Shown: positions 1 to 64,000 of the stretch, in pieces
Position numbering within the stretch: the stretch's first letter is position 1
How the letters are laid out: every line of letters begins with the position of its first letter
Assembly: GCA_963841735.1 (NCBI GenBank)
Contig: CAWJDT010000001.1
Span: 256,001-320,000 of the forward strand
DNA: 64,000 nucleotides
Reading direction: 5' to 3'
Origin: an uncultured Actinomycetes bacterium
Lineage (GTDB): Bacteria; Actinomycetota; Thermoleophilia; RBG-16-64-13
Made by a program: the position numbers and the translations under genes
The notes under the pieces: model-generated
What the model saw: the letters and a program-made list of their open reading frames with translations, nothing else
Database searches by the model: none
Told to the model about the DNA's origin: nothing

Positions 1-245
1 CTTACCTCTAAGACCAGGTCGCTCGGGGCGCGGCGGCCGTCCTTGCGGCTGCCGTCCTTGCGGTCACCGTCCTTGCGGCTGCCTCGGGCGCTCCCGTGGT
101 CGCGATCCTTGCTGTGGTGGTCCTTGTGGTGATGGCGCCCGTCTTTGTCGCGGCGGTGCTCGTCGTGCCCACGAACATCTTTGTCGGAGCTCCCCTTTTC
201 GCCCCGAGACCGGCCCTCTTCTCGCTGATGTTTGTCCGGCCTCAT
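1..245 (-). CDS. oppF: Oligopeptide/dipeptide ABC ATPase (OppF-like), 5' part, runs off the window; long His/charged N-terminal extension
   Basis: ATG at 245 overlaps the oppD stop (ATGA). Open frame MRPDKHQREE...APSDLVLEV, where LVLEV is the usual start of the ATPase domain. Follows oppD in the operon. Confidence 0.7.
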   Translation of the reverse strand, partial: MRPDKHQREEGRSRGEKGSSDKDVRGHDEHRRDKDGRHHHKDHHSKDRDHGSARGSRKDGDRKDGSRKDGRRAPSDLVLEV

Positions 246-1231
246 TGGACTCCCCCTTCCGGGTTCACATAGCAGCGGGTGCAGTGGGCCTCACCCACGG
301 ACTCAAGCTCGGGCCAGGGGTCGCACTGACAGCGCTCCACCGCATAGGTGCAGCGGGGCAGGAAGGCGCACTTACCCGTCATGCGGCCCAAGTTGGGGGG
401 CAGGCCCGGAATAGCTTCCAGCCGGCGGCCCTCCCCTTCGTCTATGCGCGGCACGCAGCGCAGTAGGCCGATGGTGTAGGGGTGCCGGGGGCGGGCAAAT
501 ACTTCTTTGCAGGTGCCGCTCTCTACGATGCGTCCCGCGTACATGATGTAGAGGGTCTGGGCGTAGCGGGCCACCACTCCTAGGTTATGAGTCACGATGA
601 CCAGCGAGGAGTTGAACTTGGCCACCGCCGCCACCATCATCTCCAGGAGCTGGGCCTGGGTGGTGACGTCCAGAGCGGTGGTGGGCTCGTCGGCGATGAC
701 CAGTCTTGGGTTACAGGAGAGGGCCATGGCGATCATGGCCCTTTGTCTCATGCCGCCGCTGAACTGATGCGGATAGTCGCCCAGGCGGGTCTCGGCGTTG
801 GGGATGCCTACCATCTCCAGGAGCTCGGTCGCCCGGGCTTTGGCTTCTTTCTTGTTCATCTTAAGGTGGAGCTCCGGCATCTCGGTTAACTGCCGGCCTA
901 TGGTTAAGACCGGGTTAAGCGAGGTCATGGGCTCCTGGAAGATCATGGCTATCTTGCCGCCTCTGACCGAGCGCATCTCGGGGCCGTTGGCCTCATAGGC
1001 CATGAGGTCGCGGCCTTCAAAGAGGATCTCGCCTTGCGTGATCTTGCCGGGGGGACGGATGAGGCGCATCACCGAGAGCTGGGTGACCGACTTGCCGCAA
1101 CCCGACTCGCCTACCACCCCTACGATCTCTTGCTCGTTGATGGTGAAGGAGACGTCGTCCACGGCCTTTACCAGGCCGTCGTCGGTACGGAACTGGGTGT
1201 GGAGGTTCTTGACTTCTAGGAGGGGGGTCAT
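242..1231 (-). CDS. oppD: Oligopeptide/dipeptide ABC ATPase
   Basis: Walker A GESGCGKS, signature FSGGMRQR, DEPTTALD, HPYT and C-terminal Cys cluster. Start trimmed to ATG 1231 (MTPLLEVKNL). Confidence 0.95.
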   Translation of the reverse strand: MTPLLEVKNLHTQFRTDDGLVKAVDDVSFTINEQEIVGVVGESGCGKSVTQLSVMRLIRPPGKITQGEILFEGRDLMAYEANGPEMRSVRGGKIAMIFQEPMTSLNPVLTIGRQLTEMPELHLKMNKKEAKARATELLEMVGIPNAETRLGDYPHQFSGGMRQRAMIAMALSCNPRLVIADEPTTALDVTTQAQLLEMMVAAVAKFNSSLVIVTHNLGVVARYAQTLYIMYAGRIVESGTCKEVFARPRHPYTIGLLRCVPRIDEGEGRRLEAIPGLPPNLGRMTGKCAFLPRCTYAVERCQCDPWPELESVGEAHCTRCYVNPEGGVQ

Positions 1232-1253
1232 GGTGTCCTTGAGGCCGTGGTTT

Positions 1254-2150
1254 CTATATGGTCCCGCGCAGGCGGGGGTCCAAGGCGTCGCGCAGGCCAT
1301 CGCCGAACATGTTGAAGCCGAAGACCGTCAGCATGATGGGGATACCCGGCGCGATGGACATCTCCGGATTGCTGAGCAGGAACGTGTACCCCTCCTTGAT
1401 CATGAACCCCCAAGCAGCCGTGGGCGGGTTGATGCCGGCGCCCAGGAAGCTCAGACCCGCTTCGGCCAATATCGTCGCGCCCATGCCGATGGTCATCAGC
1501 ACCAGGCAAGGGGCGAAGGCGTTCGGGTAGACATGACGAAGCATCATCCTCCAGCTACCCACACCTATAGTGCGTCCTGCCAGGACATAGTCGTTCTGTT
1601 TGACGCTCATGGCCTGAGCACACATCATGCGGCACTGGCCAGGGATGCCCCCGATGGCCAAGGCGATGATGACGTTCTTGACCCCCCCGCCGAGTACCGA
1701 CGAGATGACCAGAGCTAGGACGATCATGGGTATGGCCATCATGGCGTCGATGAGCCGCATTATGATGGTGTGCACCCAGCCCCCGAAGAAGCCCGCGAGC
1801 AGACCCAACAACTGGCCGATGATCGCGCCGATGGTGACGGCGCACAGACCTACGATGAGTGAAGTCCGAGCCCCGTATACCACCCGGCTGAGCGTATCTC
1901 TTCCCACGCTGTCGGTACCCAGCCAATGCCCGCTGCTGGGGTGCAGCAGTTTGCCTGTCAGATCGGTGGCATAGGGATCATGAGGCGCTATCAACGGCGC
2001 GAAGATGGCCACGATGATCATCCCGAACACGATCGCCAGGCCCACTACGGCGAGCTTCCGCCGCAAGAACACCCTGACCAGCCTCTTCCATTCAGGCTGC
2101 CGTGCTGGTTCTTCGTCCCACGTCGCCGCGCAGTCGCCTGCACTAACCAT
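1254..2150 (-). CDS. oppC: Peptide ABC permease
   Basis: HWLGTDSVGRD motif, EAGLSFLG, C-terminal GDGLRDALDPR. Confidence 0.95.
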   Translation of the reverse strand: MVSAGDCAATWDEEPARQPEWKRLVRVFLRRKLAVVGLAIVFGMIIVAIFAPLIAPHDPYATDLTGKLLHPSSGHWLGTDSVGRDTLSRVVYGARTSLIVGLCAVTIGAIIGQLLGLLAGFFGGWVHTIIMRLIDAMMAIPMIVLALVISSVLGGGVKNVIIALAIGGIPGQCRMMCAQAMSVKQNDYVLAGRTIGVGSWRMMLRHVYPNAFAPCLVLMTIGMGATILAEAGLSFLGAGINPPTAAWGFMIKEGYTFLLSNPEMSIAPGIPIMLTVFGFNMFGDGLRDALDPRLRGTI

Positions 2151-2184
2151 ACAGATTCTCCGTATTCCTCAGAAACAACACGCT

Positions 2185-3147
2185 CTACCTGTAGCTCTCT
2201 CTGATTCGCGGGTCCAGCCACGCATAGGCCATGTCCACCAAGAGGTTTGCAATAACGATCACGAGCGCCATGAGCAGGACGACACCCTGTACCGCCGGGT
2301 AGTCTCGGTCCATGACTCCGCCGGCCAGCATCCCTCCGACACCGGCGATGCCGAACACCCTCTCGACGAAGACAGCGCCCCCGAACATGAAGCTGACCTG
2401 CATGCCCATTGTGGTGACGACGGGTATCAGACCATTCTTCACTATATGCCGTCGGACGACGGTCTTCTCCTGCAGACCTTTGGACCAGGCTGTGCGGATG
2501 TAATCCTGGTGGGAGACCTCGAGCATGCTCGAGCGCGTCTGCCGCGTTTGCGCCGCGATACCGAATACGGCCATGCAGAGCACCGGCAGGATCGCCTGCC
2601 GCACGTGCTCACCGAAGTTGTCAAAGGGAGACACGTACCCCTGCGAGATGCTCACCCAGCCCAGTTTCAAGCCAAAGATGTACAGGAAGACAATGGCGAT
2701 CCAGAAACTGGGCAACGTTATCCCCAGATTAGCCGTCACGCTCACGACAGTATCGGGCCACTTGCCCCTTCGAATCGCGGCTATCACTCCGAGCGTCGGT
2801 CCAAGCAGGGAACTCACTATGAGCGCCAAGATGCCCAGGTTGAGGGTGATCGGGAGCCTCTCCTTTATCATCTGGCTCACAGGGGTCTGATAGTAGATGG
2901 ACTCTCCCAGGTCTCCTTTCAAAACGCCGCCGATCCAATCGAAGTACTGGGCTATGAGAGGCTTGTCTAGGCCATAGTCCTGCCTGAGTTTCTCGAGTTC
3001 TTCCTGGCTGTAGTTGGTGTAGTCCTCGCCGAGAACGGTGCGCAACGGGTCACCCGGCAACCAGTGCATCATGATGAACACCAATATGGTGACCACGAAC
3101 ATGACGACGACGCCCAGGAACAGGCGGCGGATGATGTAGCTTGTCAA
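2185..3147 (-). CDS. oppB: Peptide ABC permease
   Basis: YIIRRL N-terminus, LPGDP, GDLGES, DYIRTAWSKGL, YAWLDPRIR. Confidence 0.95.
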   Translation of the reverse strand: MTSYIIRRLFLGVVVMFVVTILVFIMMHWLPGDPLRTVLGEDYTNYSQEELEKLRQDYGLDKPLIAQYFDWIGGVLKGDLGESIYYQTPVSQMIKERLPITLNLGILALIVSSLLGPTLGVIAAIRRGKWPDTVVSVTANLGITLPSFWIAIVFLYIFGLKLGWVSISQGYVSPFDNFGEHVRQAILPVLCMAVFGIAAQTRQTRSSMLEVSHQDYIRTAWSKGLQEKTVVRRHIVKNGLIPVVTTMGMQVSFMFGGAVFVERVFGIAGVGGMLAGGVMDRDYPAVQGVVLLMALVIVIANLLVDMAYAWLDPRIRESYR

Positions 3148-3282
3148 CTAGACCGCCCGGCAGTTCGCTGTCATGTAACGCAGCGCGATCCGAGCCAGCG
3201 GCCACACCAAGGCAGCATCACTGCGGGAGTAGCCCACCGACTCAGATCGCATAAGACTGGTAATCCGTGCCCTCACACCTGG

Positions 3283-4980
3283 CTACTTGCTGAGCCAGGC
3301 TATCTCGGGCAAGAACTCGCCAACTGTGTTGTTACCAAAGCCGTAGTCGTGCACCGCGGGCGACTTTGCGACAAGGCCCTCGTTGACCATGAAGGGCACC
3401 ACAAGGCAGAAGTCGTCCACCGCGATCTTGTTCAACTCTTGGTACAAGATCTCGCGCTTCGCCAGATCGTTCTCGACCTTCATCTGCCTGTAAACCGCGT
3501 TGAACTCTTCGGGGATCCAGATGTCGACGAATATGGGCGAGTCCTCACTGAAGTTCCCGCCGAGAGCGGTGGAGTACTGCATCTCGATTCCGTTATAGGA
3601 AAGGTCCGTCAGGATCAGCTCGTCCTTGAAGCCGTTCTCTGCCATGGCCTTCTGGGCCGGGAAGTTCTGACCGTTCAGTTCGAGATTGATGCCTACCACT
3701 TTCAGGTAATCCTGTATGACCGTCATGACTTGGCTTTCGTCCCCGGCCTGGATGATGTAGGTGAATCTCACATTCCACGGGTTCTCCGGGCTGATGTTGA
3801 ACTTGGATTCGGCCAACAGCTGCTTGGCTTTGGCCACGTCGTACGGATGGCCCGTGATAGCCGGGTTGTAGGCCTGCATGCCCTCGGCGGCCAGCTGCAT
3901 CGTGGGGAACATGAAGTCCCCGTATACACCCTTCACAATCGCATCCACGTCTAGGGCATAGGCCATAGCCTCACGGACCTTCTGATCTGAGAAGGGACAG
4001 GTATCGCTCTTGCTGTCCCCGCCGATCGACCACACCGAGAACACGCGAGTGTCCACGGTATACCCGTCTGCCAATAGGCCCTTGGCGTTGGCAGCACTGA
4101 CTCCGTAGAGTGCGTTGGCCTCTCCGTTCTGAAGTGCCATGAGAGAAGCCATGGAGTCGCTCACCAACCGGATCTCCACGCCGTCCAGATAGGGGAGCCC
4201 CGGCTGCCAATAGTCATCAAAGCGCTCGAACTTGAGAGAGCGCGCGGTCTTGTACTCAGCGAACTTGAAGGGCCCGGTGCCCACCGGATGCATCATCGCT
4301 TCCTTGTCGCCCATGGCCTCGACGGCGGCGGGAGAGACCATCTTGCCGGCGCCGCTCGAGTTCAGGCCCTGCAACCACAGAGGATCCCACGCCGAGAAGC
4401 TAACAAGCACTGTGTAGCTGTCCACTACCGTGACATCCGTTACGTCCGCCAGGTCCTTCTTGTCGCTTTCAAAGCGCCACTTGTCAAAATTCCACTTGAC
4501 CGCGTCAGCATTGAAATCGGTGCCATCGTGGAACTTGACACCCTCACGTAGGTGGAAGGTGATGGTCTTCGCAGCTTCGTCGATATCCCAACTCGTGGCC
4601 AACTGCGGAACCGGGTTCCCTTCCGCGTCCAGACCAATGAGGTTCTCGACCGCATACCGGGACATCTGCACATCCGTGAAGCCGGTCTGTAGCCAGAAGG
4701 CCCCGAGGTTGGTCGGAGCAGCGTAGTGAAGCAGCACAAGCGTTCCCCCATACTGAGGCGCGTCGCCACTCGCGGGTCCCTGAGGAGCCTCAAGGGCGCT
4801 TCTGACAACCCCACCCTCAGTGGTAGTCGCGCCCCCGGTGGGCCCAGTCGCATCACTCGAGGAGGTACTGGATTGGGAAGTAGTAGTCGTGGCGTCCCCT
4901 CCGCAGGCGGCCACCAAAACCGCCAGCAGAACCACCCCCAACACACATCCAAGCAACACCAACAAACGCCTAGACTTCAT
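3283..4980 (-). CDS. oppA: Family-5 solute-binding lipoprotein
   Basis: Lipobox LVAAC, Thr/Ser tether, LREGVKFHDG, PVGTGPFK. Start at ATG 4980 (MKSRRLL) with GGAGG upstream. Confidence 0.93.
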   Translation of the reverse strand: MKSRRLLVLLGCVLGVVLLAVLVAACGGDATTTTSQSSTSSSDATGPTGGATTTEGGVVRSALEAPQGPASGDAPQYGGTLVLLHYAAPTNLGAFWLQTGFTDVQMSRYAVENLIGLDAEGNPVPQLATSWDIDEAAKTITFHLREGVKFHDGTDFNADAVKWNFDKWRFESDKKDLADVTDVTVVDSYTVLVSFSAWDPLWLQGLNSSGAGKMVSPAAVEAMGDKEAMMHPVGTGPFKFAEYKTARSLKFERFDDYWQPGLPYLDGVEIRLVSDSMASLMALQNGEANALYGVSAANAKGLLADGYTVDTRVFSVWSIGGDSKSDTCPFSDQKVREAMAYALDVDAIVKGVYGDFMFPTMQLAAEGMQAYNPAITGHPYDVAKAKQLLAESKFNISPENPWNVRFTYIIQAGDESQVMTVIQDYLKVVGINLELNGQNFPAQKAMAENGFKDELILTDLSYNGIEMQYSTALGGNFSEDSPIFVDIWIPEEFNAVYRQMKVENDLAKREILYQELNKIAVDDFCLVVPFMVNEGLVAKSPAVHDYGFGNNTVGEFLPEIAWLSK

Positions 4981-5122
4981 CACCCCTCCATTCAAGAACC
5001 TACTGCTGGCTAATCCTCGCTCTTGCCTACCCTGCTGCCCATCAATCGTCTAGCTCCATGCACCTGCTCCATTGGCTCACCGCCAGCGCCAATTAGTACC
5101 ACAGGCCCTCTGCAGGCTGAAT

Positions 5123-5148
5123 GAACGTTGGTGTATACACTTTCGTTC
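5123..5148. promoter_or_regulatory. Palindromic operator candidate upstream of the opp operon
   Basis: GAACG-ttg-GTGTATACAC-ttt-CGTTC dyad symmetry. Confidence 0.45.
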
Positions 5149-5260
5149 TGCTGCGCTCCACGCGCCCAGTCGTCCGCTATCCGGTATAACTCACGCCCGC
5201 TGGGGCCGCGCTGTTGAATGCACTCGGAATGTTTTTGTCGAACGGGTCACAAGTCCTCAC

Positions 5261-5300
5261 ACAACAGAAAGGGGGCGCAGCTTTCGCTGCGCCCCCTTTC
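5261..5300 (-). terminator. Rho-independent terminator of the OB-fold lipoprotein gene
   Basis: 15-bp perfect stem GAAAGGGGGCGCAGC / GCTGCGCCCCCTTTC, GAAA loop on the minus strand, U-rich 3' side. Confidence 0.85.
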
Positions 5301-5388
5301 AAAGCGCGCCCTGTCCTGGGGCTGCGGCATGATGCCGGTCAAACTACCTGCACCATTCCGCCCAAACTAGCTCTAGTGCCTCAAACTA

Positions 5389-6474
5389 CTACTTTACTAC
5401 CAGCTGAGCGGGATCGGTCAGTTCGATCTCGCCCTTGCCCTGGAACGTGTTCTCGTAGATGGCGCCAGTGACGGTGACCGTCTTGCCGACCAGAGTGTTC
5501 AGATCGCCGAAGGCGGCGATGTTCGCGTACGCGACCATGCCGTTGAAGCCAGCGCCGTCATCAGCGCTGTCAAGCTGGATCAGCCACTTCTCAGCCCCTG
5601 CCAAGTCCACAACACCGGCGACCGTTCCGGTCACGGAACCTTCCTCGCCATAGTGTGCTTTCGCCTCATCGGCGGTGTAAGCGGCGGCTTCCACAATCTT
5701 CAGCTGAGCGGCCTCGGTAAGCAGAATCTCAGCCTTGAGCTCGAACGCGTTCACGTACACCTCGCCGGTGACCTCAACGGTCTTGCCGATCAAGGCCTGC
5801 AGGCCGGCAGCGCCACCGAAAGCGTCGGCGCTGGCATATTCGACTGTGGCGTTGAAGCCGTCGTCGCCCTCAGAGCCGATCTGCAAGATGTACTTGTCGA
5901 TGCCTGCGCCCTTGTCAACCACAGCCATGACCGGTCCGGTCACAGTGGCGGTCGTACCTTCAAGGTCCAGAGCCGCATCCCAATTGGTGGCCGCAGCGGC
6001 AGCCGCGGAGGGACCAACCAGCTTGAACTGAGCCGCGTCGGTGAGCAGGATCTCAGCCTTGAGCTCGAACGCGTTCACGTACACCTCGCCGGTGACCTCA
6101 ACGTCCATCCCCACCAAAGCGCTCAGGGCAGCCATGCCGCCGAAAGCGTCGGCGCTGGCATACTCGACTGTGGCGTTAAAGCCGTCGTCGCCCTCAGAGC
6201 CGATCTGCAAGATGTACTTGTCGATGCCTGCGCCCTTGTCAACCACCGCGAGCACAGGGCCGGTGACCGTTACGGTCTCGCCCTCATGGTCGATGGCCTG
6301 ATCCCAAGGAACTGTGACAGCGGCAGCGACGGTAGTCGTCGGTGCTTCTGTCGTCGGTGCTGCTGTCGTTGTCGGTGCCACTGTCGTTGTCGTTTCCTCA
6401 GTCCCACCACATCCGGCGAGAACAAGGCTTCCCAAGAGAACTACCGCTACGAACAGTACGAACAACTTCTTCAT
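5389..6474 (-). CDS. Surface lipoprotein with Thr-rich tether and three tandem OB-fold-like domains
   Basis: RBS AAGGAG, MKKLF...LVLAGC lipobox. Three ~100-aa repeats of pattern A..h.G...TVTG.V...F...V.....F......L.GK.V.VTG.(V/I).....EI.LT...Q. Confidence 0.85.
   Translation of the reverse strand: MKKLFVLFVAVVLLGSLVLAGCGGTEETTTTVAPTTTAAPTTEAPTTTVAAAVTVPWDQAIDHEGETVTVTGPVLAVVDKGAGIDKYILQIGSEGDDGFNATVEYASADAFGGMAALSALVGMDVEVTGEVYVNAFELKAEILLTDAAQFKLVGPSAAAAAATNWDAALDLEGTTATVTGPVMAVVDKGAGIDKYILQIGSEGDDGFNATVEYASADAFGGAAGLQALIGKTVEVTGEVYVNAFELKAEILLTEAAQLKIVEAAAYTADEAKAHYGEEGSVTGTVAGVVDLAGAEKWLIQLDSADDGAGFNGMVAYANIAAFGDLNTLVGKTVTVTGAIYENTFQGKGEIELTDPAQLVVK
5721..6250. repeat. Near-identical intragenic duplication (324-bp period) encoding OB repeats 1 and 2
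   Basis: For example ATCTCAGCCTTGAGCTCGAACGCGTTCACGTACACCTCGCCGGTGACCTCAACG occurs at ~5726 and ~6050. Confidence 0.9.
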
Positions 6475-6767
6475 TACGTACCCCTCTCCTTTGTCCCGCA
6501 TACGAGTTCGTATACGAAGTTGGACCAGCCTAAACAGACTAGACGTTCCGTCGTCGTCTGTCAATCGGAAGAAGACGGGTTTCGTTCATCCACCTTCGTA
6601 GATGCACTTCGGAGCATATCGCGGCCGGGCCGGCAAGAGAGGTACTGTGCGCTTGAACGAGCCAGAAACCTGCGACCTGAAAACGGCAGACCTGCACATG
6701 AGCCGAGCGCGCTAGGATGTATCCGAGGCAACAGTGGCAAGCGTGACGAGTCTGGAGCCTGAGCACT

Positions 6768-7454
6768 ATGGACCATCTGGAGGAATACAAATCATCACCC
6801 CCCATCCGGGTGCTGATCGCGGATGACCACGACCTGATACGCCAGGCTCTGAGAACGGTGATCGACAACGAGCCCGATATGGAGGTGGTGGGCGAGGCCG
6901 CAGACGGCGAACAAGCGGTCGCCCTGGCTGCCAGACTCAACCCCGACGCAGTGATCATGGACATAGAGATGCCCAACATGTCGGGAGTCGAGGCCACCAA
7001 ACAGATCAAGGCGGTGTTGCCCAGCGTCATCATCATCGTTCTAACAGTCCACGACAGCAACGAGTACATCCTTCGGATCCTTGAGGCAGGAGCCGCGGGA
7101 TATCTGACCAAGACTGTCATCAGCAAGGATATCCCCGCCGCGATACGCTCCGCCCTTAAAGGGGAGTCCATATTGTCCGAGGAGATCCTCAAGAAGCTGC
7201 TTGCGTATGCCCTGCGCTACCCGACAAAACGCCACGCCACGATTCTCGAAAGCCCTCTTACCGAGCGCGAGCTCGACATCCTCAGACTCGTAGCCCAAGG
7301 CGCCAGCAACAAGAGTATCGCCGCCCAGCTGACGCTCACCGAGAACACTATCAAGAAGTACATGATGAACATCTTCGCCAAAGTCGGAGCCACCTCCAGA
7401 ACCGCGGCGGTGATCAATGCCCAGCAGAACGGGCTGCTCCCGCCGAATGACTAG
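6768..7454 (+). CDS. NarL/LuxR-family response regulator
   Basis: REC domain (LIADDH, MDIEMP, GYLTK) and LuxR HTH (LTERELDILRLVAQGASNKSIA). Confidence 0.95.
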   Translation: MDHLEEYKSSPPIRVLIADDHDLIRQALRTVIDNEPDMEVVGEAADGEQAVALAARLNPDAVIMDIEMPNMSGVEATKQIKAVLPSVIIIVLTVHDSNEYILRILEAGAAGYLTKTVISKDIPAAIRSALKGESILSEEILKKLLAYALRYPTKRHATILESPLTERELDILRLVAQGASNKSIAAQLTLTENTIKKYMMNIFAKVGATSRTAAVINAQQNGLLPPND

Positions 7455-8589
7455 GCCCGCAAGACCGGGCCGCTCGGTGGCGGATCCACTTTCCCGCGTG
7501 CGAAGGTACCGCTACCTGCACTATGGGGTACTTCTTGTCAGCACCGCGGCCATACTCTTTCTCTACTACGCATACGAGAGCCATATGCCCACGCCGTCGG
7601 GGCACTATTTATCTTGGTTTTGGAGTGTGTTCTATTTCGAGTTTCGCAATGATGTCATCGGCCTTTTGATGCTGTTTCCTATACTATACTCGGCCATAAC
7701 TTTGGGCTGGAAGCGCGCAACAATCGTTGTGATAATACTTATTGCTTCTATCTTTCCCTATATTGTTACGTTCTCTTATAAGCCGTACAGCTGGATAGCT
7801 AGCTTTGGCTGTCTTCTCATACCACCGACAGTCATCATCAGTATCGAGATGAAACTGATGTCGGACGCAAGGGAGCGCAGAGCGGAAGAGGAGAAACACC
7901 GGGAAAAAGCCGAGTTCATGAGACAGCTCATTTCTGTGCAAGAGGATCTGCGGAAGCGCATAGCACAAGAGTTGCATGACGGCGTCGCCCAGAGTCTGCT
8001 GGTCACCGCGAGCGTCGCCCACAACATGCTGGACGACGGCCGGGTAGCAGACGAGGCCGTGAGAACAGAACTGGAGGCTATAAAGAGGCACAGCCTCGAG
8101 ATGGTGTCCGAGGTGCGGTCCATCTGTCAGGATCTCAGGCCCAGCGTGTTGGACCATCTGGGCCTCGTCTCCTCGATCAAGTGGCTCATCGACAACCTGT
8201 GCGAAGAGACAGGGATCAGGGTCGAGTATGAATCCGAAGGCACCGATTTCGAGTCAACACCAGACGAGAGCCTGGCGTTGTTCAGAATCGTTCAGGAGGC
8301 GCTGAACAACGTCAAGAAACATTCTCAGGCCGACACGGTCCATGTCTCCATAGCGGCCGGCGCAGACGGTATCTCCATCCAGATAAGGGACAACGGTAGG
8401 GGATTCCAGCTGCCGCAGACATACGGCCGGCTCGCGCAAAGCGGCAAGCTGGGCCTCCTGGGGATGGCCGAAAGAGCGCAGTACATCGGAGCCTTGCTGG
8501 AGATCAAGCCCGCGGAGGGCATGGGCACCACTGTAAGCATCTCTGCCCCCCGGAAGGCGCCTCAAGGTTCGACGGAGACCGGCGGATAG
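7447..8589 (+). CDS. Membrane sensor histidine kinase (HisKA_3 type)
   Basis: N-terminal TM segments, H-box RIAQELHDGVAQ, FRIVQEALNNVKKHS, DNGRGF, GLLGMAERA. Overlaps the regulator's 3' end. Confidence 0.93.
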   Translation: MTRPARPGRSVADPLSRVRRYRYLHYGVLLVSTAAILFLYYAYESHMPTPSGHYLSWFWSVFYFEFRNDVIGLLMLFPILYSAITLGWKRATIVVIILIASIFPYIVTFSYKPYSWIASFGCLLIPPTVIISIEMKLMSDARERRAEEEKHREKAEFMRQLISVQEDLRKRIAQELHDGVAQSLLVTASVAHNMLDDGRVADEAVRTELEAIKRHSLEMVSEVRSICQDLRPSVLDHLGLVSSIKWLIDNLCEETGIRVEYESEGTDFESTPDESLALFRIVQEALNNVKKHSQADTVHVSIAAGADGISIQIRDNGRGFQLPQTYGRLAQSGKLGLLGMAERAQYIGALLEIKPAEGMGTTVSISAPRKAPQGSTETGG

Positions 8590-8598
8590 ACCTTTCGC

Positions 8599-9642
8599 CT
8601 ACTGCTCGGCCAACCGCCTGAAGTAGTCGTAGATGTCCTGGGAGGGTCCTTTGCCGGCATTCGCGGCTATCCATTTCTGGGCTGAGGGCTCGAAACAATC
8701 CATCCATAGCTCCAACTCGCCGGCGTTAGGCTCGACCACCGTCTGGCCCGCGCATTTCTGCCAGCCTCCGGCCTCCACCTCGAGGCTGGCGCTGCGAAGC
8801 CTCTCCTCGAACCACGGGCTGAGGGCGTCTATGGCCGCCCTCACTTCGTCGGGAAGCCCGTTCCAGACATCCCAGTTCATGGCCACTACAATACCGCCCT
8901 GGCCGAGCCCCAGATCCAGATGGCTGTCGAACGTCTCCTCCATACCCCTGTCGGTGACGACGTACACCGGCGCCATGCAACCCACGATCACGCCCTTTTG
9001 CGCAGACATAGCCCAATCCCCCGACGATATGTCCACCGGAGTAGCACCGGCAGCTTCGAGCACCAGGACGCTGTCACCCATGGAGGCTATCTTCATGCCC
9101 TTAATGTCGTCCGGGACGTGGATCTCCTTGTCGCTCACGTGTATGGACGTGTTCGTCGCGAGCGATCTGGCGAGGATCTTCACGCCGCCCATCTCCGCGG
9201 ACATCTCAGGGAATCTCTCCAGAAGCCTGTCCCAGATCTGCCTACCTCTGCCGTTGGGTACCGCGACGGACCCCAAGGTGACTACGCTGTTCAGACTCCA
9301 CTGCTTCGCCACATACGCGAGGTTGATCATGGCAATATCGCAGACGCCGCCCTCGGTGGCTTCAAGAGCTTCCCCGCCCTTGGCCAAGCTCTCGGCTGGA
9401 TAGATGGTGAACCTCACCCGGCCGCCGGTGGCTTCTTCGACCTTCCTGGTCCACTCTTCCATGGCCAGCGCAGGCGGAGCCGTCGAAGGGATGTGGTGGC
9501 TGACTTTGAGCTCGTAGACCCCGGCGGAAGCAGCGCTGCCGGTCTGCTCTTGGCCGGCACAGCCCACAACCAGCACACCTGCGGCCAACATCGCGGTCAG
9601 ACAGGCAAGCGGCAAGCTGGGCAATAACCGCGGCTTTTTCAC
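8599..9642 (-). CDS. dctP: TRAP transporter solute-binding lipoprotein
   Basis: GTG start with GGAG RBS, lipobox VVGC, LKVSH...VEEATGGRV.F.IYPAESL, PDDIKGMKI, WNGLPDEVR. Confidence 0.88.
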   Translation of the reverse strand: MKKPRLLPSLPLACLTAMLAAGVLVVGCAGQEQTGSAASAGVYELKVSHHIPSTAPPALAMEEWTRKVEEATGGRVRFTIYPAESLAKGGEALEATEGGVCDIAMINLAYVAKQWSLNSVVTLGSVAVPNGRGRQIWDRLLERFPEMSAEMGGVKILARSLATNTSIHVSDKEIHVPDDIKGMKIASMGDSVLVLEAAGATPVDISSGDWAMSAQKGVIVGCMAPVYVVTDRGMEETFDSHLDLGLGQGGIVVAMNWDVWNGLPDEVRAAIDALSPWFEERLRSASLEVEAGGWQKCAGQTVVEPNAGELELWMDCFEPSAQKWIAANAGKGPSQDIYDYFRRLAEQ

Positions 9643-9674
9643 GTCTCTCCCCCGAGTCAGGGCGCCAAGTTCAA

Positions 9675-9747
9675 AGCCGACGTGGGGAATCGAACCCCAG
9701 ACCTGCTCATTACGAGTGAGCTGCTCTACCATCTGAGCTACGTCGGC
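9675..9747 (-). tRNA. tRNA-Thr(CGT)
   Basis: GCCGACG acceptor stem, D-arm AGCTCAGATGGTAGAGC, anticodon loop CT-CGT-AA, T-loop GGTTCGATTCC. No encoded CCA. Confidence 0.97.
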
Positions 9748-9756
9748 GGGCGCCAT

Positions 9757-9785
9757 AGTTTAGAAGTAAAGCAGAACGCTGACAA
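9757..9785 (-). promoter_or_regulatory. Housekeeping-sigma promoter of tRNA-Thr
   Basis: TTGTCA-N17-TAAACT on the minus strand, ending 10 nt before the tRNA. Confidence 0.75.
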
Positions 9786-9883
9786 GCGCCCCTACAACGC
9801 GCTGCCAAAGAAACGCATCCGCGAAGCGATTTGGCGGCCGGGACTTCGCTTTTCAGCAGCCTTGTAGCCCCGACCTCGGGCTA

Positions 9884-11365
9884 CTAGCCCTCCGAACCTC
9901 CGCCGCCGGCCGGGCTACCCCCACTACCGGAGCCGCTACCCGGACCGGCCCCAACACCAGAGCCTCCCGTCGCCCCACCGCCCTCGCCGCCTGGGCGCCT
10001 GGGCCTGCGTCGCCGCCGATTCCGGCTGCCACCGCCCCCATTGCCGCCGCCGCTCTGCTCGCCACCGCCGCCCTCTGGCCTGGCGCCGCCGCCGGCTCCA
10101 CCACCCGTCTGCGAGTTACCCTCGCCTGAGCCTTGCCGCTGGTCGGAGCGTTGCCCGACAGGCCTGTCGGGCCCACGGCGCCGGTTGCCGCCGCCACCGC
10201 GGCCCTCGCCCTGGCCGCCGCCCGGGCCGCCGGAGCCTGTCCCACCTGGAGCGCCCGCATCCGCACCTGTACCAGCCTGGTCGGCACCGCCGGTTCCGCC
10301 GGCCGCGCCCTCAGCCCCCTGGCCTGGCGCCCGGCCCGGACCCCGCCGCCTCCCCCGTCCGCGCCTGCCCCGTCCGCGCCGAGGGCCCTCGGCACCCGCC
10401 GCGTCGGCCGGTTCCCCGTTTCCACCCACAAACGCATCCCCGTCCTCTACCGACTGGGCCTCGATGTTGCGCTCCATTGCCGCCAACCTCTCCATACCCG
10501 CCGGGCTCTCCAGCCACGACGCCGGTGAAGGCGGTTCCTCCTCGGGAGTGACCAGCAGCCCGCCGCCCTCTTGCCGTGAGCAAGTACGAAGCTTGACGTC
10601 GGCGAACGTCCCGTCGTCCATGCGCACGGTGAGGGATTCCTTGGTCATGCTGTAGCCCGCGACGGCGCCGTCTCCGCCGGGTCCGGAGACCGGAGTCCCC
10701 TTGGGCGGCGCCTCTTTGCGGAAGCGCACGTACTGCTCCTGCTCGTACTTGAGACAGCACATCAGACGGCCGCACAGGCCGGAGATCTTCACCGGGTTAA
10801 GCGGCAGGTTCTGCTCCTTGGCCATCCGGATGGATACCGGCTCGTCATCGCCAGGGAAGAGGGTGCAGCACAGGCCCCGGCCGCACGGGCCCAGTCCGCC
10901 CACCATGCGTGCCTCCTCGCGGGCCCCCACCTGGCGGAGCTCGATGCGAACCTTAAGCACCTTAGAAAGATCGGCGACCAGCGTCCGGAAATCGACTCTC
11001 TCCTCGGAGGTGAAACTGAAGGTGATCTTCTCGCCGCCGAAACCCAGGTCGGCATCTACCAGCTTCATGTCGAGGCCATGACTGGAAATCAGCTCCCGGC
11101 AGGTGGCCATAGCTTCTTTGCGCAGGGCCACATTGGCCGCCAACGACTCCAGATCCTTATCCGTGGCCACTCGGGCCACTTTTTTGAGCTGAGCCGGGAT
11201 ATCCGCGTCATCGACGGCGTGCGAAGGCTCGACTACCTGGCCTATCTCGGGGCCGCTCGAAGTCTGCACGACCACGCGATCTCCCCGGGATAGCTCGAGA
11301 CCGGCCGGGTCAAAATGATAGACCTTGCCCCCACCCCGGAAAATGACTCCCACGACCTCGGCCAC
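9884..11365 (-). CDS. ricT: PSP1/RicT (YaaT) family protein with long Gly/Arg-rich C-terminal tail
   Basis: RVDFR.LV, RIELRQVG.R, GPCGRGLCC, SIRMAKEQNL, SGLCGRLMCCLKYE. Conserved tmk-holB-yaaT synteny. Confidence 0.92.
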   Translation of the reverse strand: MAEVVGVIFRGGGKVYHFDPAGLELSRGDRVVVQTSSGPEIGQVVEPSHAVDDADIPAQLKKVARVATDKDLESLAANVALRKEAMATCRELISSHGLDMKLVDADLGFGGEKITFSFTSEERVDFRTLVADLSKVLKVRIELRQVGAREEARMVGGLGPCGRGLCCTLFPGDDEPVSIRMAKEQNLPLNPVKISGLCGRLMCCLKYEQEQYVRFRKEAPPKGTPVSGPGGDGAVAGYSMTKESLTVRMDDGTFADVKLRTCSRQEGGGLLVTPEEEPPSPASWLESPAGMERLAAMERNIEAQSVEDGDAFVGGNGEPADAAGAEGPRRGRGRRGRGRRRGPGRAPGQGAEGAAGGTGGADQAGTGADAGAPGGTGSGGPGGGQGEGRGGGGNRRRGPDRPVGQRSDQRQGSGEGNSQTGGGAGGGARPEGGGGEQSGGGNGGGGSRNRRRRRPRRPGGEGGGATGGSGVGAGPGSGSGSGGSPAGGGGSEG

Positions 11366-12486
11366 TACGTCAGGGCCTCCTTGATAGCACGGAACATGTC
11401 CCCGATCGCACACCGGGCATCCACATTATAGCGGAGCCGTTCCTGCACCCTCCGCACAGCCTCCACAGCGCCGGTGTAGGCCAGAGCTTTTCCGGATACG
11501 GCGTCCGCACGCAACTGCTCCATACGGTCCTGGTTGAGCACCGCCTCCTCCGCCCCCACCGAGACCAGAGCCAGGTCCCGGTACCAGCCGGCGAAGACGC
11601 CGACGGCCGTGTGGAGGCCGTACGTGAGCGCTCGCCTCTGCTGCCGCTTCGCCCTCTCTTCGTGCCGTTTCTTCAGCCACGCCTTGGTCCGGGCATCGCC
11701 GGCCCACTGCAGGGCCCGCTCCAGCTCCGCCTCCAGGTCGGTGGCCCGTTCTCCGGCCCGGGCTTCCACCGTGGCCATGAGTTCGTCGACAGCCTCCTGT
11801 GTCTCCATGAGCCCGGCGCGGGCGATGCCCCGAGCAAGATCTAGCGACTGGTCCCGCTGCCGCCGAGCGCTTTCTGATATGGCCAACTCACGGGCGTGAT
11901 CGAGGTCCCCTCCCGCGATCCGGGCGATGAGCACCGCCTCAGCCTCCGACTTGCCCGACCTGCGCGCCAAGTCGGCCGCCAACGCGGGAACCGGCACCGG
12001 CGCGAACACCACCGGCTGGCAGCGAGAGACGATGGTGGGCAGCAACCGCTCCGGGCGGTCGGTCACAAGGATGAAGTGCACGTGTGCCGGGGGCTCCTCC
12101 AGCGTCTTCAGGAAAGCGTTGGCGGCGGGGATGTTGAAGCTGTGCGCCTCCAGGATGATGTAGACCTTGACCCGGGCCTCATAGGGCCGATACACAGCAT
12201 GAAGGCTGATGCCGGCGACCTGATCCATGAGGATGAAGTTGCCCTCGGGGAAGACCGTCTCCACATCAGGATGCAGCCCGCCCAGCACGCGCCGGCAGGT
12301 GTTGCACTCGCCGCAGCCTCCGTCAGGGCAGGCCAGCCCCGCCGCGAAGGCCACCGCTGCCTCTGTCTTGCCGCCCCCTGGAGGTCCCTGAAAGAGGTAG
12401 GCATGTGAAGCGCCCTGCTCAAGCGAGCGTGCCAGGATGGACACCGCCATCGGCTGGCCCACGATATCGGCAAACAGATCGGTCAC
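11365..12486 (-). CDS. holB: DNA polymerase III delta' subunit
   Basis: HAYLFQGPPGGGK, Zn motif C..GGCGECNTC, ANAFLKTLEEPP, LLPTIVSRC. Confidence 0.95.
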   Translation of the reverse strand: MTDLFADIVGQPMAVSILARSLEQGASHAYLFQGPPGGGKTEAAVAFAAGLACPDGGCGECNTCRRVLGGLHPDVETVFPEGNFILMDQVAGISLHAVYRPYEARVKVYIILEAHSFNIPAANAFLKTLEEPPAHVHFILVTDRPERLLPTIVSRCQPVVFAPVPVPALAADLARRSGKSEAEAVLIARIAGGDLDHARELAISESARRQRDQSLDLARGIARAGLMETQEAVDELMATVEARAGERATDLEAELERALQWAGDARTKAWLKKRHEERAKRQQRRALTYGLHTAVGVFAGWYRDLALVSVGAEEAVLNQDRMEQLRADAVSGKALAYTGAVEAVRRVQERLRYNVDARCAIGDMFRAIKEALT

Positions 12487-12624
12487 TCTACCTCCCAAAC
12501 CGGCCGGGGCCGGCCCGCCGGTGCGCGCCGGCCCCCGCGAGGGCGACCCCGAGCCGGGGGCCGCGTCTTCGCGGTCCGCCCCGCCGCCGCGCTCCGCGCC
12601 CGCGGTCCGGCTCGCCTGTGCGAC

Positions 12625-13329
12625 CTAGTGACTGAACAGCTCCAGCTCCTGCTCCACCATCGCCCACACCCGCTCCTGCACCTCGACCGCGCTCCCTCGA
12701 GCGTCGATCCTGCGGATGCGGTGAGGATGCTGCGCCAACAACTCCCGGAAACCCTCGCCAACTCGCCTATGGAAGTCCTGATTCTCGGCCTCCAGACGAT
12801 CCGGCACCGCCCCCAACCGCGTGGAGCGGACGGCGTCGTCGAGATCCAGATACAGGGTGAGGTCGGGGAACAGGCACTCGGTGGCCCACACGTTGAGCGT
12901 GATGATGTCGTCGGTACCCAGCCCGCGGCCGTAGCCCTGGTAGGCGAGCGATGAGTCGAGATAGCGGTCGCAAAGCACCACTTGGCCGTCCTCCAAGGCC
13001 GGCCGAATCACCTGCTCGACCAAGTGTGCGCGGGCCGCGGCATAGAGCAGCGCCTCCGACCGAGCCGACATCCCGTGATGACGCGGGTCGAGCAGCACGT
13101 CTCTTATGGCCTCACCCAGAGTGGTGCCGCCGGGCTCGCGAGTCACCAAGACCACATAGCCCCTCTCCCGCAGAGCCATGGCCAGCAGCTCCATCTGCGT
13201 AGACTTGCCGCAGCCATCGAGCCCCTCGAAGGTTATGAAAACACCCTTGAGACCGGTGCCCAAACCTGCAAGCGCCGATTCGTCGAGGCTCGCGTCCTCC
13301 GGTGGCTCCAAGTCGCGTATATCGCTCAA
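12625..13329 (-). CDS. tmk: Thymidylate kinase
   Basis: FITFEGLDGCGKSTQ, TREPGGT, CDRYLDSSLAYQG. Confidence 0.96.
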   Translation of the reverse strand: MSDIRDLEPPEDASLDESALAGLGTGLKGVFITFEGLDGCGKSTQMELLAMALRERGYVVLVTREPGGTTLGEAIRDVLLDPRHHGMSARSEALLYAAARAHLVEQVIRPALEDGQVVLCDRYLDSSLAYQGYGRGLGTDDIITLNVWATECLFPDLTLYLDLDDAVRSTRLGAVPDRLEAENQDFHRRVGEGFRELLAQHPHRIRRIDARGSAVEVQERVWAMVEQELELFSH

Positions 13330-13345
13330 GCCACCTCTTCCGATC

Positions 13346-15712
13346 TCAGGCTTCTTCGTCCGGAGCGGCCACCTGGCCTGTGCCCTCGGTCGCGGCCACG
13401 CCGGCGCCCTCAGCGACTTTGCCGGAGGCGGGCCTGCGCGTTACCGGCTTGCGCACCGCGGGTTTCTTCGCAGCGCCGGCCGTGGTCTTGGCCGCCGCGG
13501 CCGCACTGGTCTTCTTCGGCGCCGCCTTGCGGGTCGTGGCCGACTTGGTGGTCTTCTTCGCCGCTGTCTTGCGGGCCGGCGCCGCGCCGGCCTCGCCGGA
13601 GGCGTCCTCCGAGCCGTCCTTGGCGACGCGACTCCCTGTGGTCTTGCCCCCGGCCAGGCGCTCCGCCTTGGCCGCCTGCTTCTGCCGGTACTCTTCCTTG
13701 GTGGGGCAGTGAGGGTCGAGGCAAAGGATCCACGGCCGTCGCCCGCCAAGTATCTTGATCTTCGGGGTATTGCACTGTGGGCATATGTCATCGGTGCCGA
13801 TGATGTCGCCCCTCTGCGGCAGCGGATAGGTCTGGTCGCAGTTGGGGTAACCCTCGCAGCCAACAAACCGCTTCTTGGTAGCTTTCGACCGGATGACGCG
13901 CAACTTCTCGGTGCCGCACTTAGGACAGGGGCCCAATATGCGATCGTCGGTGATGCCCTCGTAGATCTTGGCGGCCATCTGCACCTTGTTCTGCTCCAGC
14001 GAAGTGTAGGCCTGGCGCAGCAGATCGCGAGAGGTCTTCACCACCTCTTCCTTGGTGAGATCGCGCACAGAGATGGAGTCCATGTCCCTCTCCAGCTGGG
14101 CGGTCATCTCCGGAGTGGCGATGAGCGGGGCGAACTCCTGGAGAGCCTCGGCCATCTTCATGCCCATCTCGGTGGGCTCCACCGGGTTGCCATGCACATA
14201 GCCCCGGTCGTACAGGTTCTGGAGAATGGCGTGCCTCGTGGCTTTGGTGCCCAGGTTGTGTTTCTCCATCAACTCGATCAGGGGCCCTTGGCCATAGCGG
14301 GACGGCGGCTGAGTCTCTTTGGCCTCGAAGCTCTTGTCCGCCAGTTCCACCAAGTCGTCCTTCTGCAGTAAGGGCAGCTCGAGGTCCTTCTGGCGGCTGT
14401 AGTGGTAGTACTCAAGCCACCCGGCTTTGACCACCCGGCTGCCTCGGGCGAAGAAGGGCTCGCCGCTGATGGCCACGTCCACCCGGTTGGACTCCATGAT
14501 CGCTTCGTCGGCTAGGGTAGCCATGAAGCGCCGGACCACCAGCTCGTAGAGGCGCCAGTCCCGTTCGCTGAGATCGCCCTGCTTGGGACCACCGGTGGGA
14601 TAGATCGGAGGATGGTCGGTGGTCCGCTTCTCGCCGCGGCTGGGATGCAACGCCGGCTGGGCGAGCAACTGCCCAGCTTCGCGCTTGAACTCTCCCTGAG
14701 CCAATATCTCCAGCGCCTCACGCAGATCGAGCGACGTGGGGTACACCGTGTTGTCGGTGCGCGGGTAGCTGATGTGGCCCGCCATGTAGAGGTCCTCGGC
14801 GATGCGCATCGCCATGGCCGCGCCGAAGCCCAGCGAAGTGGCCGCGCTTGTGAAGCTGGTGGTGTTGAAAGGAGCCGGACGCGGCACCTTGCGCGAAGTC
14901 TGCTTGACGGCCGTGACCTGGCCCGGGCTGGCGATCTTCTCAAAAATGTCCGTTGCTTTGGCTTCGTCGGTGAACCGCTCTTCCTTGTGGACGGCGGTGA
15001 ATCTCTGTCCCCCCGAATCCAGCTCCACCTTGACCACCCAGAACGGCTCGGAAACAAACGCCCGCCGCTCCAGCTCCCGCTCGGCGATCAACACCAAGGT
15101 GGGGGTCTGCACCCGGCCCACACTGAGAAACTGACTGCCCAAGCGCGAAGTGGCCAACGACACAAACCGGGTGAGAGTGGCCCCCCAGATGAGGTCGATG
15201 TCCTGGCGGGCCTCTCCGGCCCTGGCCAGCGGTTCGGAGAGTTGATCCAGATTCGCAAAGGCCTTGGTGATCTCGCTTGGGGTCAACGCCGAGAAACGAG
15301 CCCGGCGAACTGTGCGGGAGAGCTTCGCGTTCTCTTCCACCGCCAAGTTGAGTGCCTCCAGCCCGATCAGCTCGCCCTCGCGGTCGAAGTCGGTGGCGAT
15401 GATGAGAGTCGTGGCATCGACGGCCAATCTCTTGACCGCCCGCACCACCGACTTAGCGGTCTCGGTCTTGATCAAGGGCGCGTCGATGAGCGACTTGACA
15501 TCCACCTTGCGCCACTCGGAGTATTCCGGAGGAAAGTCCACCTGCACCACGTGGCCCTTGAGTCCGACGCACGCGCTCGCGACGGCCCGCGGTGTCGGTG
15601 AAATAGGTAGTAGGGGACGCGGAGGTGCGATTCCTCCTTGACGCCCGCCCAGGGCCAGTATCCCGGAGATCTTCTTCGCGACGTCGTTCTTCTCGGTGAT
15701 GATCAGCTGCAA
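13346..15712 (-). CDS. topA: Type IA DNA topoisomerase (archaeal-like TopA) with Zn ribbons and Lys/Ala-rich tail; compensating indels near the N-terminus
   Basis: LIITEK, ATDFDREGELIG, SVGRVQTPTL, catalytic HISYPRTD, LGTKATR, CPKC/CPQC ribbons. Confidence 0.93.
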   Translation of the reverse strand: MQLIITEKNDVAKKISGILALGGRQGGIAPPRPLLPISPTPRAVASACVGLKGHVVQVDFPPEYSEWRKVDVKSLIDAPLIKTETAKSVVRAVKRLAVDATTLIIATDFDREGELIGLEALNLAVEENAKLSRTVRRARFSALTPSEITKAFANLDQLSEPLARAGEARQDIDLIWGATLTRFVSLATSRLGSQFLSVGRVQTPTLVLIAERELERRAFVSEPFWVVKVELDSGGQRFTAVHKEERFTDEAKATDIFEKIASPGQVTAVKQTSRKVPRPAPFNTTSFTSAATSLGFGAAMAMRIAEDLYMAGHISYPRTDNTVYPTSLDLREALEILAQGEFKREAGQLLAQPALHPSRGEKRTTDHPPIYPTGGPKQGDLSERDWRLYELVVRRFMATLADEAIMESNRVDVAISGEPFFARGSRVVKAGWLEYYHYSRQKDLELPLLQKDDLVELADKSFEAKETQPPSRYGQGPLIELMEKHNLGTKATRHAILQNLYDRGYVHGNPVEPTEMGMKMAEALQEFAPLIATPEMTAQLERDMDSISVRDLTKEEVVKTSRDLLRQAYTSLEQNKVQMAAKIYEGITDDRILGPCPKCGTEKLRVIRSKATKKRFVGCEGYPNCDQTYPLPQRGDIIGTDDICPQCNTPKIKILGGRRPWILCLDPHCPTKEEYRQKQAAKAERLAGGKTTGSRVAKDGSEDASGEAGAAPARKTAAKKTTKSATTRKAAPKKTSAAAAAKTTAGAAKKPAVRKPVTRRPASGKVAEGAGVAATEGTGQVAAPDEEA

Positions 15713-15798
15713 AAGGGAGTCTCCTCGCGCACCAGGGTACGGGACTTATAAGAGCGAACGATAGCATGCCCATCGGCGCGGACGCCCGGGCATCGAAG

Positions 15799-16135
15799 TC
15801 AAACGCCGGCTAGCGCGGTCTCCACTTGGGAAAAGATGGCGAAGATGCCGTCAAAGCCGGTGATGTGAAAGATCTTGAGCAAGAAGGGATCGTCCACGAC
15901 TAGACGAAAGTCGCCTCCGCCGGCCTGCGCCGCCTGATGCGCGCCGGCCAGGACACCAAGGGCGGTGGAGTCGATGAACTGCACCTGGGAGAGGTCGAGC
16001 ACCACACGGCCGCCCGAGGGCACGGACTCTTCAAGCGTCTCCCGCAACCGTGGAGCCGTGTACACGTCGAGATCGCCACCAACGTGGATGACGGTCGAAT
16101 CCGCCGTTCGCCTCGGTGCTGATAGACAGACTCAA
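15799..16135 (-). CDS. STAS anti-sigma-factor antagonist (RsbV-like), one indel near the 5' end
   Basis: GDLDVYTAPRLRE, VLDLSQVQFIDSTALG. The likely TTG start at 16135 (GAGGA RBS) is one base out of frame. Confidence 0.85.
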
Positions 16136-16239
16136 ACGCTTCCTCTCAATGCCCGGGACGGCTGGATAGCACCTGTCCGAGCAGATCGACCAGTGACTTC
16201 AGTATATACATTTCGGGAAGAATCTGCGTTTCCCGCAGG

Positions 16240-16958
16240 CTAGCCGGTCGTGGAAGTGGTCACGGCCGTAGTCGTGGTAGTGGCAGCCGGCAGAGTGGTG
16301 GTCGTGGTGGCACCGGTGGCGCTAGTAGTGGTGTTACCGATGAGCTCGTCCAGTTGTGCTGGATGATCTTCGCATAGTCACCGTTGGGATCGAGCTGCAG
16401 GTATTTCTGCCAGGCCAGGGCGGCCGCCTCGACGTTCCCCAGGACTTCTGGGCCGTCCCTAGCTTGAGAAAGATGTCGGGGTTGTTGGGATCGACAACTA
16501 TGGCCTTGTTGAGCGTCACCACCGCCGGTTGCAGTGCCGCGGAGGTACCCATCGTAGTGATGTAGATGTCGGCCAGCCGCAAGTAGACTTCTTTGAGGCT
16601 CGGATCGACTTCTATGGCCCGCTCGAGCGTAGGCGATCCGCCAGCTGCAGGTACTGGGAATCGCCTTGGTCCCTCACCCGCTTGGTACAAGCGCTGGTAG
16701 ACGGTGGCGGCGCCCTGCATGGCTCGGTGTCGTCGGGATTCGGCCGCAAGAGCAGCCTCAGGTACGTAGCCAATTGGCCCAGCCCGGTGACAGGCACGGT
16801 GGTCTCGGTGCAGCCGCCCGAGAGAATCTCGGAGAAGGTTGAAGCCAGCACCGCCCGTAGCCGATGCCCATAAAGAGGAAGCCCGCCGCGAAGATGATCG
16901 CCAGCCCCAGAGCCACCCACTTGGCCCACTTCCTTATTCGCCTACGGTCAAGAAGCAA
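16240..16958 (-). CDS. Membrane-anchored TPR protein with Thr-rich C-terminus (several indels)
   Basis: N-terminal TM segment (WVALGLAIIF), TPR-like LERAIEVDP..KEVYLRLA and LNKAIVVDPNNPDIFLKLG across shifted frames. Confidence 0.65.
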
Positions 16959-17113
16959 GGTGTTCTCCTAGAGGTCGATTCCCCCGTGCAGGCCCGACGG
17001 CAGGGACCGGCCGGCCCTTACGGCTGCGGACTGCCCGACAGATTATGCCGTACTCGGGGCTTTGTCGCCACTATAAGCGCCGCAAAGCAGTCCCGCGACC
17101 AGAGATTGTGCGC

Positions 17114-20100
17114 CTATTCGAGTTCCCAGAGTAAGCAAGGATGCCCTTGGTGAGACCCTGGACGATCTTGTCCTGATAGGCGGCGGTCGCAAGCAGTCGG
17201 TCTTCGGCCGGATTGGTCATGAAGCCGATCTCGGGAATGATCACGGGCACGTCCGACCAGTTGAAACCGGTCATGTCGCTCCGGACCATGAGACCGCGAT
17301 TGGTCGCCCCGGTTGCCGCCACCAGCTCCTTGCAGGACTACGGTGGCCGCGCTCTTCGAGGCCACGGCGATGTCGTCCGTCCAGCCCGGCGACGCTGGCG
17401 GGATAGAGAACGTGCGCGCCGGCCACCGCCCGGTTGGGATACGCATCGGCGTGGACACGGACCAACAGATCGGCGCCGGCCTGATTCGCCATCAGCGCGC
17501 GCTGCACGTTGGATACGTTCACGTCCTGAGTGGTGCGGGTCATGATCACGGTGATGCCTTGGGCCTCAAGCGCGTCCCGCAGCTTCAGCGACACGGCAAG
17601 AACCAGTTGGCTCTCGCGAGTGCCCGTGACCACGCCCATGGCGCCGGCGCTGACCTTGGCCTTCTTCTCAGTGGATCCCGGCCCAATCGGTTCCAGGCTG
17701 TAGATCGGCCTTGGCCTGATGGCCGGGGTCGATGACCACTACCAGGCCTGATGTGGGACGCCCCAGGGTCCCAGCGATGTCAAAGGCATCGGTTCCGATG
17801 TTGTAGCCGGTTGCCGCGGGATTCTTGGTACCGGTCCAACTGATGGTGACGGTGTGAGTGCCTGAGCTCAGGGTCCCACTCTGCCACACCTTCTGTTGCC
17901 AGACCTCCTTGGCGCTGTAGAGATCGACGATGGTGGGGGCGCCGCCGTCGAGGATCAGCCGAGCTTTGCCGTACACCGGGCTCTTCTTGGTGACCCAGAC
18001 AAAGGAGGTGCCGGTGAATGTGACGGTTACCGACGACCCCACGCTGTTGGCGTAGCGGAAGCTACGGGCGGAGGCCGCCGGCGCCCAGGCGTTGGTTTTC
18101 CAAGTGCCCACATAAGCCAGACCAGCATCGCCCTGTTCGAAACGCTTGACCACGGGTGCCTTGGCGGTCGTAGTGGCGGTGGTCACCGGCATCGTAGTCG
18201 TGGTGGTTGGCGCCAGGGTGGTCGTGGTGGTTGGCGCGATGGTGGTCGGCAGGGCCTGCCCCAAGGTGCCCAGCGATGTCAAAGGCATCGGTTCCGATGT
18301 TGTAGTCGACAGCCAAAGGATTCTTGGTGCCGGTCCAACTCGATGGTGACGGTGTGGGTGCCCTGCTCCAGAGTCCCGCTCTGCCACACCTTCTGCTGCC
18401 AGACTTCCGTGGCGCTGTAGAGATCGACGATGGTGGGGGTGCCGCCGTCGAGGGTCAGCCGGGCCTTGCCGTACCTCGGGCTCATCTTGGTGACCCAGGT
18501 AAGGGAGGTGCCGGTGAACTGGACCGTGACCGAGCAGACGGACATGTTGGCGTAGCGATAGCTGCGGCTGGAGGCCGACGAGAGGGGAGCAGCGATCCAA
18601 GTGCCCCTATACAGCAGGTTTGCGTCGGCCTGTTCGTAGCGCTTGACCGGCGCCGGATCGGCCGCGATGGTGGTAGTTGTGCCCGGAGATACGGTGGTGG
18701 TCGTTGTGGTGGTGGTTGTGGCCGTGACCGGCGACGTGGTCGTGGTGGTAGAGGGAGGCGTCGTCGTGGTCGTGGTAGACGCGGCAGTGGTGGTAGTCAG
18801 CGGCGACGTGCCCGATGGTGCCCAGGATGTCGAAAGCGTCGACTCCGATGTTGGTGTTGGTCGCCAACGGATTCTTCGCGCCGGTCCAACTGATGGTGAC
18901 GGTGTGAGCGCCGTCGTCTCAGCGTCCCGCTCTGCCAGACCTTCTGCTGCCAGACTTCCGTGGCGCTGTAGAGGTCCACCTGCACCACCGGCCCACCATC
19001 GACGACGACGGTCGCGATTCCGTAGACCGGGCTCTTCTTGTTGAGCCAGATGAAGGAGGTGCCGGTGAACTTGACGGTGACCGCGGACCCAGAAGCGTTG
19101 GCGTAGCAGAAACTGCTGTTGGAGGCCGCCGATGCCGTCAGGAGTTGACGCTCCAGGTACCCTTGTACACCAGACTTGGATCGCTCTGCTGATAGCGAGT
19201 GTAGGGCGATACGATGCGTCGCGCCGTGATGTAGCTGGCACGGTAAGCGTTCTCGATGGTGACCAAGTCACCACTACGCGGCGCATTGATCATCATGCCC
19301 ACCACCAACGTAGATGCCCACGTGGCTGATGGGGGTGTAGAAGAAGATGAGGTCGCCGGGTTTGAGATCGGCTTTGCTGACAGGCGTACCGTACGTGGCC
19401 TGTGAGCCGGAGTAGTGCGGCAGACGTGGTCCCGAGCTTCCCGTAGACGTACATGGCGAACCCGGAGCAGTCGAAGCCCGTGCTCGTACTCGCACCGGCC
19501 CAGAGGTAGGGCACTCCCACGTACTTGAGCGCTTCTTGCACGACCTTGTCGCCCATCCAGGCGGGGCCATCGTCCGTGTAGACATAGACATCCTTGGTAC
19601 TGGCCGGACTCTTCCCCCAGAAGTTGGTGACACCCACCTCCACCGGACAAGCACCTTCGGCCGCCGGAACGGAGAGGATGGTGAGCTGCGTGCCGGAGTC
19701 GATCCGCCAGCCGGAAGCCGGAAGCACGGCCTTGCCCATACGCACCTCGGTCACCCCGTTCAGCCCACTGCCCGTGACGGTAAGGCCGCCCCCTCCCGCC
19801 ACCGGCCCGATCGTTGCGGAGAGACCGGTGATGCGCGGGCTGTTGAGACTCTTTACCTCCCGGTAGACCGCCCACCCAAGCCCCACAAAGTCAACCGTGC
19901 ATATCTGCGCGGCCCGGGCCTTCATCGCTGTGACGGTGGGACCCGGCAGGCTGGCGACCGTGGAGAGCAACACTACGCCTTTGTAGCGGGCAAAGTACGG
20001 GGCCAGCACGGCACCGTCGGGGAAGTCGTAGCCGGGCACCAAGCCTACCCGTTCATAGCTTGCCCAGCCTTTGGAGACGGCATACTCCGCCAGTTGGTGG

Positions 20101-20862
20101 CAGGCGTCATAGCGGCCGTCAGGATCGCCGGAGCCGCTCGTCCCGATGATGTTCTTCGTGACCGTGAAGCCGCTGACGCCGGGGTCTACGTTTGTGCCGA
20201 TGGCGATCCCGGTCTTCACCCCGAGCTGTTCTATAGCCGCTCTGGCAGCGGGCGCGAAGGGGCCGGCTGCAGGCGTCAGAATGATGGGCCAGCCCTTGGC
20301 CGCCGCCAGCGAGGCGGCGGCGAGAGCACCGGCGTAGCTGTCGCCAGGAGCTATCACCACTCCCGACACGCTGCCCAGCCTGATCTTGATCTCGCGGGCG
20401 ACCAGGGCCGCCGTCTGGTATCGATCGGAGCCCGTGACGCTGATCACCTGCACCTTAGGCACGACCACCTGCAGCGCCGTTCGCACCTGGCGCGCCATGT
20501 CGTAGGGGAGGCCGACGATGTAGATCAAGGCCGGCTTGAGCCGCTTGAGTTCCGCCGCCACATCCCCCGTGAGTGTGGGCGAACTGGTGGGCAGCAACGG
20601 ACCCTCGCACACCCCGGCCAGCACGGCCGCGGTGAGCGAGTCGCTGTAGCTGTTGATGTTGCTTAGGACCGCGGCGGGTGCCCCGCTGGGGAACGCCTTG
20701 CTTCGACAAGGAGATTGCGTTAGCTATGTGACTGCCCGTGGATGAGTTGATCGGGCTGGAAAGAGTGGGCCCTGCCAACGCAGGCGCGGATGCCGCCAGA
20801 AACATCACTATAAGCAGGAGCGCCCCCACTATAGGGACGAATACCCTCCCGATACGAAGCAT
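17114..20862 (-). CDS. Large secreted autolysin: 3x cell-wall-binding repeat 2, IPT/TIG, NlpC/P60, 3 beta-sandwich repeats, Amidase_3 (split by many indels)
   Basis: Signal peptide; GSDRYQTA...ALAAASLA...PIILT; SPRITGLS..GPVAGG; GVPYLWAG..FDCSG..HVGIY; 3x LVY.GTW..VTV.FTGTS..DLYS; VVVIDPGHQ..VHAD..IIPEIGFMTN. Confidence 0.75.
17770..19200. repeat. Three DNA-level repeats encoding the beta-sandwich modules, separated by Thr-rich linkers
   Basis: CTCTGCCA(C/G)ACCTTCTG(T/C)TGCCAGAC..CC.TGGCGCTGTAGAG at ~17880, ~18380 and ~18930. Confidence 0.85.
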
Positions 20863-21030
20863 GTCGTTCCTCCAGCATCGACCCGGCTGCGTCCCCTACG
20901 CTGGAATAGAACAACCAGCGAGCCCCCTCGGGGGAGGATCCGGTCCCGACTAAATCGCCGCCTGTGCCGCGAACCCTAGGGACCTACGCACCGGTGTTTT
21001 TTGCCGTGCGAGGATGGTATCGGCACAAAC
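20863..21030 (-). promoter_or_regulatory. Structured 5' leader candidate (riboswitch-like) of the autolysin gene
   Basis: Several nested and mutually exclusive stems (see findings). No Rfam family recognised by eye. Confidence 0.4.
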
Positions 21031-21117
21031 TCCACATACCCTGATACAGGTTGCGCGAGTGGAAGGCAGCCGCTGGGGTGGCAGTAGCGATCATTCGCCG
21101 CTGCCGAGTTCTTCCTA

Positions 21118-22629
21118 CTAGCGCGCTCCCAGCCCCAGCTTTGCGCGCACGGCCGTGGCCGCCCGAGCCACGGCCGCCGGAACCACGTCGCCTTCGGACA
21201 CGGTGGCGCCGTCCACCATGGTCATAGCCACGTCGGCGGCGGAGGCGGCCGCGACTAGCGCCACCACAGGGTCCGCGCGGGATGCGCTCCTGCCCAGGCC
21301 GGCCGCGGACGGGACAGAGATCCGCGCCTCCCCGTCAAGCCCGGACGGCTCTCCCGCGGGGAGCCGCACGGCGATAACGTCGGCCCGTTTGCCCCCTTCC
21401 AGGCTGCCGATCAGATGATCCCATCCCAGAGCGCGCGCCCCGTCAAGCGTAGCCATGCGGAGGACCGCGGCCGAGGTCAGCGGCGCGGCGCTCGGAGCAG
21501 GCGCCGGCTGTGGCCGGCGCGCCGCGAAGCGCGCGCTCGCGGCTCAGCGCTAGGGCCGCCCGCATCTCCGCGAACATGTCCAGGTCGTCGTTGGAGCAGA
21601 GACCGTCGGTGCCCAGTCCCACTGTGACCCCTGCGGCGGCCAACTCGGCCACCGGAGCGATGCCGCACTCCAAGCGCAGATTGGAGCGCGGGCAGTGAGC
21701 CACCGCCGCCCCGCTCGCGGCCAACGTGGCGATATCGGCATCGTCGATCTGCACCGCGTGCACCACCAGCATGTTCCAGCCCAGCGCCCCCGTGCCAGCA
21801 ACGTAGCTCACCGGGCTCTTTCCCGGTGGTCGCCACCGCTGCCCGCTCCAGAGGTTGGCCGCCTTGTACGCAAGCGCGATGGCACCCGTGCCGCGCAACA
21901 GCAGTTCCACCTCCGCCTGCGACTCGCCACATGAGCCGCCAGCCGGAGGCCGCGGCGGCGGGCAAGACGAGCCGTCTCGCGATACAGACGGGCGGATACA
22001 GTGTAGGGAGCGTGCGGAGAGATGCCCCACTCTACCGCGGGCCCGGTCGCGGCCGAGTTGGCGGCCGCTTCGCCACCCCGGGCGCCGCTACCAGCGACGT
22101 CGCGAGAGCCGCCGACGCCCTCGCCGCATAGTCGGTCGAGCCTCTCCTCCAGCCGCCGCATGGTCGCGGGCAAAGCCGGAATCGTCCAGACCAAAGACCT
22201 CCCAGGTAGACGCGGGCGCGCAGCCCCGCCGCGCGGGCTGCGCCCGCCACGGTCACGCCATCAGGCGTAGTGTCGGCGATGGCGGTGACGCCGCTCCGCA
22301 CGCACTCGTGGGCCCCCCACAAGGCCGAAGCCGCGTAGTCCTCGGGGTCGAGCTTGCGCCTGGCCATGAGCAGGCGCAGCATCCACTCTCCGAACCCGCA
22401 CTCAGGCGCGAACCCGCGGAAGGCCGAGTACTCAAGGTGAGTGTGGGTGTTTACGAGCCCAGGCAACAACGCACAGCCGGGAAACGCCCGGACCTCTTCG
22501 CCGGGATGCCGGCGCTTCATCTCCGCCGCCGCGCCCACCTCGACGATCAGCCCCGTCCGCGATCAGAACCCCTCCGTCCGGGATGGGCGGGCTGCTGACC
22601 GGGATGATCCAATCGCCGCAAAGGAGCAC
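21118..22629 (-). CDS. Amidohydrolase (MTA/SAH- or aminofutalosine-deaminase-like), several indels
   Basis: [54 protein letters not shown] across frames. Confidence 0.8.
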
Positions 22630-22687
22630 CGTTCCGCCTCCTATCGCCGGACGGCGCCGATTCGCCCCGGCGTGTCCACCCGGCGAC

Positions 22688-24184
22688 TCAGCCGAACAGC
22701 GAGTCGAAGGCCCGGGTCACCGCGTCCCAGAGCGACGATGGCACAAGGCCGATGGCCAAGGTCGCGGCGGCACACACCGCGAGCGCCGCGGCCATCCCTC
22801 CCGAGATAGGCGCCTTGAGCACGAGCTCTTCTTCGGGCTCTTTGAAGAACATGTAGACGATCACCCGCAGGTAGTAGTAGACCGAGACCGCGCTGAGCAG
22901 CACGCCGATCACCACCAGCCACCACAATCCCGCCCACACCACGCCGCTGAACACATAGAACTTACCTATGAAGCCGGCCGTTCCCGGGATACCGGTTAGC
23001 GAAAGCAGGAACAGCGACAGCAGCACCGCCGCCCAGGGGGAGCGCCTGCCCAATCCGGCGAAGTGCTTGAGTGAGTAGTCGAACTTCTCGGGCGATTGCG
23101 CCTTCAGATAGGCTAGTATCCCGAACGCACCCAGATTCATGAAGGTGTAGGCCACCAGGTATATCAACACTCCCTGGCCAGGATAGGAGTTGCCGCTCCA
23201 GCCCATGGCCCCCACGCCAGTGAGCAGGTAGCCGGCATGGGCGATGGACGAATAGGCCAGCATCCTCTTCACGTTGGTCTGCACCAGCGCATACAGGTTG
23301 CCTGCCAGCATGGTTGCGATGGCCAGCACCACGAACAAGCACGCCCCACCTCCCGATCTGCCCGGGGAACGCCACCACGAAGGCCGACATGATGACCGCG
23401 AAAGCCGCCGCCTTGGGTCCCACCGAGAAGAACGCGGCAACCGGAGTAGGCGCGCCTTGGTAGACATCGGGGGTCCACATGTGGAAGGGAGCGGCCGACA
23501 CTTTGAAGGCAAGGCCGACGGCAAACAGGAAGACGGCCAGGGTCACTCCCACTCCGCTCCGCCCGATACCGGCCCCGTCGATGCCGGCCAGCGCCTGCCC
23601 CGCGGTCCAGTAGTTGGTGCTGCCCGATAGGCCATACACCAGCGAGATGCCGTACAGCATGATGGCCGATGCGAACGACCCCGTCAGGAAGTACTTGAGC
23701 GACGACTCGTTGGCGCGCACCCGGTTGCGGAAGAAGCCGGCCAGCACAGTAGCTGCTGACGGCCATGAGCTCGAGCGCCACCCAGAAGAGGATGAAGTCG
23801 CGGGCCGCCGCCATCAGGTCCATACCGATGACCGCGAACAAGAGGAGGGCGTAGTACTCACCCATATGACGCCGGTGCGCCTCCAGGTATCCCGAGGACA
23901 TGAGAACCGTCAGCGCCGCTCCGATTGCGAACAGCGCCTTGAAGAACACCGCCCAGTCGTTCAGCACCAGCATGCCGCTGAAGGCCTCCTGGTGCCTCCC
24001 CGTCAGAGCCAGCGACGCCACCAACGACCCAAGGAGGCCGACGAGTGCCAGACGCCAAGACCGCGGTCCGGTCGGACCTGCCCGGTGGGTCGTTCTTGAG
24101 AAACGGCTCCACCAGCAAGATGAGGCAGGCCGCCACCAGCAGGATGAGTTCAGGAAGCAGAGTGATCAGATCAGCGGCTTTCAT
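22688..24184 (-). CDS. nuoN: Complex I subunit N (frameshifted)
   Basis: ESSLKYFL.GS, FKVSAAPFHMWTPDVYQGAPTP, KRMLAYSSIAHAGY in successive frames. Confidence 0.9.
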
Positions 24185-25743
24185 CTAGAACCCCCGAACA
24201 GGGAGCCCACCAAGTGGGCGAGACCGCCGTGCTCAGCCAGATAGGGTTGCACCTGGTGGATGATGTTCTGGGCCGGAGCGTGCAGCACATTGAGGAAGGT
24301 GTGCGGATAAACGCCGATCCAGATGGCCAGGCCCACCAATGGCACCAGGGTGATGATCTCCCGGGCGCTAAGGTCTTTGAGCGAGGCCCATTTCTCGTTG
24401 GCCTGCTGGAACATGGTGCGCTGGTACATCCACAACAGATATGCCGCGCTGAGCACGATCCCTATGGAGATGATCGCCGCGAAGACCTTCGAGTACTGGA
24501 ACACGCCCACCAGGATCAGGAACTCGCCCACAAACCCGCTCAGCCCCGGCAGACCAAGGCTGCCCAACACGAACAGACTGAAGAAGGCGGCTGCCACAGG
24601 CATGGGCTTGGCCATGCCGCCGTAGTCGCTGATTAGGCGGGTGTGAGTGCGATCGTAGAAGAAGCCCACCATCATGAACAGGGCGCCGGTGAGCACGCCG
24701 TGGCTGACCATCTGCAGCACCGAGCCCTCGATGCCCTGCTGGTTGAAAGTAAACAACCCCGCGGTGACGAACCCCATGTGGCTCACAGACGAATAGGCCA
24801 CAAGGCGCTTCATGTCGGGCTGGACGAGCGACATGGCGGCCCCGTAGACCACGGCGATGGCCGACAGGATAAGCACCGGCACCATGGCCTTCACCGCCAC
24901 CGCGGGGAAGAACCCTATGCAGAAGCGGATCATGCCGTAGACCCCCATCTTCAGCAGCACGCCGGCCAGGATGACCGAACCGGCGGTGGGCGCCTCGGTG
25001 TGGGCGTCGGGGAGCCAGGTGTGCACCGGGAACATCGGCACCTTGATGGCGAAGGCGATGAAGAAGGCGATGAACGACCAAGTCGCCAGCGACCCGCTGA
25101 AGCCGGCCTGCTGCAGCGCCAGGATGTCGAAGGTGAGAGGACCTCCCTGCTTGGAGTACGACCATACGATGGCCAGGATGGCCACCAGCATGAGCACCGA
25201 GCCCACGAAGGTGAACAGGAAGAACTTGATGGCCGCGTAGACCCGGCGGGCGCCGCCCCAAAGGCCGATGATGAAGTACATGGGGATGAGTTGGATCTCC
25301 CAGAACACGTAGAACAGGAAGAGATCCATGGAGACGAACACGCCGAGCATCCCGGTCTCGAGCACCAAAAGGCTGATGAAGAAGGCCAGTCCGCGGTCCT
25401 TGATGGAGTTCCACGAGCCCAGGATGGCCACCACCGACAGGACCGTGGTGAGTAGGACCACGAGCAGGGAGATGCCGTCGACGCCCAGGTGGTACGAGAC
25501 GCCCAGGCTGCCGATCCAACTGGAGTTCTCGACGAACTGGTAGTCGGCGGTGCCGCTCTGGAACTGGGTGGCCAGGAACAGAGAGAGGCCGAATGTCGCG
25601 ATGGTGGTGACCAGGGCGGTGGTCCTGTAGGCATTGGGACGACCGCGCATGAACACGAGCATGACCAGAGCTCCCGCCAGAGGCAGGAAGGTCAGGAGCG
25701 AGAGCCCCCGGAAGCCTATCTGTGTCGCAAAGTCAAAGCCCAC
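24181..25743 (-). CDS. nuoM: Complex I subunit M
   Basis: LGVDGIS, FYVFWE, KVPMFPVHTWLPDAHTEAP, KRLVAYSSVSHMG. Confidence 0.96.
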   Translation of the reverse strand: MGFDFATQIGFRGLSLLTFLPLAGALVMLVFMRGRPNAYRTTALVTTIATFGLSLFLATQFQSGTADYQFVENSSWIGSLGVSYHLGVDGISLLVVLLTTVLSVVAILGSWNSIKDRGLAFFISLLVLETGMLGVFVSMDLFLFYVFWEIQLIPMYFIIGLWGGARRVYAAIKFFLFTFVGSVLMLVAILAIVWSYSKQGGPLTFDILALQQAGFSGSLATWSFIAFFIAFAIKVPMFPVHTWLPDAHTEAPTAGSVILAGVLLKMGVYGMIRFCIGFFPAVAVKAMVPVLILSAIAVVYGAAMSLVQPDMKRLVAYSSVSHMGFVTAGLFTFNQQGIEGSVLQMVSHGVLTGALFMMVGFFYDRTHTRLISDYGGMAKPMPVAAAFFSLFVLGSLGLPGLSGFVGEFLILVGVFQYSKVFAAIISIGIVLSAAYLLWMYQRTMFQQANEKWASLKDLSAREIITLVPLVGLAIWIGVYPHTFLNVLHAPAQNIIHQVQPYLAEHGGLAHLVGSLFGGSR

Positions 25744-25770
25744 AAACTCACCCGATCTCCGTCGTCGCCC

Positions 25771-27671
25771 CTATGCGAACACGATCACAGTCACGATCAC
25801 GAAGACCCCGATGAACATGCCCAGCAGGTAGTTCTGCACCTTGCCGGTCTGCAGCGGCCGCACGGCCAGGCCGGCGTGCTGCCACAGCCAGGCGGTGCCG
25901 TGCACGGCGCCGTCGATGACCTTCTCGTCGAAGTTGCGCCACACCCAGCGCGAGCCGTCCACCGTCAGCCGCACCACGGTGGCGGCATAGAACTCGTCCA
26001 CGTAGAACTTGTTGTAGACCACCTTGTAGACCGGCCGCAGCTTGGCACCCACCAGCGCGGGCAGGTCGACGCGGCGAATGTACATCAGCCAGGCCAGCGC
26101 GATGCCGAGCATGGCCACTACCAGCGACGCCACCATGAGGGCGTAGTCGATGGCCTTCAGCCCGTGCTCCTCCACTCCCAGGATGTGATTGGCGGGGGCG
26201 AACACCGGCTCCAGGAACTTCTGGATGAGCCCCAGCTTGCCCGGAAGGCCCAGGAAGCCACCCAACAACGAGGCCACCGCCAACACGATCAGCGGCACGA
26301 TCATCGACCAGGGGCTCTCGTGCACGTGCTTCTCGGTCTCCTCGTCCATGCGCGACTTCCCGAAGAAGGTCAGGAAGATCATGCGGAAGGTGTAGAAGGC
26401 GGTGATGAAGGCCGCCAGCAAGGCCCACCGCCCAGAGTAGGTACTTGCCGTCGCGCCACACCGCGCCCAGGATGTCATCCTTGGACCAGAAGCCCGCGAA
26501 CGGGAAGATGCCCGAAAGGGCCAAGGCGCCGGCCACCAGGGTGTAGTAGGTGGCGGGGATGCGCTTGCGCAGGCCGCCCATCTTGTCCATGTCCTGCTCG
26601 CCCCGTAGCGAGTGGATAACAGCGCCTGCGCCCAGGAACAAAAGGGCCTTGAAGAAGGCGTGGGTAACGAGGTGGAAGATGGCTATCGACCAAGCCCCCA
26701 CGCCCAGGGCCATGAACATATAGCCAAGTTGCGAGATGGTGGAGTAGGCCAGCACCTTCTTGATGTCCTTTTGACAGATGCCGATGATGGCGGCGAAGAT
26801 GGCGGTGAAGGTCCCTACGGCCCCCACTACCAGCATCGCCGTGGGCGCGCTGGCGAAGATCACCGCGCTCCGAGCCACCAGATAGACACCGGCGGTGACC
26901 ATGGTGGCGGCATGGATGAGGGCCGAGACCGGGGTGGGACCTTCCATGGCGTCGGGGAGCCAGGTATGCAGCGGGAACTGGGCCGACTTACCCATGGCCC
27001 CCATAAAGAGCAGCAGGGCAATGGCGATGAGCGTGCCCCCGCCGAACCCTCCCGCGCCCACCTGCTCGAACACCCCCACGTAGTCCAAAGTGCCGAAGGT
27101 GACGAAGATGAGCATCACGCCCAGGCCGAAGCCGAAGTCGCCCACCCGGTTGACGATAAACGCCTTCTTGCCGGCAGCGGCCGCCGCCGGCTTGTGGTAG
27201 AAGAAGCCGATGAGGTAGTAGGAGCAGAGCCCCACCGCTTCCCAGCCGAAGTACAGTAGAAGGTAGTTGCCGGCCAGCACCAGCGTCAGCATGCTGAAAG
27301 CAAAAAGGCTCAGGTAGGCGAAGAACCGGTAGTAGCCGGGATCGCCGCGCATGTATCCCCGCGAGTAGACGAAAATCAAGAAGCCTACTCCGGTGACCAC
27401 CAGCAGCATGACGGCCGACAACTGGTCCAGCTGGAACGCGACGGGTACTTTGAAGCTGCCAACTGCGAACCACTTCCACAGCTCGACCACCACAGGCTCC
27501 TCGGCCCCCTGAATCTGGATGAAGGCGGCGACGGAAAGCCCAAACGAGCCCGGCCATGGCCAGGATGGGCAGAACGTGCGCCGACTCCTTGATCCACCAG
27601 CGGCCGAAGATCAGGGTGACAACAAAGGCCACCAGCGGCAGGGTCGGTATGAGCCAGATGTAGTTGGCCAC
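25771..27671 (-). CDS. nuoL: Complex I subunit L (frameshifted)
   Basis: GWEAVGLCSY, NRVGDFG, KSAQFPLHTWLPDAMEGPTPVSALIHAATMV, LQTGKVQNY. Confidence 0.93.
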
Positions 27672-27681
27672 CGCTGCCGAC

Positions 27682-28008
27682 CTACCCTTTCATCCTGTCG
27701 AAGAGGTCGACCATGAGTGTCTGCCTGTTGCGGAACAGGGTGGTGGCGATAGCCAGGCCCACGGCCGCCTCAGCCGCGGCGATAGCCATGACGAAAAGCA
27801 CGAAGTGCTGCCCCGCCAGGTTCTCGTGGAAGCGGGCGAAGCCCACCAGGTTGATATTGACGGCGTTCAGCATCAGTTCGATGGAGAACAGGATGATGAA
27901 CAGGTTGCGCCGCATCAGCACCCCGGCTACGCCGATGATGAAGAGCGTCGCCGACAGGTAGAGATACCAGTCGACGGGGATAGGCATGTCGGCGGGAGTC
28001 GCTCCCAT
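27682..28008 (-). CDS. nuoK: Complex I subunit K
   Basis: SIELMLNAVNIN, AAAEAAVGLAI. Confidence 0.95.
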   Translation of the reverse strand: MGATPADMPIPVDWYLYLSATLFIIGVAGVLMRRNLFIILFSIELMLNAVNINLVGFARFHENLAGQHFVLFVMAIAAAEAAVGLAIATTLFRNRQTLMVDLFDRMKG

Positions 28009-28026
28009 CGCGGCTACACCTCCTCC

Positions 28027-28602
28027 TCAGCGGCTTCGGCGGAGGGCTGCTCGCCGGGCCCCCAGGCCCGCGTGGCCCCAGCCGGCCGATTTCTCTTTCT
28101 TGACCAGCACGATCGCGCCCACCATAGCCACCAACAGGACCACCGACGCTACCTCGAAGGGCAGCAGCATGTTGTTGAAGAGAGCCTCGCCGAACACCTT
28201 GGTGCTGCCCCCGGCCTCAGTGATCGCTTCGGGGCCGAACCCGCCTCGTACCGAGGTGAAGGTCACTCCGGCCAGCACCACCACGAACTCCGCCAGCACC
28301 AGCACCGACAGCCCCAGTCCCACCCAGCGTTGCCGGCGATGCGTTTGCTCCTCCTGCTCGAAGGTACGCAGGTTGAGCAGCATGATCACAAAGACGAACA
28401 GCACCATGATGGCGCCCGCGTACACCAGGATCTGCACCACAGCCAGGAAGTAGGCCTGGGTGAGGAAGAAGATGGCGGCCACATTGAGGAAGGTAAACAC
28501 CAGCAACAGCAAGGCGTGCACCATGTTCTTGCGGGTGATGACCCCCACGCCGCCGGCGGCGGCCAGGAAAGCGAAGACGAGAAAAAGCACCTTCTCGGTC
28601 AT
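28027..28602 (-). CDS. nuoJ: Complex I subunit J
   Basis: QILVYAGAIMVLFVFVIMLL, PFEVASVVLLVAMVGA. ATG 28602 overlaps the nuoI stop. Confidence 0.93.
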   Translation of the reverse strand: MTEKVLFLVFAFLAAAGGVGVITRKNMVHALLLLVFTFLNVAAIFFLTQAYFLAVVQILVYAGAIMVLFVFVIMLLNLRTFEQEEQTHRRQRWVGLGLSVLVLAEFVVVLAGVTFTSVRGGFGPEAITEAGGSTKVFGEALFNNMLLPFEVASVVLLVAMVGAIVLVKKEKSAGWGHAGLGARRAALRRSR

Positions 28603-29165
28603 GACCGACCGTCCTTCGTGCCGGCGCGCGCCGCCCCGGTGTCCGCGGGCAGCGCGCCGCTCGCAGGCGCCTCGGCGCCGACCGACATCGCCCCGTCCAC
28701 CGGCAGCGCGAACAGCTCCTTTTGTGCGTACACCTGATTCGCGAGCAACTTCTCCTTGTCGAGGGCGAAGTCGCTCTTGTCGAAGGTGGCGAGCTCGTAG
28801 TGCCGGGTCATGACGATGGCCGCCTCGGGACAGACCTCCTCGCACAAGCCGCAGAAGATGCAGCGCGACAGATCCAGGTCGAAGCTGGCCGGACGGCTGC
28901 GCCCCTCTGGCATCTGCTCGCCCACGATGCTGATGCAGCGCGACGGGCAGATAGTGGCGCAGAGCATGCAGGCCACGCACTTGGTGTCGTTGGTCGCGGG
29001 GTCGGTCAGCAGTGCCTGGACCCCCCTGAAGCGCGGATAGGTCTGCAGCTTCTCCTTGGGGTACTCCACGGTGACCTTGTCCACCACAAAGTAGGTGCCG
29101 GTGACCGACATGCCCCGCAGGATGTCGACGAAGGCGCCCTTCTTGATGACGTCGATCAAGCCCAT
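28599..29165 (-). CDS. nuoI: Complex I subunit I (2x[4Fe-4S])
   Basis: CVACMLCATICP and CIFCGLCEEVCP. Confidence 0.96.
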   Translation of the reverse strand: MGLIDVIKKGAFVDILRGMSVTGTYFVVDKVTVEYPKEKLQTYPRFRGVQALLTDPATNDTKCVACMLCATICPSRCISIVGEQMPEGRSRPASFDLDLSRCIFCGLCEEVCPEAAIVMTRHYELATFDKSDFALDKEKLLANQVYAQKELFALPVDGAMSVGAEAPASGALPADTGAARAGTKDGRS

Positions 29166-29166
29166 G

Positions 29167-30194
29167 TCAGTCCACCACGCTCACCACGATAGCCGTGACC
29201 ACCAGGTTGGCTAACGACAAAGGCAGCAGCACTTTCCAGCCGATGGACATAAGCTGGTTGTAGCGATAGCGGAAGATGGTCCAGCGCACCCACATGTACA
29301 GGAACATGAAGGCGAAGACCTTGAGAAAGAGCCAAACGGGGCCCGGGATGATGTTCCATGATTCGAACGGAGCGCGCCACCCCCCGAAGTAGAGCGTCGA
29401 GATGATGGCCGATATGACCACCATGTTCACGTACTCGGCAAACATGAACATGCCCCAGCGCATCCCCGAGTACTCGGTCAGATGTCCGGCCACCAGTTCC
29501 TGCTCGGCCTCGGCCAGGTCGAAGGGAGTGCGGTTGAGCTCCGCGATGCTGGCTATGAAGAAGATCAGTCCCGCCCACGATCTGCGGATAGAAGTACCAA
29601 TGCCAGAAGGCGCCTTTTTGAGCGTCGACGACGTCCACCAGGCTCATCGACCCGGCCATGAGTATGACCCCCACCACCGCGAAGCCCATGGCCAACTCGT
29701 AGGAGATCATCTGGGCGCCGGCCCGCAGGCCTCCAAGCAGCGAGAAGTTGTTGTTTGACGACCAACCGGCCAGCACGAACCCGTAGACCGCGATGGCCCC
29801 CATAGCCAGGAACAGCACGATGCCGGAATCGAAGTTGGCGATCACCCAGTCGAAGCGGTGTCCGAACAGGTTGGGCTCGCCCCCCACCGGGCCGAAAGGC
29901 AGCACGGCCATGACCAGGAAGGCAGGGACGAAAGCGATGTAGGGCGCCAAGCCGGAATACCCGCTTGTCCGCCCTGGCCGGGATCAGATCCTCCTTGGAG
30001 AGAAGCTTGAGGATGTCGCCGAACGACTGGAACGAGCCCCAGGGCCCCAGGTAGGTGGGACCCACCCGTCCCTGGAAGAAGCCGGCGAACTTGCGCTCGA
30101 AGAAGATGGCAAAGGCCACGATGAGGATGATCAGCACCGGCATCAAGACGGCCTTGATGAGCAGGAAGATGAGCTGGGCTACGGGATCGCTCAT
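29167..30194 (-). CDS. nuoH: Complex I subunit H (frameshifted)
   Basis: ERK..G..QGRVGP, SLLGGLRAGAQMISYE, NRTPFDLAEAE, TEYSGMRW. Confidence 0.92.
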
Positions 30195-30357
30195 GGCAGC
30201 CTGCCGGGAAACCAAGCCCCGCACCCAGGGTGCGATGGGTATGCGCAAGAGAAGGACGCAGGGAGCGCGAATAGCAGGGCTATTTGCGCGACTGAGGACG
30301 CGCTATGGCGCCGCCCAGTGCAGCCTGAGGGCCGCGGCTTGATTTTCCGGCAGGCGC

Positions 30358-31690
30358 TCAACGGTCACAGTCTCCCAGTACCACGTCGACGCTGGCGAAG
30401 ATGGCCACCATGTCGGCGATCATCTCTCCCTCCACCAAGAGCCGGCACCGCCTGGCCGTGGTAGAAGCTCGGGGTGGCGAAATGCACGCGGGCGGGCTTC
30501 GCGCCGCCCTCCGACCGGATGTACACGCCCATCTCACCTTTGGGCACCTCGATGGCCTGGTAGACCTCGCCCTTGGGCACCTGTGGCCCCTGGAACACCT
30601 GGTAGAAGTCTTGGATCATCGCGGCCGAGTCGCGCAGCACGTTCTTCTTGACCGGCAGAGTGTGGGCCGCGTCTCGGGCGACGAACGGTCCGTCGGGAAG
30701 GTTGTCCAGGCACTGACGGATGATCTTGCACGACTCCCGGATCTCTTTCATGCGGACCAAGAAGCGGTCGTACACATCGGCGTTGTACTCCACCGCCACT
30801 TCGAAGTCCACTTCGTCGTAGGCCGCATAGGGCTCGTCCTTGCGCAGGTCGCGCGCCACCCCGGCCGCGCGCAGCGGTGGTCCGGTGACTCGCCAGGCAA
30901 AGCAGTCCTCGGAGGTGAAGATGCCCACGCCCTTGGCCCGCTTGTAGTAGATGCGGTTGTGCTTGACGATGCGCTCGTACTCGGCCACCCGCTTGGGCAG
31001 GAAGTCGATGACCTTGCGGCAGCGGTGGTCGAAGCCGTCGGGCAGGTCTTTGGCCACCCCGCCGATGCGGGCGAAGGAGTGGGTGAGCCGGGCGCCGGTG
31101 AGCATCTCCAGCAGGTCGAGCACGTACTCGCGGTCGCGGAAGCAGATGCAGAAGAAGGTCTGCGTGCCCAGGTCCATGATGTGGATGCCCAGCCACATGA
31201 TGTGATTGGAGATACGACACAGTTCGTGCGCGATGGTGCGGATGTAGCGGCCGCGGGCGGGCACCTCTACGCCCATGAGCTTCTCGGCCGCTTCGCAGAA
31301 GCCGTGGTTCATGGCGAAGCCGGCGATGTAGTCCAGCCGGTCGGTGAGCGGGATGATCTGGTGGTAGGTGCGCTCTTCGCAGAGCTTCTCCACCCCACGG
31401 TGCAGGTTGCCTATCTCAGGGCGCACCGCCACGATGACCTCGCCGTCCAGATCGAGCTCGGCCCGGTATACCCCGTGCATGGACGGATGCTGAGGGCCCA
31501 TGCTGATAGTCATGACCTCGCCGCCGGGCGCCGAGCGCCTGCGGCTCTTGGCCTTGCGCTGCTTGAGCTCCTCCAGGGTGGGGCGGCCGGCCACGACGCC
31601 GCCGGAGCCCACCGCCGGCGCGGCGCCGTGAACCGCGGCGGCGCCGTGTGCCGACACTGCCGCCTCGTGGGCGTCGTGTGCGGTGCTCAT
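30358..31690 (-). CDS. nuoD: Complex I subunit D (indel near the 3' end; true end ...VDVVLGDCDR*)
   Basis: MGPQHPSMHG, LHRGVEK, DRLDY, EVPKGE. Confidence 0.94.
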
Positions 31691-32225
31691 CTAGATCTTG
31701 CCCCGCAGGTCGGTGCGGATGCGCCCACCAACGGTACCCTGGAGCGGGAAGTCCTTGCGCAGCGGAAATCCTTCGAAGTCCTCGGTGGTGAGCAGCCGGC
31801 GCAGGTCGGGATGCCCCTCGAACACTATGCCGAACATCTCCCAGGCCTCGCGCTCGTCGAACCCGGCCGACGGCCACAGCCCGGTGACCGTGGCCAGCGC
31901 CGCCCCTTCGGCCAAAGCGGTCTTGATCCGCAGACGATGGCCGTGGGTGTGGCTGGTCAGGTGTGCGACCACCGCGAACGGAGCCGCGGAGCGCTCCGGC
32001 AGGTGATCACCCAGCAGGCAGTCCAGCTGGTCGAAAGCGAGCGCGGGCAGTCTCCTTGCAGGCCCGCAGCACCTCGACCCAGTCGACCGGCGCCACCGAG
32101 AAGGTGAGTTCGCCCCGGTATTCCGCCCGCTCGAGCAGCCGCGCCCCAAAGCGCGCCTCGAGCTGCGCGACCCCCTGGAGCAGGGTCGCGGCGAAAGGAC
32201 TGTCTGCCGGGCTGCCGGCGCTCAC
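31691..32225 (-). CDS. nuoC: Complex I subunit C (frameshifted)
   Basis: [34 protein letters not shown] start overlaps the nuoB stop. Confidence 0.9.
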
Positions 32226-32839
32226 AGTCGCAGGCCGCCCGCGGCCGCTTCGAGGTCGGCGATGGCATCGCGGGCGGGGATGCGGCGCAGCCCGTCATAG
32301 GCATGCCGGCTCTCTTTGATGCGGTCTCTGATCATCTCCAGGCCCTGCCACAAGGCCTCAGGACGAGGCGGGCAACCTGGTACGTAGACATCCACCGGGA
32401 TCAGGCTGTCGATGCCCTGCACAACGTTGTACGTATCCCAGATATTCCCGGATATGGCGCAGGAGCCCATGGCGACCACCCACTTGGGATCGGGGATCTG
32501 CTCATAGAGCCGCACCACTCGGGGAGCCATCTTGGCACTGCACCACCCGGCCACGATCATGCCGTCGGCCTGGCGCGGCGAGGCCCTCATGGCCTCCATG
32601 CCAAAGCGGGACATGTCGAAACGCGACCCGCCCAGAGCCATCATCTCGATGGCGCAACAGGCTAGGCCGAAAAGGAGGGGCCAGAACGAGAAGCTCCGGC
32701 CAAAGCCCAGCACCCGCTCGATCTGCACCGGCATAGCGATGCCGCCGGGCAGCAGCACGGGACCCCCCAAGGTCTCTTCCGCGTCAAGCGCATCCGGTGT
32801 GTCCCCGGCACCCGGCGTCCACAATCCTCCCGACCTCAT
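32222..32839 (-). CDS. nuoB: Complex I subunit B
   Basis: [36 protein letters not shown]. Confidence 0.96.
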
Positions 32840-33204
32840 TCCCACTCGAACACGCCTTTCTTCCAGGCGTAGACGTACCCCACGAGAAGGATGGCCATGA
32901 ACACGAACATCTCCACCAGGGCAGGGGTGCCAAGGGCGCGGAGAGAGATCGCCCAGGGATAGATAAACACCGCTTCAAGATCGAACAGCACGAACAGCAC
33001 GGCCACCAAGTAGTAGTGAACGTTGAAAGGGGCCCGGGCGTCGGCCTTCGGAAGCACGCCGCATTCATAGGGCAGACCTTTGTTGGGGTTGGTGCTCTTG
33101 GGAGAAAGCAGGTGCGAGATCGAAACGAACGCGACCGCCATCACTGCCCCGATGGCCAGCATGATGCCAAACTGTATGACCAAATCGATGGTCGGATTAA
33201 CCAA
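32836..33204 (-). CDS. nuoA: Complex I subunit A
   Basis: [29 protein letters not shown]. Confidence 0.96.
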
Positions 33205-33427
33205 GCGAGCACCTCACAGCGGGAGCCAGCGGGAGCGAAGCATAGGTCGCCGGCCGCTCTGATGGCAGCCTCAACCACGCGTTTGACGATAACAAATCGT
33301 CCGCCTACGCGCAACGAGCCTGACCACCGCAGGTCAACGTTGTGCCCTAGGCTATACTTGCTCGCGCGCCGGGCTCATGAGCACGTCTTCTTGTGCGATA
33401 GGGTGGAACTGCAAGCCGAGGATATGA

Positions 33428-34276
33428 GTGAGTAAGAACCCTACCAAGGCGATGCCCCTGATGGGGCATCTTGGCGAAATCCGCAAACGCCTCACGTACG
33501 TCGGGATCATCGTCGTGATCTTCGTGATCGCGGCGTTCATCGAGAACAAGTACGTCTTCAAGGTGCTCATGCACCCTCTGCATGCCACCAGTGTCGACAA
33601 ACTCACAGTCCTGGGCCCCACTGAGGCCTTCATGCAGATTCTCAAGGTGTCTATCTATGCAGGGCTGATTTGCGCGTTGCCCGTCATTCTCTACCATTTC
33701 TGGGCCTTCGTGATGCCGGCGCTCTACGAGAACGAGCGACGCAACGTTATTCCTTACACCGCCGCCACCACCTTCCTCTTTCTGGGTGGAGTGGCATTCG
33801 CCTACTTCATCGTGCTGCCGGTGGGGCTCAAATTCCTCATCGGATACGGGGGCGATGCCTTCTACCACCTGCTCCAGGCCGATCGGTACACCACCTTCGT
33901 GGCGACCTTCCTTCTGGCCTTTGGCGTGGTGTTCCTGCTGCCCCTAGTGATGATGCTGCTTGCCTGGGCCGGCCTGGTCAACCACATCATCCTGCGCAAA
34001 GTGCGCAAGTACGCGGTCCTTGTCGAAGCGGTGGTCGCGATGGTCTTGACTCCCAGCCAAGACCCTCTGAGCATGATGCTCATGCTTCTGCCTCTCATAC
34101 TCTTGTACGAGGTCGGCATCTGGCTGGCCAAGATGGCCACCAAACGCAAGACCAAACACGCGGCGGCCGCGGAATCTGAGCGCGAAGCCGCCAAGGCCAC
34201 AGCTGCCGCCGCCGCTGCCGCGGCCGCAGCCGCGGCTGAAAGCGCCCCCGGCGCACCTGACGTCGACGGAGGCTGA
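33428..34276 (+). CDS. tatC: Twin-arginine translocase subunit C
   Basis: MPLMGHLGEIRKRL, FVMPALYENER, RKYA, TPSQDPLSM; poly-Ala tail. Confidence 0.93.
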   Translation: MSKNPTKAMPLMGHLGEIRKRLTYVGIIVVIFVIAAFIENKYVFKVLMHPLHATSVDKLTVLGPTEAFMQILKVSIYAGLICALPVILYHFWAFVMPALYENERRNVIPYTAATTFLFLGGVAFAYFIVLPVGLKFLIGYGGDAFYHLLQADRYTTFVATFLLAFGVVFLLPLVMMLLAWAGLVNHIILRKVRKYAVLVEAVVAMVLTPSQDPLSMMLMLLPLILLYEVGIWLAKMATKRKTKHAAAAESEREAAKATAAAAAAAAAAAAESAPGAPDVDGG

Positions 34277-34303
34277 TCCCCCTCGTCCCCCGCAGTTCTA
34301 TCC

Positions 34304-34340
34304 TTGCACCGCACCCGCCCATGGTGTTACCATCCTACCT
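34304..34340 (+). promoter_or_regulatory. Promoter of a probable leaderless transcript
   Basis: TTGCAC-N18-TACCAT (with TG extension), 7 nt before the ATG at 34341; no SD. Confidence 0.55.
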
Positions 34341-35963
34341 ATGACGGAGAAGAAACGGGTGCAACCTGCAGAGAGTACGTCCGGCCCGGCCGGGGTCAAG
34401 CTCCAGCCCGTCACTCCGCGCACGATTTCCGACCAAGTGGCCGAGCAGTTGCGTGGTCTCATCACGTCCGGTGAATACAGCGCCGGTGACCGCATCCCGG
34501 CCGAGCGCGACCTGGCCCTCAACCTAGGAGTCGGCCGCCCGGCGGTGCGCGAAGCGCTGAGAGAGCTCAAAGCCCAGGGGTATCTGGTATCCGGCCGGGG
34601 CGCCCAGGGCACTACGGTGGCCAACCTCCCCACGCCCAGTTTCTCCGCGCCCCTCTCGTCGCTCTTGGGCACAGGTGCAGAGCGCATCATCGAACTCATG
34701 GAGGTACGTAGCGCCGTAGAAATCGAGGCGGCGGGCCTTGCCGCCCGCAGGGCCAACCTCGAGGATCTCCACAAGCTGTCGATCCTCCTGACCACACCCG
34801 GCGAGGTGCTTTCGCCAGAAGAGGATATGGCCTTCCACACCGCCATAGCCGAAGCCACCCACAATGCCATGTTCGAACGGGTGATCCAGGAGCCGGTAGA
34901 TCTGCTGCACGACCACATGGCGGCGATCTTCGACGTGTACTATCGCGAGCCTGGCGGAGCCATCGCCCTCCAGCAGCAGCACGATGCCATCAGACGAGCC
35001 ATCCGCTCGGGCGATGAAGAGAAGGCCCGGCAGGTCATGCGCCATCACCTAGACTATGTTGCTCGGGGCCTGGCCCAGCTGGTGGGGGCCGGCCGCGTAA
35101 TACGGCTGGTCTTCATCGACCTCGACGGCACCCTCCTTTCCGGCCCGCGGCACATCTCCGAGAGAGCCAGGCGCACCATCGCCGACGTGCGCGAGGCCGG
35201 AGTGGAAGTGGTACTGGTATCTTCCCGTCCGCCGCGAGACGTCCGCCCCTTCCATCAGCAGCTCCGGCTGATGACTCCGGTCATAGCCTGCAACGGGGCC
35301 ATCTTGTGGAACGAGCCGGCGCGGGCCGGCCTCTCCCACGCTCCGGTCGCACCGGAACTGGCGGCCGAGGTGGTGGCGCTGGGTCGGAGCCTGGGCGCGG
35401 TGGCCAACCTGGAGAGCGACGACGAGTGGTTCACCGACCGAGTGGGCAATCTCGAGCGAGATGCGATCGTCGACTACGAGGTGTCCGATCCGCACGGGGT
35501 GGGGACCGTGGACGAGATGCTTCGCGCGGGCGAGCCCATCGACAAAGTCTTTCTCGATCTTCGCGAACTCGACGATGACTCGGCCAAGAGCGCCCTCACC
35601 ACCATCCAGCGCGTGTTCGGCCGGCAGGCCAACATCTACGAGACCACGCCGGGAGTGGTGGACGTCACTTCGGCCGACGCCTCCAAGGTGGCAATGGCTC
35701 AGCAGTTGGCCAGACGCATGCAGGTGCCGGCGGAGCAGACCCTGGCCATCGGCGACCACGACAGCGACGCAGCTCTGCTGCAATGGGCCGGCATCGGGGT
35801 GGCTATGGGAAACGCGAGCCCGGCGGCCAAGGCGGCGGCCGACGTGATCACCTCCTCCAACTTGCGCGATGGAGTGGCCGAGGCCCTGGAGCAGTATCTG
35901 CTGGGTCGCAAGTCCGGAGGGCCCAACGTGAGCGTGCCCAGACCAAGCCTGGTGGGCGAGTAG
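34341..35963 (+). CDS. FadR/GntR regulator (HTH+FCD) fused to a Cof-type HAD phosphatase
   Basis: GDRIPAERDLA..LGVGRPAVREAL, FHTAIAEATHN; then IDLDGTL, ACNGA, AIGDHDSD, GVAMGNA. Confidence 0.9.
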   Translation: MTEKKRVQPAESTSGPAGVKLQPVTPRTISDQVAEQLRGLITSGEYSAGDRIPAERDLALNLGVGRPAVREALRELKAQGYLVSGRGAQGTTVANLPTPSFSAPLSSLLGTGAERIIELMEVRSAVEIEAAGLAARRANLEDLHKLSILLTTPGEVLSPEEDMAFHTAIAEATHNAMFERVIQEPVDLLHDHMAAIFDVYYREPGGAIALQQQHDAIRRAIRSGDEEKARQVMRHHLDYVARGLAQLVGAGRVIRLVFIDLDGTLLSGPRHISERARRTIADVREAGVEVVLVSSRPPRDVRPFHQQLRLMTPVIACNGAILWNEPARAGLSHAPVAPELAAEVVALGRSLGAVANLESDDEWFTDRVGNLERDAIVDYEVSDPHGVGTVDEMLRAGEPIDKVFLDLRELDDDSAKSALTTIQRVFGRQANIYETTPGVVDVTSADASKVAMAQQLARRMQVPAEQTLAIGDHDSDAALLQWAGIGVAMGNASPAAKAAADVITSSNLRDGVAEALEQYLLGRKSGGPNVSVPRPSLVGE

Positions 35964-36000
35964 GGACCATCCGGCAGGCCAGCAGCCTCTGACGCGGGGT

Positions 36001-38817
36001 TCAGGCGCTATACACCGAACCGAGAGACCGCTCCCGCCGTCTGAGCACCCATTTCTGGATCTCGATGACCCAGAAGATGACAGAACTAAGAGCGACCGCG
36101 ATCAGGACGTGCCCCACGTCGAGGGCCTGCGTTTTAAACAGACCCTGCATGAACGGCACGTAGATGAGCGCTACCTGCAAGGCCAGAGTGGCAAGCACAG
36201 CCCAGAAGAGGGCGCGGTTGGAGTAGGGCCCTTCTGTGAAGACCGATGCTCGGTCAGAGTGTATGGCCATCACGTGGAACATCTGCGAGATGGTCATCAC
36301 CGTGAACAACATGGTCTGCCAAGTGTCGTCTCCCGCCCGCCATAAGACAAAGCCGGTCAGCAGCGCGACAGCGCCCATCACAGGCCCGGCCCAAAGAATA
36401 TGAGTCCCCAGACCGCGGGCAAAGATGCTTTCGCCGGGCGGATGGGGGGGACGGCGCATAACGTCGCTCTCCGGTGGCTCAAAGCCCAGGGCAAGAGCGG
36501 GCAAGCCGTCGGTCACGAGGTTCATCCACAGGATCTGGAGAGGAAGCAGTGGCAACGGCATACCCAAGAAAGGAGCGGCCAGCATGACCGCCAGTTCGCC
36601 GACATTGGTGGCCATGAGGTACTTGATGAACTTTCGGATGTTGTCGTAGATGGCGCGGCCTTCCTTGACCGCTGCCACGATCGTGGCAAAGTTGTCGTCG
36701 AGCAACACGATATCCGCGGCCTCTTTGGCGACATCGGTGCCCGTGATCCCCATGGCCACGCCGATGTTCGCCTTGCGAAGAGCGGGAGCGTCGTTGACCC
36801 CATCCCCCGTCATGGCCACTATCTGCCCAGTATCTTGAAGGGCCTGGACGATCTTCAGCTTCTGCTCGGGAGCGACCCGGGCAAAGACCGAAATGTCGCC
36901 AACGATCTGCTCCAACTCGGGCAACGTGAGACGATCAAGGTCGGCGCTCGTAAGCACCCGAAAGCCCTCCGCTTCGGTCTCGGCCTGAGTGACGATGCCC
37001 ACCTGGACGGCGATGCTGGTAGCCGTGAGCGGATGGTCGCCGGTGATCATGACCGGGCGAATGCCGGCCGCCCTTGCGGTCATGACCGCGTCTCGAGCTT
37101 CGGCCCGCGCCGGATCGATCATGCCCACCAGGCCTACGAAGACCGCTCCCTCTTCCCATTCGCCTGGGTCTCCGGCTCGTTGCCGTTCGTCCAGAAGCCT
37201 GAACGCCAGCCCCAACACCCTCGTGCCCCGTTGGGCCATACGGGTGTTCGCCTCTTCGACCCGTGCTCTGACAGACTGGTCGAGCGGAACAGCTTTCTCC
37301 CCATCCCACACGGTAGTGGAGATAGCAAGAATGGAATCCATCGCCCCCTTGGTGAAACTGACGAACCCCAGATCCGGGTCGCTGTGAAGAGCGTCGCTCA
37401 AGCCCTCGAGACCTACCATCGGTTCCATCGGCAGAGCATGGACCGTCGTCATGAGCTTGCGCTCGGAATCGAAGGGGATCTCGGCGACCCTGGGAAAATG
37501 ATCCTCGAGATCGGCTTTGAGCAGACCCAACCGCGCTGCGGCCATGACCAGCGCGCCCTCGGTAGGGTCTCCGATGGACCGCAACTCGCTACCCGCGGCC
37601 CCGCCCTCTTGGCCGGCGCCCGCGGTCACCAGTAGCGAGTCGTTGCAGAGGGCCCCTCCGGCCACCAACAGGGCCACTGCGGGCTTGTCTCGGAGTAGAG
37701 GTGCGGACTGGCCGGCATCCGACGCGGCGAGCGGAGCAAGGCGCCCGCGCGAGACGGCTTCCACCAGGTCGACTTCGTGGCCCGCGGCGTCAAGGATGAC
37801 CACAGTCATGCGATTCTCGGTGAGAGTCCCGGTCTTGTCGGAGCAGATCACCGTGACCGATCCCAAGGTCTCCACGGCGGGCAGCTTGCGAATGAGTGCC
37901 TGTCTGCGCAACATCCGCTGGGCGCCCAGCGCCAGCGCGATGGTGACGATCGCCGGCAAGCCCTCCGGCACGGCGGCCACGGCCATGCTCACCGCCGTCA
38001 AGAGCATGATCCGCACGCCCTGCCCCTGGATGAGACCTTCCGCGAAGATGATCGCCACAAGCACCAGCGCCGCCAGCGCCAACCACCGGCCGAGTTGGCT
38101 AAGCCGTTTCTGCAGCGGAGTGGCCTCACGGGTAACGCTCTGGAGCATACCAGCGATCCGGCCCAACTCGGTATCCATACCGGTGGCTACGACGACCGCT
38201 TCAGCTCTCCCGTACGAGGCCGCGGTACCCATGAAGACCATGTTGAGCCGATCGGCCAAGGGAAGCTCGGGCTGAGGCAGAGGGGCGACGGTCTTCTCAA
38301 CCGGCTCGGACTCACCGGTGAGGGCCGATTCCTGCACGCGCAGGTTGGCCGACTCGATCAGCCGGCAGTCGGCCGGGATCAGATTACCGGCTTCCAGGAG
38401 GACGACATCGCCCACTACCAGCTCACGAGCCGGGATTTCCTCCACCTGACCCGCCCGCCTCACCCGCACCACGGGGGTGGCCAACTTGCGCAGGGCGAGC
38501 ATCGTCTTCTCGGCGCGGTACTCCTGACGAAAACCCAGAACGGCATTGAGGATGATGATGGCCACGATGGCGATCGCATCCTCGTAGTCACCCAGAGCGG
38601 CGGAGGCGATAGCCGCGACGACCAGGATGACGATGAGAAGCGAGGTGAACTGCTCGGCCAGGATGCGCCAGGGACTCTTGGCACCAGAATCAACCAGCTC
38701 GTTGGGGCCTTGCTCGGCCAGCCGCCGACCAGCATCGTCTCCGCTGAGACCACTTCGCGATGGAGTCCCCGCTTGAGACAGGGCCTCGGCAATCGTAATC
38801 CGATGCCAGTCGGTCAA
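36001..38817 (-). CDS. P-type IIA (Ca2+-type) cation ATPase
   Basis: [40 protein letters not shown]. Confidence 0.95.
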
Positions 38818-39062
38818 ATTGCTTCCTACGGTCGAAGGGCGCTAGCCGCCGCAACCCGGGCGGGCTCGAGCAGTATACCAGGGGTCAATATAACACTGTG
38901 GCTTGCCAGATCTTGATTGTGGGGGACCACCAGAGGCTCCTCCCACCGTCCCGCCCGAGGCGAGTTGCCTTCAGTCTCGCGCACCGACCGCCGGTGCGGT
39001 ATTGTGGAAAAAACGACGCGAAACCGCCCAGGTCCTTGACGGCACAAAACGGGGGTGCTCCG

Positions 39063-40424
39063 ATGTTTTGCACTGCGTGTGGCAGCCATATCCCAGAAGA
39101 CAGTCGCTTCTGCGGCAACTGCGGCACTCCGGCCAACCAGGCATCCGCCGCGCCGGCGGGCCCGAAACCAGGCGCTCCAGCGGGTGGCGGGTTCTCCGCC
39201 CCGCCCCGGGCGCAATACCTACCTCCGGGAGCATCGTTTCCTCCGCCGCCCGCTAAACCGGACCGTACGATTCTGTGGATCGCCGTGTCCGCGGCGGTGG
39301 TCGTACTCGCCGCCGCCGGCATAATCATCCCGCTTGCCCTGAGAGACAAAGGCGGCGACACCAGCTCGACCACGGGAAGCGTCACCACCACGGTTGTCGC
39401 AAGCACCACCAGCTCCGAGCCACCAACTTCTACCGCGCCCGTCACCTCAACGGAGACCACCAGCACCACCGCGGCCGCCGCGGATGAATGGGTGGAAGTA
39501 GACATCCCGGGCGGTCCGTGGACCGCGAGCGATGTCGCGGTTTCCGACGAGGCCGTTCTGCTCAACACGTCTACCGACACCGAGTCACGACTCACCGCGG
39601 TCATGCTCGACTCCGGCGACGTGATCGAGCTGACAGCGGCCGAGGCCATGTGGGGCATGGACATCGATGGCGACGTCGCCGTGTGGTGGGAGGGAGCTGC
39701 TTTTGACGACGTTGCTGGGATGTGGACCGAGCAGCATATCTACTCGTTCCACCTTCCCGACGGCCCCCGCTCTGAGATCACGGCGGGAGCAGGAGTCCGC
39801 ATCGGTTCGCCCCAAGTGGCTTTGCCCTACGTAACCTGGGTGGAATCGGCTCCCTGGGCCGTCAGCCCCGATGAGTACTGGACTGAGCGCATATTGATGA
39901 CGCGGGTGAACGGCAGCGGAGCGCCCACCGGCGGCGTGACCGAGATGGTGCCCATGGCACTTGCCTTTGCGATGGGCGACTCCGGCTGGCAATACAGCCT
40001 CTCGCGCACATGCCTGGCCTGGGAGAATGGCGATGCAGCAGCCGGTGACGACCCGGGCACCAATGTGATCGAGATCGACACCGACAGCCACGGTTCGATA
40101 GGGGACAACGCATGGCAGCCGTCGCTTTGGCAGCACACGCTGGTGTACTCGGATGACGGCCTCAAAATCACCGACCTAAGCGTGGGAGGAGTACACGACT
40201 TCGCTCCCGGAGGCTATTTCCCCACCGCCGGGCCCGACTTTGCCACGTACTACCGAATGGTCGGCGCGGGCACCGAGATCGTAGCGCGCGCGTACAACGG
40301 CAGCTATGAGCAGGTCTTGGGCATCAATCCCGATCAGCCCTGGTTCTGCCCGCCCATCTCAGTGTCGCCCAGCTACATAGCCTTCGTGATCGGGGACGAG
40401 GTGCACCTGTTCAAGTGGAGCTAG
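39063..40424 (+). CDS. Zinc-ribbon, single-TM protein with Thr-rich linker and extracellular beta-rich (propeller-like) domain
   Basis: MFCTACG...FCGNCG, Pro-rich segment, TM helix, repeated ID/VS...VW strands. Confidence 0.8.
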   Translation: MFCTACGSHIPEDSRFCGNCGTPANQASAAPAGPKPGAPAGGGFSAPPRAQYLPPGASFPPPPAKPDRTILWIAVSAAVVVLAAAGIIIPLALRDKGGDTSSTTGSVTTTVVASTTSSEPPTSTAPVTSTETTSTTAAAADEWVEVDIPGGPWTASDVAVSDEAVLLNTSTDTESRLTAVMLDSGDVIELTAAEAMWGMDIDGDVAVWWEGAAFDDVAGMWTEQHIYSFHLPDGPRSEITAGAGVRIGSPQVALPYVTWVESAPWAVSPDEYWTERILMTRVNGSGAPTGGVTEMVPMALAFAMGDSGWQYSLSRTCLAWENGDAAAGDDPGTNVIEIDTDSHGSIGDNAWQPSLWQHTLVYSDDGLKITDLSVGGVHDFAPGGYFPTAGPDFATYYRMVGAGTEIVARAYNGSYEQVLGINPDQPWFCPPISVSPSYIAFVIGDEVHLFKWS

Positions 40425-40473
40425 TCTGAGGGCTAAGTTGAGGCCGGCTCTCGCCGGCGCGCGGGACACCCTG

Positions 40474-42834
40474 CTAGGCGCCGCCGCTGTAGGAGCCCCA
40501 GGTCCAGTCTTTGACCAGGGGCATGTCATCGCCGTGCTCGCGGATGTACTGCCCGTGGTCCACGTGGATGTCGCGCACCATTTGGCGCACTCCAGCCACG
40601 CGTTGAGCCAAACCGGGCACCCGGTCGATCACGTCGCGGGCCAAACTGAAGCGGTCCAACTCGTTCAGCACCACCATGTCGAACGGGGTAGTGGTGGTCC
40701 CCTCCTCCTTGTAACCTCGCACATGCAGGTTGTCGTGGTTGGTGCGCCGATAGGTAAGCCGGTGGACGAGCCAGGGATAACCGTGATAGGCGAAGATCAC
40801 GGGTTTGTCCACAGTGAACAGGCTGTCGAAAGCCTCGTCGGAGAGCCCATCGGGATGTTCCTCCTGGGGCTGCAGGCACATGAGATCGACCACGTTGACC
40901 ACACGCACCTTGAGGTCGGGCACATGCTTCCGCAAGAAGTCGACCGCGGCCAGGGTCTCCATGGTGGGCACGTCACCCGCACAGGCCATCACCACGTCGG
41001 GCTCGCCGTCACAGTTGCCCGCCCACTCCCAGATGCCGATGCCGGCGCTGCAGTGCCGTATGGCCGAGGCCATGTCCAGCCACTGCGCTTCCGCCTGTTT
41101 GCCGGCCACGATCACATTGACCAGGCTCCGGCTACGCAGGCACTTGTCGGTGACACACAGCAGGGTGTTGGCATCGGGAGGCAAGTAGACCCGGGTAACC
41201 GACCCCTTCTTGGTGAGAACGTGGTCGATGAAACCCGGGTCCTGGTGGGAGAAGCCGTTGTGATCCTGACGCCACACGTGTGAAGTCAGCAGATAGTTGA
41301 GAGAGGCCACCGGGCGCCGCCAGGCGATCTCCTCGCACACGTCCAGCCACTTGGCATGCTGGTTGAACATGGACGAGACGATGTGGATGAAGGCTTCGTA
41401 GCAGGAGAAGAAGGCGTGCCGCCCCGTCAGGAGATAGCCCTCCACCCAGCCCTGGATGGTGTGCTCACTCAGTATCTCCATGACCCGGCCGGTCGGGGAG
41501 AGTCGGTCGTCGCCGGGGATCATTTCGGCCATCCAAGTGCGCGGGGTGACTTCCAGGACGGCTCCCAAGCGGTTGGATGCCGTCTCATCGGGGCCGAACA
41601 GACGGAAGTCCTTGGAGTCGAGGTTAAGGCGCATAACCTCAGCCAAGTAGGCACCCATGACCTTGGTGGCCTCGCCCACCACACCACCGGGCGCCGGCAC
41701 GTCCACCGCGAAAACGCGGTAGTCCGGCAGCTCCAGGTCGCGCAGCAACAGACCACCGTTGCTGTGGGGGTTGTCGCTCATGCGCCGGGTGCCGTGCGGT
41801 GCCAATTCCGCCAGCTCGGGAAGTAGCCTGCCGGTCTCATCGAAGAGTTCCTCGGGCTTGTAGCTGCGCATCCAGTCTTCGAGCAACTGGATGTGCGCGT
41901 CGGTCATATCCGAGAAGGGCACTTGGTGCGAGCGGAAAGTCCCCTCGGTCTTCAGGCCGTCCACGGTCTTCGGGCCGGTCCAGCCCTTGGGCGTCACCAG
42001 CACGATCGCCGGCCAGGCCGGGCGCTCGGTTACACCACCCTCCCGCGCGCACTTCTGGATGACCTTGATCTCATCCAACACCTGGTCCATAGTGGCGGCC
42101 ATCAACTCATGCATCGTGGCGGGATCGTCGCCTTCGACGAAGTAGGGCTTGTATCCACTGCCGCGCAGGTAGTCGGCCAGCTCCGCCCGGTCCACCCGGG
42201 CAAACACGGTGGGGTTGGCGATCTTGTAGCCATTGAGGTGGAGGATGGGCAACACGGCCCCGTCCACAGCCGGGTTGAGGAACTTGTTCGACTGCCAGGA
42301 GGCGGCCAAAGCGCCGGTCTCGGCTTCGCCGTCGCCCACGACACAGGCGACGATGAGCTCGGGGTTGTCAAAGGCGGCCCCGTAGGCGTGTGACAGGCAG
42401 TAGCCCAGTTCCCCGCCCTCGTTGATAGACCCCGGCGTCTCGGCGGCTACATGGCTGGGGATCCCCCCGGGGAAAGAGAACTGCTTGAACAGACGCTGCA
42501 TCCCCGTTTCGCTCTGCGATATATGGCTGTAGTACTCGCTGTAGGTGCCCTCCAAATACGCGTTGGCCACCATGGCCGGCCCCCCGTGACCCGGCCCGCA
42601 GATGTAGATCATGTCGAGGTCGCGGTCCTTGATTACCCTGTTCAAATGAGCGTAGACGAAGCTCAGACCGGGGCAAGTACCCCAGTGTCCGAGGAGACGG
42701 GCCTTGATGTCGTCGTGGCACAGGGGCCGGCGCAGGAGCGGATTCTCTTTGAGGTATATCTGTCCGACCGCTAGGTAGTTGGCTGCGCGCCAGTAGGCAT
42801 TGATCTTATCCAGGGAAGCGGAGTCGAGTGGCAT
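40474..42834 (-). CDS. xfp: Xylulose-5-P/fructose-6-P phosphoketolase
   Basis: [54 protein letters not shown]. Confidence 0.97.
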
Positions 42835-44100
42835 CTATTCCTCCGGTCTACAGGTGTCAACCGCTTCGGCATCCTCGAAGGCATCGGGGCCGGATTTCTC
42901 CGGCAGCCCGCTGCCAAAAACCAGAGTGTAGGTGTGCCGGGCGATCATCAGGTCTTCGTTAGTAGGCACCACCATCACCCGACACCGGCTCTCGTCGGAG
43001 CTGATGGTCAGGGTCTGATCTTTGTTGCGCGCCGGGTCGAGCTCGACGCCGAGATGTTCGAGTCCCCGGCATATGAGGGCGCGGACAAGCGGAGCGTTCT
43101 CGCCAATGCCGGCCGTGAAGACCAGCAGATCAAGACCTCCCAAGACCGCGGCAAGGGAGCCGACGGTCTTGCGCGCCTGATAGCAGTACATCTCCACAGC
43201 CTGGGCCGCCGCCTCGTTGCAGGTGGCCCGTAGCCCCAGCAGAGTCTCCATGTCGGCCGTCTCGCCGGACACTCCCTTCAAGCCGCTCTCCTTGTCCAGC
43301 AGACGCTCCAGGGTCTCAGAATCGTAGCCCCATTCGCGCTGCAGATAGAGCAGCACCCCGGGATCCAAATCACCGCTGCGGGTGCCCATCATGAATCCCC
43401 CCATGGGGGTCATGCCCATGGTAGTGTCCATCGGCCGCCCGTTCAGACAAGCGACCATGCTCGCCCCATTGCCCAAGTGGGCAATTATCGCGCGGCCCCC
43501 GGCTCGGTTGCCCAATACGCTAAGAACATACTCGTACGAGAGCCCATGGAACCCGTACTTGTGCACTCCCTGCTCGAAGAACTGTCGGGGCAAGGCCAAC
43601 CGGCTGGCGACCTCTGGCATGCGCGCGTGGAAGCCGGTGTCGAAGCAGGCCACCTGAGGCAACCCCGGGCGCTGAGCACACAGGGCGTCGATCACACGTA
43701 GGCTCGCCGGCATATGCAGAGGCGCCCATGCCGTGTGCTCGCGCAGGTCCTCCAGCACATCCGGGACAAGCATGCGCGGTGTGAGGTAGTGAGGTCCCCC
43801 GTGCACCACGCGGTGCCCGACGGCCTCGATCGAAGGGACGCTCCTACCAGAGAGCGCGGCCAGAACCTGCTCGATGGCATCCTCATATTCCACATCGGGC
43901 AGCAGGCGATCAAGGAACAGGCTGCCCTGTCCGTCCGCGAACCATATGCGGCCCTTGCCCTGCCCGATCCCCTCAACCGCTCCTCGGGCCAGGAGTTCCT
44001 GGTCCAAGCCTTGACGTTCGCTCAAGCCCACCTCGTATAGATGAAACTTCAGCGACGAAGACCCGCTGTTGATGCACAGGATCGTCTGCGACTCGATCAT
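42835..44100 (-). CDS. ackA: Acetate kinase
   Basis: INSGSSSLKF, GHRVVHGG, FDTGFH, YGFHGLSY, HLGNGAS, FTAGIGEN, PTNE. Confidence 0.96.
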   Translation of the reverse strand: MIESQTILCINSGSSSLKFHLYEVGLSERQGLDQELLARGAVEGIGQGKGRIWFADGQGSLFLDRLLPDVEYEDAIEQVLAALSGRSVPSIEAVGHRVVHGGPHYLTPRMLVPDVLEDLREHTAWAPLHMPASLRVIDALCAQRPGLPQVACFDTGFHARMPEVASRLALPRQFFEQGVHKYGFHGLSYEYVLSVLGNRAGGRAIIAHLGNGASMVACLNGRPMDTTMGMTPMGGFMMGTRSGDLDPGVLLYLQREWGYDSETLERLLDKESGLKGVSGETADMETLLGLRATCNEAAAQAVEMYCYQARKTVGSLAAVLGGLDLLVFTAGIGENAPLVRALICRGLEHLGVELDPARNKDQTLTISSDESRCRVMVVPTNEDLMIARHTYTLVFGSGLPEKSGPDAFEDAEAVDTCRPEE

Positions 44101-44708
44101 GAGGTCATCGCCTTTCGTCGCTCGCCCTGGGTGCTCGGACGCTTCAGTTCGCTCCAGCGGAAACAATCCACTGTGTGATCGTTTACCATGCCGGTTGCCT
44201 GCATATGCGCATACATGATAGTCGGTCCGACGAACCGGAACCCGCGCTTCTTTAGATCGACACTCAGGCGCTCAGCCGCTACCGTCTTGACCGGGATCTC
44301 CTCGATGCAACGCCAGTCGCCAGGCAGGGTCTCTCCGTCGACAAACTGCCAGACATATTCGTCGAAACTGCCGAACTCCCCTTGTATCTGCAAAAATGCC
44401 TGCGCGTTAACAATCGCCGCCTTGATCTTGAGCCGATTGCGCACGATCCCCGAGTCGCCCAGCAAACGCTCAACATCCGCCTCCCCAAAAGCAGCGACCT
44501 TCGACGGATCAAAGCCCGCGAATGCCCGCCGGTAGCCCTCCCGCTTCCGCAGGATCGTCAGCCAACTTAGACCGGCCTGCGCTCCCTCCAGAACCAGGAA
44601 CTCGAACAGAAGCCGGTCGTCGTGCACCGGCACTCCCCACTCCTCGTCGTGATAGGCGATGTAGAGGGGGTCCTCCCCGGCCCAGGCGCAGCGCGTCAGC
44701 GTACTCAT
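44097..44708 (-). CDS. tag: DNA-3-methyladenine glycosylase I
   Basis: RCAW, YHDEEWG, LEGAQAGLSW, IVRNRLKI, FVGPT, NDHTVDC. Confidence 0.96.
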   Translation of the reverse strand: MSTLTRCAWAGEDPLYIAYHDEEWGVPVHDDRLLFEFLVLEGAQAGLSWLTILRKREGYRRAFAGFDPSKVAAFGEADVERLLGDSGIVRNRLKIKAAIVNAQAFLQIQGEFGSFDEYVWQFVDGETLPGDWRCIEEIPVKTVAAERLSVDLKKRGFRFVGPTIMYAHMQATGMVNDHTVDCFRWSELKRPSTQGERRKAMTS

Positions 44709-44843
44709 TGTTCGAATGTAGCACAGCCCGGTCACCCGCCGAGAACCGCCGACACGCGCAGACGGTATGATGAGCGACGTGAGCAAGACCCCACAGCAGA
44801 GACACCTGGACCCCACACCGCATTCCAGCCCGACAGCGACGCC

Positions 44844-46103
44844 GTGCGGCTGACGCGCAGCCCCTCATACCGCTGGGTCATACTGGCCGTAGCCTTCTTG
44901 GGCATCTTCGGGGCGGCCGGCCTCAGCCGCTTTGGCTACAGCGCCGTGCTGCCCGATATGCAGAAGACCCTGGGGCTGAGCGGAGCCGAATCCGGATCGC
45001 TGGCGTCGTGGAATCTTGCCGGCTACACCATCATGGCCCTGGTGGGAGGCTTTCTGGCCTCGCGTTTCGGCGCCCGCAAAGTTGTGACCATCGGCATGGT
45101 GGTCACCGCGGCGGGCATGCTGCTGACCGGCCTCTCCGCAAACCTGGCCACGGCTTCGGCCGCGCGCCTGCTGACCGGCTTGGGCAACGGTGTGGTGATG
45201 GCCCCTTCGGTAATGCTCATATCATCCTGGTTTGACACCCGCCAGCTTGGACTGGCATCGGCGATCGCCTCCTCAGGGACGGGTCTCGGGCTGGTGGTAG
45301 CGGGACCGTTGGTACCCCGCATCATCGCGGACAGCGGCGAGGCGGGGTGGCGCATCTCCTGGTACGTCTTCGCCGCTGTGGCGCTCTTCATGGCGCTCTT
45401 GACGGTGATCCTCGGACGCGACCGGCCCTACCGCGCCCCCGGCGCAGACCCGCCGCAAGACGCTACCCGTCGAACCCAACGAAAGTCCATCCGCTCCGAT
45501 TTGCGCGAGGTGCTACGCTCACGCTATGCCTGGCACCTGGGGCTCATCTATGTGCTCTACGGTTTTGCCTATCTTATCTACTACACGTTCTTCCAGAAGC
45601 GCCTTACCACCGATCTCGGGCTGAGCGCGGGCACAGCCGGCACCCTCTTCCTGATAGCCGGCGCAGCCAGCCTGGTGTGCGGTTCGTTCTGGGGCGCCTT
45701 CTCCGACCGAGTGGGCCGTGGCCGGGCGCTGGCGGCCATCTTCGTCTCAGAGGCCGTGGCTGCCTGCCTCCTGGCTTTCCGGCCCGGGTCGGCCGGCCTG
45801 GTGATCTCAGCCGTGATCTTCGGTTCGGGAGTCTTTAGCGTGCCCGGCCTCATGGGTGCCGCCTGCGGTGAACACTTCGAAACAAGGCTCGCGTTCGCGT
45901 CCTTTGGCTTTGTCACCGTGTTCATCGGCATCGGGCAGACGCTCGGACCATATGTGGGAGGTCTGCTCGAAGACAAATCGGGCACGCTCAGCACCTCGTA
46001 CCTGCTTTCGGCCGGCGTCTTCGTCGTGGGCGCCGTCGTGGCCCTGTTGCTGCCGGACGCCCGAGTGGCTGAGGGGGCGCAGGGGCCCGTCTCCATAACT
46101 TAG
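44844..46103 (+). CDS. MFS transporter (YbfB/YjiJ-like)
   Basis: About 12 hydrophobic segments, GLSRFGYS..LP.M, GAFSDRVGR. Start uncertain. Confidence 0.88.
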   Translation: MRLTRSPSYRWVILAVAFLGIFGAAGLSRFGYSAVLPDMQKTLGLSGAESGSLASWNLAGYTIMALVGGFLASRFGARKVVTIGMVVTAAGMLLTGLSANLATASAARLLTGLGNGVVMAPSVMLISSWFDTRQLGLASAIASSGTGLGLVVAGPLVPRIIADSGEAGWRISWYVFAAVALFMALLTVILGRDRPYRAPGADPPQDATRRTQRKSIRSDLREVLRSRYAWHLGLIYVLYGFAYLIYYTFFQKRLTTDLGLSAGTAGTLFLIAGAASLVCGSFWGAFSDRVGRGRALAAIFVSEAVAACLLAFRPGSAGLVISAVIFGSGVFSVPGLMGAACGEHFETRLAFASFGFVTVFIGIGQTLGPYVGGLLEDKSGTLSTSYLLSAGVFVVGAVVALLLPDARVAEGAQGPVSIT

Positions 46104-46105
46104 TA

Positions 46106-46182
46106 GCCGAGGGGCACAGGGTCCCCTTTCGTTCGCGCACCCTACCATGCGCGACTCACCCGGGGACCCTACGCCCCTCGGC
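46106..46182. terminator. Long hairpin between convergent genes (possible bidirectional terminator)
   Basis: GCCGAGGGGCacAGGGTCCCC / GGGGACCCTacGCCCCTCGGC with inner stem TCGCGCA/TGCGCGA. Confidence 0.6.
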
Positions 46183-46185
46183 CTT

Positions 46186-46893
46186 TCAGCCCGCTTCGTC
46201 GCCCCAGCTATGGCCTCGAAAGACCGCTGCCGCATTGCCGACGATGGCATCTCCGTGTGCGAAACAGGCCGTCTCGAAATCCTCTTGGCCCAGCCTACTC
46301 AGGCTCTTCAGGCCTTCGGCCAAGTCCTCGTAGATAGGCGAGAGAACCAGCCCATCGACGTTCTTGCCCGCGTCGCCCACAAAGAGCACCCCACCGTCCC
46401 CGGGCCAAAGAAACGACAGGTGTCCCAGTGCGTGGCCCGGAGTGCCCAGAACCGTGATGCCGCCCGCCACCGGGATGATCTCCCCGGGTTGGGCCTCTTG
46501 GTCTGCCTCCACGGGAGTGCACGTCTGGGGACTCGCCATGACGATATTGGTGGCAAAGTCAAGGTTCTTCTGTCCGGGGGCGGGCTTCCACGGACGATAC
46601 GTCCGCCCGGCGCGCACCATCGCCGCCTCGGCGGGGTGCATCCACAACCTCGCTCCCGTGGCCGCCTTGATCTCGGCCAGGCCGCAGGCGTGGTCGGGGT
46701 GGCAGTGCGTGCCGAGTATGTCGCGGATCTCATCGGTGCGCCGGCCCAGCGCGCGCACGGCCTCCTCTACAGCAGCCATGCTCCCCTCAAAGCCGGCGTC
46801 GATGAGCGTCAAGCCCTCCGGCAGCACGATCAAGAAGAGGCTGAGCGCACCCGCGTCCACCGCGTACACATGCTCGGTCACCTGGCTGTTCAC
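46186..46893 (-). CDS. MBL-fold metallo-hydrolase
   Basis: LIDAG, THCHPDH, TPGHALGH, VGDA, FAHG. GTG start with AAGGA RBS. Confidence 0.9.
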   Translation of the reverse strand: MNSQVTEHVYAVDAGALSLFLIVLPEGLTLIDAGFEGSMAAVEEAVRALGRRTDEIRDILGTHCHPDHACGLAEIKAATGARLWMHPAEAAMVRAGRTYRPWKPAPGQKNLDFATNIVMASPQTCTPVEADQEAQPGEIIPVAGGITVLGTPGHALGHLSFLWPGDGGVLFVGDAGKNVDGLVLSPIYEDLAEGLKSLSRLGQEDFETACFAHGDAIVGNAAAVFRGHSWGDEAG

Positions 46894-47075
46894 CCGCGGG
46901 CCCGTCCTTTCGGTCTTGGTTGAAGCGATACTAGCAGGCACCGCCAAATAGCCGCATCGATGCCCGGTAGAATCTTCGCGCGCGCAACCCGACGGGCGGC
47001 GGCGCTTCTCCGGCCGAGACTCACTACCAGTGGCTTCTCAACACCCAGTCCCAACAGCACCAGGATTTGCCCGCC

Positions 47076-48101
47076 TTAGGCGAAGCCCAGTTCCGCCGCG
47101 TTGTCGTGGTAGAGCAGCTGCTTCTCCGGTGAGGTCATGCCCCGGCTTTCCAAGAAGGCGATGCTCTCGGTCATCTCCTCGTAGGGGTAGTCGGTGCCCA
47201 GCAGGATCTTCTCCATGCCCAAGGCGTCACGGGTACAGTTGAACGCCCCCGCGAAGTAGTTGCCGCTGGTGGTCACCACCATATTGTCGCGCAGGTATTC
47301 GCTGGGCACTTTCTTCAGATCGGGCACCGCGTCGGGATCGGCCGCTTTGATGTGCGGGCGCACGAAGGGGTGGTCGATGCGCTGGTTGAGGAAGGGCAGA
47401 CCCTCGCCGTAGTGGCCCAGCATGATCTTCAGCCCGGGAAACGCGTCGAAGGCGCCGCTGAGTACCAGCCGCATCATGGCCGTCGCCGTCTCCAGGCCGA
47501 AACCGAAAGCCGCGCCGGCCAGTGCCAGACCGTAGGTGCGCAGCTCGCTGATCATGGGAGCGGTGGGATGCAGGTAGATGGGCACCTTCAGCTCTTCGCA
47601 CTTGGCCAGAATAGGCCAGTAGCGCTTGTCGTCTATGAAGGAGTCGGCGAAGTTGGAGTGCGTCTTCCAGCCTTTGAGGCCCAGTTCCTTGACCGCCCGT
47701 TCCAGCTCCTTGACCGCCGCCTCAGAGTCCTTGGGCGCCAGAGCGGCAAAACCGGCAAGACGGTCGGGATACTTCTGGATGGCTTCCGCCAGAGCGTCGT
47801 TGACCCGCATGGCCAAGCGGGTGCCGGCTGCCGGCGCGAGGTGGTCCACGCCGGGCGCGGTGAGCGACAGCACTGCCAAATCGATGCCTGCCGCGTCCAT
47901 CTCCTTGATGCGGCCCTCGCCCAGGTCGAGCAGCCGGTCGAGCAGCTTGTCGCCAAACGGCTCGAATGCTTCGGGCCAATACCAGAGCCGGCGCTTGCCG
48001 GTAACGGGGTCTTCGGTCAACCGAGGATAGACGTCTTCGCCGTACAGGGAGTCCACCCATTCCGGAGTAGCGAAGTGGGTCTCGAGATCGATGATCTTCA
48101 T
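47076..48101 (-). CDS. Amidohydrolase-2 family, hydroxybenzoate/resorcylate decarboxylase-like
   Basis: IDLETHF, MDAAGIDLAVLS, PIYLHP, GHYGEGLP, TTSG, GTDYPYE. Confidence 0.88.
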   Translation of the reverse strand: MKIIDLETHFATPEWVDSLYGEDVYPRLTEDPVTGKRRLWYWPEAFEPFGDKLLDRLLDLGEGRIKEMDAAGIDLAVLSLTAPGVDHLAPAAGTRLAMRVNDALAEAIQKYPDRLAGFAALAPKDSEAAVKELERAVKELGLKGWKTHSNFADSFIDDKRYWPILAKCEELKVPIYLHPTAPMISELRTYGLALAGAAFGFGLETATAMMRLVLSGAFDAFPGLKIMLGHYGEGLPFLNQRIDHPFVRPHIKAADPDAVPDLKKVPSEYLRDNMVVTTSGNYFAGAFNCTRDALGMEKILLGTDYPYEEMTESIAFLESRGMTSPEKQLLYHDNAAELGFA

Positions 48102-48156
48102 AGCCTGGCCTTTCGGGTAATGGCTGCGCGGCATGACGGCGCCTCTCTTGGCGCTC

Positions 48157-48447
48157 TCAGCCGCCAGCGATGGGTAGGAAGATGAGCACATCGTCACCTT
48201 TGACTAGGATGGTTTGCGGCGCCTGCTGCGCACTCAGATCGCGACCGTTGACCACAATACGGAGCGGAGCGTAAGGGCTGGTCGCCTGAGGATTACCCGC
48301 ATAGCGGGCGAAAGCCTCGCCCTTCTCCTCGGCGAGCATGTCGAGCAACCCGCCCACGGTGGTCCCGTCGGGCACCGACCTGGCCACCTCTGCCTGGCCC
48401 AGCAGTTGCCTGGTGAGGCCGACGCCCCTGACCTTGACTTCCACCAT
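48157..48447 (-). CDS. moaD: MoaD/ThiS ubiquitin-like sulfur carrier
   Basis: IVVNGR, C-terminal PIAGG. ATG overlaps the AOR stop. Confidence 0.88.
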   Translation of the reverse strand: MVEVKVRGVGLTRQLLGQAEVARSVPDGTTVGGLLDMLAEEKGEAFARYAGNPQATSPYAPLRIVVNGRDLSAQQAPQTILVKGDDVLIFLPIAGG

Positions 48448-50321
48448 TAGAGACCCAGCCGCTCGGCCACGTAGCCCAGCCGCAACTCTTCCAACTTGGC
48501 GCGCGTGGGCGCTCCCTCGTGCGTCCAGCCCCGAGCCTCGTAATACTCGTCGAGCATGGCATCCAGGTCGGCCTGAGAGATCATCTCGCCCTTGGAGGCC
48601 CCTTCCTTTATGGGCTCGGTCTTGAGGCGCTCGGGCAGGTCGTCGTCGGCCCTGGTGAAGCCGGCCAGGATATTGAAGGCCCTGGCCACATTGTTGATGC
48701 GCTCGCCCACCTGGTGCACCTCTTCGGGTGTGAACTCGAGGCCTGTGAGCCCCCTCATGATGTCGGCGGTGTTCTCGAACATGAAGTCGGCCACAGCCAT
48801 GTCCATGAGAAACACACACATGGTCGACGAGTCGGCGATGGCCGTGCGGGCGTCTTGGTTCCACTTGGTGAGCTTGCCCTTGCCCTCGATCGCCAGCCGG
48901 TCTACCGCGTAGGGGATGGGGATGCCGAAGATCTCCTGGAAGGCATATCCCTTGTTGTGATCAGCTCCGGTGAACGCCGTGGCCAGGCTGAGGCCGTGAG
49001 CTTTGGCTCCCCGCACGTCATAGCCGGGTAGTTCCAGGCCCTTGATGTGCATGGCGTACTTCTCGCTGCCTTTGCCGATCTTGGCCGCGGCCGCCTTGGT
49101 GCCGTCGGCAAGGAGGTCGCCCAGCCCAGGCTGCCTCTCACCCATCATGTGCAGCAGCTTGACCATCGACTGGTCGTTGCCGAAATGGAGGTCCATGCCC
49201 CCGGTGTCTCCCAGCGTGAGGATGCCCTTCTCGAACAACTCCATGGCAAAGGCGATGGTCACCCCGGCCGAGATGGTGTCGATGCCCAGTTCGTCGGAGA
49301 GGCGGTCGGCGGCGATGATGGCGTCGGGATTGTCGACCCCGGTCACCCCGCCAAAAGAGTATAGAGTCTCGTACTCCGGCCCTTCGGCGAGGATGCCCGT
49401 GTAGGGCGGCTCTTTGGCCAAGCGCATCTGGCTGCAGGCCACCGGACATCCGGCGCAGGCGGTCTTGCCCGCACTCAGGGCCTCTATCGCGAAGCCACCG
49501 ATCTTGTCGGCGGGAGTGAAGACGCCTGTACCCGACCAGTTGACCGCCGGGTAGATGCCCAGCGCCTGGGTGAGGTCCAAGGTGGTGGAAGTGCCGTAGC
49601 GCGAGAACTCGGGATAGAGGATAGGGCTCTTCTTCATGCCCTCGCGCATGCGCTTGCGCGCGGCGTCGTACTTCTCTTTGTCGGCGATCTGCACCTGCTG
49701 GTCGCCCCGCAGGGCGATGGCTTTGAGATTCTTGGAGCCCATGACCGCGCCCAGGCCCTTGCGACCGGCCACCCGACGCTCGTTGACGATAGCGGCCATC
49801 TTGGACAGCTTCTCACCCGCCGGCCCGATGCAGCTCACCCGCACGTTCTGGTCGTGAAGCTCGTCCTTGATAGCCTGCTGGGTGTCGCTGCTCCACATGC
49901 CCCATATCTTGGCGGCCGAACGGAACTTGACCTCGCCTTTCTTGATGTATAGGTAGGTGGGCTCCGCCGCCTTGCCCTCGATGATGATCGCGTCATAACC
50001 GGCGCGCTTCATCTCCACGGGAAAATGCCCGCCGGTGGTGGCCACACCCATGGCTCCCGTCGCCGGCGACTTGGCGTTGATGGCCATCCGGCTGGCGCAG
50101 GGGATGGTGCTGCCGGTGAGGGGCCCCGGAGCGTAGACCAGCTTGTTCTCCGGGCCCAGCGGGTCGCAGTCGGGCGGCACCTCATCGAAGACGTACTTGA
50201 CGGTAAGGCCCGACCCGCCTATGAAATCCTGAGCCACTTCCACGGGCAGTGGCTCTTCTTTGAAGGTCTTGCTGGTGAGATCTACCCTCAGGACCTTGCC
50301 GGTGTAGCCGCCGCGATACAT
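48447..50321 (-). CDS. aor: Tungsten aldehyde:ferredoxin oxidoreductase family
   Basis: LRVDL, KSPATG, CIGPAGE, GLGAVMGSKNLKAI, CAGCPVAC, GPEYET, YYEARGW. Confidence 0.95.
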   Translation of the reverse strand: MYRGGYTGKVLRVDLTSKTFKEEPLPVEVAQDFIGGSGLTVKYVFDEVPPDCDPLGPENKLVYAPGPLTGSTIPCASRMAINAKSPATGAMGVATTGGHFPVEMKRAGYDAIIIEGKAAEPTYLYIKKGEVKFRSAAKIWGMWSSDTQQAIKDELHDQNVRVSCIGPAGEKLSKMAAIVNERRVAGRKGLGAVMGSKNLKAIALRGDQQVQIADKEKYDAARKRMREGMKKSPILYPEFSRYGTSTTLDLTQALGIYPAVNWSGTGVFTPADKIGGFAIEALSAGKTACAGCPVACSQMRLAKEPPYTGILAEGPEYETLYSFGGVTGVDNPDAIIAADRLSDELGIDTISAGVTIAFAMELFEKGILTLGDTGGMDLHFGNDQSMVKLLHMMGERQPGLGDLLADGTKAAAAKIGKGSEKYAMHIKGLELPGYDVRGAKAHGLSLATAFTGADHNKGYAFQEIFGIPIPYAVDRLAIEGKGKLTKWNQDARTAIADSSTMCVFLMDMAVADFMFENTADIMRGLTGLEFTPEEVHQVGERINNVARAFNILAGFTRADDDLPERLKTEPIKEGASKGEMISQADLDAMLDEYYEARGWTHEGAPTRAKLEELRLGYVAERLGL

Positions 50322-50367
50322 GTCACACCTTTCCTAGTGAGGCGAAACCAGCGGGCTTCGTCTCCGC

Positions 50368-51519
50368 TTAGAAGTTCCGAGGCTCCGGCGCCAAGCCCGG
50401 CCGCCCCGGATACTTGGCAGCCACCTCTATCACCTTCGGATCGTCCAGCGCGGTGAGATGCCCCTTGTCGTGCACTAGTGTGTCCCCGACCCGGAAGGTC
50501 GGATTGCGAATGTCTCCCGTGATGTGCATCCAGTAAGGGTAGTCGACGGTGGCGGGTGGCGCACCGATGTGCACGTGGACGTTGCAGGTGTGGGAGTGTT
50601 CTATCAACCGGCGATGCAGCACGTTGGGGCACTGGTGCGGAGCGATCACTGCCTGCGGGTGGACACCGAAGTGCAGGGTGTTGAGAGAGTAGACCCCCTC
50701 GCCCAGGCGCCCGCGCATCATATCGAGGAACCTCTTGAGCGCTTCCGCCTCGCTACCCCCGACGATCTTAGTGATCTTGCCATCTTGCACAGTCAGGCTG
50801 ATAGGGCTTTCGAAGTAAGGCGAGATGCCTATGTAGCGAGACCACCAGCTGTGCATGCAGTCAAACACAAAGGTCCCGCTCAAGTTGCCCATGCTGACAG
50901 GAATACTCACCCACTCCGGCCAGGGCCGGTAGACACCGAACTCCTCCCTTCGCACCCAGTAGGTGGGGAAGGAGGGGTTGGTGGAGGGCAGTATCACGCC
51001 CTCCAGATGCGTCCCGTTGGGGTCGGACAACTCCCACGAAAGACCGGGCTGCATGCCCAGTGAAGCGCGATAGCGTATCTCGCTCACCAACTCGTTGGGC
51101 GTCTGCGCCCACGCGGAACAGAGAAGAGGCGCCGTTGTGGCGAAGTTGCGCACCATCGGCTTCTTGTTCTCGGTGCTCCACTTCCTGAACTCGGAGAGCT
51201 CTTCTCGGACGACGTTGAAGGAGTGATTGATCAGAACGTCGCAGCCGGCCATCGCGGCCTTCGCGATGGGCGGCAGCCGCCATTCGTGCGCCCGGGCAGG
51301 TTCGTCGATCCACAGCACCGACGCATTCGCGCCCCGAAACTTGATGCCCGACTCGATCCAGGAGATTGCCTCCCGGTCGACCATGTTGTCTCCCCCGTGG
51401 AGGCCATCGGTGTGAGCAAGAATCAGGACTTCCTGCCCAGGCTGGATCCTGGCACAGTTGTCCAGCAGGTCGCCGACGGCTATCGCCGCCTCCTTGGGAA
51501 TGCCACCCTGGTCACTCAT
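50368..51519 (-). CDS. Divergent peptidase-M29/NicX-like metalloprotein
   Basis: I.PGQEVLIL, NGTHL, GTFVFD, SPISLTVQDGKITKIVGG.EA, LHFGVHP, VHVHIG, MHITG, G.LVHDKGHL. Confidence 0.7.
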   Translation of the reverse strand: MSDQGGIPKEAAIAVGDLLDNCARIQPGQEVLILAHTDGLHGGDNMVDREAISWIESGIKFRGANASVLWIDEPARAHEWRLPPIAKAAMAGCDVLINHSFNVVREELSEFRKWSTENKKPMVRNFATTAPLLCSAWAQTPNELVSEIRYRASLGMQPGLSWELSDPNGTHLEGVILPSTNPSFPTYWVRREEFGVYRPWPEWVSIPVSMGNLSGTFVFDCMHSWWSRYIGISPYFESPISLTVQDGKITKIVGGSEAEALKRFLDMMRGRLGEGVYSLNTLHFGVHPQAVIAPHQCPNVLHRRLIEHSHTCNVHVHIGAPPATVDYPYWMHITGDIRNPTFRVGDTLVHDKGHLTALDDPKVIEVAAKYPGRPGLAPEPRNF

Positions 51520-51692
51520 GATGTCCCACTCCTACGCGGTCCGCTTACAGTCGCACCATCACGGTCTGCACTCTACAGGAGATACCACGCCGGGACGACG
51601 GTCATCAAGACACGCTCGTACAAAGGCTCGGGCAGCAACCGACCGGGGCTGTCCTGTGGAACACATCCCCAGCGCCCGAGCCCAATCGCGAC

Positions 51693-51720
51693 AAAGAAAA
51701 GGGGCGCCTTTCGGCGCCCC
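51693..51720 (-). terminator. Rho-independent terminator
   Basis: GGGGCGCC-GAAA-GGCGCCCC-TTTTCTTT on the minus strand. Confidence 0.88.
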
Positions 51721-51765
51721 CCAGAGGAGGGAGACATGGCAAGAACGGCCCCTCGAAGGGGCCGG

Positions 51766-52755
51766 CTACTTCAGATACCGATCGACGAACGCAAAGACTC
51801 GGCTCAGGTTCTCCGGGGTTGCGAAGGCCGGATCAGCATGCCCCGCGCCCTGTAGGAGATCCAACTCGTACCGATGGCCGCCCACTCGCTCTTCAATGGC
51901 CCGGGCGAACTCCACCGACTGCTGGTACGGCACAGTGGAATCCAACGTCCCGTGCTGGATCAAGATGGGAGCCATGCCCTCATGGACGTAGGTCATCGGG
52001 TTGGCAGCCCGGACCTTATCCGGTACCTCGCGGATGATCCGGCCCAAGTACCTCGACTCGGGCGAGTCGGCCTCACTGTGGTCACAAGGCCCCAGACCAC
52101 TTGCGGCAAGCTGCTCATCCATCTTCAAGAAGTCGGTGGGCCCGAACCAATCGACTCCTACCGCCACTTCGGACGAGTACTCCGCGTTGCCCAGTGCCGG
52201 GTCATCGAACAGAGCGACGTGGGACGAGACGCAGATCATCGCGGCATAATTGGCGCCGGACGACCCACCGCACGCGCATATCCGGCTGGGGTCCAGCCCG
52301 TACTCTGTCCCATGAGCCCGCACCCAGCGGATGGCCGCCTTGGCATCCTGCAGACCCGCCGGAAAGATGGCTTCGCCGCTCAGACGGTAGTTCACGCTCA
52401 CAACAGCGTAGCCGCGCACCAGTCCTACCAGATGAGGGTAGAGATTGTCGTCGCGTTTGTCGCCGATCTCGAACGCGCCGCCGTGAGTGTAGAACAGCAC
52501 CGGGAACGGCCCGCCACCCTCTTCGGGCAGGTAGATATCAAGCTGCTGGACGGCGGAGGTGGGAGCGTAGGTGACGTCCAGCCACTTCCGACGGATGTGC
52601 GAGACATCAGCCGTCGGGATCTGGAATTCTTCACCCGGATGCTCCAGCATCCACAGCTCCCTCGGCGAGCCCGACTTCGCCGGGACGCCCGGCATCCCAG
52701 GAGCCCAGGTCGCTCCGGGCGTTCCACTATTGTGAGGTCCATTAGGAGTTTTCAT
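51766..52755 (-). CDS. Alpha/beta hydrolase (HSL/BD-FAE-like esterase)
   Basis: LDIYLP, HGGAF, VNYRL, GGSSG nucleophile motif, HGTLD..VP, GAGH. Confidence 0.9.
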   Translation of the reverse strand: MKTPNGPHNSGTPGATWAPGMPGVPAKSGSPRELWMLEHPGEEFQIPTADVSHIRRKWLDVTYAPTSAVQQLDIYLPEEGGGPFPVLFYTHGGAFEIGDKRDDNLYPHLVGLVRGYAVVSVNYRLSGEAIFPAGLQDAKAAIRWVRAHGTEYGLDPSRICACGGSSGANYAAMICVSSHVALFDDPALGNAEYSSEVAVGVDWFGPTDFLKMDEQLAASGLGPCDHSEADSPESRYLGRIIREVPDKVRAANPMTYVHEGMAPILIQHGTLDSTVPYQQSVEFARAIEERVGGHRYELDLLQGAGHADPAFATPENLSRVFAFVDRYLK

Positions 52756-52812
52756 AAAGCCTTTCCTCGGTCAAAACAGAGTCAGGGCTGGTGCCGCAGT
52801 GCGCACGGCACA

Positions 52813-53800
52813 TCACCCTTTGACCCTCATCTTCAGGTTCTTCTGATATTCGTCGAAGGCCACCGCCGCCAGCAAGATGGCGCCCCTGACGATGAACTGG
52901 GCATAGGGATTCCACCCCGCCAGCTGCATCCCGTTTCCCAGAACGGCCAGAACGAAAACGCCGGCCACCAGCGCGGGAATGTTACCTTCACCGCCCAGAG
53001 AAACTCACGCCCCCAACGATAGCCGCTGTCAAGGCCGTGAATTCTGTCCCCGGTCCAAACGAGGATTGCGTAGAGTTGGACTTCGAGATCATGACCATCG
53101 TCGCCACAGCAGTGAGAAATCCACAAACCGTGTACACCAGGGCCTTGATGCGCCTGGTGTTGACTCCGGCCAATCTGAGCCCCTCTTCGTTGCCCCCCAA
53201 CGCGACCACGCGGATCCCCCAGACGGTCTTGTAGTAGATGAGGGCCACCACGATGACGATGAACAAGGTCAGGTAGACGTCGAAGGGGATGCCCCAAAGG
53301 CGGGCCTTGGTGATGAACTCGAAAGACGACGGATAGGCCCGGAAGGTACGGGCACCGGACACCATGTATGACACCCCCTGGAAGATCACCGACGTAGCCA
53401 GGGTGACAATGAGTGGGAACGTCCGTATCCGCGTGACTATGAGGCCGTTGATAAGACCAAGCACTGTGCCAAGTGACAGCCCTATGAGGACCGAGGCCCA
53501 CACCGGGAAGTTCCAACGCACCATCAACATGGCCGTCATCACTCCAACCAGCGACATCATGTAGCCGACGGACAGGTCGATGCCCCCGGAGATGAGCACA
53601 AAGGACATGCCAATGGCGACAATGATGAAGTAGGTGTTCTGGGTGACGATGTTGGTGAGGTTGCGGACCGTGAAGAAGCTGCCGCTCACAAGCGAGAACA
53701 GCAGCATGAGCAGGAGCAGCACAAGAACAACCGCATACTTCCTCATGAAACCGAGATTGACATGACGCCGGCTCACAATCGCGTCAGGTTGCTGAACCAT
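52813..53800 (-). CDS. Sugar (CUT2/RbsC-type) ABC permease, indel near 52990
   Basis: GGIDLSVG, ALGGNEE..RLAGVN, LTAAIVGGVSF; continues GEGNIP...MRVKG* in another frame. Confidence 0.88.
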
Positions 53801-53808
53801 GCCGACCC

Positions 53809-54609
<801 letters not shown>

Positions 54610-54649
54610 TGAGTCCCCTAGACACGTCTCTTCAGTACCGGCAGACCAA

Positions 54650-54690
54650 GGGCTGGGGTAGAACCGCTCGGAGTTCTTCAACCCCAGCCC
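54650..54690. other. Intercistronic stem-loop after the binding-protein gene
   Basis: GGGCTGGGGT...ACCCCAGCCC with inner GAAC/GTTC; a typical position for an mRNA-stabilising hairpin. Confidence 0.55.
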
Positions 54691-54760
54691 ATCGGTCTCA
54701 CTCTGGATGGTCTAGTCGCCTAGTTTTCTCTCTACCACTTGCGCAGCTTCAGCGCTACCG

Positions 54761-55986
54761 CTACGGGGCGACTGTGACCACGCCCGTGGCGGCCATGGGT
54801 GTTATGACAAGCTCGCCGTTATCCCCGGTGGCGAGAGCCAGTTCGTCCCATGTGACTTCCGGATAGTCCTCGCCATTCAGTATCTTGGTGACGAGAGCTG
54901 CCGTCTTGCCCGGGAGGTCCGCACCGCCGAAGGCGATGACACCCCTCAAAGCTCCTTCGCCCGGAGACTGCCGCCTTGACCAAGTCCCCCTCGGGTCCGA
55001 ACATGCCCACGCCAAAGACGGCGACCTTGCTCAGATCGGGGATGGCGCCGCCGCGCGCCCTTGGCAACCTCGTCCATGATGGCCGTCGAGGCACCGTTAC
55101 CACCATCGGACCCATAGGCGAGCACCAGTTTCACATTCGGGTTGGTGGTCAGGATGTTCTGCATGGCCGGTTGAGCGGCCAAAGACATCTCCGCGATCGG
55201 CGTCTGGACGATCTTCACCGCCGGACAGTAGACGGGGTTTGCCACCCGGTCCGCCTCGGTCTTGCCGGCCAGATACTTGCCGTCCTTGTCCGATATGGGC
55301 ACGCCGGCAGCATCGATGTAGGCGCCTTCCCAGTCTTTGAGGAAGGGTTCACTGATCATCAGAAGGCCGTTGGTCCGCTGGACGGCTTCAGTGTTGGTGG
55401 TCGACTCCAGCACGGCTGTTTCAATCGATCCCGCGGCGGCACCCGGATAGGTCGCTTCCACCCAGTTCTTCGCCATCAAAGCGCAATACTCTCCGGCCAG
55501 GAACTGGTCCAACTTCATGATGGCGTCGCGGCCGGACTCCCCGGGCTCGGTGCCCACCGTCATGACGATGACACCGGCCTCCCGAGCTGCCTCCAACTTG
55601 GGCAACAAGCTGGTGGCCTCCACGGCCATCACAAAGATGAACTTCGCGCCCATGGTGGTGTAGTTCTCCACCTGCGTGGCCTGCGTGTTCGGGTTGCCCT
55701 CGGCACTGGACACTTCGACATTGTAGGTCTCGCCGAAGTTGGCCTCAAACATGTCCTTGAGCGCCAACATCAAGGGGTTATCCAAAGCGGGCAGACACAC
55801 CCCGATGGTCTGCTTCTCGCCCGTGGTTGCCTGGGTCGTGGGCGCTCCCGTTGTCGGAGCACCTGTTGTCACAGCCCCCGTGGCCGGCGGCGCGGTGGTC
55901 GTAGTGTCGCCGCCGCCGCACGCGGCCAACGGCAAGACACATGCGATAGCCACCATCACCAGCAAGATCATGAACCGCCTCATCAT
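54761..55986 (-). CDS. Sugar ABC binding lipoprotein (RbsB-like), indels near the 3' end
   Basis: Lipobox LAAC, Thr tether, LDNP, QATQVENY, QNILTTNPNVKLV. Confidence 0.85.
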
Positions 55987-56074
55987 CCCTGCCCTCCTTT
56001 TGGAACTCAATGCGTCAGCACCCCATTCGCTTGGTTGCCGGCTCAAGACGGGCGTCCGTCCCAACCGCGTTGTA

Positions 56075-56123
56075 AGAATATCGATTCTGTTATGAAAGCG
56101 CAAGCTATAAGAATCACGATTCT
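56075..56123. promoter_or_regulatory. Two palindromic operators AGAAT-N4-ATTCT in the divergent promoter region
   Basis: AGAATatcgATTCT (56075-56088) and AGAATcacgATTCT (56110-56123), 35 bp apart. Confidence 0.75.
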
Positions 56124-56156
56124 TTTATGGGCCATTCAATCGTCTATAATCATCGT

Positions 56157-56807
56157 ATGGAGCTAGAGCAAGCCACATTCCGACCCCCCCGCCGCAAACC
56201 TGGACACGCGTCTCTTGAGAAGATCTTGGCTGCGGCCGAGGACCAGCTTCGAGAGGAAGAGCTGGACTTCTTTACCATCCAAAGTGTGCTCGAGCGCACC
56301 GGACTGTCCGTCGGGGCCTTCTACGCCCGCTTCCCCGGCAAGGCCGCGCTACTACAGACGGTGCAGGACCGCCTGCATTCCCGCATGCAACCGGTCATTC
56401 TTGCCGCCTTGGAGGCTCAGGCACAAGTTGAAGAGTCGCTTGAGGAGGCGGTCGACCACGGCTTCGGCATCCTCGTCGAGCACATCCTCGCCGAACGCCA
56501 GCTGTCGCGGGCTTTCATGATGCTATCGGCCTTCGATCCCGTGATGCGCCAGAAAGGTGAGCAGGTCAACCTGGAGCGGAGGAGTGCCCTCGCCACGGTT
56601 CTAGCCGCCCATCGGGACGAGATCGGTCAGCCGGCTCCGGACGCGGCCATCGAGATGGCATACGTCACATACATATCGGTGATGCATGGCCGGCTGGTGT
56701 TCTTCAGCCCATCGAGCGTGCTGCGCTTCGGCGTGACCGACGAGCAGGTGTTCGGTCAACTCAAGGCGTCTTTGGCTGCCTTCCTGCGAGGCAGCGCCAC
56801 TCTCTAG
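56157..56807 (+). CDS. TetR-family regulator (probably leaderless)
   Basis: ILAAA...FTIQSV...[24 protein letters not shown] at 56145-56150, 6 nt before the ATG. Confidence 0.92.
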
Positions 56808-57745
56808 CGCTCGCCCGGAGTCTCTCGGCGCTTGGGCGACTTGGCCAACAGCTGCTCCACCAGGCCGTCTATCGCCTGCCAATCCTTTGTCAGATCGACC
56901 CGGCCGTCGTAGGCGGCGCGCACGGCCAAGAACATGGCAAGCAGGTTGCGCATGATATCGGCTCTCGTGTACTTGTTGTCCCAGGAGGCCCGCATCTCCA
57001 TGCTTTCGAGCACCCCGATGAACCCAAACGCCACCAACTCGTCGTCGAAGAGCCCGACATTCGCGCCGGGCTTCCGGTCCGCGGCCAGTTCGTCCGCCGC
57101 GCCCCGCAGCATCCTTTCGTAGACTCCCCGCACCAAAGGACGGAGCGCGCTCTCCGGGTGGAACGCCTCTACCCGAGCCATGGCCTGCAGATCGGGGCTG
57201 AAGGCCTGGATGCCGTTTCCCCCGTAGAGCCGCCAAGCCATGCGAGCGGCGGAATCACGCGTATGTTGGACGGCCTCCCAGACTTCGGCGCTCATGTACT
57301 CGTAGTAGACCTCCCAGCAGGCGATGAACAGATGCCTCTTGCTGGGGAAATGGGCGTAGAGCAACTGGGCGGTAATGCCTACATCCTTGCAGATGTCACC
57401 CACGCGGGTCTTCTCATATCCGTGTTCAGCGAAACGGGCGGCCGCCGCGTGCAGGATGGCGCTGCGCATGGCCTCGCTCTGCCTAGCCACGAGATCCACG
57501 TCGTTCTCAGACGCTTTCTCGATACGCGTCGCGAGTTGCGAACGGATCTCCTTCAGGCTCAGTCCTTGAGCTTTGAGGTTGGTGATAGCGAGCAACAGAT
57601 CGATGTGAGACTGGTCGTAGACCGCGCGGGTGGCGCTGGCCTTCTGCGCAGACGGCAGCAAGCCATCGCTGATGTAGTAGTAGATAGTGCTACGACCTAC
57701 TCCGGTCTCCTGCTCCAATTCCGATATGCTGAGCGCCCTCATCAT
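56804..57745 (-). CDS. MerR-HTH/TetR fusion regulator
   Basis: [26 protein letters not shown] (MerR HTH), then [17 protein letters not shown]...LLYAHFPSK (TetR HTH). Confidence 0.9.
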
Positions 57746-57766
57746 CAGTAGGTCACATCGTCCTGC

Positions 57767-58600
57767 TCATCGCGTCGTGATGTAGCCCCGCCATTGCTGC
57801 AGGTGATCGGACTCGGGCCGGTCGAGGATAAAGACCCCCACAAAGTCCTTGAAGGGCTCGAAGAAGGGGAGCTTGTCCCACTTGGCCCAAGCCGGTTTGC
57901 TGTACTGTCCGGCCTTCTCGACGAAGGCCTTGCGCCAACCTTCGGAGTCGTCGAACCAGATCTCCACTATGCGCTGAAAAGGGTTGATGCGCGGATCGTC
58001 CAACTGGCGGCTGGAGATAAATCGGTTTACCTCGGGCTGAGCCGCCACCTCCGGCGCGAACACCTCCTTGAACCAGGTGTCACCCTCGTCGACGGAGATC
58101 TCGTCCGGGTACTTCAGCAAGAAGAGCCAGCGGAAGTTGGCACCCGCGTCGGTGAGTCGCCCTTCTCCCTTGAAATCGTCTTCCCAGAACACCGGCGCGA
58201 AGGAAAACACGACGGGACGATAGCCGTCCCGGCTCCCCTGCCAACCGGACTGTCGCAACACCTTGCTGGGCGGCTGGCAGGTCATCTCCATGAAATCGTC
58301 GGGATACTCCTCGCCAAAGGCGAGGCCGGCGGGCATGCCGGTCCCCTTGCTCTGAAAGATGTTGAAGAGCCAGTAATGCTCGGTCATCATGCCGTTGTAA
58401 GTGCCGAAATCGAGCGCGCCTTCAGGCAGGGGCAGCGCATGGTAGGTGCAGTACTTGGTGCAGTAAGGCATGAACTGCGAGATGCTCTCGGGCACGTGTT
58501 GCTTGTACAGCCAGCGCCAGATCTTGGGCCGGTCGTTGTCGGAGCGGAAGTTCTGAAGGATGAAGCTCCGCATAGGCTTGAATTCAGGAAAATAAGCCAT
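57767..58600 (-). CDS. chi: Bacterial chalcone/taxifolin isomerase homolog (two ferredoxin-like domains)
   Basis: Matches recalled Eubacterium ramulus CHI motifs: PMRS, RW.YK.H.P.SISQF.PY.TKY, TEH.W, WE.D.KG.GR....GAN.R, EIWF, KP.WA, RGYIT.R. Confidence 0.85.
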   Translation of the reverse strand: MAYFPEFKPMRSFILQNFRSDNDRPKIWRWLYKQHVPESISQFMPYCTKYCTYHALPLPEGALDFGTYNGMMTEHYWLFNIFQSKGTGMPAGLAFGEEYPDDFMEMTCQPPSKVLRQSGWQGSRDGYRPVVFSFAPVFWEDDFKGEGRLTDAGANFRWLFLLKYPDEISVDEGDTWFKEVFAPEVAAQPEVNRFISSRQLDDPRINPFQRIVEIWFDDSEGWRKAFVEKAGQYSKPAWAKWDKLPFFEPFKDFVGVFILDRPESDHLQQWRGYITTR

Positions 58601-58610
58601 GACGCCTCTC

Positions 58611-59600
58611 CTATTCGTCTCCCTCGACCGCGACCTGCGCACGCGGCGGCTTGGTGGCCTTCAGGTACTCCTTGTACTTTGCCGTCTTCGCAGGAAGGTC
58701 GCCCATGTTGGCCGGCGGCTTGAGCGAGACGTTGGCCAGCTCCTCCAAGTGCATGAACTTGCCCGAGAGGAGCACGTGCGAGTGCGGCCGCTCCTCGTCG
58801 GTGACCGTGAATGTCACCTGGCCGCCGTCGGTGCTGAGCGTGCCCCGCACGCCACAGATGCCGCAGACTGTGGGGTACGGCTCAGCGGCGTTCCGAATCT
58901 CGAACAGCTTTGAATGACACATGGGGCACAGGCCGGGGTCGCCGATGTACTCGGCCTGGTCGAGGGGTTTCATGAGACTCTCGGCCACATGGCGGCCCGA
59001 CTTGCGGGCCCGCTCCAGCAGGTCGTCACGCAGGGCGACGACCTTGGGCAGCGCCACCCAGTTGACCAGGTATTTGTCGACCACCTCGAATTGCATGGAG
59101 AGGGTGAAAAGGTGCATCAACGGCAGAGCGAGGGTGTCCCACTCGCTGCCACCCACGGCGATCAGCGAAGCAGCCCTAGGCTTGAAGGCCCGCTGGTCGG
59201 GTCCCTCACCGGTGGTGATGCCACGCTCGGCCCGCATCTTGGTGGCCGCCATACGGAAGGCCTGGTCGTGCGACGGGCCCATGCGGTCGTTAAGAGTCTT
59301 GAGAAGCCCGGGCGGGGACTTCTCGTAGATGGGCGCGCCCAGAATGAGGCCGTCACAGTCCATGATCTTGTCGTCGATGAAGGGGAAGTCATCGTTCTTG
59401 AGAATGCACCGCCCCGGGCCGCACCGCTCAAAGAGGTCTTCCACGCACGAATTGCACCCGGTGCAGGGCTTGATATGGAGGTCCTGGAGCCGGATCAACT
59501 CGACCTCAGCGCCGGCCTCCTCGGCCCCCATGAGGGCTTCTTTGACCATGATCTCGGTGTTGCTTGCGCGCCTTCCGCAGGATAGGCCGAGGACTTTCAT
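58611..59600 (-). CDS. flr: Flavodoxin-like FMN ene-reductase, flavone/flavonol reductase homolog
   Basis: Matches recalled Flavonifractor plautii FLR motifs: EALMGA.E.GAEVE, CTGC..CV, PI(Y/F)EK, DR.GP, VGGS.W, Y.GD.G.CP.CHS, C..CG, H..LSGKF.H. Confidence 0.82.
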   Translation of the reverse strand: MKVLGLSCGRRASNTEIMVKEALMGAEEAGAEVELIRLQDLHIKPCTGCNSCVEDLFERCGPGRCILKNDDFPFIDDKIMDCDGLILGAPIYEKSPPGLLKTLNDRMGPSHDQAFRMAATKMRAERGITTGEGPDQRAFKPRAASLIAVGGSEWDTLALPLMHLFTLSMQFEVVDKYLVNWVALPKVVALRDDLLERARKSGRHVAESLMKPLDQAEYIGDPGLCPMCHSKLFEIRNAAEPYPTVCGICGVRGTLSTDGGQVTFTVTDEERPHSHVLLSGKFMHLEELANVSLKPPANMGDLPAKTAKYKEYLKATKPPRAQVAVEGDE

Positions 59601-59685
59601 TCTTCTGCTCCCTTGCTGTGCTTTGCTGCGCCGGTGGGCCGTTCGCCGGCATTCAGCCCGGCGAACGACCCCCAAGCTGACTTCT

Positions 59686-60912
59686 CTAGTTAAGCGTCCG
59701 CACGAACTCGAACGCGCCGGCTTTGATCTGGTACTCGACCAAGAATCCCTTTACGCCTTCGGTGGTGTCCTCGGGCATGTAGTTCTGCAGACCCTCGAGG
59801 GTCTGGACATCCCTCAGATTGACCAGTGCCTCACGCACCGCTTCCTTGTCATCCGCACCACCGGCCTGCTTCATGGCCGCCTCCAGAACGATGAAGTAGT
59901 CGGCACCCATGGCCGCGAAGAAGTCCGGCGCAAAGCCGTAGTTCGCAACGTAGCGGTCATAGAAGTCCACCTGGAAAGCTTTGGTCGGCCAAGTGTCGGG
60001 CAGGGCCTGCGGATTCACCATGCCGCCGGAATCCAGAACATAGAGACCCTCCACCGCTTCCGCACCCCTAGACATGACCGCCGGGTGAGCCGCGGCCGGC
60101 GAGCCATGTACGGGCACCGTCACTCCCAGAGTCCGCAGACCTTGGTATAGCGCCGGCTGCGCCAAGGGGTTGGACAGCGTGAAGATGGCGTCCGGCTTGA
60201 CCGAGTTGTACGCCTCCATGATCTTGTTCAAGATCGCCTGGGGATCGGGTAGGCTGAGACCGAAGGTGTCCGGCAGAACCGTGAGGGTGAACCCCTCGGT
60301 CGCCGCCAGCTCAACCAGCTTGGTTAGGGTCTCTTGGTGGATCGACAGGGTGTCGGCGATGGCCACTATGTTCTTGTACCCATGGGCCTTGATCAGCTTG
60401 GCGAAGGCATCCGCCTGAGTCACGGGGCCCGCGCCCATCATAACGCTCCACTTGTACGGAGTCGCCGCCTCAATCTGCTCGAGACTCGGGGGTCCCGCTC
60501 CTATCATGGGCATCTCGGCATCTTCGCAGATAGCCCGAGCCGCTTCCTGGCCAAACCCGATGAACGGGCCCACGAAATACTCGATGCCATCCTGCTCAAT
60601 CAGCTTGTTCATGGCCGCGGTCATCGAGGTCACCTCAGACTTGTCGTCTTCGATGAGGAGTTCGATCAGCCGGCCGTTGATCCCGCCGTTTTCATTGATC
60701 CATTTCACCTGATACTCGGCGCCATTCTTGATAGAGACGCCAGGAGCCGCGCTGGCTCCGGTGAGGCTGGTGACCATGCCGATCTTGATCGGCTCGTTGG
60801 AAGCAGCCCCGGTGTCACTCGTGGTGACTTCACCGCCGCCGCAGGCCATCGCCATCAAGGTGACCACCAACAACACTGCCAAGAGACCTGCAAGCATGAA
60901 CCGCTTTCTCAT
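59686..60912 (-). CDS. livK: HAAT (LivK-type) ABC binding lipoprotein
   Basis: Lipobox AMAC, PIKIG...SLTG, INENGGINGR.IEL..EDD. Real ligand is possibly aromatic. Confidence 0.88.
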   Translation of the reverse strand: MRKRFMLAGLLAVLLVVTLMAMACGGGEVTTSDTGAASNEPIKIGMVTSLTGASAAPGVSIKNGAEYQVKWINENGGINGRLIELLIEDDKSEVTSMTAAMNKLIEQDGIEYFVGPFIGFGQEAARAICEDAEMPMIGAGPPSLEQIEAATPYKWSVMMGAGPVTQADAFAKLIKAHGYKNIVAIADTLSIHQETLTKLVELAATEGFTLTVLPDTFGLSLPDPQAILNKIMEAYNSVKPDAIFTLSNPLAQPALYQGLRTLGVTVPVHGSPAAAHPAVMSRGAEAVEGLYVLDSGGMVNPQALPDTWPTKAFQVDFYDRYVANYGFAPDFFAAMGADYFIVLEAAMKQAGGADDKEAVREALVNLRDVQTLEGLQNYMPEDTTEGVKGFLVEYQIKAGAFEFVRTLN

Positions 60913-60987
60913 CGTTCCTCCTCTTCTTCCCCTGGTGTGAGACGCTTCCATTTTGCCCTATCCGTGCCTGATGCCTGAGAGCGTGCG

Positions 60988-63747
60988 CTAGCCCCGGCTG
61001 GAACCGAGGTAGCCTGCGCGCACGCGATCATCCGTCTTCAGGTCCCGCGACAACCCGGCAACGACCACGCTGCCGGTCTGCAGAACAACCCCACGGTGAG
61101 CCAGCGAGAGCGCCATCTCCGCGCCCTGCTCCACCATCAACATGGTCAAACCCTGTTTGTTCAGCTCAGCCAGCGCCTCAAAAATGCGCTCTACCACCAG
61201 GGGAGCGAGGCCCATCGAGGGCTCGTCCAACACCAGCAAATCGGGCTTGCCCACCAGCGCCCGGCCGATGGCCAGCATCTGCCGCTCGCCTCCCGAGAGG
61301 GTACCCGCCGCCTGCCTACGCCGTTCTCCCAGCACCGGGAAGAGCTCGTAGACGTAGGCGATGTCGTCGGCCAGCGTGTCCCGCCAATCGCGTCGCCCGG
61401 AACTACCCACCACCAGGTTGTCCTCCACCGAAAGGTCGCGGAACAAGCGGCGCCCCTCAGGTACCTGGCGAAGCCCACGAGCCGCGATCTTCTCCGGAGC
61501 CAGCCGGGTGATGTCGGAATCCTTGTAGGTAACCAAGCCCCGGTTTGGCTTCAGCAATCCCGAAACCGTGTGAAGCAGCGTGGTCTTGCCCGCCCCATTC
61601 GCCCCCAGTATGGCCACTACCTCGCCCTTGGGCACCACGAAGGACACCCCATGCAATGCCTCTATCGAGCCGTAGGAGGTAGCGAGGTCCTCGATCACCA
61701 GAAGGTTCTCGGGCTCGGCACAGGTTCCGGCGGCAAGATCCCGGGTCTGGCAGAGATCCTGGCCCTGGTCGAGTTTCACTCCCAAGTAGGCCTCGATGAC
61801 CGCGGGATCCTTCTGCACGGACTCGGGCCTCCCCTCACAGATGAGGCGGCCGTAGTCGAGCACGAACACATAGTCCGAAATATCCATGACCAACTCGATG
61901 TCGTGTTCCACCAAGAGCACCGTGATCCCCGACTCCCGGATGCGGCCTATCTGCTCGACCAAATGCGCGCGCTCCGAAGCGTTCATGCCGGCCGCGGGCT
62001 CATCCAGCAACAGCAGGCGCGGTTCAGAGGCCAGCGCCCGAGCGATCTCCACCAAGCGCTGCGAGCCGTAGGGAAGGCCGGCGGCAGGAGCAGATGCCGT
62101 TGCCTCCAGCCCCACCATGGCCAAGGCCTGCATGGCTCGCTCGCGGGACGCCCGTTCCTCTCTTCTCTGATGTGGAAGGCCCAGACCTCCAGCCCAAAGT
62201 CCCGTCTTTTCGTGGCGATGACAACCCACGAGGACGTTCTCGAGAACGCTCATGTTGGGATATATGCGAAGGTTCTGGAAGGTGCGGGCCATGCCCAAGC
62301 GCGCCGTGTTGGCAGTGGACATTTTGGTCACGTCCTTGCCGGCGAACCGAATGGTGCCCGCGGACATCTTCTGCAACCGGCTGATTGCGTTGAAGAACGT
62401 AGTCTTGCCCGCGCCGTTAGGGCCTATCAGCGCCACGATCTGCCCCTCCGTCACCTGCAGTGAGACCTGATCCACCGCCTTCAAGCCACCGAAGTGCACC
62501 GAGACCCCCTCGACCTCCAGAAGCGAACCGACCGCGGCCCCCTCTGAGGCCGCCCGGTCGCCCACAGCCCGAGCGAGCGACGAAACGAGGACTTCTGCCT
62601 CAGCGACCGTCAAGGCGGCCGTGCCCGCGGCGGCGCCAACCACCTGCGGAAGTCCTACTGATGTTTCGCACTGCCCGAGCGGCTGGTCCTCCTCGGCCGC
62701 CGCCGAGCACTGCAACGACTCGCGCAGCTTCTCTTTCCGGAAGAGCGCCTTGAGACACGCCCGCTGGTCGGGTCGCAACAGCAGACCGGCGGGCAAGAAC
62801 ATGAGCAGCAACACCATGATGACTGAGTACAACACTCCGCTGTACTGCCCGATGCCTGGGACCTTGGTCGGTAGCCAGTCTTTGATATAGATCATGATGA
62901 CGGCCCCGATGACGGCGCCCCAAACCGACCCAGCCCCACCTATGAGCATCATGACGATGGGGAGAATGGCCAATGAGAAAGTGAAGTCCAAGGGACTGAA
63001 GGCTCCGTTCACAAAAGCAAACAGACCGCCGGCCATCCCGCAGATCACGGCGCTGGTCACAAAGCCGAGGAGCTTCCAGTTGGCCGTGCGCATCCCCAGC
63101 GACGACGAGGCGATCTCGCTGGTGGCAATGGCCCGGAAAGCCCGGCCCATACGGTACTTGAGCGCACGGGAGACAAAGATGAGCACGATGATCACGATGA
63201 CCCAGACCAAGTAGTACTTGCTCATGGCGCCCGCGAACTCAAACCCGAAGAGGCTGAGCTTGGGCACCGGCGCGACTCCCTTTTCGCCGCCGGTGATCGA
63301 GCGCATGGTGACGTTCACAAGGGTCAGAAATATCTGACCGAGTCCAATCGTGGCCAAGGCCAAGTAAAAGTAGCGCAGCTTGAGCACCGGCCGGCCGACG
63401 ATGAGAGCGACAATTCCGGCGGCCAACGCCCCGAGGATGAGACAGGCTATGGTCGGCATGTGGAGTTTCATCGCCATGAGCCCGGTCATATAGGCGCCTA
63501 TGCCGTAGAAGGCGGAGTGGCCGAAGGAGAGCTGCCCCGCTTGGCCCAGCACTATGACCACCCCGATGGTAAGAAGCGCGTACAGGCCGGCCGTCCTCAT
63601 GTACCCCATGTGGACCTTGTTGCCAAACACAAGTGGCCAGACCAACAAGGCGACTACCATGAGCACCTTGAGGATGGTGCCCCCGTGCCTGCTCCAGTAC
63701 GTTCTGAAGGCCGGGGCGCCATTCTTTAGCAGCCTGCCGGCCATCAT
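60988..63747 (-). CDS. Fused HAAT permease and two ATPases (LivM-LivG-LivF)
   Basis: GQLSFGH, YLALAT permease motifs; GPNGAGKT/LPYG/DEPAAG; GANGAGKT/LSGGE/DEPSMG in one 919-aa ORF. Confidence 0.92.
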   Translation of the reverse strand: MMAGRLLKNGAPAFRTYWSRHGGTILKVLMVVALLVWPLVFGNKVHMGYMRTAGLYALLTIGVVIVLGQAGQLSFGHSAFYGIGAYMTGLMAMKLHMPTIACLILGALAAGIVALIVGRPVLKLRYFYLALATIGLGQIFLTLVNVTMRSITGGEKGVAPVPKLSLFGFEFAGAMSKYYLVWVIVIIVLIFVSRALKYRMGRAFRAIATSEIASSSLGMRTANWKLLGFVTSAVICGMAGGLFAFVNGAFSPLDFTFSLAILPIVMMLIGGAGSVWGAVIGAVIMIYIKDWLPTKVPGIGQYSGVLYSVIMVLLLMFLPAGLLLRPDQRACLKALFRKEKLRESLQCSAAAEEDQPLGQCETSVGLPQVVGAAAGTAALTVAEAEVLVSSLARAVGDRAASEGAAVGSLLEVEGVSVHFGGLKAVDQVSLQVTEGQIVALIGPNGAGKTTFFNAISRLQKMSAGTIRFAGKDVTKMSTANTARLGMARTFQNLRIYPNMSVLENVLVGCHRHEKTGLWAGGLGLPHQRREERASRERAMQALAMVGLEATASAPAAGLPYGSQRLVEIARALASEPRLLLLDEPAAGMNASERAHLVEQIGRIRESGITVLLVEHDIELVMDISDYVFVLDYGRLICEGRPESVQKDPAVIEAYLGVKLDQGQDLCQTRDLAAGTCAEPENLLVIEDLATSYGSIEALHGVSFVVPKGEVVAILGANGAGKTTLLHTVSGLLKPNRGLVTYKDSDITRLAPEKIAARGLRQVPEGRRLFRDLSVEDNLVVGSSGRRDWRDTLADDIAYVYELFPVLGERRRQAAGTLSGGERQMLAIGRALVGKPDLLVLDEPSMGLAPLVVERIFEALAELNKQGLTMLMVEQGAEMALSLAHRGVVLQTGSVVVAGLSRDLKTDDRVRAGYLGSSRG

Positions 63748-64000
63748 TCCTCGCCCTCGTTGGAGGGGATCCCGAGCAGCCCAGTGGGCCGGAAGTACAA
63801 GAACAGAATGAGAATGGCGTAGGCGATAGCGTCCTCGTTACCCGCGGGCACGAAACCCAGCGACAGGTTCTGGATGATGCCCAACGCGAGACCGCCAACC
63901 ACCGCACCGCTGCTGGAGCCCCAGCCACCCAGAATGGCAGCCACAAAACCGCTCAAGGCAAACATGCCACCCGACATGTACGTGGTCTGGCTGATGGGGT
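63744..64000 (-). CDS. livH: HAAT permease LivH (3' part, 5' end off the window)
   Basis: FVAAILGGWG...GAVVGGL, LYFRPTGLLG. Stop overlaps the next ATG. Confidence 0.85.
   Translation of the reverse strand, partial: PISQTTYMSGGMFALSGFVAAILGGWGSSSGAVVGGLALGIIQNLSLGFVPAGNEDAIAYAILILFLYFRPTGLLGIPSNEGEE

Follow-up and report, generated by a model that had tools for sequence, protein, structure and literature searches.

Can an uncultured actinobacterium open the degradation of flavones and flavonols without oxygen? The question is raised by two adjacent genes in a stretch of 64,000 nucleotides (the window, i.e., the whole of the DNA analysed here), whose products resemble a flavone/flavonol reductase (FLR) and a bacterial chalcone isomerase (CHI). 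To our knowledge, nearly all that is understood of how flavonoids are degraded anaerobically comes from gut Bacillota, and an earlier note on this DNA had proposed an entry module for it in a lineage where no such description was known.

The flr-chi pair and its neighbours

The two genes are read from the minus strand and stand 10 nt apart, exactly as the earlier note had read them, with a transporter operon behind and a regulator ahead. The features are as follows (coordinates within the window, strand in brackets):

56127..56807 (+), convergent TetR-family regulator, 226 aa (Pfam TetR_N, 1.6e-07)
56804..57745 (-), MerR-TetR fusion regulator, 313 aa (Pfam MerR_1, residues 6-69, and TetR_N, residues 97-143)
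57767..58600 (-), bacterial chalcone-isomerase-like gene, 277 aa, product P0002, "type II" short-lid form
58601..58610 (-), flr/chi intergenic gap, 10 nt, Shine-Dalgarno-like AGGAGAGG
58611..59600 (-), flr-like gene, 329 aa, product P0001, with an FMN_red N-terminal domain and a Cys-rich C-terminal extension and tail
59601..59685 (-), spacer between the binding-protein gene and flr, 85 nt, strong stem-loop with core arms at about 59641-59666
59686..60951 (-), HAAT-family ABC substrate-binding lipoprotein, 421 aa (Pfam Peripla_BP_6, 8.1e-44)
60988..63747 (-), fused ABC permease and two ATPase domains, 919 aa (Pfam BPD_transp_2, two ABC_tran and BCA_ABC_TP_C)
63744..64000 (-), 3'-terminal part of another ORF of the transporter operon, which leaves the window; probably a second permease, judging by position

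The Shine-Dalgarno-like AGGAGAGG runs into the stop codon of flr, and because of this overlap co-transcription and translational coupling of flr and chi are likely. A GGGAG motif stands 7 nt upstream of the FLR ATG, and RNA folding of the spacer ahead of flr gave a stem-loop of -39.3 kcal/mol (z -3.33) that 1 of 200 shuffles equalled. Scans of positions 56000-64000 for promoters (2 found, 1.6 expected) and terminators (7 found, 5.4 expected) stayed at the level of chance.

Pfam bears out the HAAT importer and the MerR-TetR regulator that the earlier note had placed on either side of the pair, and these companions recur elsewhere: among 29 actinobacterial loci the Peripla_BP_6 binding-protein family adjoins FLR-CHI in 13 and the fused permease-ATPase family is present in 15. 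At E 2e-15, the solved structures nearest to the binding protein are HAAT proteins of a generic kind, which point to no particular ligand; several of them we take to be binders of aromatic acids. The gene for the MerR-TetR fusion begins 21 nt past the CHI stop codon; its family occurs in 12/29 actinobacterial loci and in none of the other groups, and the copy in a related locus (L017) is 63% identical. For another neighbour family, LVIVD, the sole match was a haloalkylphosphorus hydrolase (E 1.8e-4), and a literature search joining LVIVD with flavonoid brought up nothing relevant.

Resemblance to characterised FLR and CHI

In a PDB sequence search P0001 matched the FLR of Flavonifractor plautii (7D38 and its sister entries) at E 5.5e-68 over residues 1-320 of 329 against 1-309 of 310, and a hand count on this alignment gives an identity of ca. 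39%. Entries 7D38, 7D39, 7D3A and 7D3B are the F. plautii FLR structures according to the data-availability statement of Yang et al. (2021, PMC7862272), who took as putative FLRs proteins that reach 30% identity and 80% coverage with E no higher than 1e-10, bounds within which all three values of P0001 fall. Its first 151 residues are the flavodoxin-like FMN-binding N-terminal domain (Pfam FMN_red, 6.9e-18). Beyond this, FLR carries a C-terminal extended domain and tail that WrbA is without, and deletion of the last 11 residues abolishes its activity (PMC7862272); in P0001 both extension and tail align to the end of the chain, with Thr305 and Pro307 corresponding to T316 and P318, the latter kept in 22 of 23 clade-B rows (see below). 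The positions at which mutation strongly reduces or abolishes FLR activity, i.e., G106, W149, H271 and I275 (PMC7862272), correspond to G108, W154, H284 and L288. The first three are identical and the fourth is a conservative change, Leu being found in all 21 clade-B rows that cover the position (the remaining 2 of 23 are gapped there). S147 (S152 in P0001), P307 (P318), D103, E91 and K92 are likewise kept.

Eight cysteines (C46, C49, C52, C65, C225, C228, C246 and C249) are invariant across 55 FLR rows save for one Ser at C246, and they form a CxxCxxC...C cluster in the N-terminal domain and a CxxC...CxxC cluster in the C-terminal one, a pattern that is our own observation and not a published criterion. 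In the tree P0001 falls in FLR clade B and F. plautii FLR in clade A, clade B differing from the F. plautii enzyme throughout by W72 to F, I275 to L and T279 to S. We infer from these conserved features that P0001 reduces the C2=C3 bond of flavones and flavonols. A second characterised FLR, that of Clostridium ljungdahlii (ADK16070), is only ca. 28% identical to the F. plautii protein and is reported to be active on flavones and flavonols (PMC11868195, PMC8398226). One F. plautii FLR paralog is reported to be inactive on apigenin.

The evidence for P0002 combines sequence and fold. The PDB sequence search aligned its residues 6-277 with residues 5-283 of the CHI of Eubacterium ramulus (CHIera, 4D06/3ZPH) at E 6.5e-51, and Pfam recognised Chalcone_N (PF18232, 1.2e-25). 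An AF2 model (pLDDT 85.3, pTM 0.85) consists of two ferredoxin-like domains, and all of the first ten Foldseek ranks were E. ramulus CHI (TM 0.81-0.88, E from about 3e-27 to 1e-26), the next folds lying below 0.5. The double ferredoxin-like fold is shared with CHIera entries 3ZPH, 4C9S, 4D06 and 8B7U (TM 0.82-0.88), at 33-34% identity in the structural alignment. The end-to-end homology that the earlier note had stated for both proteins is thus real, and neither of the two sequence outcomes it had named as speaking against it occurred: the alignments are strong and full-length, and the best matches are not iron-sulfur flavoproteins lacking the C-terminal Cys domain.

The two motifs pointed out beforehand are in place (K33-Q34-H35 and T73-E74-H75). 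The catalytic His33 of CHIera, His35 in P0002, is invariant in 81/81 rows, while Tyr48, Thr71, His73, Trp75 and Glu91 (Y50, T73, H75, W77 and E97 in P0002) are invariant in the 76 rows of types I and II; the equivalents of Ser37, Gln40 and Phe41 are kept as well. The A-ring contacts Gln69 and Gln101 are replaced by Met71 and Thr107, exceptions of a kind that also occur in the active sub-branches 1-2 of bacterial CHI (Meinert et al. 2021, PMC8361940), and further changes are Phe50 to Thr, Asp79 to Ile and Lys87 to Leu (CHIera numbering). The segment matching the mobile lid of CHIera (about 108-130, with Asn122 and Arg125) is 11 residues shorter, and the model is of low confidence at residues 81-100 and 111-120 (pLDDT 54-65); this region aligns unstably, and one alignment places R116, an Arg shared by every type II row, opposite Arg125. 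Both the differing lid and the replacement of the C-terminal PYHN by PFKD (KPYHN of CHIera against EPFKD) had been noticed earlier as possible signs of altered specificity. Of these, the loss of the PYHN His is uninformative, since even the aligned CHIera-type sequences vary at this residue. On the conserved residues and fold, P0002 would catalyse chalcone-flavanone isomerisation or the ring contraction of flavanonols.

Recurrence of the pair, CHI types and rival readings

Of 80 CHI loci from several phyla, 51 have an FLR gene at a distance of 8 kb or less, including 25/29 actinobacterial, 4/4 Fusibacter-group and 20/34 CHIera-type loci, an adjacency far beyond chance. In nine sister actinobacterial loci the slot occupied here by P0001 is filled by an FLR of clade A (the F. 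plautii type), upstream of a CHI that is 88-91% identical to P0002; this argues for the functional equivalence of clades A and B. The pairing itself is published for F. plautii, where flr (A4U99_05915) adjoins chi (A4U99_05920), and in the same paper FLRs are reported from "a few Actinobacteria" (Yang 2021, PMC7862272); they have also been reported from Olsenella. The F. plautii locus shares with ours the adjacent genes and the two-domain FLR with its C-terminal tail, whereas the order is flr-chi here and chi-flr in Flavonifractor loci, and here the host is an actinobacterial MAG in which a HAAT importer and a MerR-TetR regulator accompany the pair. What we describe is hence a known module in a new host lineage, and its novelty lies in the lineage and not in the pairing: our literature search found neither CHI nor FLR described for the present actinobacterial lineage, and the CAMPER paper, in the parts available, refers to an "anoxic flavonoid pathway" and to Actinobacteriota in general terms.

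The CHI alignment resolves into three types. Type I has F50, Q69 and Q101 in 34/34 rows, whereas type II has T50, M/I69, T101 and L87 in 42/42 and lacks Gln69 and Gln101 throughout. Type III paralogs (5 rows, 252-262 aa) carry an insert of 15-20 residues in the solvent-exposed domain and have lost the lid entirely, together with His73 and Glu91. In the tree, type III is split from types I and II by the longest of the internal branches, and P0002 sits in the basal type II group, outside the CHIera clade. This division fits the argument that branch A of Meinert et al. may comprise types I and II and their branch B type III. Branch B proteins are lid-less and reported to be inactive on chalcones (data not shown there), with alpha3-alpha5 restructured as loops and additional residues in the solvent-exposed domain (PMC8361940).

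Against this background several other readings have to be weighed. That a generic WrbA- or flavodoxin-like quinone reductase and an unrelated EthD-like protein are neighbours by accident seems scarcely credible. It would suit the names of homologs, most of which read "flavodoxin family protein", "multimeric flavodoxin WrbA" or "hypothetical protein" (the generic naming predicted beforehand, although some pipelines do call close homologs "flavone/flavonol reductase"), and it would suit NCBIfam, which holds no specific model, matched P0001 weakly and below cut-off, and matched P0002 to no family. Yet FLR is the sole strong PDB match of P0001 (the runner-up has E 0.0049), P0001 possesses the extension and tail absent from WrbA, P0002 resembles bacterial CHI alone in sequence and fold, and the pairing repeats itself across phyla. 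We likewise regard it as very unlikely that P0002 is a silent or re-purposed CHI-like protein akin to branch B, so that the pair would not serve flavonoid ring opening. The shortened and poorly modelled lid and alpha3-alpha5 region does recall that branch, but additional solvent-exposed residues like those of branch B are found in type III and are missing from P0002, which falls on the other side of the longest internal branch. Moreover, P0002 keeps His33, Tyr48, Thr71, His73 and Glu91 and has an Arg that can be aligned with Arg125, and CHI of this kind is tightly linked to FLRs of two clades. As a main reading, membership of P0002 in the inactive branch B was rejected on the absence of the extra loop and the retention of His73 and Glu91; type III would be the better fit.

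A variant chemistry, in which clade-B FLR and type II CHI act on other flavonoids (methoxylated, or 5-/7-deoxy) or the CHI serves mainly as a flavanonol-to-auronol isomerase, has more in its favour, and we still consider it unlikely. The changes at the A-ring contacts are family-wide in type II, and Ile79 is confined to the actinobacterial and Fusibacter group (29/29), Pro or Ile at this position having raised the activity of CHIera on the 4'-methoxy hesperetin chalcone (PMC8361940). Within 8 kb of CHI, genes for URO-D-like methyltransferases occur in 19/29 and for B12-binding proteins in 8/29 actinobacterial loci. CHIs are reported to convert flavanonols to auronols, and Fcr to cleave flavanones without CHI, so that opinions differ on what CHI contributes to the pathway. 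On the other hand, the flr-chi cluster of the window contains no methyltransferase gene, 13/13 tested CHIs of the active branch accepted several chalcones (PMC8361940), and FLR contacts mainly the A and C rings and leaves the B ring outside its pocket, and is therefore promiscuous (PMC7862272).

Host, downstream genes and proposed role

The nearest loci (77-95% CHI identity) all come from MAGs labelled Actinomycetota, Actinomycetes, Thermoleophilia or Gaiellales, and one of them shares gene order with the window at 86-87% nucleotide identity, in agreement with the non-Clostridial origin suggested from the letters alone. The isolate names of the closest relatives suggest digester and soil metagenomes. 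The anaerobic life also ascribed to the host is plausible, given an acetyl-CoA synthase (CdhC) and a tungsten-type aldehyde:ferredoxin oxidoreductase (AOR) in its genome; strict anaerobiosis is not established, however, because a COX1-family gene is present too.

Genes for later steps can be proposed by family. In two relatives (L017 and L051) FLR-CHI is clustered with a DAPG/phloretin hydrolase (1.2e-66), an OYE-type enoate reductase, an SDR and a 3HCDH, which supports the entry module of the earlier note as a predicted function. The host genome encodes, outside the window, three DAPG_hydrolase (phloretin-hydrolase-like) proteins and two enoate reductases, and a cluster at about 129-134 kb of contig G000:C5 holds a "cyclase", a 3HCDH-like protein, two SDRs and a BKACE, families that match the PGR-DPGC-TfD-TAL phloroglucinol pathway described from Clostridium scatologenes (PMC10470551). 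Compared with that pathway, the host cluster has the same four families, is unlinked to the window and is assigned by family alone. The host's downstream genes are unlinked to flr-chi and share 30-35% identity with the CHI-clustered counterparts of the relatives, and NCBIfam gave no match above cut-off or at equivalog level for any of the host pathway candidates.

We consider it probable that flr-chi is the entry module of anaerobic flavone and flavonol catabolism in this uncultured actinobacterium, and from the observed homology, fold, conserved residues and gene pairing we infer each catalytic and transport step. Flavonoid aglycones would be taken up by the HAAT-type ABC importer. FLR, as an FMN homodimer, would reduce the C2=C3 bond of flavones and flavonols to give flavanones and flavanonols; its physiological reductant would not be NAD(P)H directly, and electrons may reach the conserved Cys clusters from a low-potential carrier. 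CHI, with His35 as general base, would then open the C ring to a chalcone or contract the flavanonol to an auronol, and enzymes encoded elsewhere (the enoate reductase, the DAPG/phloretin-hydrolase-like proteins and the PGR-DPGC-TfD-TAL cluster) would carry the products on to phloroglucinol, phenylpropionate and acetyl units, the operon probably being controlled by the adjacent MerR-TetR fusion.

A more far-reaching version of this proposal, possible and to our minds doubtful, is that an uncultured Wood-Ljungdahl Actinomycetota family took up an environmental flr-chi variant and now demethylates and fully ferments methoxylated flavonoids. The variant would consist of clade-B FLR and short-lid type II CHI (Ile79, without Gln69/Gln101), and the module would mostly be wired to corrinoid O-demethylases, the HAAT importer and the MerR-TetR regulator, with anoxic soils and digesters as habitat. 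FLR would here be a metal or Fe-S flavoprotein to which ferredoxin passes electrons by way of the eight invariant cysteines, and if so, the question of its electron donor would be answered.

If the module works as proposed, an uncultured actinobacterial family can start the degradation of flavones and flavonols without oxygen, which matters for what becomes of polyphenols in anoxic soils, the subject of the "enzyme latch" debate. Biocatalysis and metagenome annotation would also gain from a clade-B FLR and from a CHI whose lid is short and whose A-ring pocket is changed, and the Cys clusters may help to locate the missing electron donor of FLR. We see the best leads in these conserved clusters and in the substrate range (methoxylated flavonoids?).

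As to the history of the module, a recent horizontal arrival was considered and set aside; the GC content is ordinary for the window, and the actinobacterial CHI rows group as a single clade (support 93) whose sister is a Fusibacter/Acidaminobacter group (99*). A single old transfer, in either direction, is possible.

The flavone reductase and chalcone isomerase homologs

The two adjacent genes studied here form the known flr-chi module, in this case in a new host lineage. Their products, homologs of flavone reductase (FLR) and chalcone isomerase (CHI), may represent uncharacterised clades of both enzymes (FLR clade B and CHI type II).

Genes of the module in the window
58611-59600, minus strand: flr-like gene (P0001, 329 aa)
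57767-58600, minus strand: CHI-like gene (P0002, 277 aa)
56804-57745, minus strand: MerR+TetR fusion regulator (313 aa; MerR HTH and TetR_N), 21 nt after the pair

Longer ORFs begin upstream for both P0001 and P0002, and the starts of the homologs correspond to the first Met of the shorter forms. The gap between the two genes is 10 nt, a AGGAGAGG stretch overlaps the stop codon of the first gene (flr), and GGGAG lies 7 nt ahead of the flr ATG. With a GC content of 0.62, the region around the pair does not stand out from the rest of the window. The pair is preceded by genes for a Peripla_BP_6 binding protein and for a permease fused to a double ATPase; in the 85 nt that separate the binding-protein gene from flr there is a strong stem-loop (59641-59666, minus strand, -39.3 kcal/mol, z -3.33) with no T-run after it.

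In a PDB sequence search, P0001 (residues 1-320) aligned with residues 1-309 of the 310 of 7D38_A and its sister entries (E 5.5e-68), the only solved protein strongly matched, as the next match had an E value of 0.0049; Pfam places FMN_red in it. Yang et al. 2021 (PMC7862272) list 7D38, 7D39, 7D3A and 7D3B in their data-availability statement as structures of Flavonifractor plautii FLR. Transferring the FLR residues discussed in the available text of that paper through the P0001/7D38 alignment, we found G106 (G108 in P0001), S147 (S152), W149 (W154), H271 (H284), D103 (D105), I89 (I91), E91 (E93), K92 (K94), E34 (E34), T305 (T316) and P307 (P318) unchanged, and I275, W72, T279 and K282 substituted by L288, F74, S292 and P295, respectively. 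Among 55 aligned FLR-family proteins of the fetched loci, 23 belong to the P0001 clade; L288 and S292 occur in 21 of these rows (a gap in the other two) and F74 likewise in 21 (Val in the other two), while T279 and K282 are variable even within the F. plautii clade. Eight cysteines in two clusters (C46, C49, C52, C65, C225, C228, C246 and C249, P0001 numbering) are invariant across the 55 rows of both clades, one Ser excepted. The words 'Cys', 'iron' and 'zinc' do not occur in the available main text of Yang et al., which states that FLR cannot take NAD(P)H directly and leaves the electron-transfer chain to be found. A metal or Fe-S site at the conserved cysteines may exist, and is a testable lead.

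The only PDB sequence matches of P0002 are Eubacterium ramulus CHI (CHIera) entries (4D06, 3ZPH, 4D4F and 8B7U; E 6.5e-51, residues 6-277 versus 5-283), and Pfam places Chalcone_N in it. Its AlphaFold2 model (pLDDT 85.3, pTM 0.85, from a 20-sequence alignment) retrieved CHIera chains at all of Foldseek ranks 1-10 (TM 0.81-0.88), other ferredoxin-like dimeric barrels reaching TM 0.51 at most. The family is small: of 1.84 billion cluster representatives, 202 match at E up to 1e-3. When the pocket residues listed by Meinert et al. 2021 (PMC8361940) were transferred through the P0002/CHIera alignment, His33 (H35 in P0002), Tyr48 (Y50), Thr71 (T73), His73 (H75), Trp75 (W77), Glu91 (E97), Ser37 (S39), Gln40 (Q42), Phe41 (F43) and Ile12 (I14) were kept; substitutions were Gln69 to Met71, Gln101 to Thr107, Phe50 to Thr52, Asp79 to Ile81, Lys87 to Leu93 and Val14 to Gln16. 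The lid segment of P0002 is 11 residues shorter than that of CHIera, and model confidence is low there. The earlier note had pointed to the replacement of the C-terminal PYHN of CHIera by PFKD, which the same alignment bears out; since this His is variable among aligned CHIera-type sequences, its loss carries no weight.

Gene pairing and enzyme clades

A scan of GTDB species genomes yielded 286 relatives, from which 79 loci were kept and, with the window, gave 80 loci, whose ORFs were clustered into families for neighbour counts. An FLR-family gene occurs in 51 of them. By alignment and tree, their CHI-like proteins fall into three groups: type I (34 rows, 37-42% identity to P0002), CHIera-like with a long lid; type II (42 rows, 49-95%), P0002-like with a short lid and changed A-ring contacts; and type III (5 rows, 26-29%, 252-262 aa), a second copy always beside a type II gene. 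In type III the lid is deleted, a 15-20-residue insert lies in the solvent-exposed domain, and His73 and Glu91 are lost.

Type III paralogs in the fetched loci
L038, 7094-7861
L045, 2340-3098
L047, 7188-7976
L053, 6773-7534
L054, 5415-6173

Near these type III and type II pairs there is usually a glyoxalase-family gene and/or a short DAPG-hydrolase-like gene.

Meinert et al. (PMC8361940) described an active branch A (13 of 13 tested representatives active; His33 in all; Gln69, Thr71 and Gln101 conserved 'except in branches 1 and 2'). Their branch B, described as inactive, has additional residues in the solvent-exposed domain, between alpha6 and beta6, and loops in place of helices alpha3-alpha5. 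Matched to this published description, type III would correspond to branch B and type II to sub-branches 1-2 of branch A; the split between types I+II and type III is the longest internal branch of our CHI tree.

FLR pairing differs among these groups. Within the actinobacterial type II clade, 25 of 29 loci carry FLR, 21 of them immediately adjacent; of the others, L033 lacks it despite full flanks, and three have flanks too short to judge, two of these with FLR fragments at the contig edge. FLR is present in all four loci of the Fusibacter/Acidaminobacter group, in 20 of 34 type I loci and in 2 of 13 other type II loci, mostly Pseudomonadota. Given that the characterised flr of F. plautii (A4U99_05915) neighbours chi (A4U99_05920), the very neighbourhood through which flr was discovered, flr-chi adjacency is a known arrangement.

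Of the 13 other type II loci, 10 have no FLR within 8 kb, a LysR gene often lies upstream, and four CHI proteins of Pseudomonadota (L040, L042, L044 and L048, from Halotalea, Vibrio salinus, Orbaceae and Rhizobiales) have N-terminal extensions of 30-45 residues resembling signal peptides, which together suggest a role in the periplasm that does not depend on FLR.

The FLR tree has two main clades. Clade A includes the characterised F. plautii enzyme, since the CHI-neighbouring Flavonifractor protein matches 7D38 with E 2.9e-123. P0001 falls into clade B with Clostridium nigeriense/caldaquaticum, the Fusibacter group and 15 actinobacterial rows. A clade-A FLR, 36-38% identical to P0001, takes the same position upstream of chi in nine sister actinobacterial loci (L014-L018, L020, L022, L023 and L051), where the CHI is 88-91% identical to P0002. 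We read this as the replacement in situ of one FLR by a functionally equivalent one of the other clade.

Neighbouring genes and a putative route

Beside FLR-CHI in the 29 actinobacterial loci we found the binding protein in 13, the permease-ATPase in 15 and the MerR-TetR regulator in 12; among the 80 loci, the binding-protein and regulator families are confined to this group. Loci L017 and L051 hold a larger block of transporter, B12-binding protein, URO-D-like methyltransferase, FLR, CHI, FAD flavoprotein, DAPG/phloretin hydrolase (1.2e-66) and regulator, continued by an SDR and a 3-hydroxyacyl-CoA dehydrogenase (L017) or an OYE-type enoate reductase (L051). These extra pathway genes are missing next to the window's pair and present elsewhere in its own genome: three tandem DAPG_hydrolase genes (only ~30% identical to the L017 copy), two OYE + Pyr_redox_2 reductases (35% to the L051 copy) and a B12/URO-D pair (G000:C1:1429702-1431655). 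A further cluster (cyclase-3HCDH-SDR-SDR-cupin-BKACE; G000:C5 about 129000-134000, L091 2965-7945) has cyclase, 3HCDH, SDR and BKACE families matching PGR, DPGC, TfD and TAL of anaerobic phloroglucinol degradation as given in the available text of PMC10470551.

Of the 29 actinobacterial loci, 19 have URO-D-like methyltransferase genes no further than 8 kb from CHI, and eight have B12-binding protein genes there; such genes (e.g., L017 5017-6985) often directly adjoin FLR-CHI (L012-L051), are found in no non-actinobacterial group, and suggest O-demethylation of methoxylated flavonoids. Neither occurs in the window's own cluster.

The third commonest CHI neighbour (28 of 80 loci: 14 type I, 11 actinobacterial, 3 other) is an LVIVD-repeat protein of ~450 aa, which may be an unrecognised pathway step.

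Copies of the LVIVD-repeat protein
L084, 10442-11884
L016, 5577-6923, beside CHI
G000:C1:160357-161667 (L092 5355-6710), own genome, 75% identical to the L016 copy

We found no informative PDB or NCBIfam match for it, and no link to flavonoids in a literature search.

We postulate a chain, its catalytic steps all deduced from homology, in which a flavonoid would be imported, FLR would reduce its C2=C3 bond, CHI would open or contract the ring, and unlinked enzymes encoded elsewhere in the genome would continue the breakdown. Against it count that Fcr works without CHI, that the A-ring contacts of P0002 differ and that apigenin is reportedly not a substrate of one F. plautii FLR paralog; on the other hand, the available texts of PMC11868195 and PMC8398226 report FLR activity down to ~28% identity to the F. 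plautii enzyme (C. ljungdahlii). A bolder reading, which we consider rather improbable, is an environmental variant for methoxylated flavonoids that combines corrinoid demethylases, the Wood-Ljungdahl pathway and an Fe-S/metal-dependent FLR.

Just downstream of the regulators (47079-52755, minus strand) lie an Amidohydro_2 protein, a tungsten-type aldehyde:ferredoxin oxidoreductase, an unassigned 383-aa ORF and a feruloyl/acetyl esterase-like BD-FAE hydrolase, a gene content that is a plant phenolics/aromatics setting.

Host lineage and lifestyle

The 28 closest CHI loci (76-95% CHI identity, tblastn) are all from MAGs, 25 of them labelled Actinomycetota, Actinomycetes, actinobacterium, Thermoleophilia or Gaiellales, one 'bacterium', and two Gammaproteobacteria and Thermodesulfovibrionales. 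The closest relative locus shares 86-87% nucleotide identity with the window and keeps its gene order, and in the CHI tree the actinobacterial rows group together (support 93), with the Fusibacter group as their sister (99*). Of 36 genomes from the host's family, 23 have a CHI match at E up to 1e-20, a count that includes three of the same genus (G009, G010 and G014) with weak partial, paralog-like matches only; seven other families of the class, covered by 24 genomes, gave no such match. The available text of Yang et al. (PMC7862272) noted FLRs in 'a few Actinobacteria', they were also noted in Olsenella, and JGI names some 67-70% homologs 'flavone/flavonol reductase'; our literature searches found no paper describing the module in this actinobacterial lineage.

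The earlier note had taken the host for an anaerobe. Its genome (2.82 Mb, 89.7% complete) encodes acetyl-CoA synthase CdhC, the window encodes an aldehyde:ferredoxin oxidoreductase, and no cytochrome bd was found in the genome; one COX1-family gene speaks against, and thus an anaerobic lifestyle is likely, not proven. Elsewhere in the window (22691-31690 and 40477-44166), a stretch of strong AT skew (0.16-0.25) holds Complex-I/Mrp-like membrane subunits together with a homolog of the 49-kDa subunit, and a phosphoketolase adjoins an acetate kinase further on.
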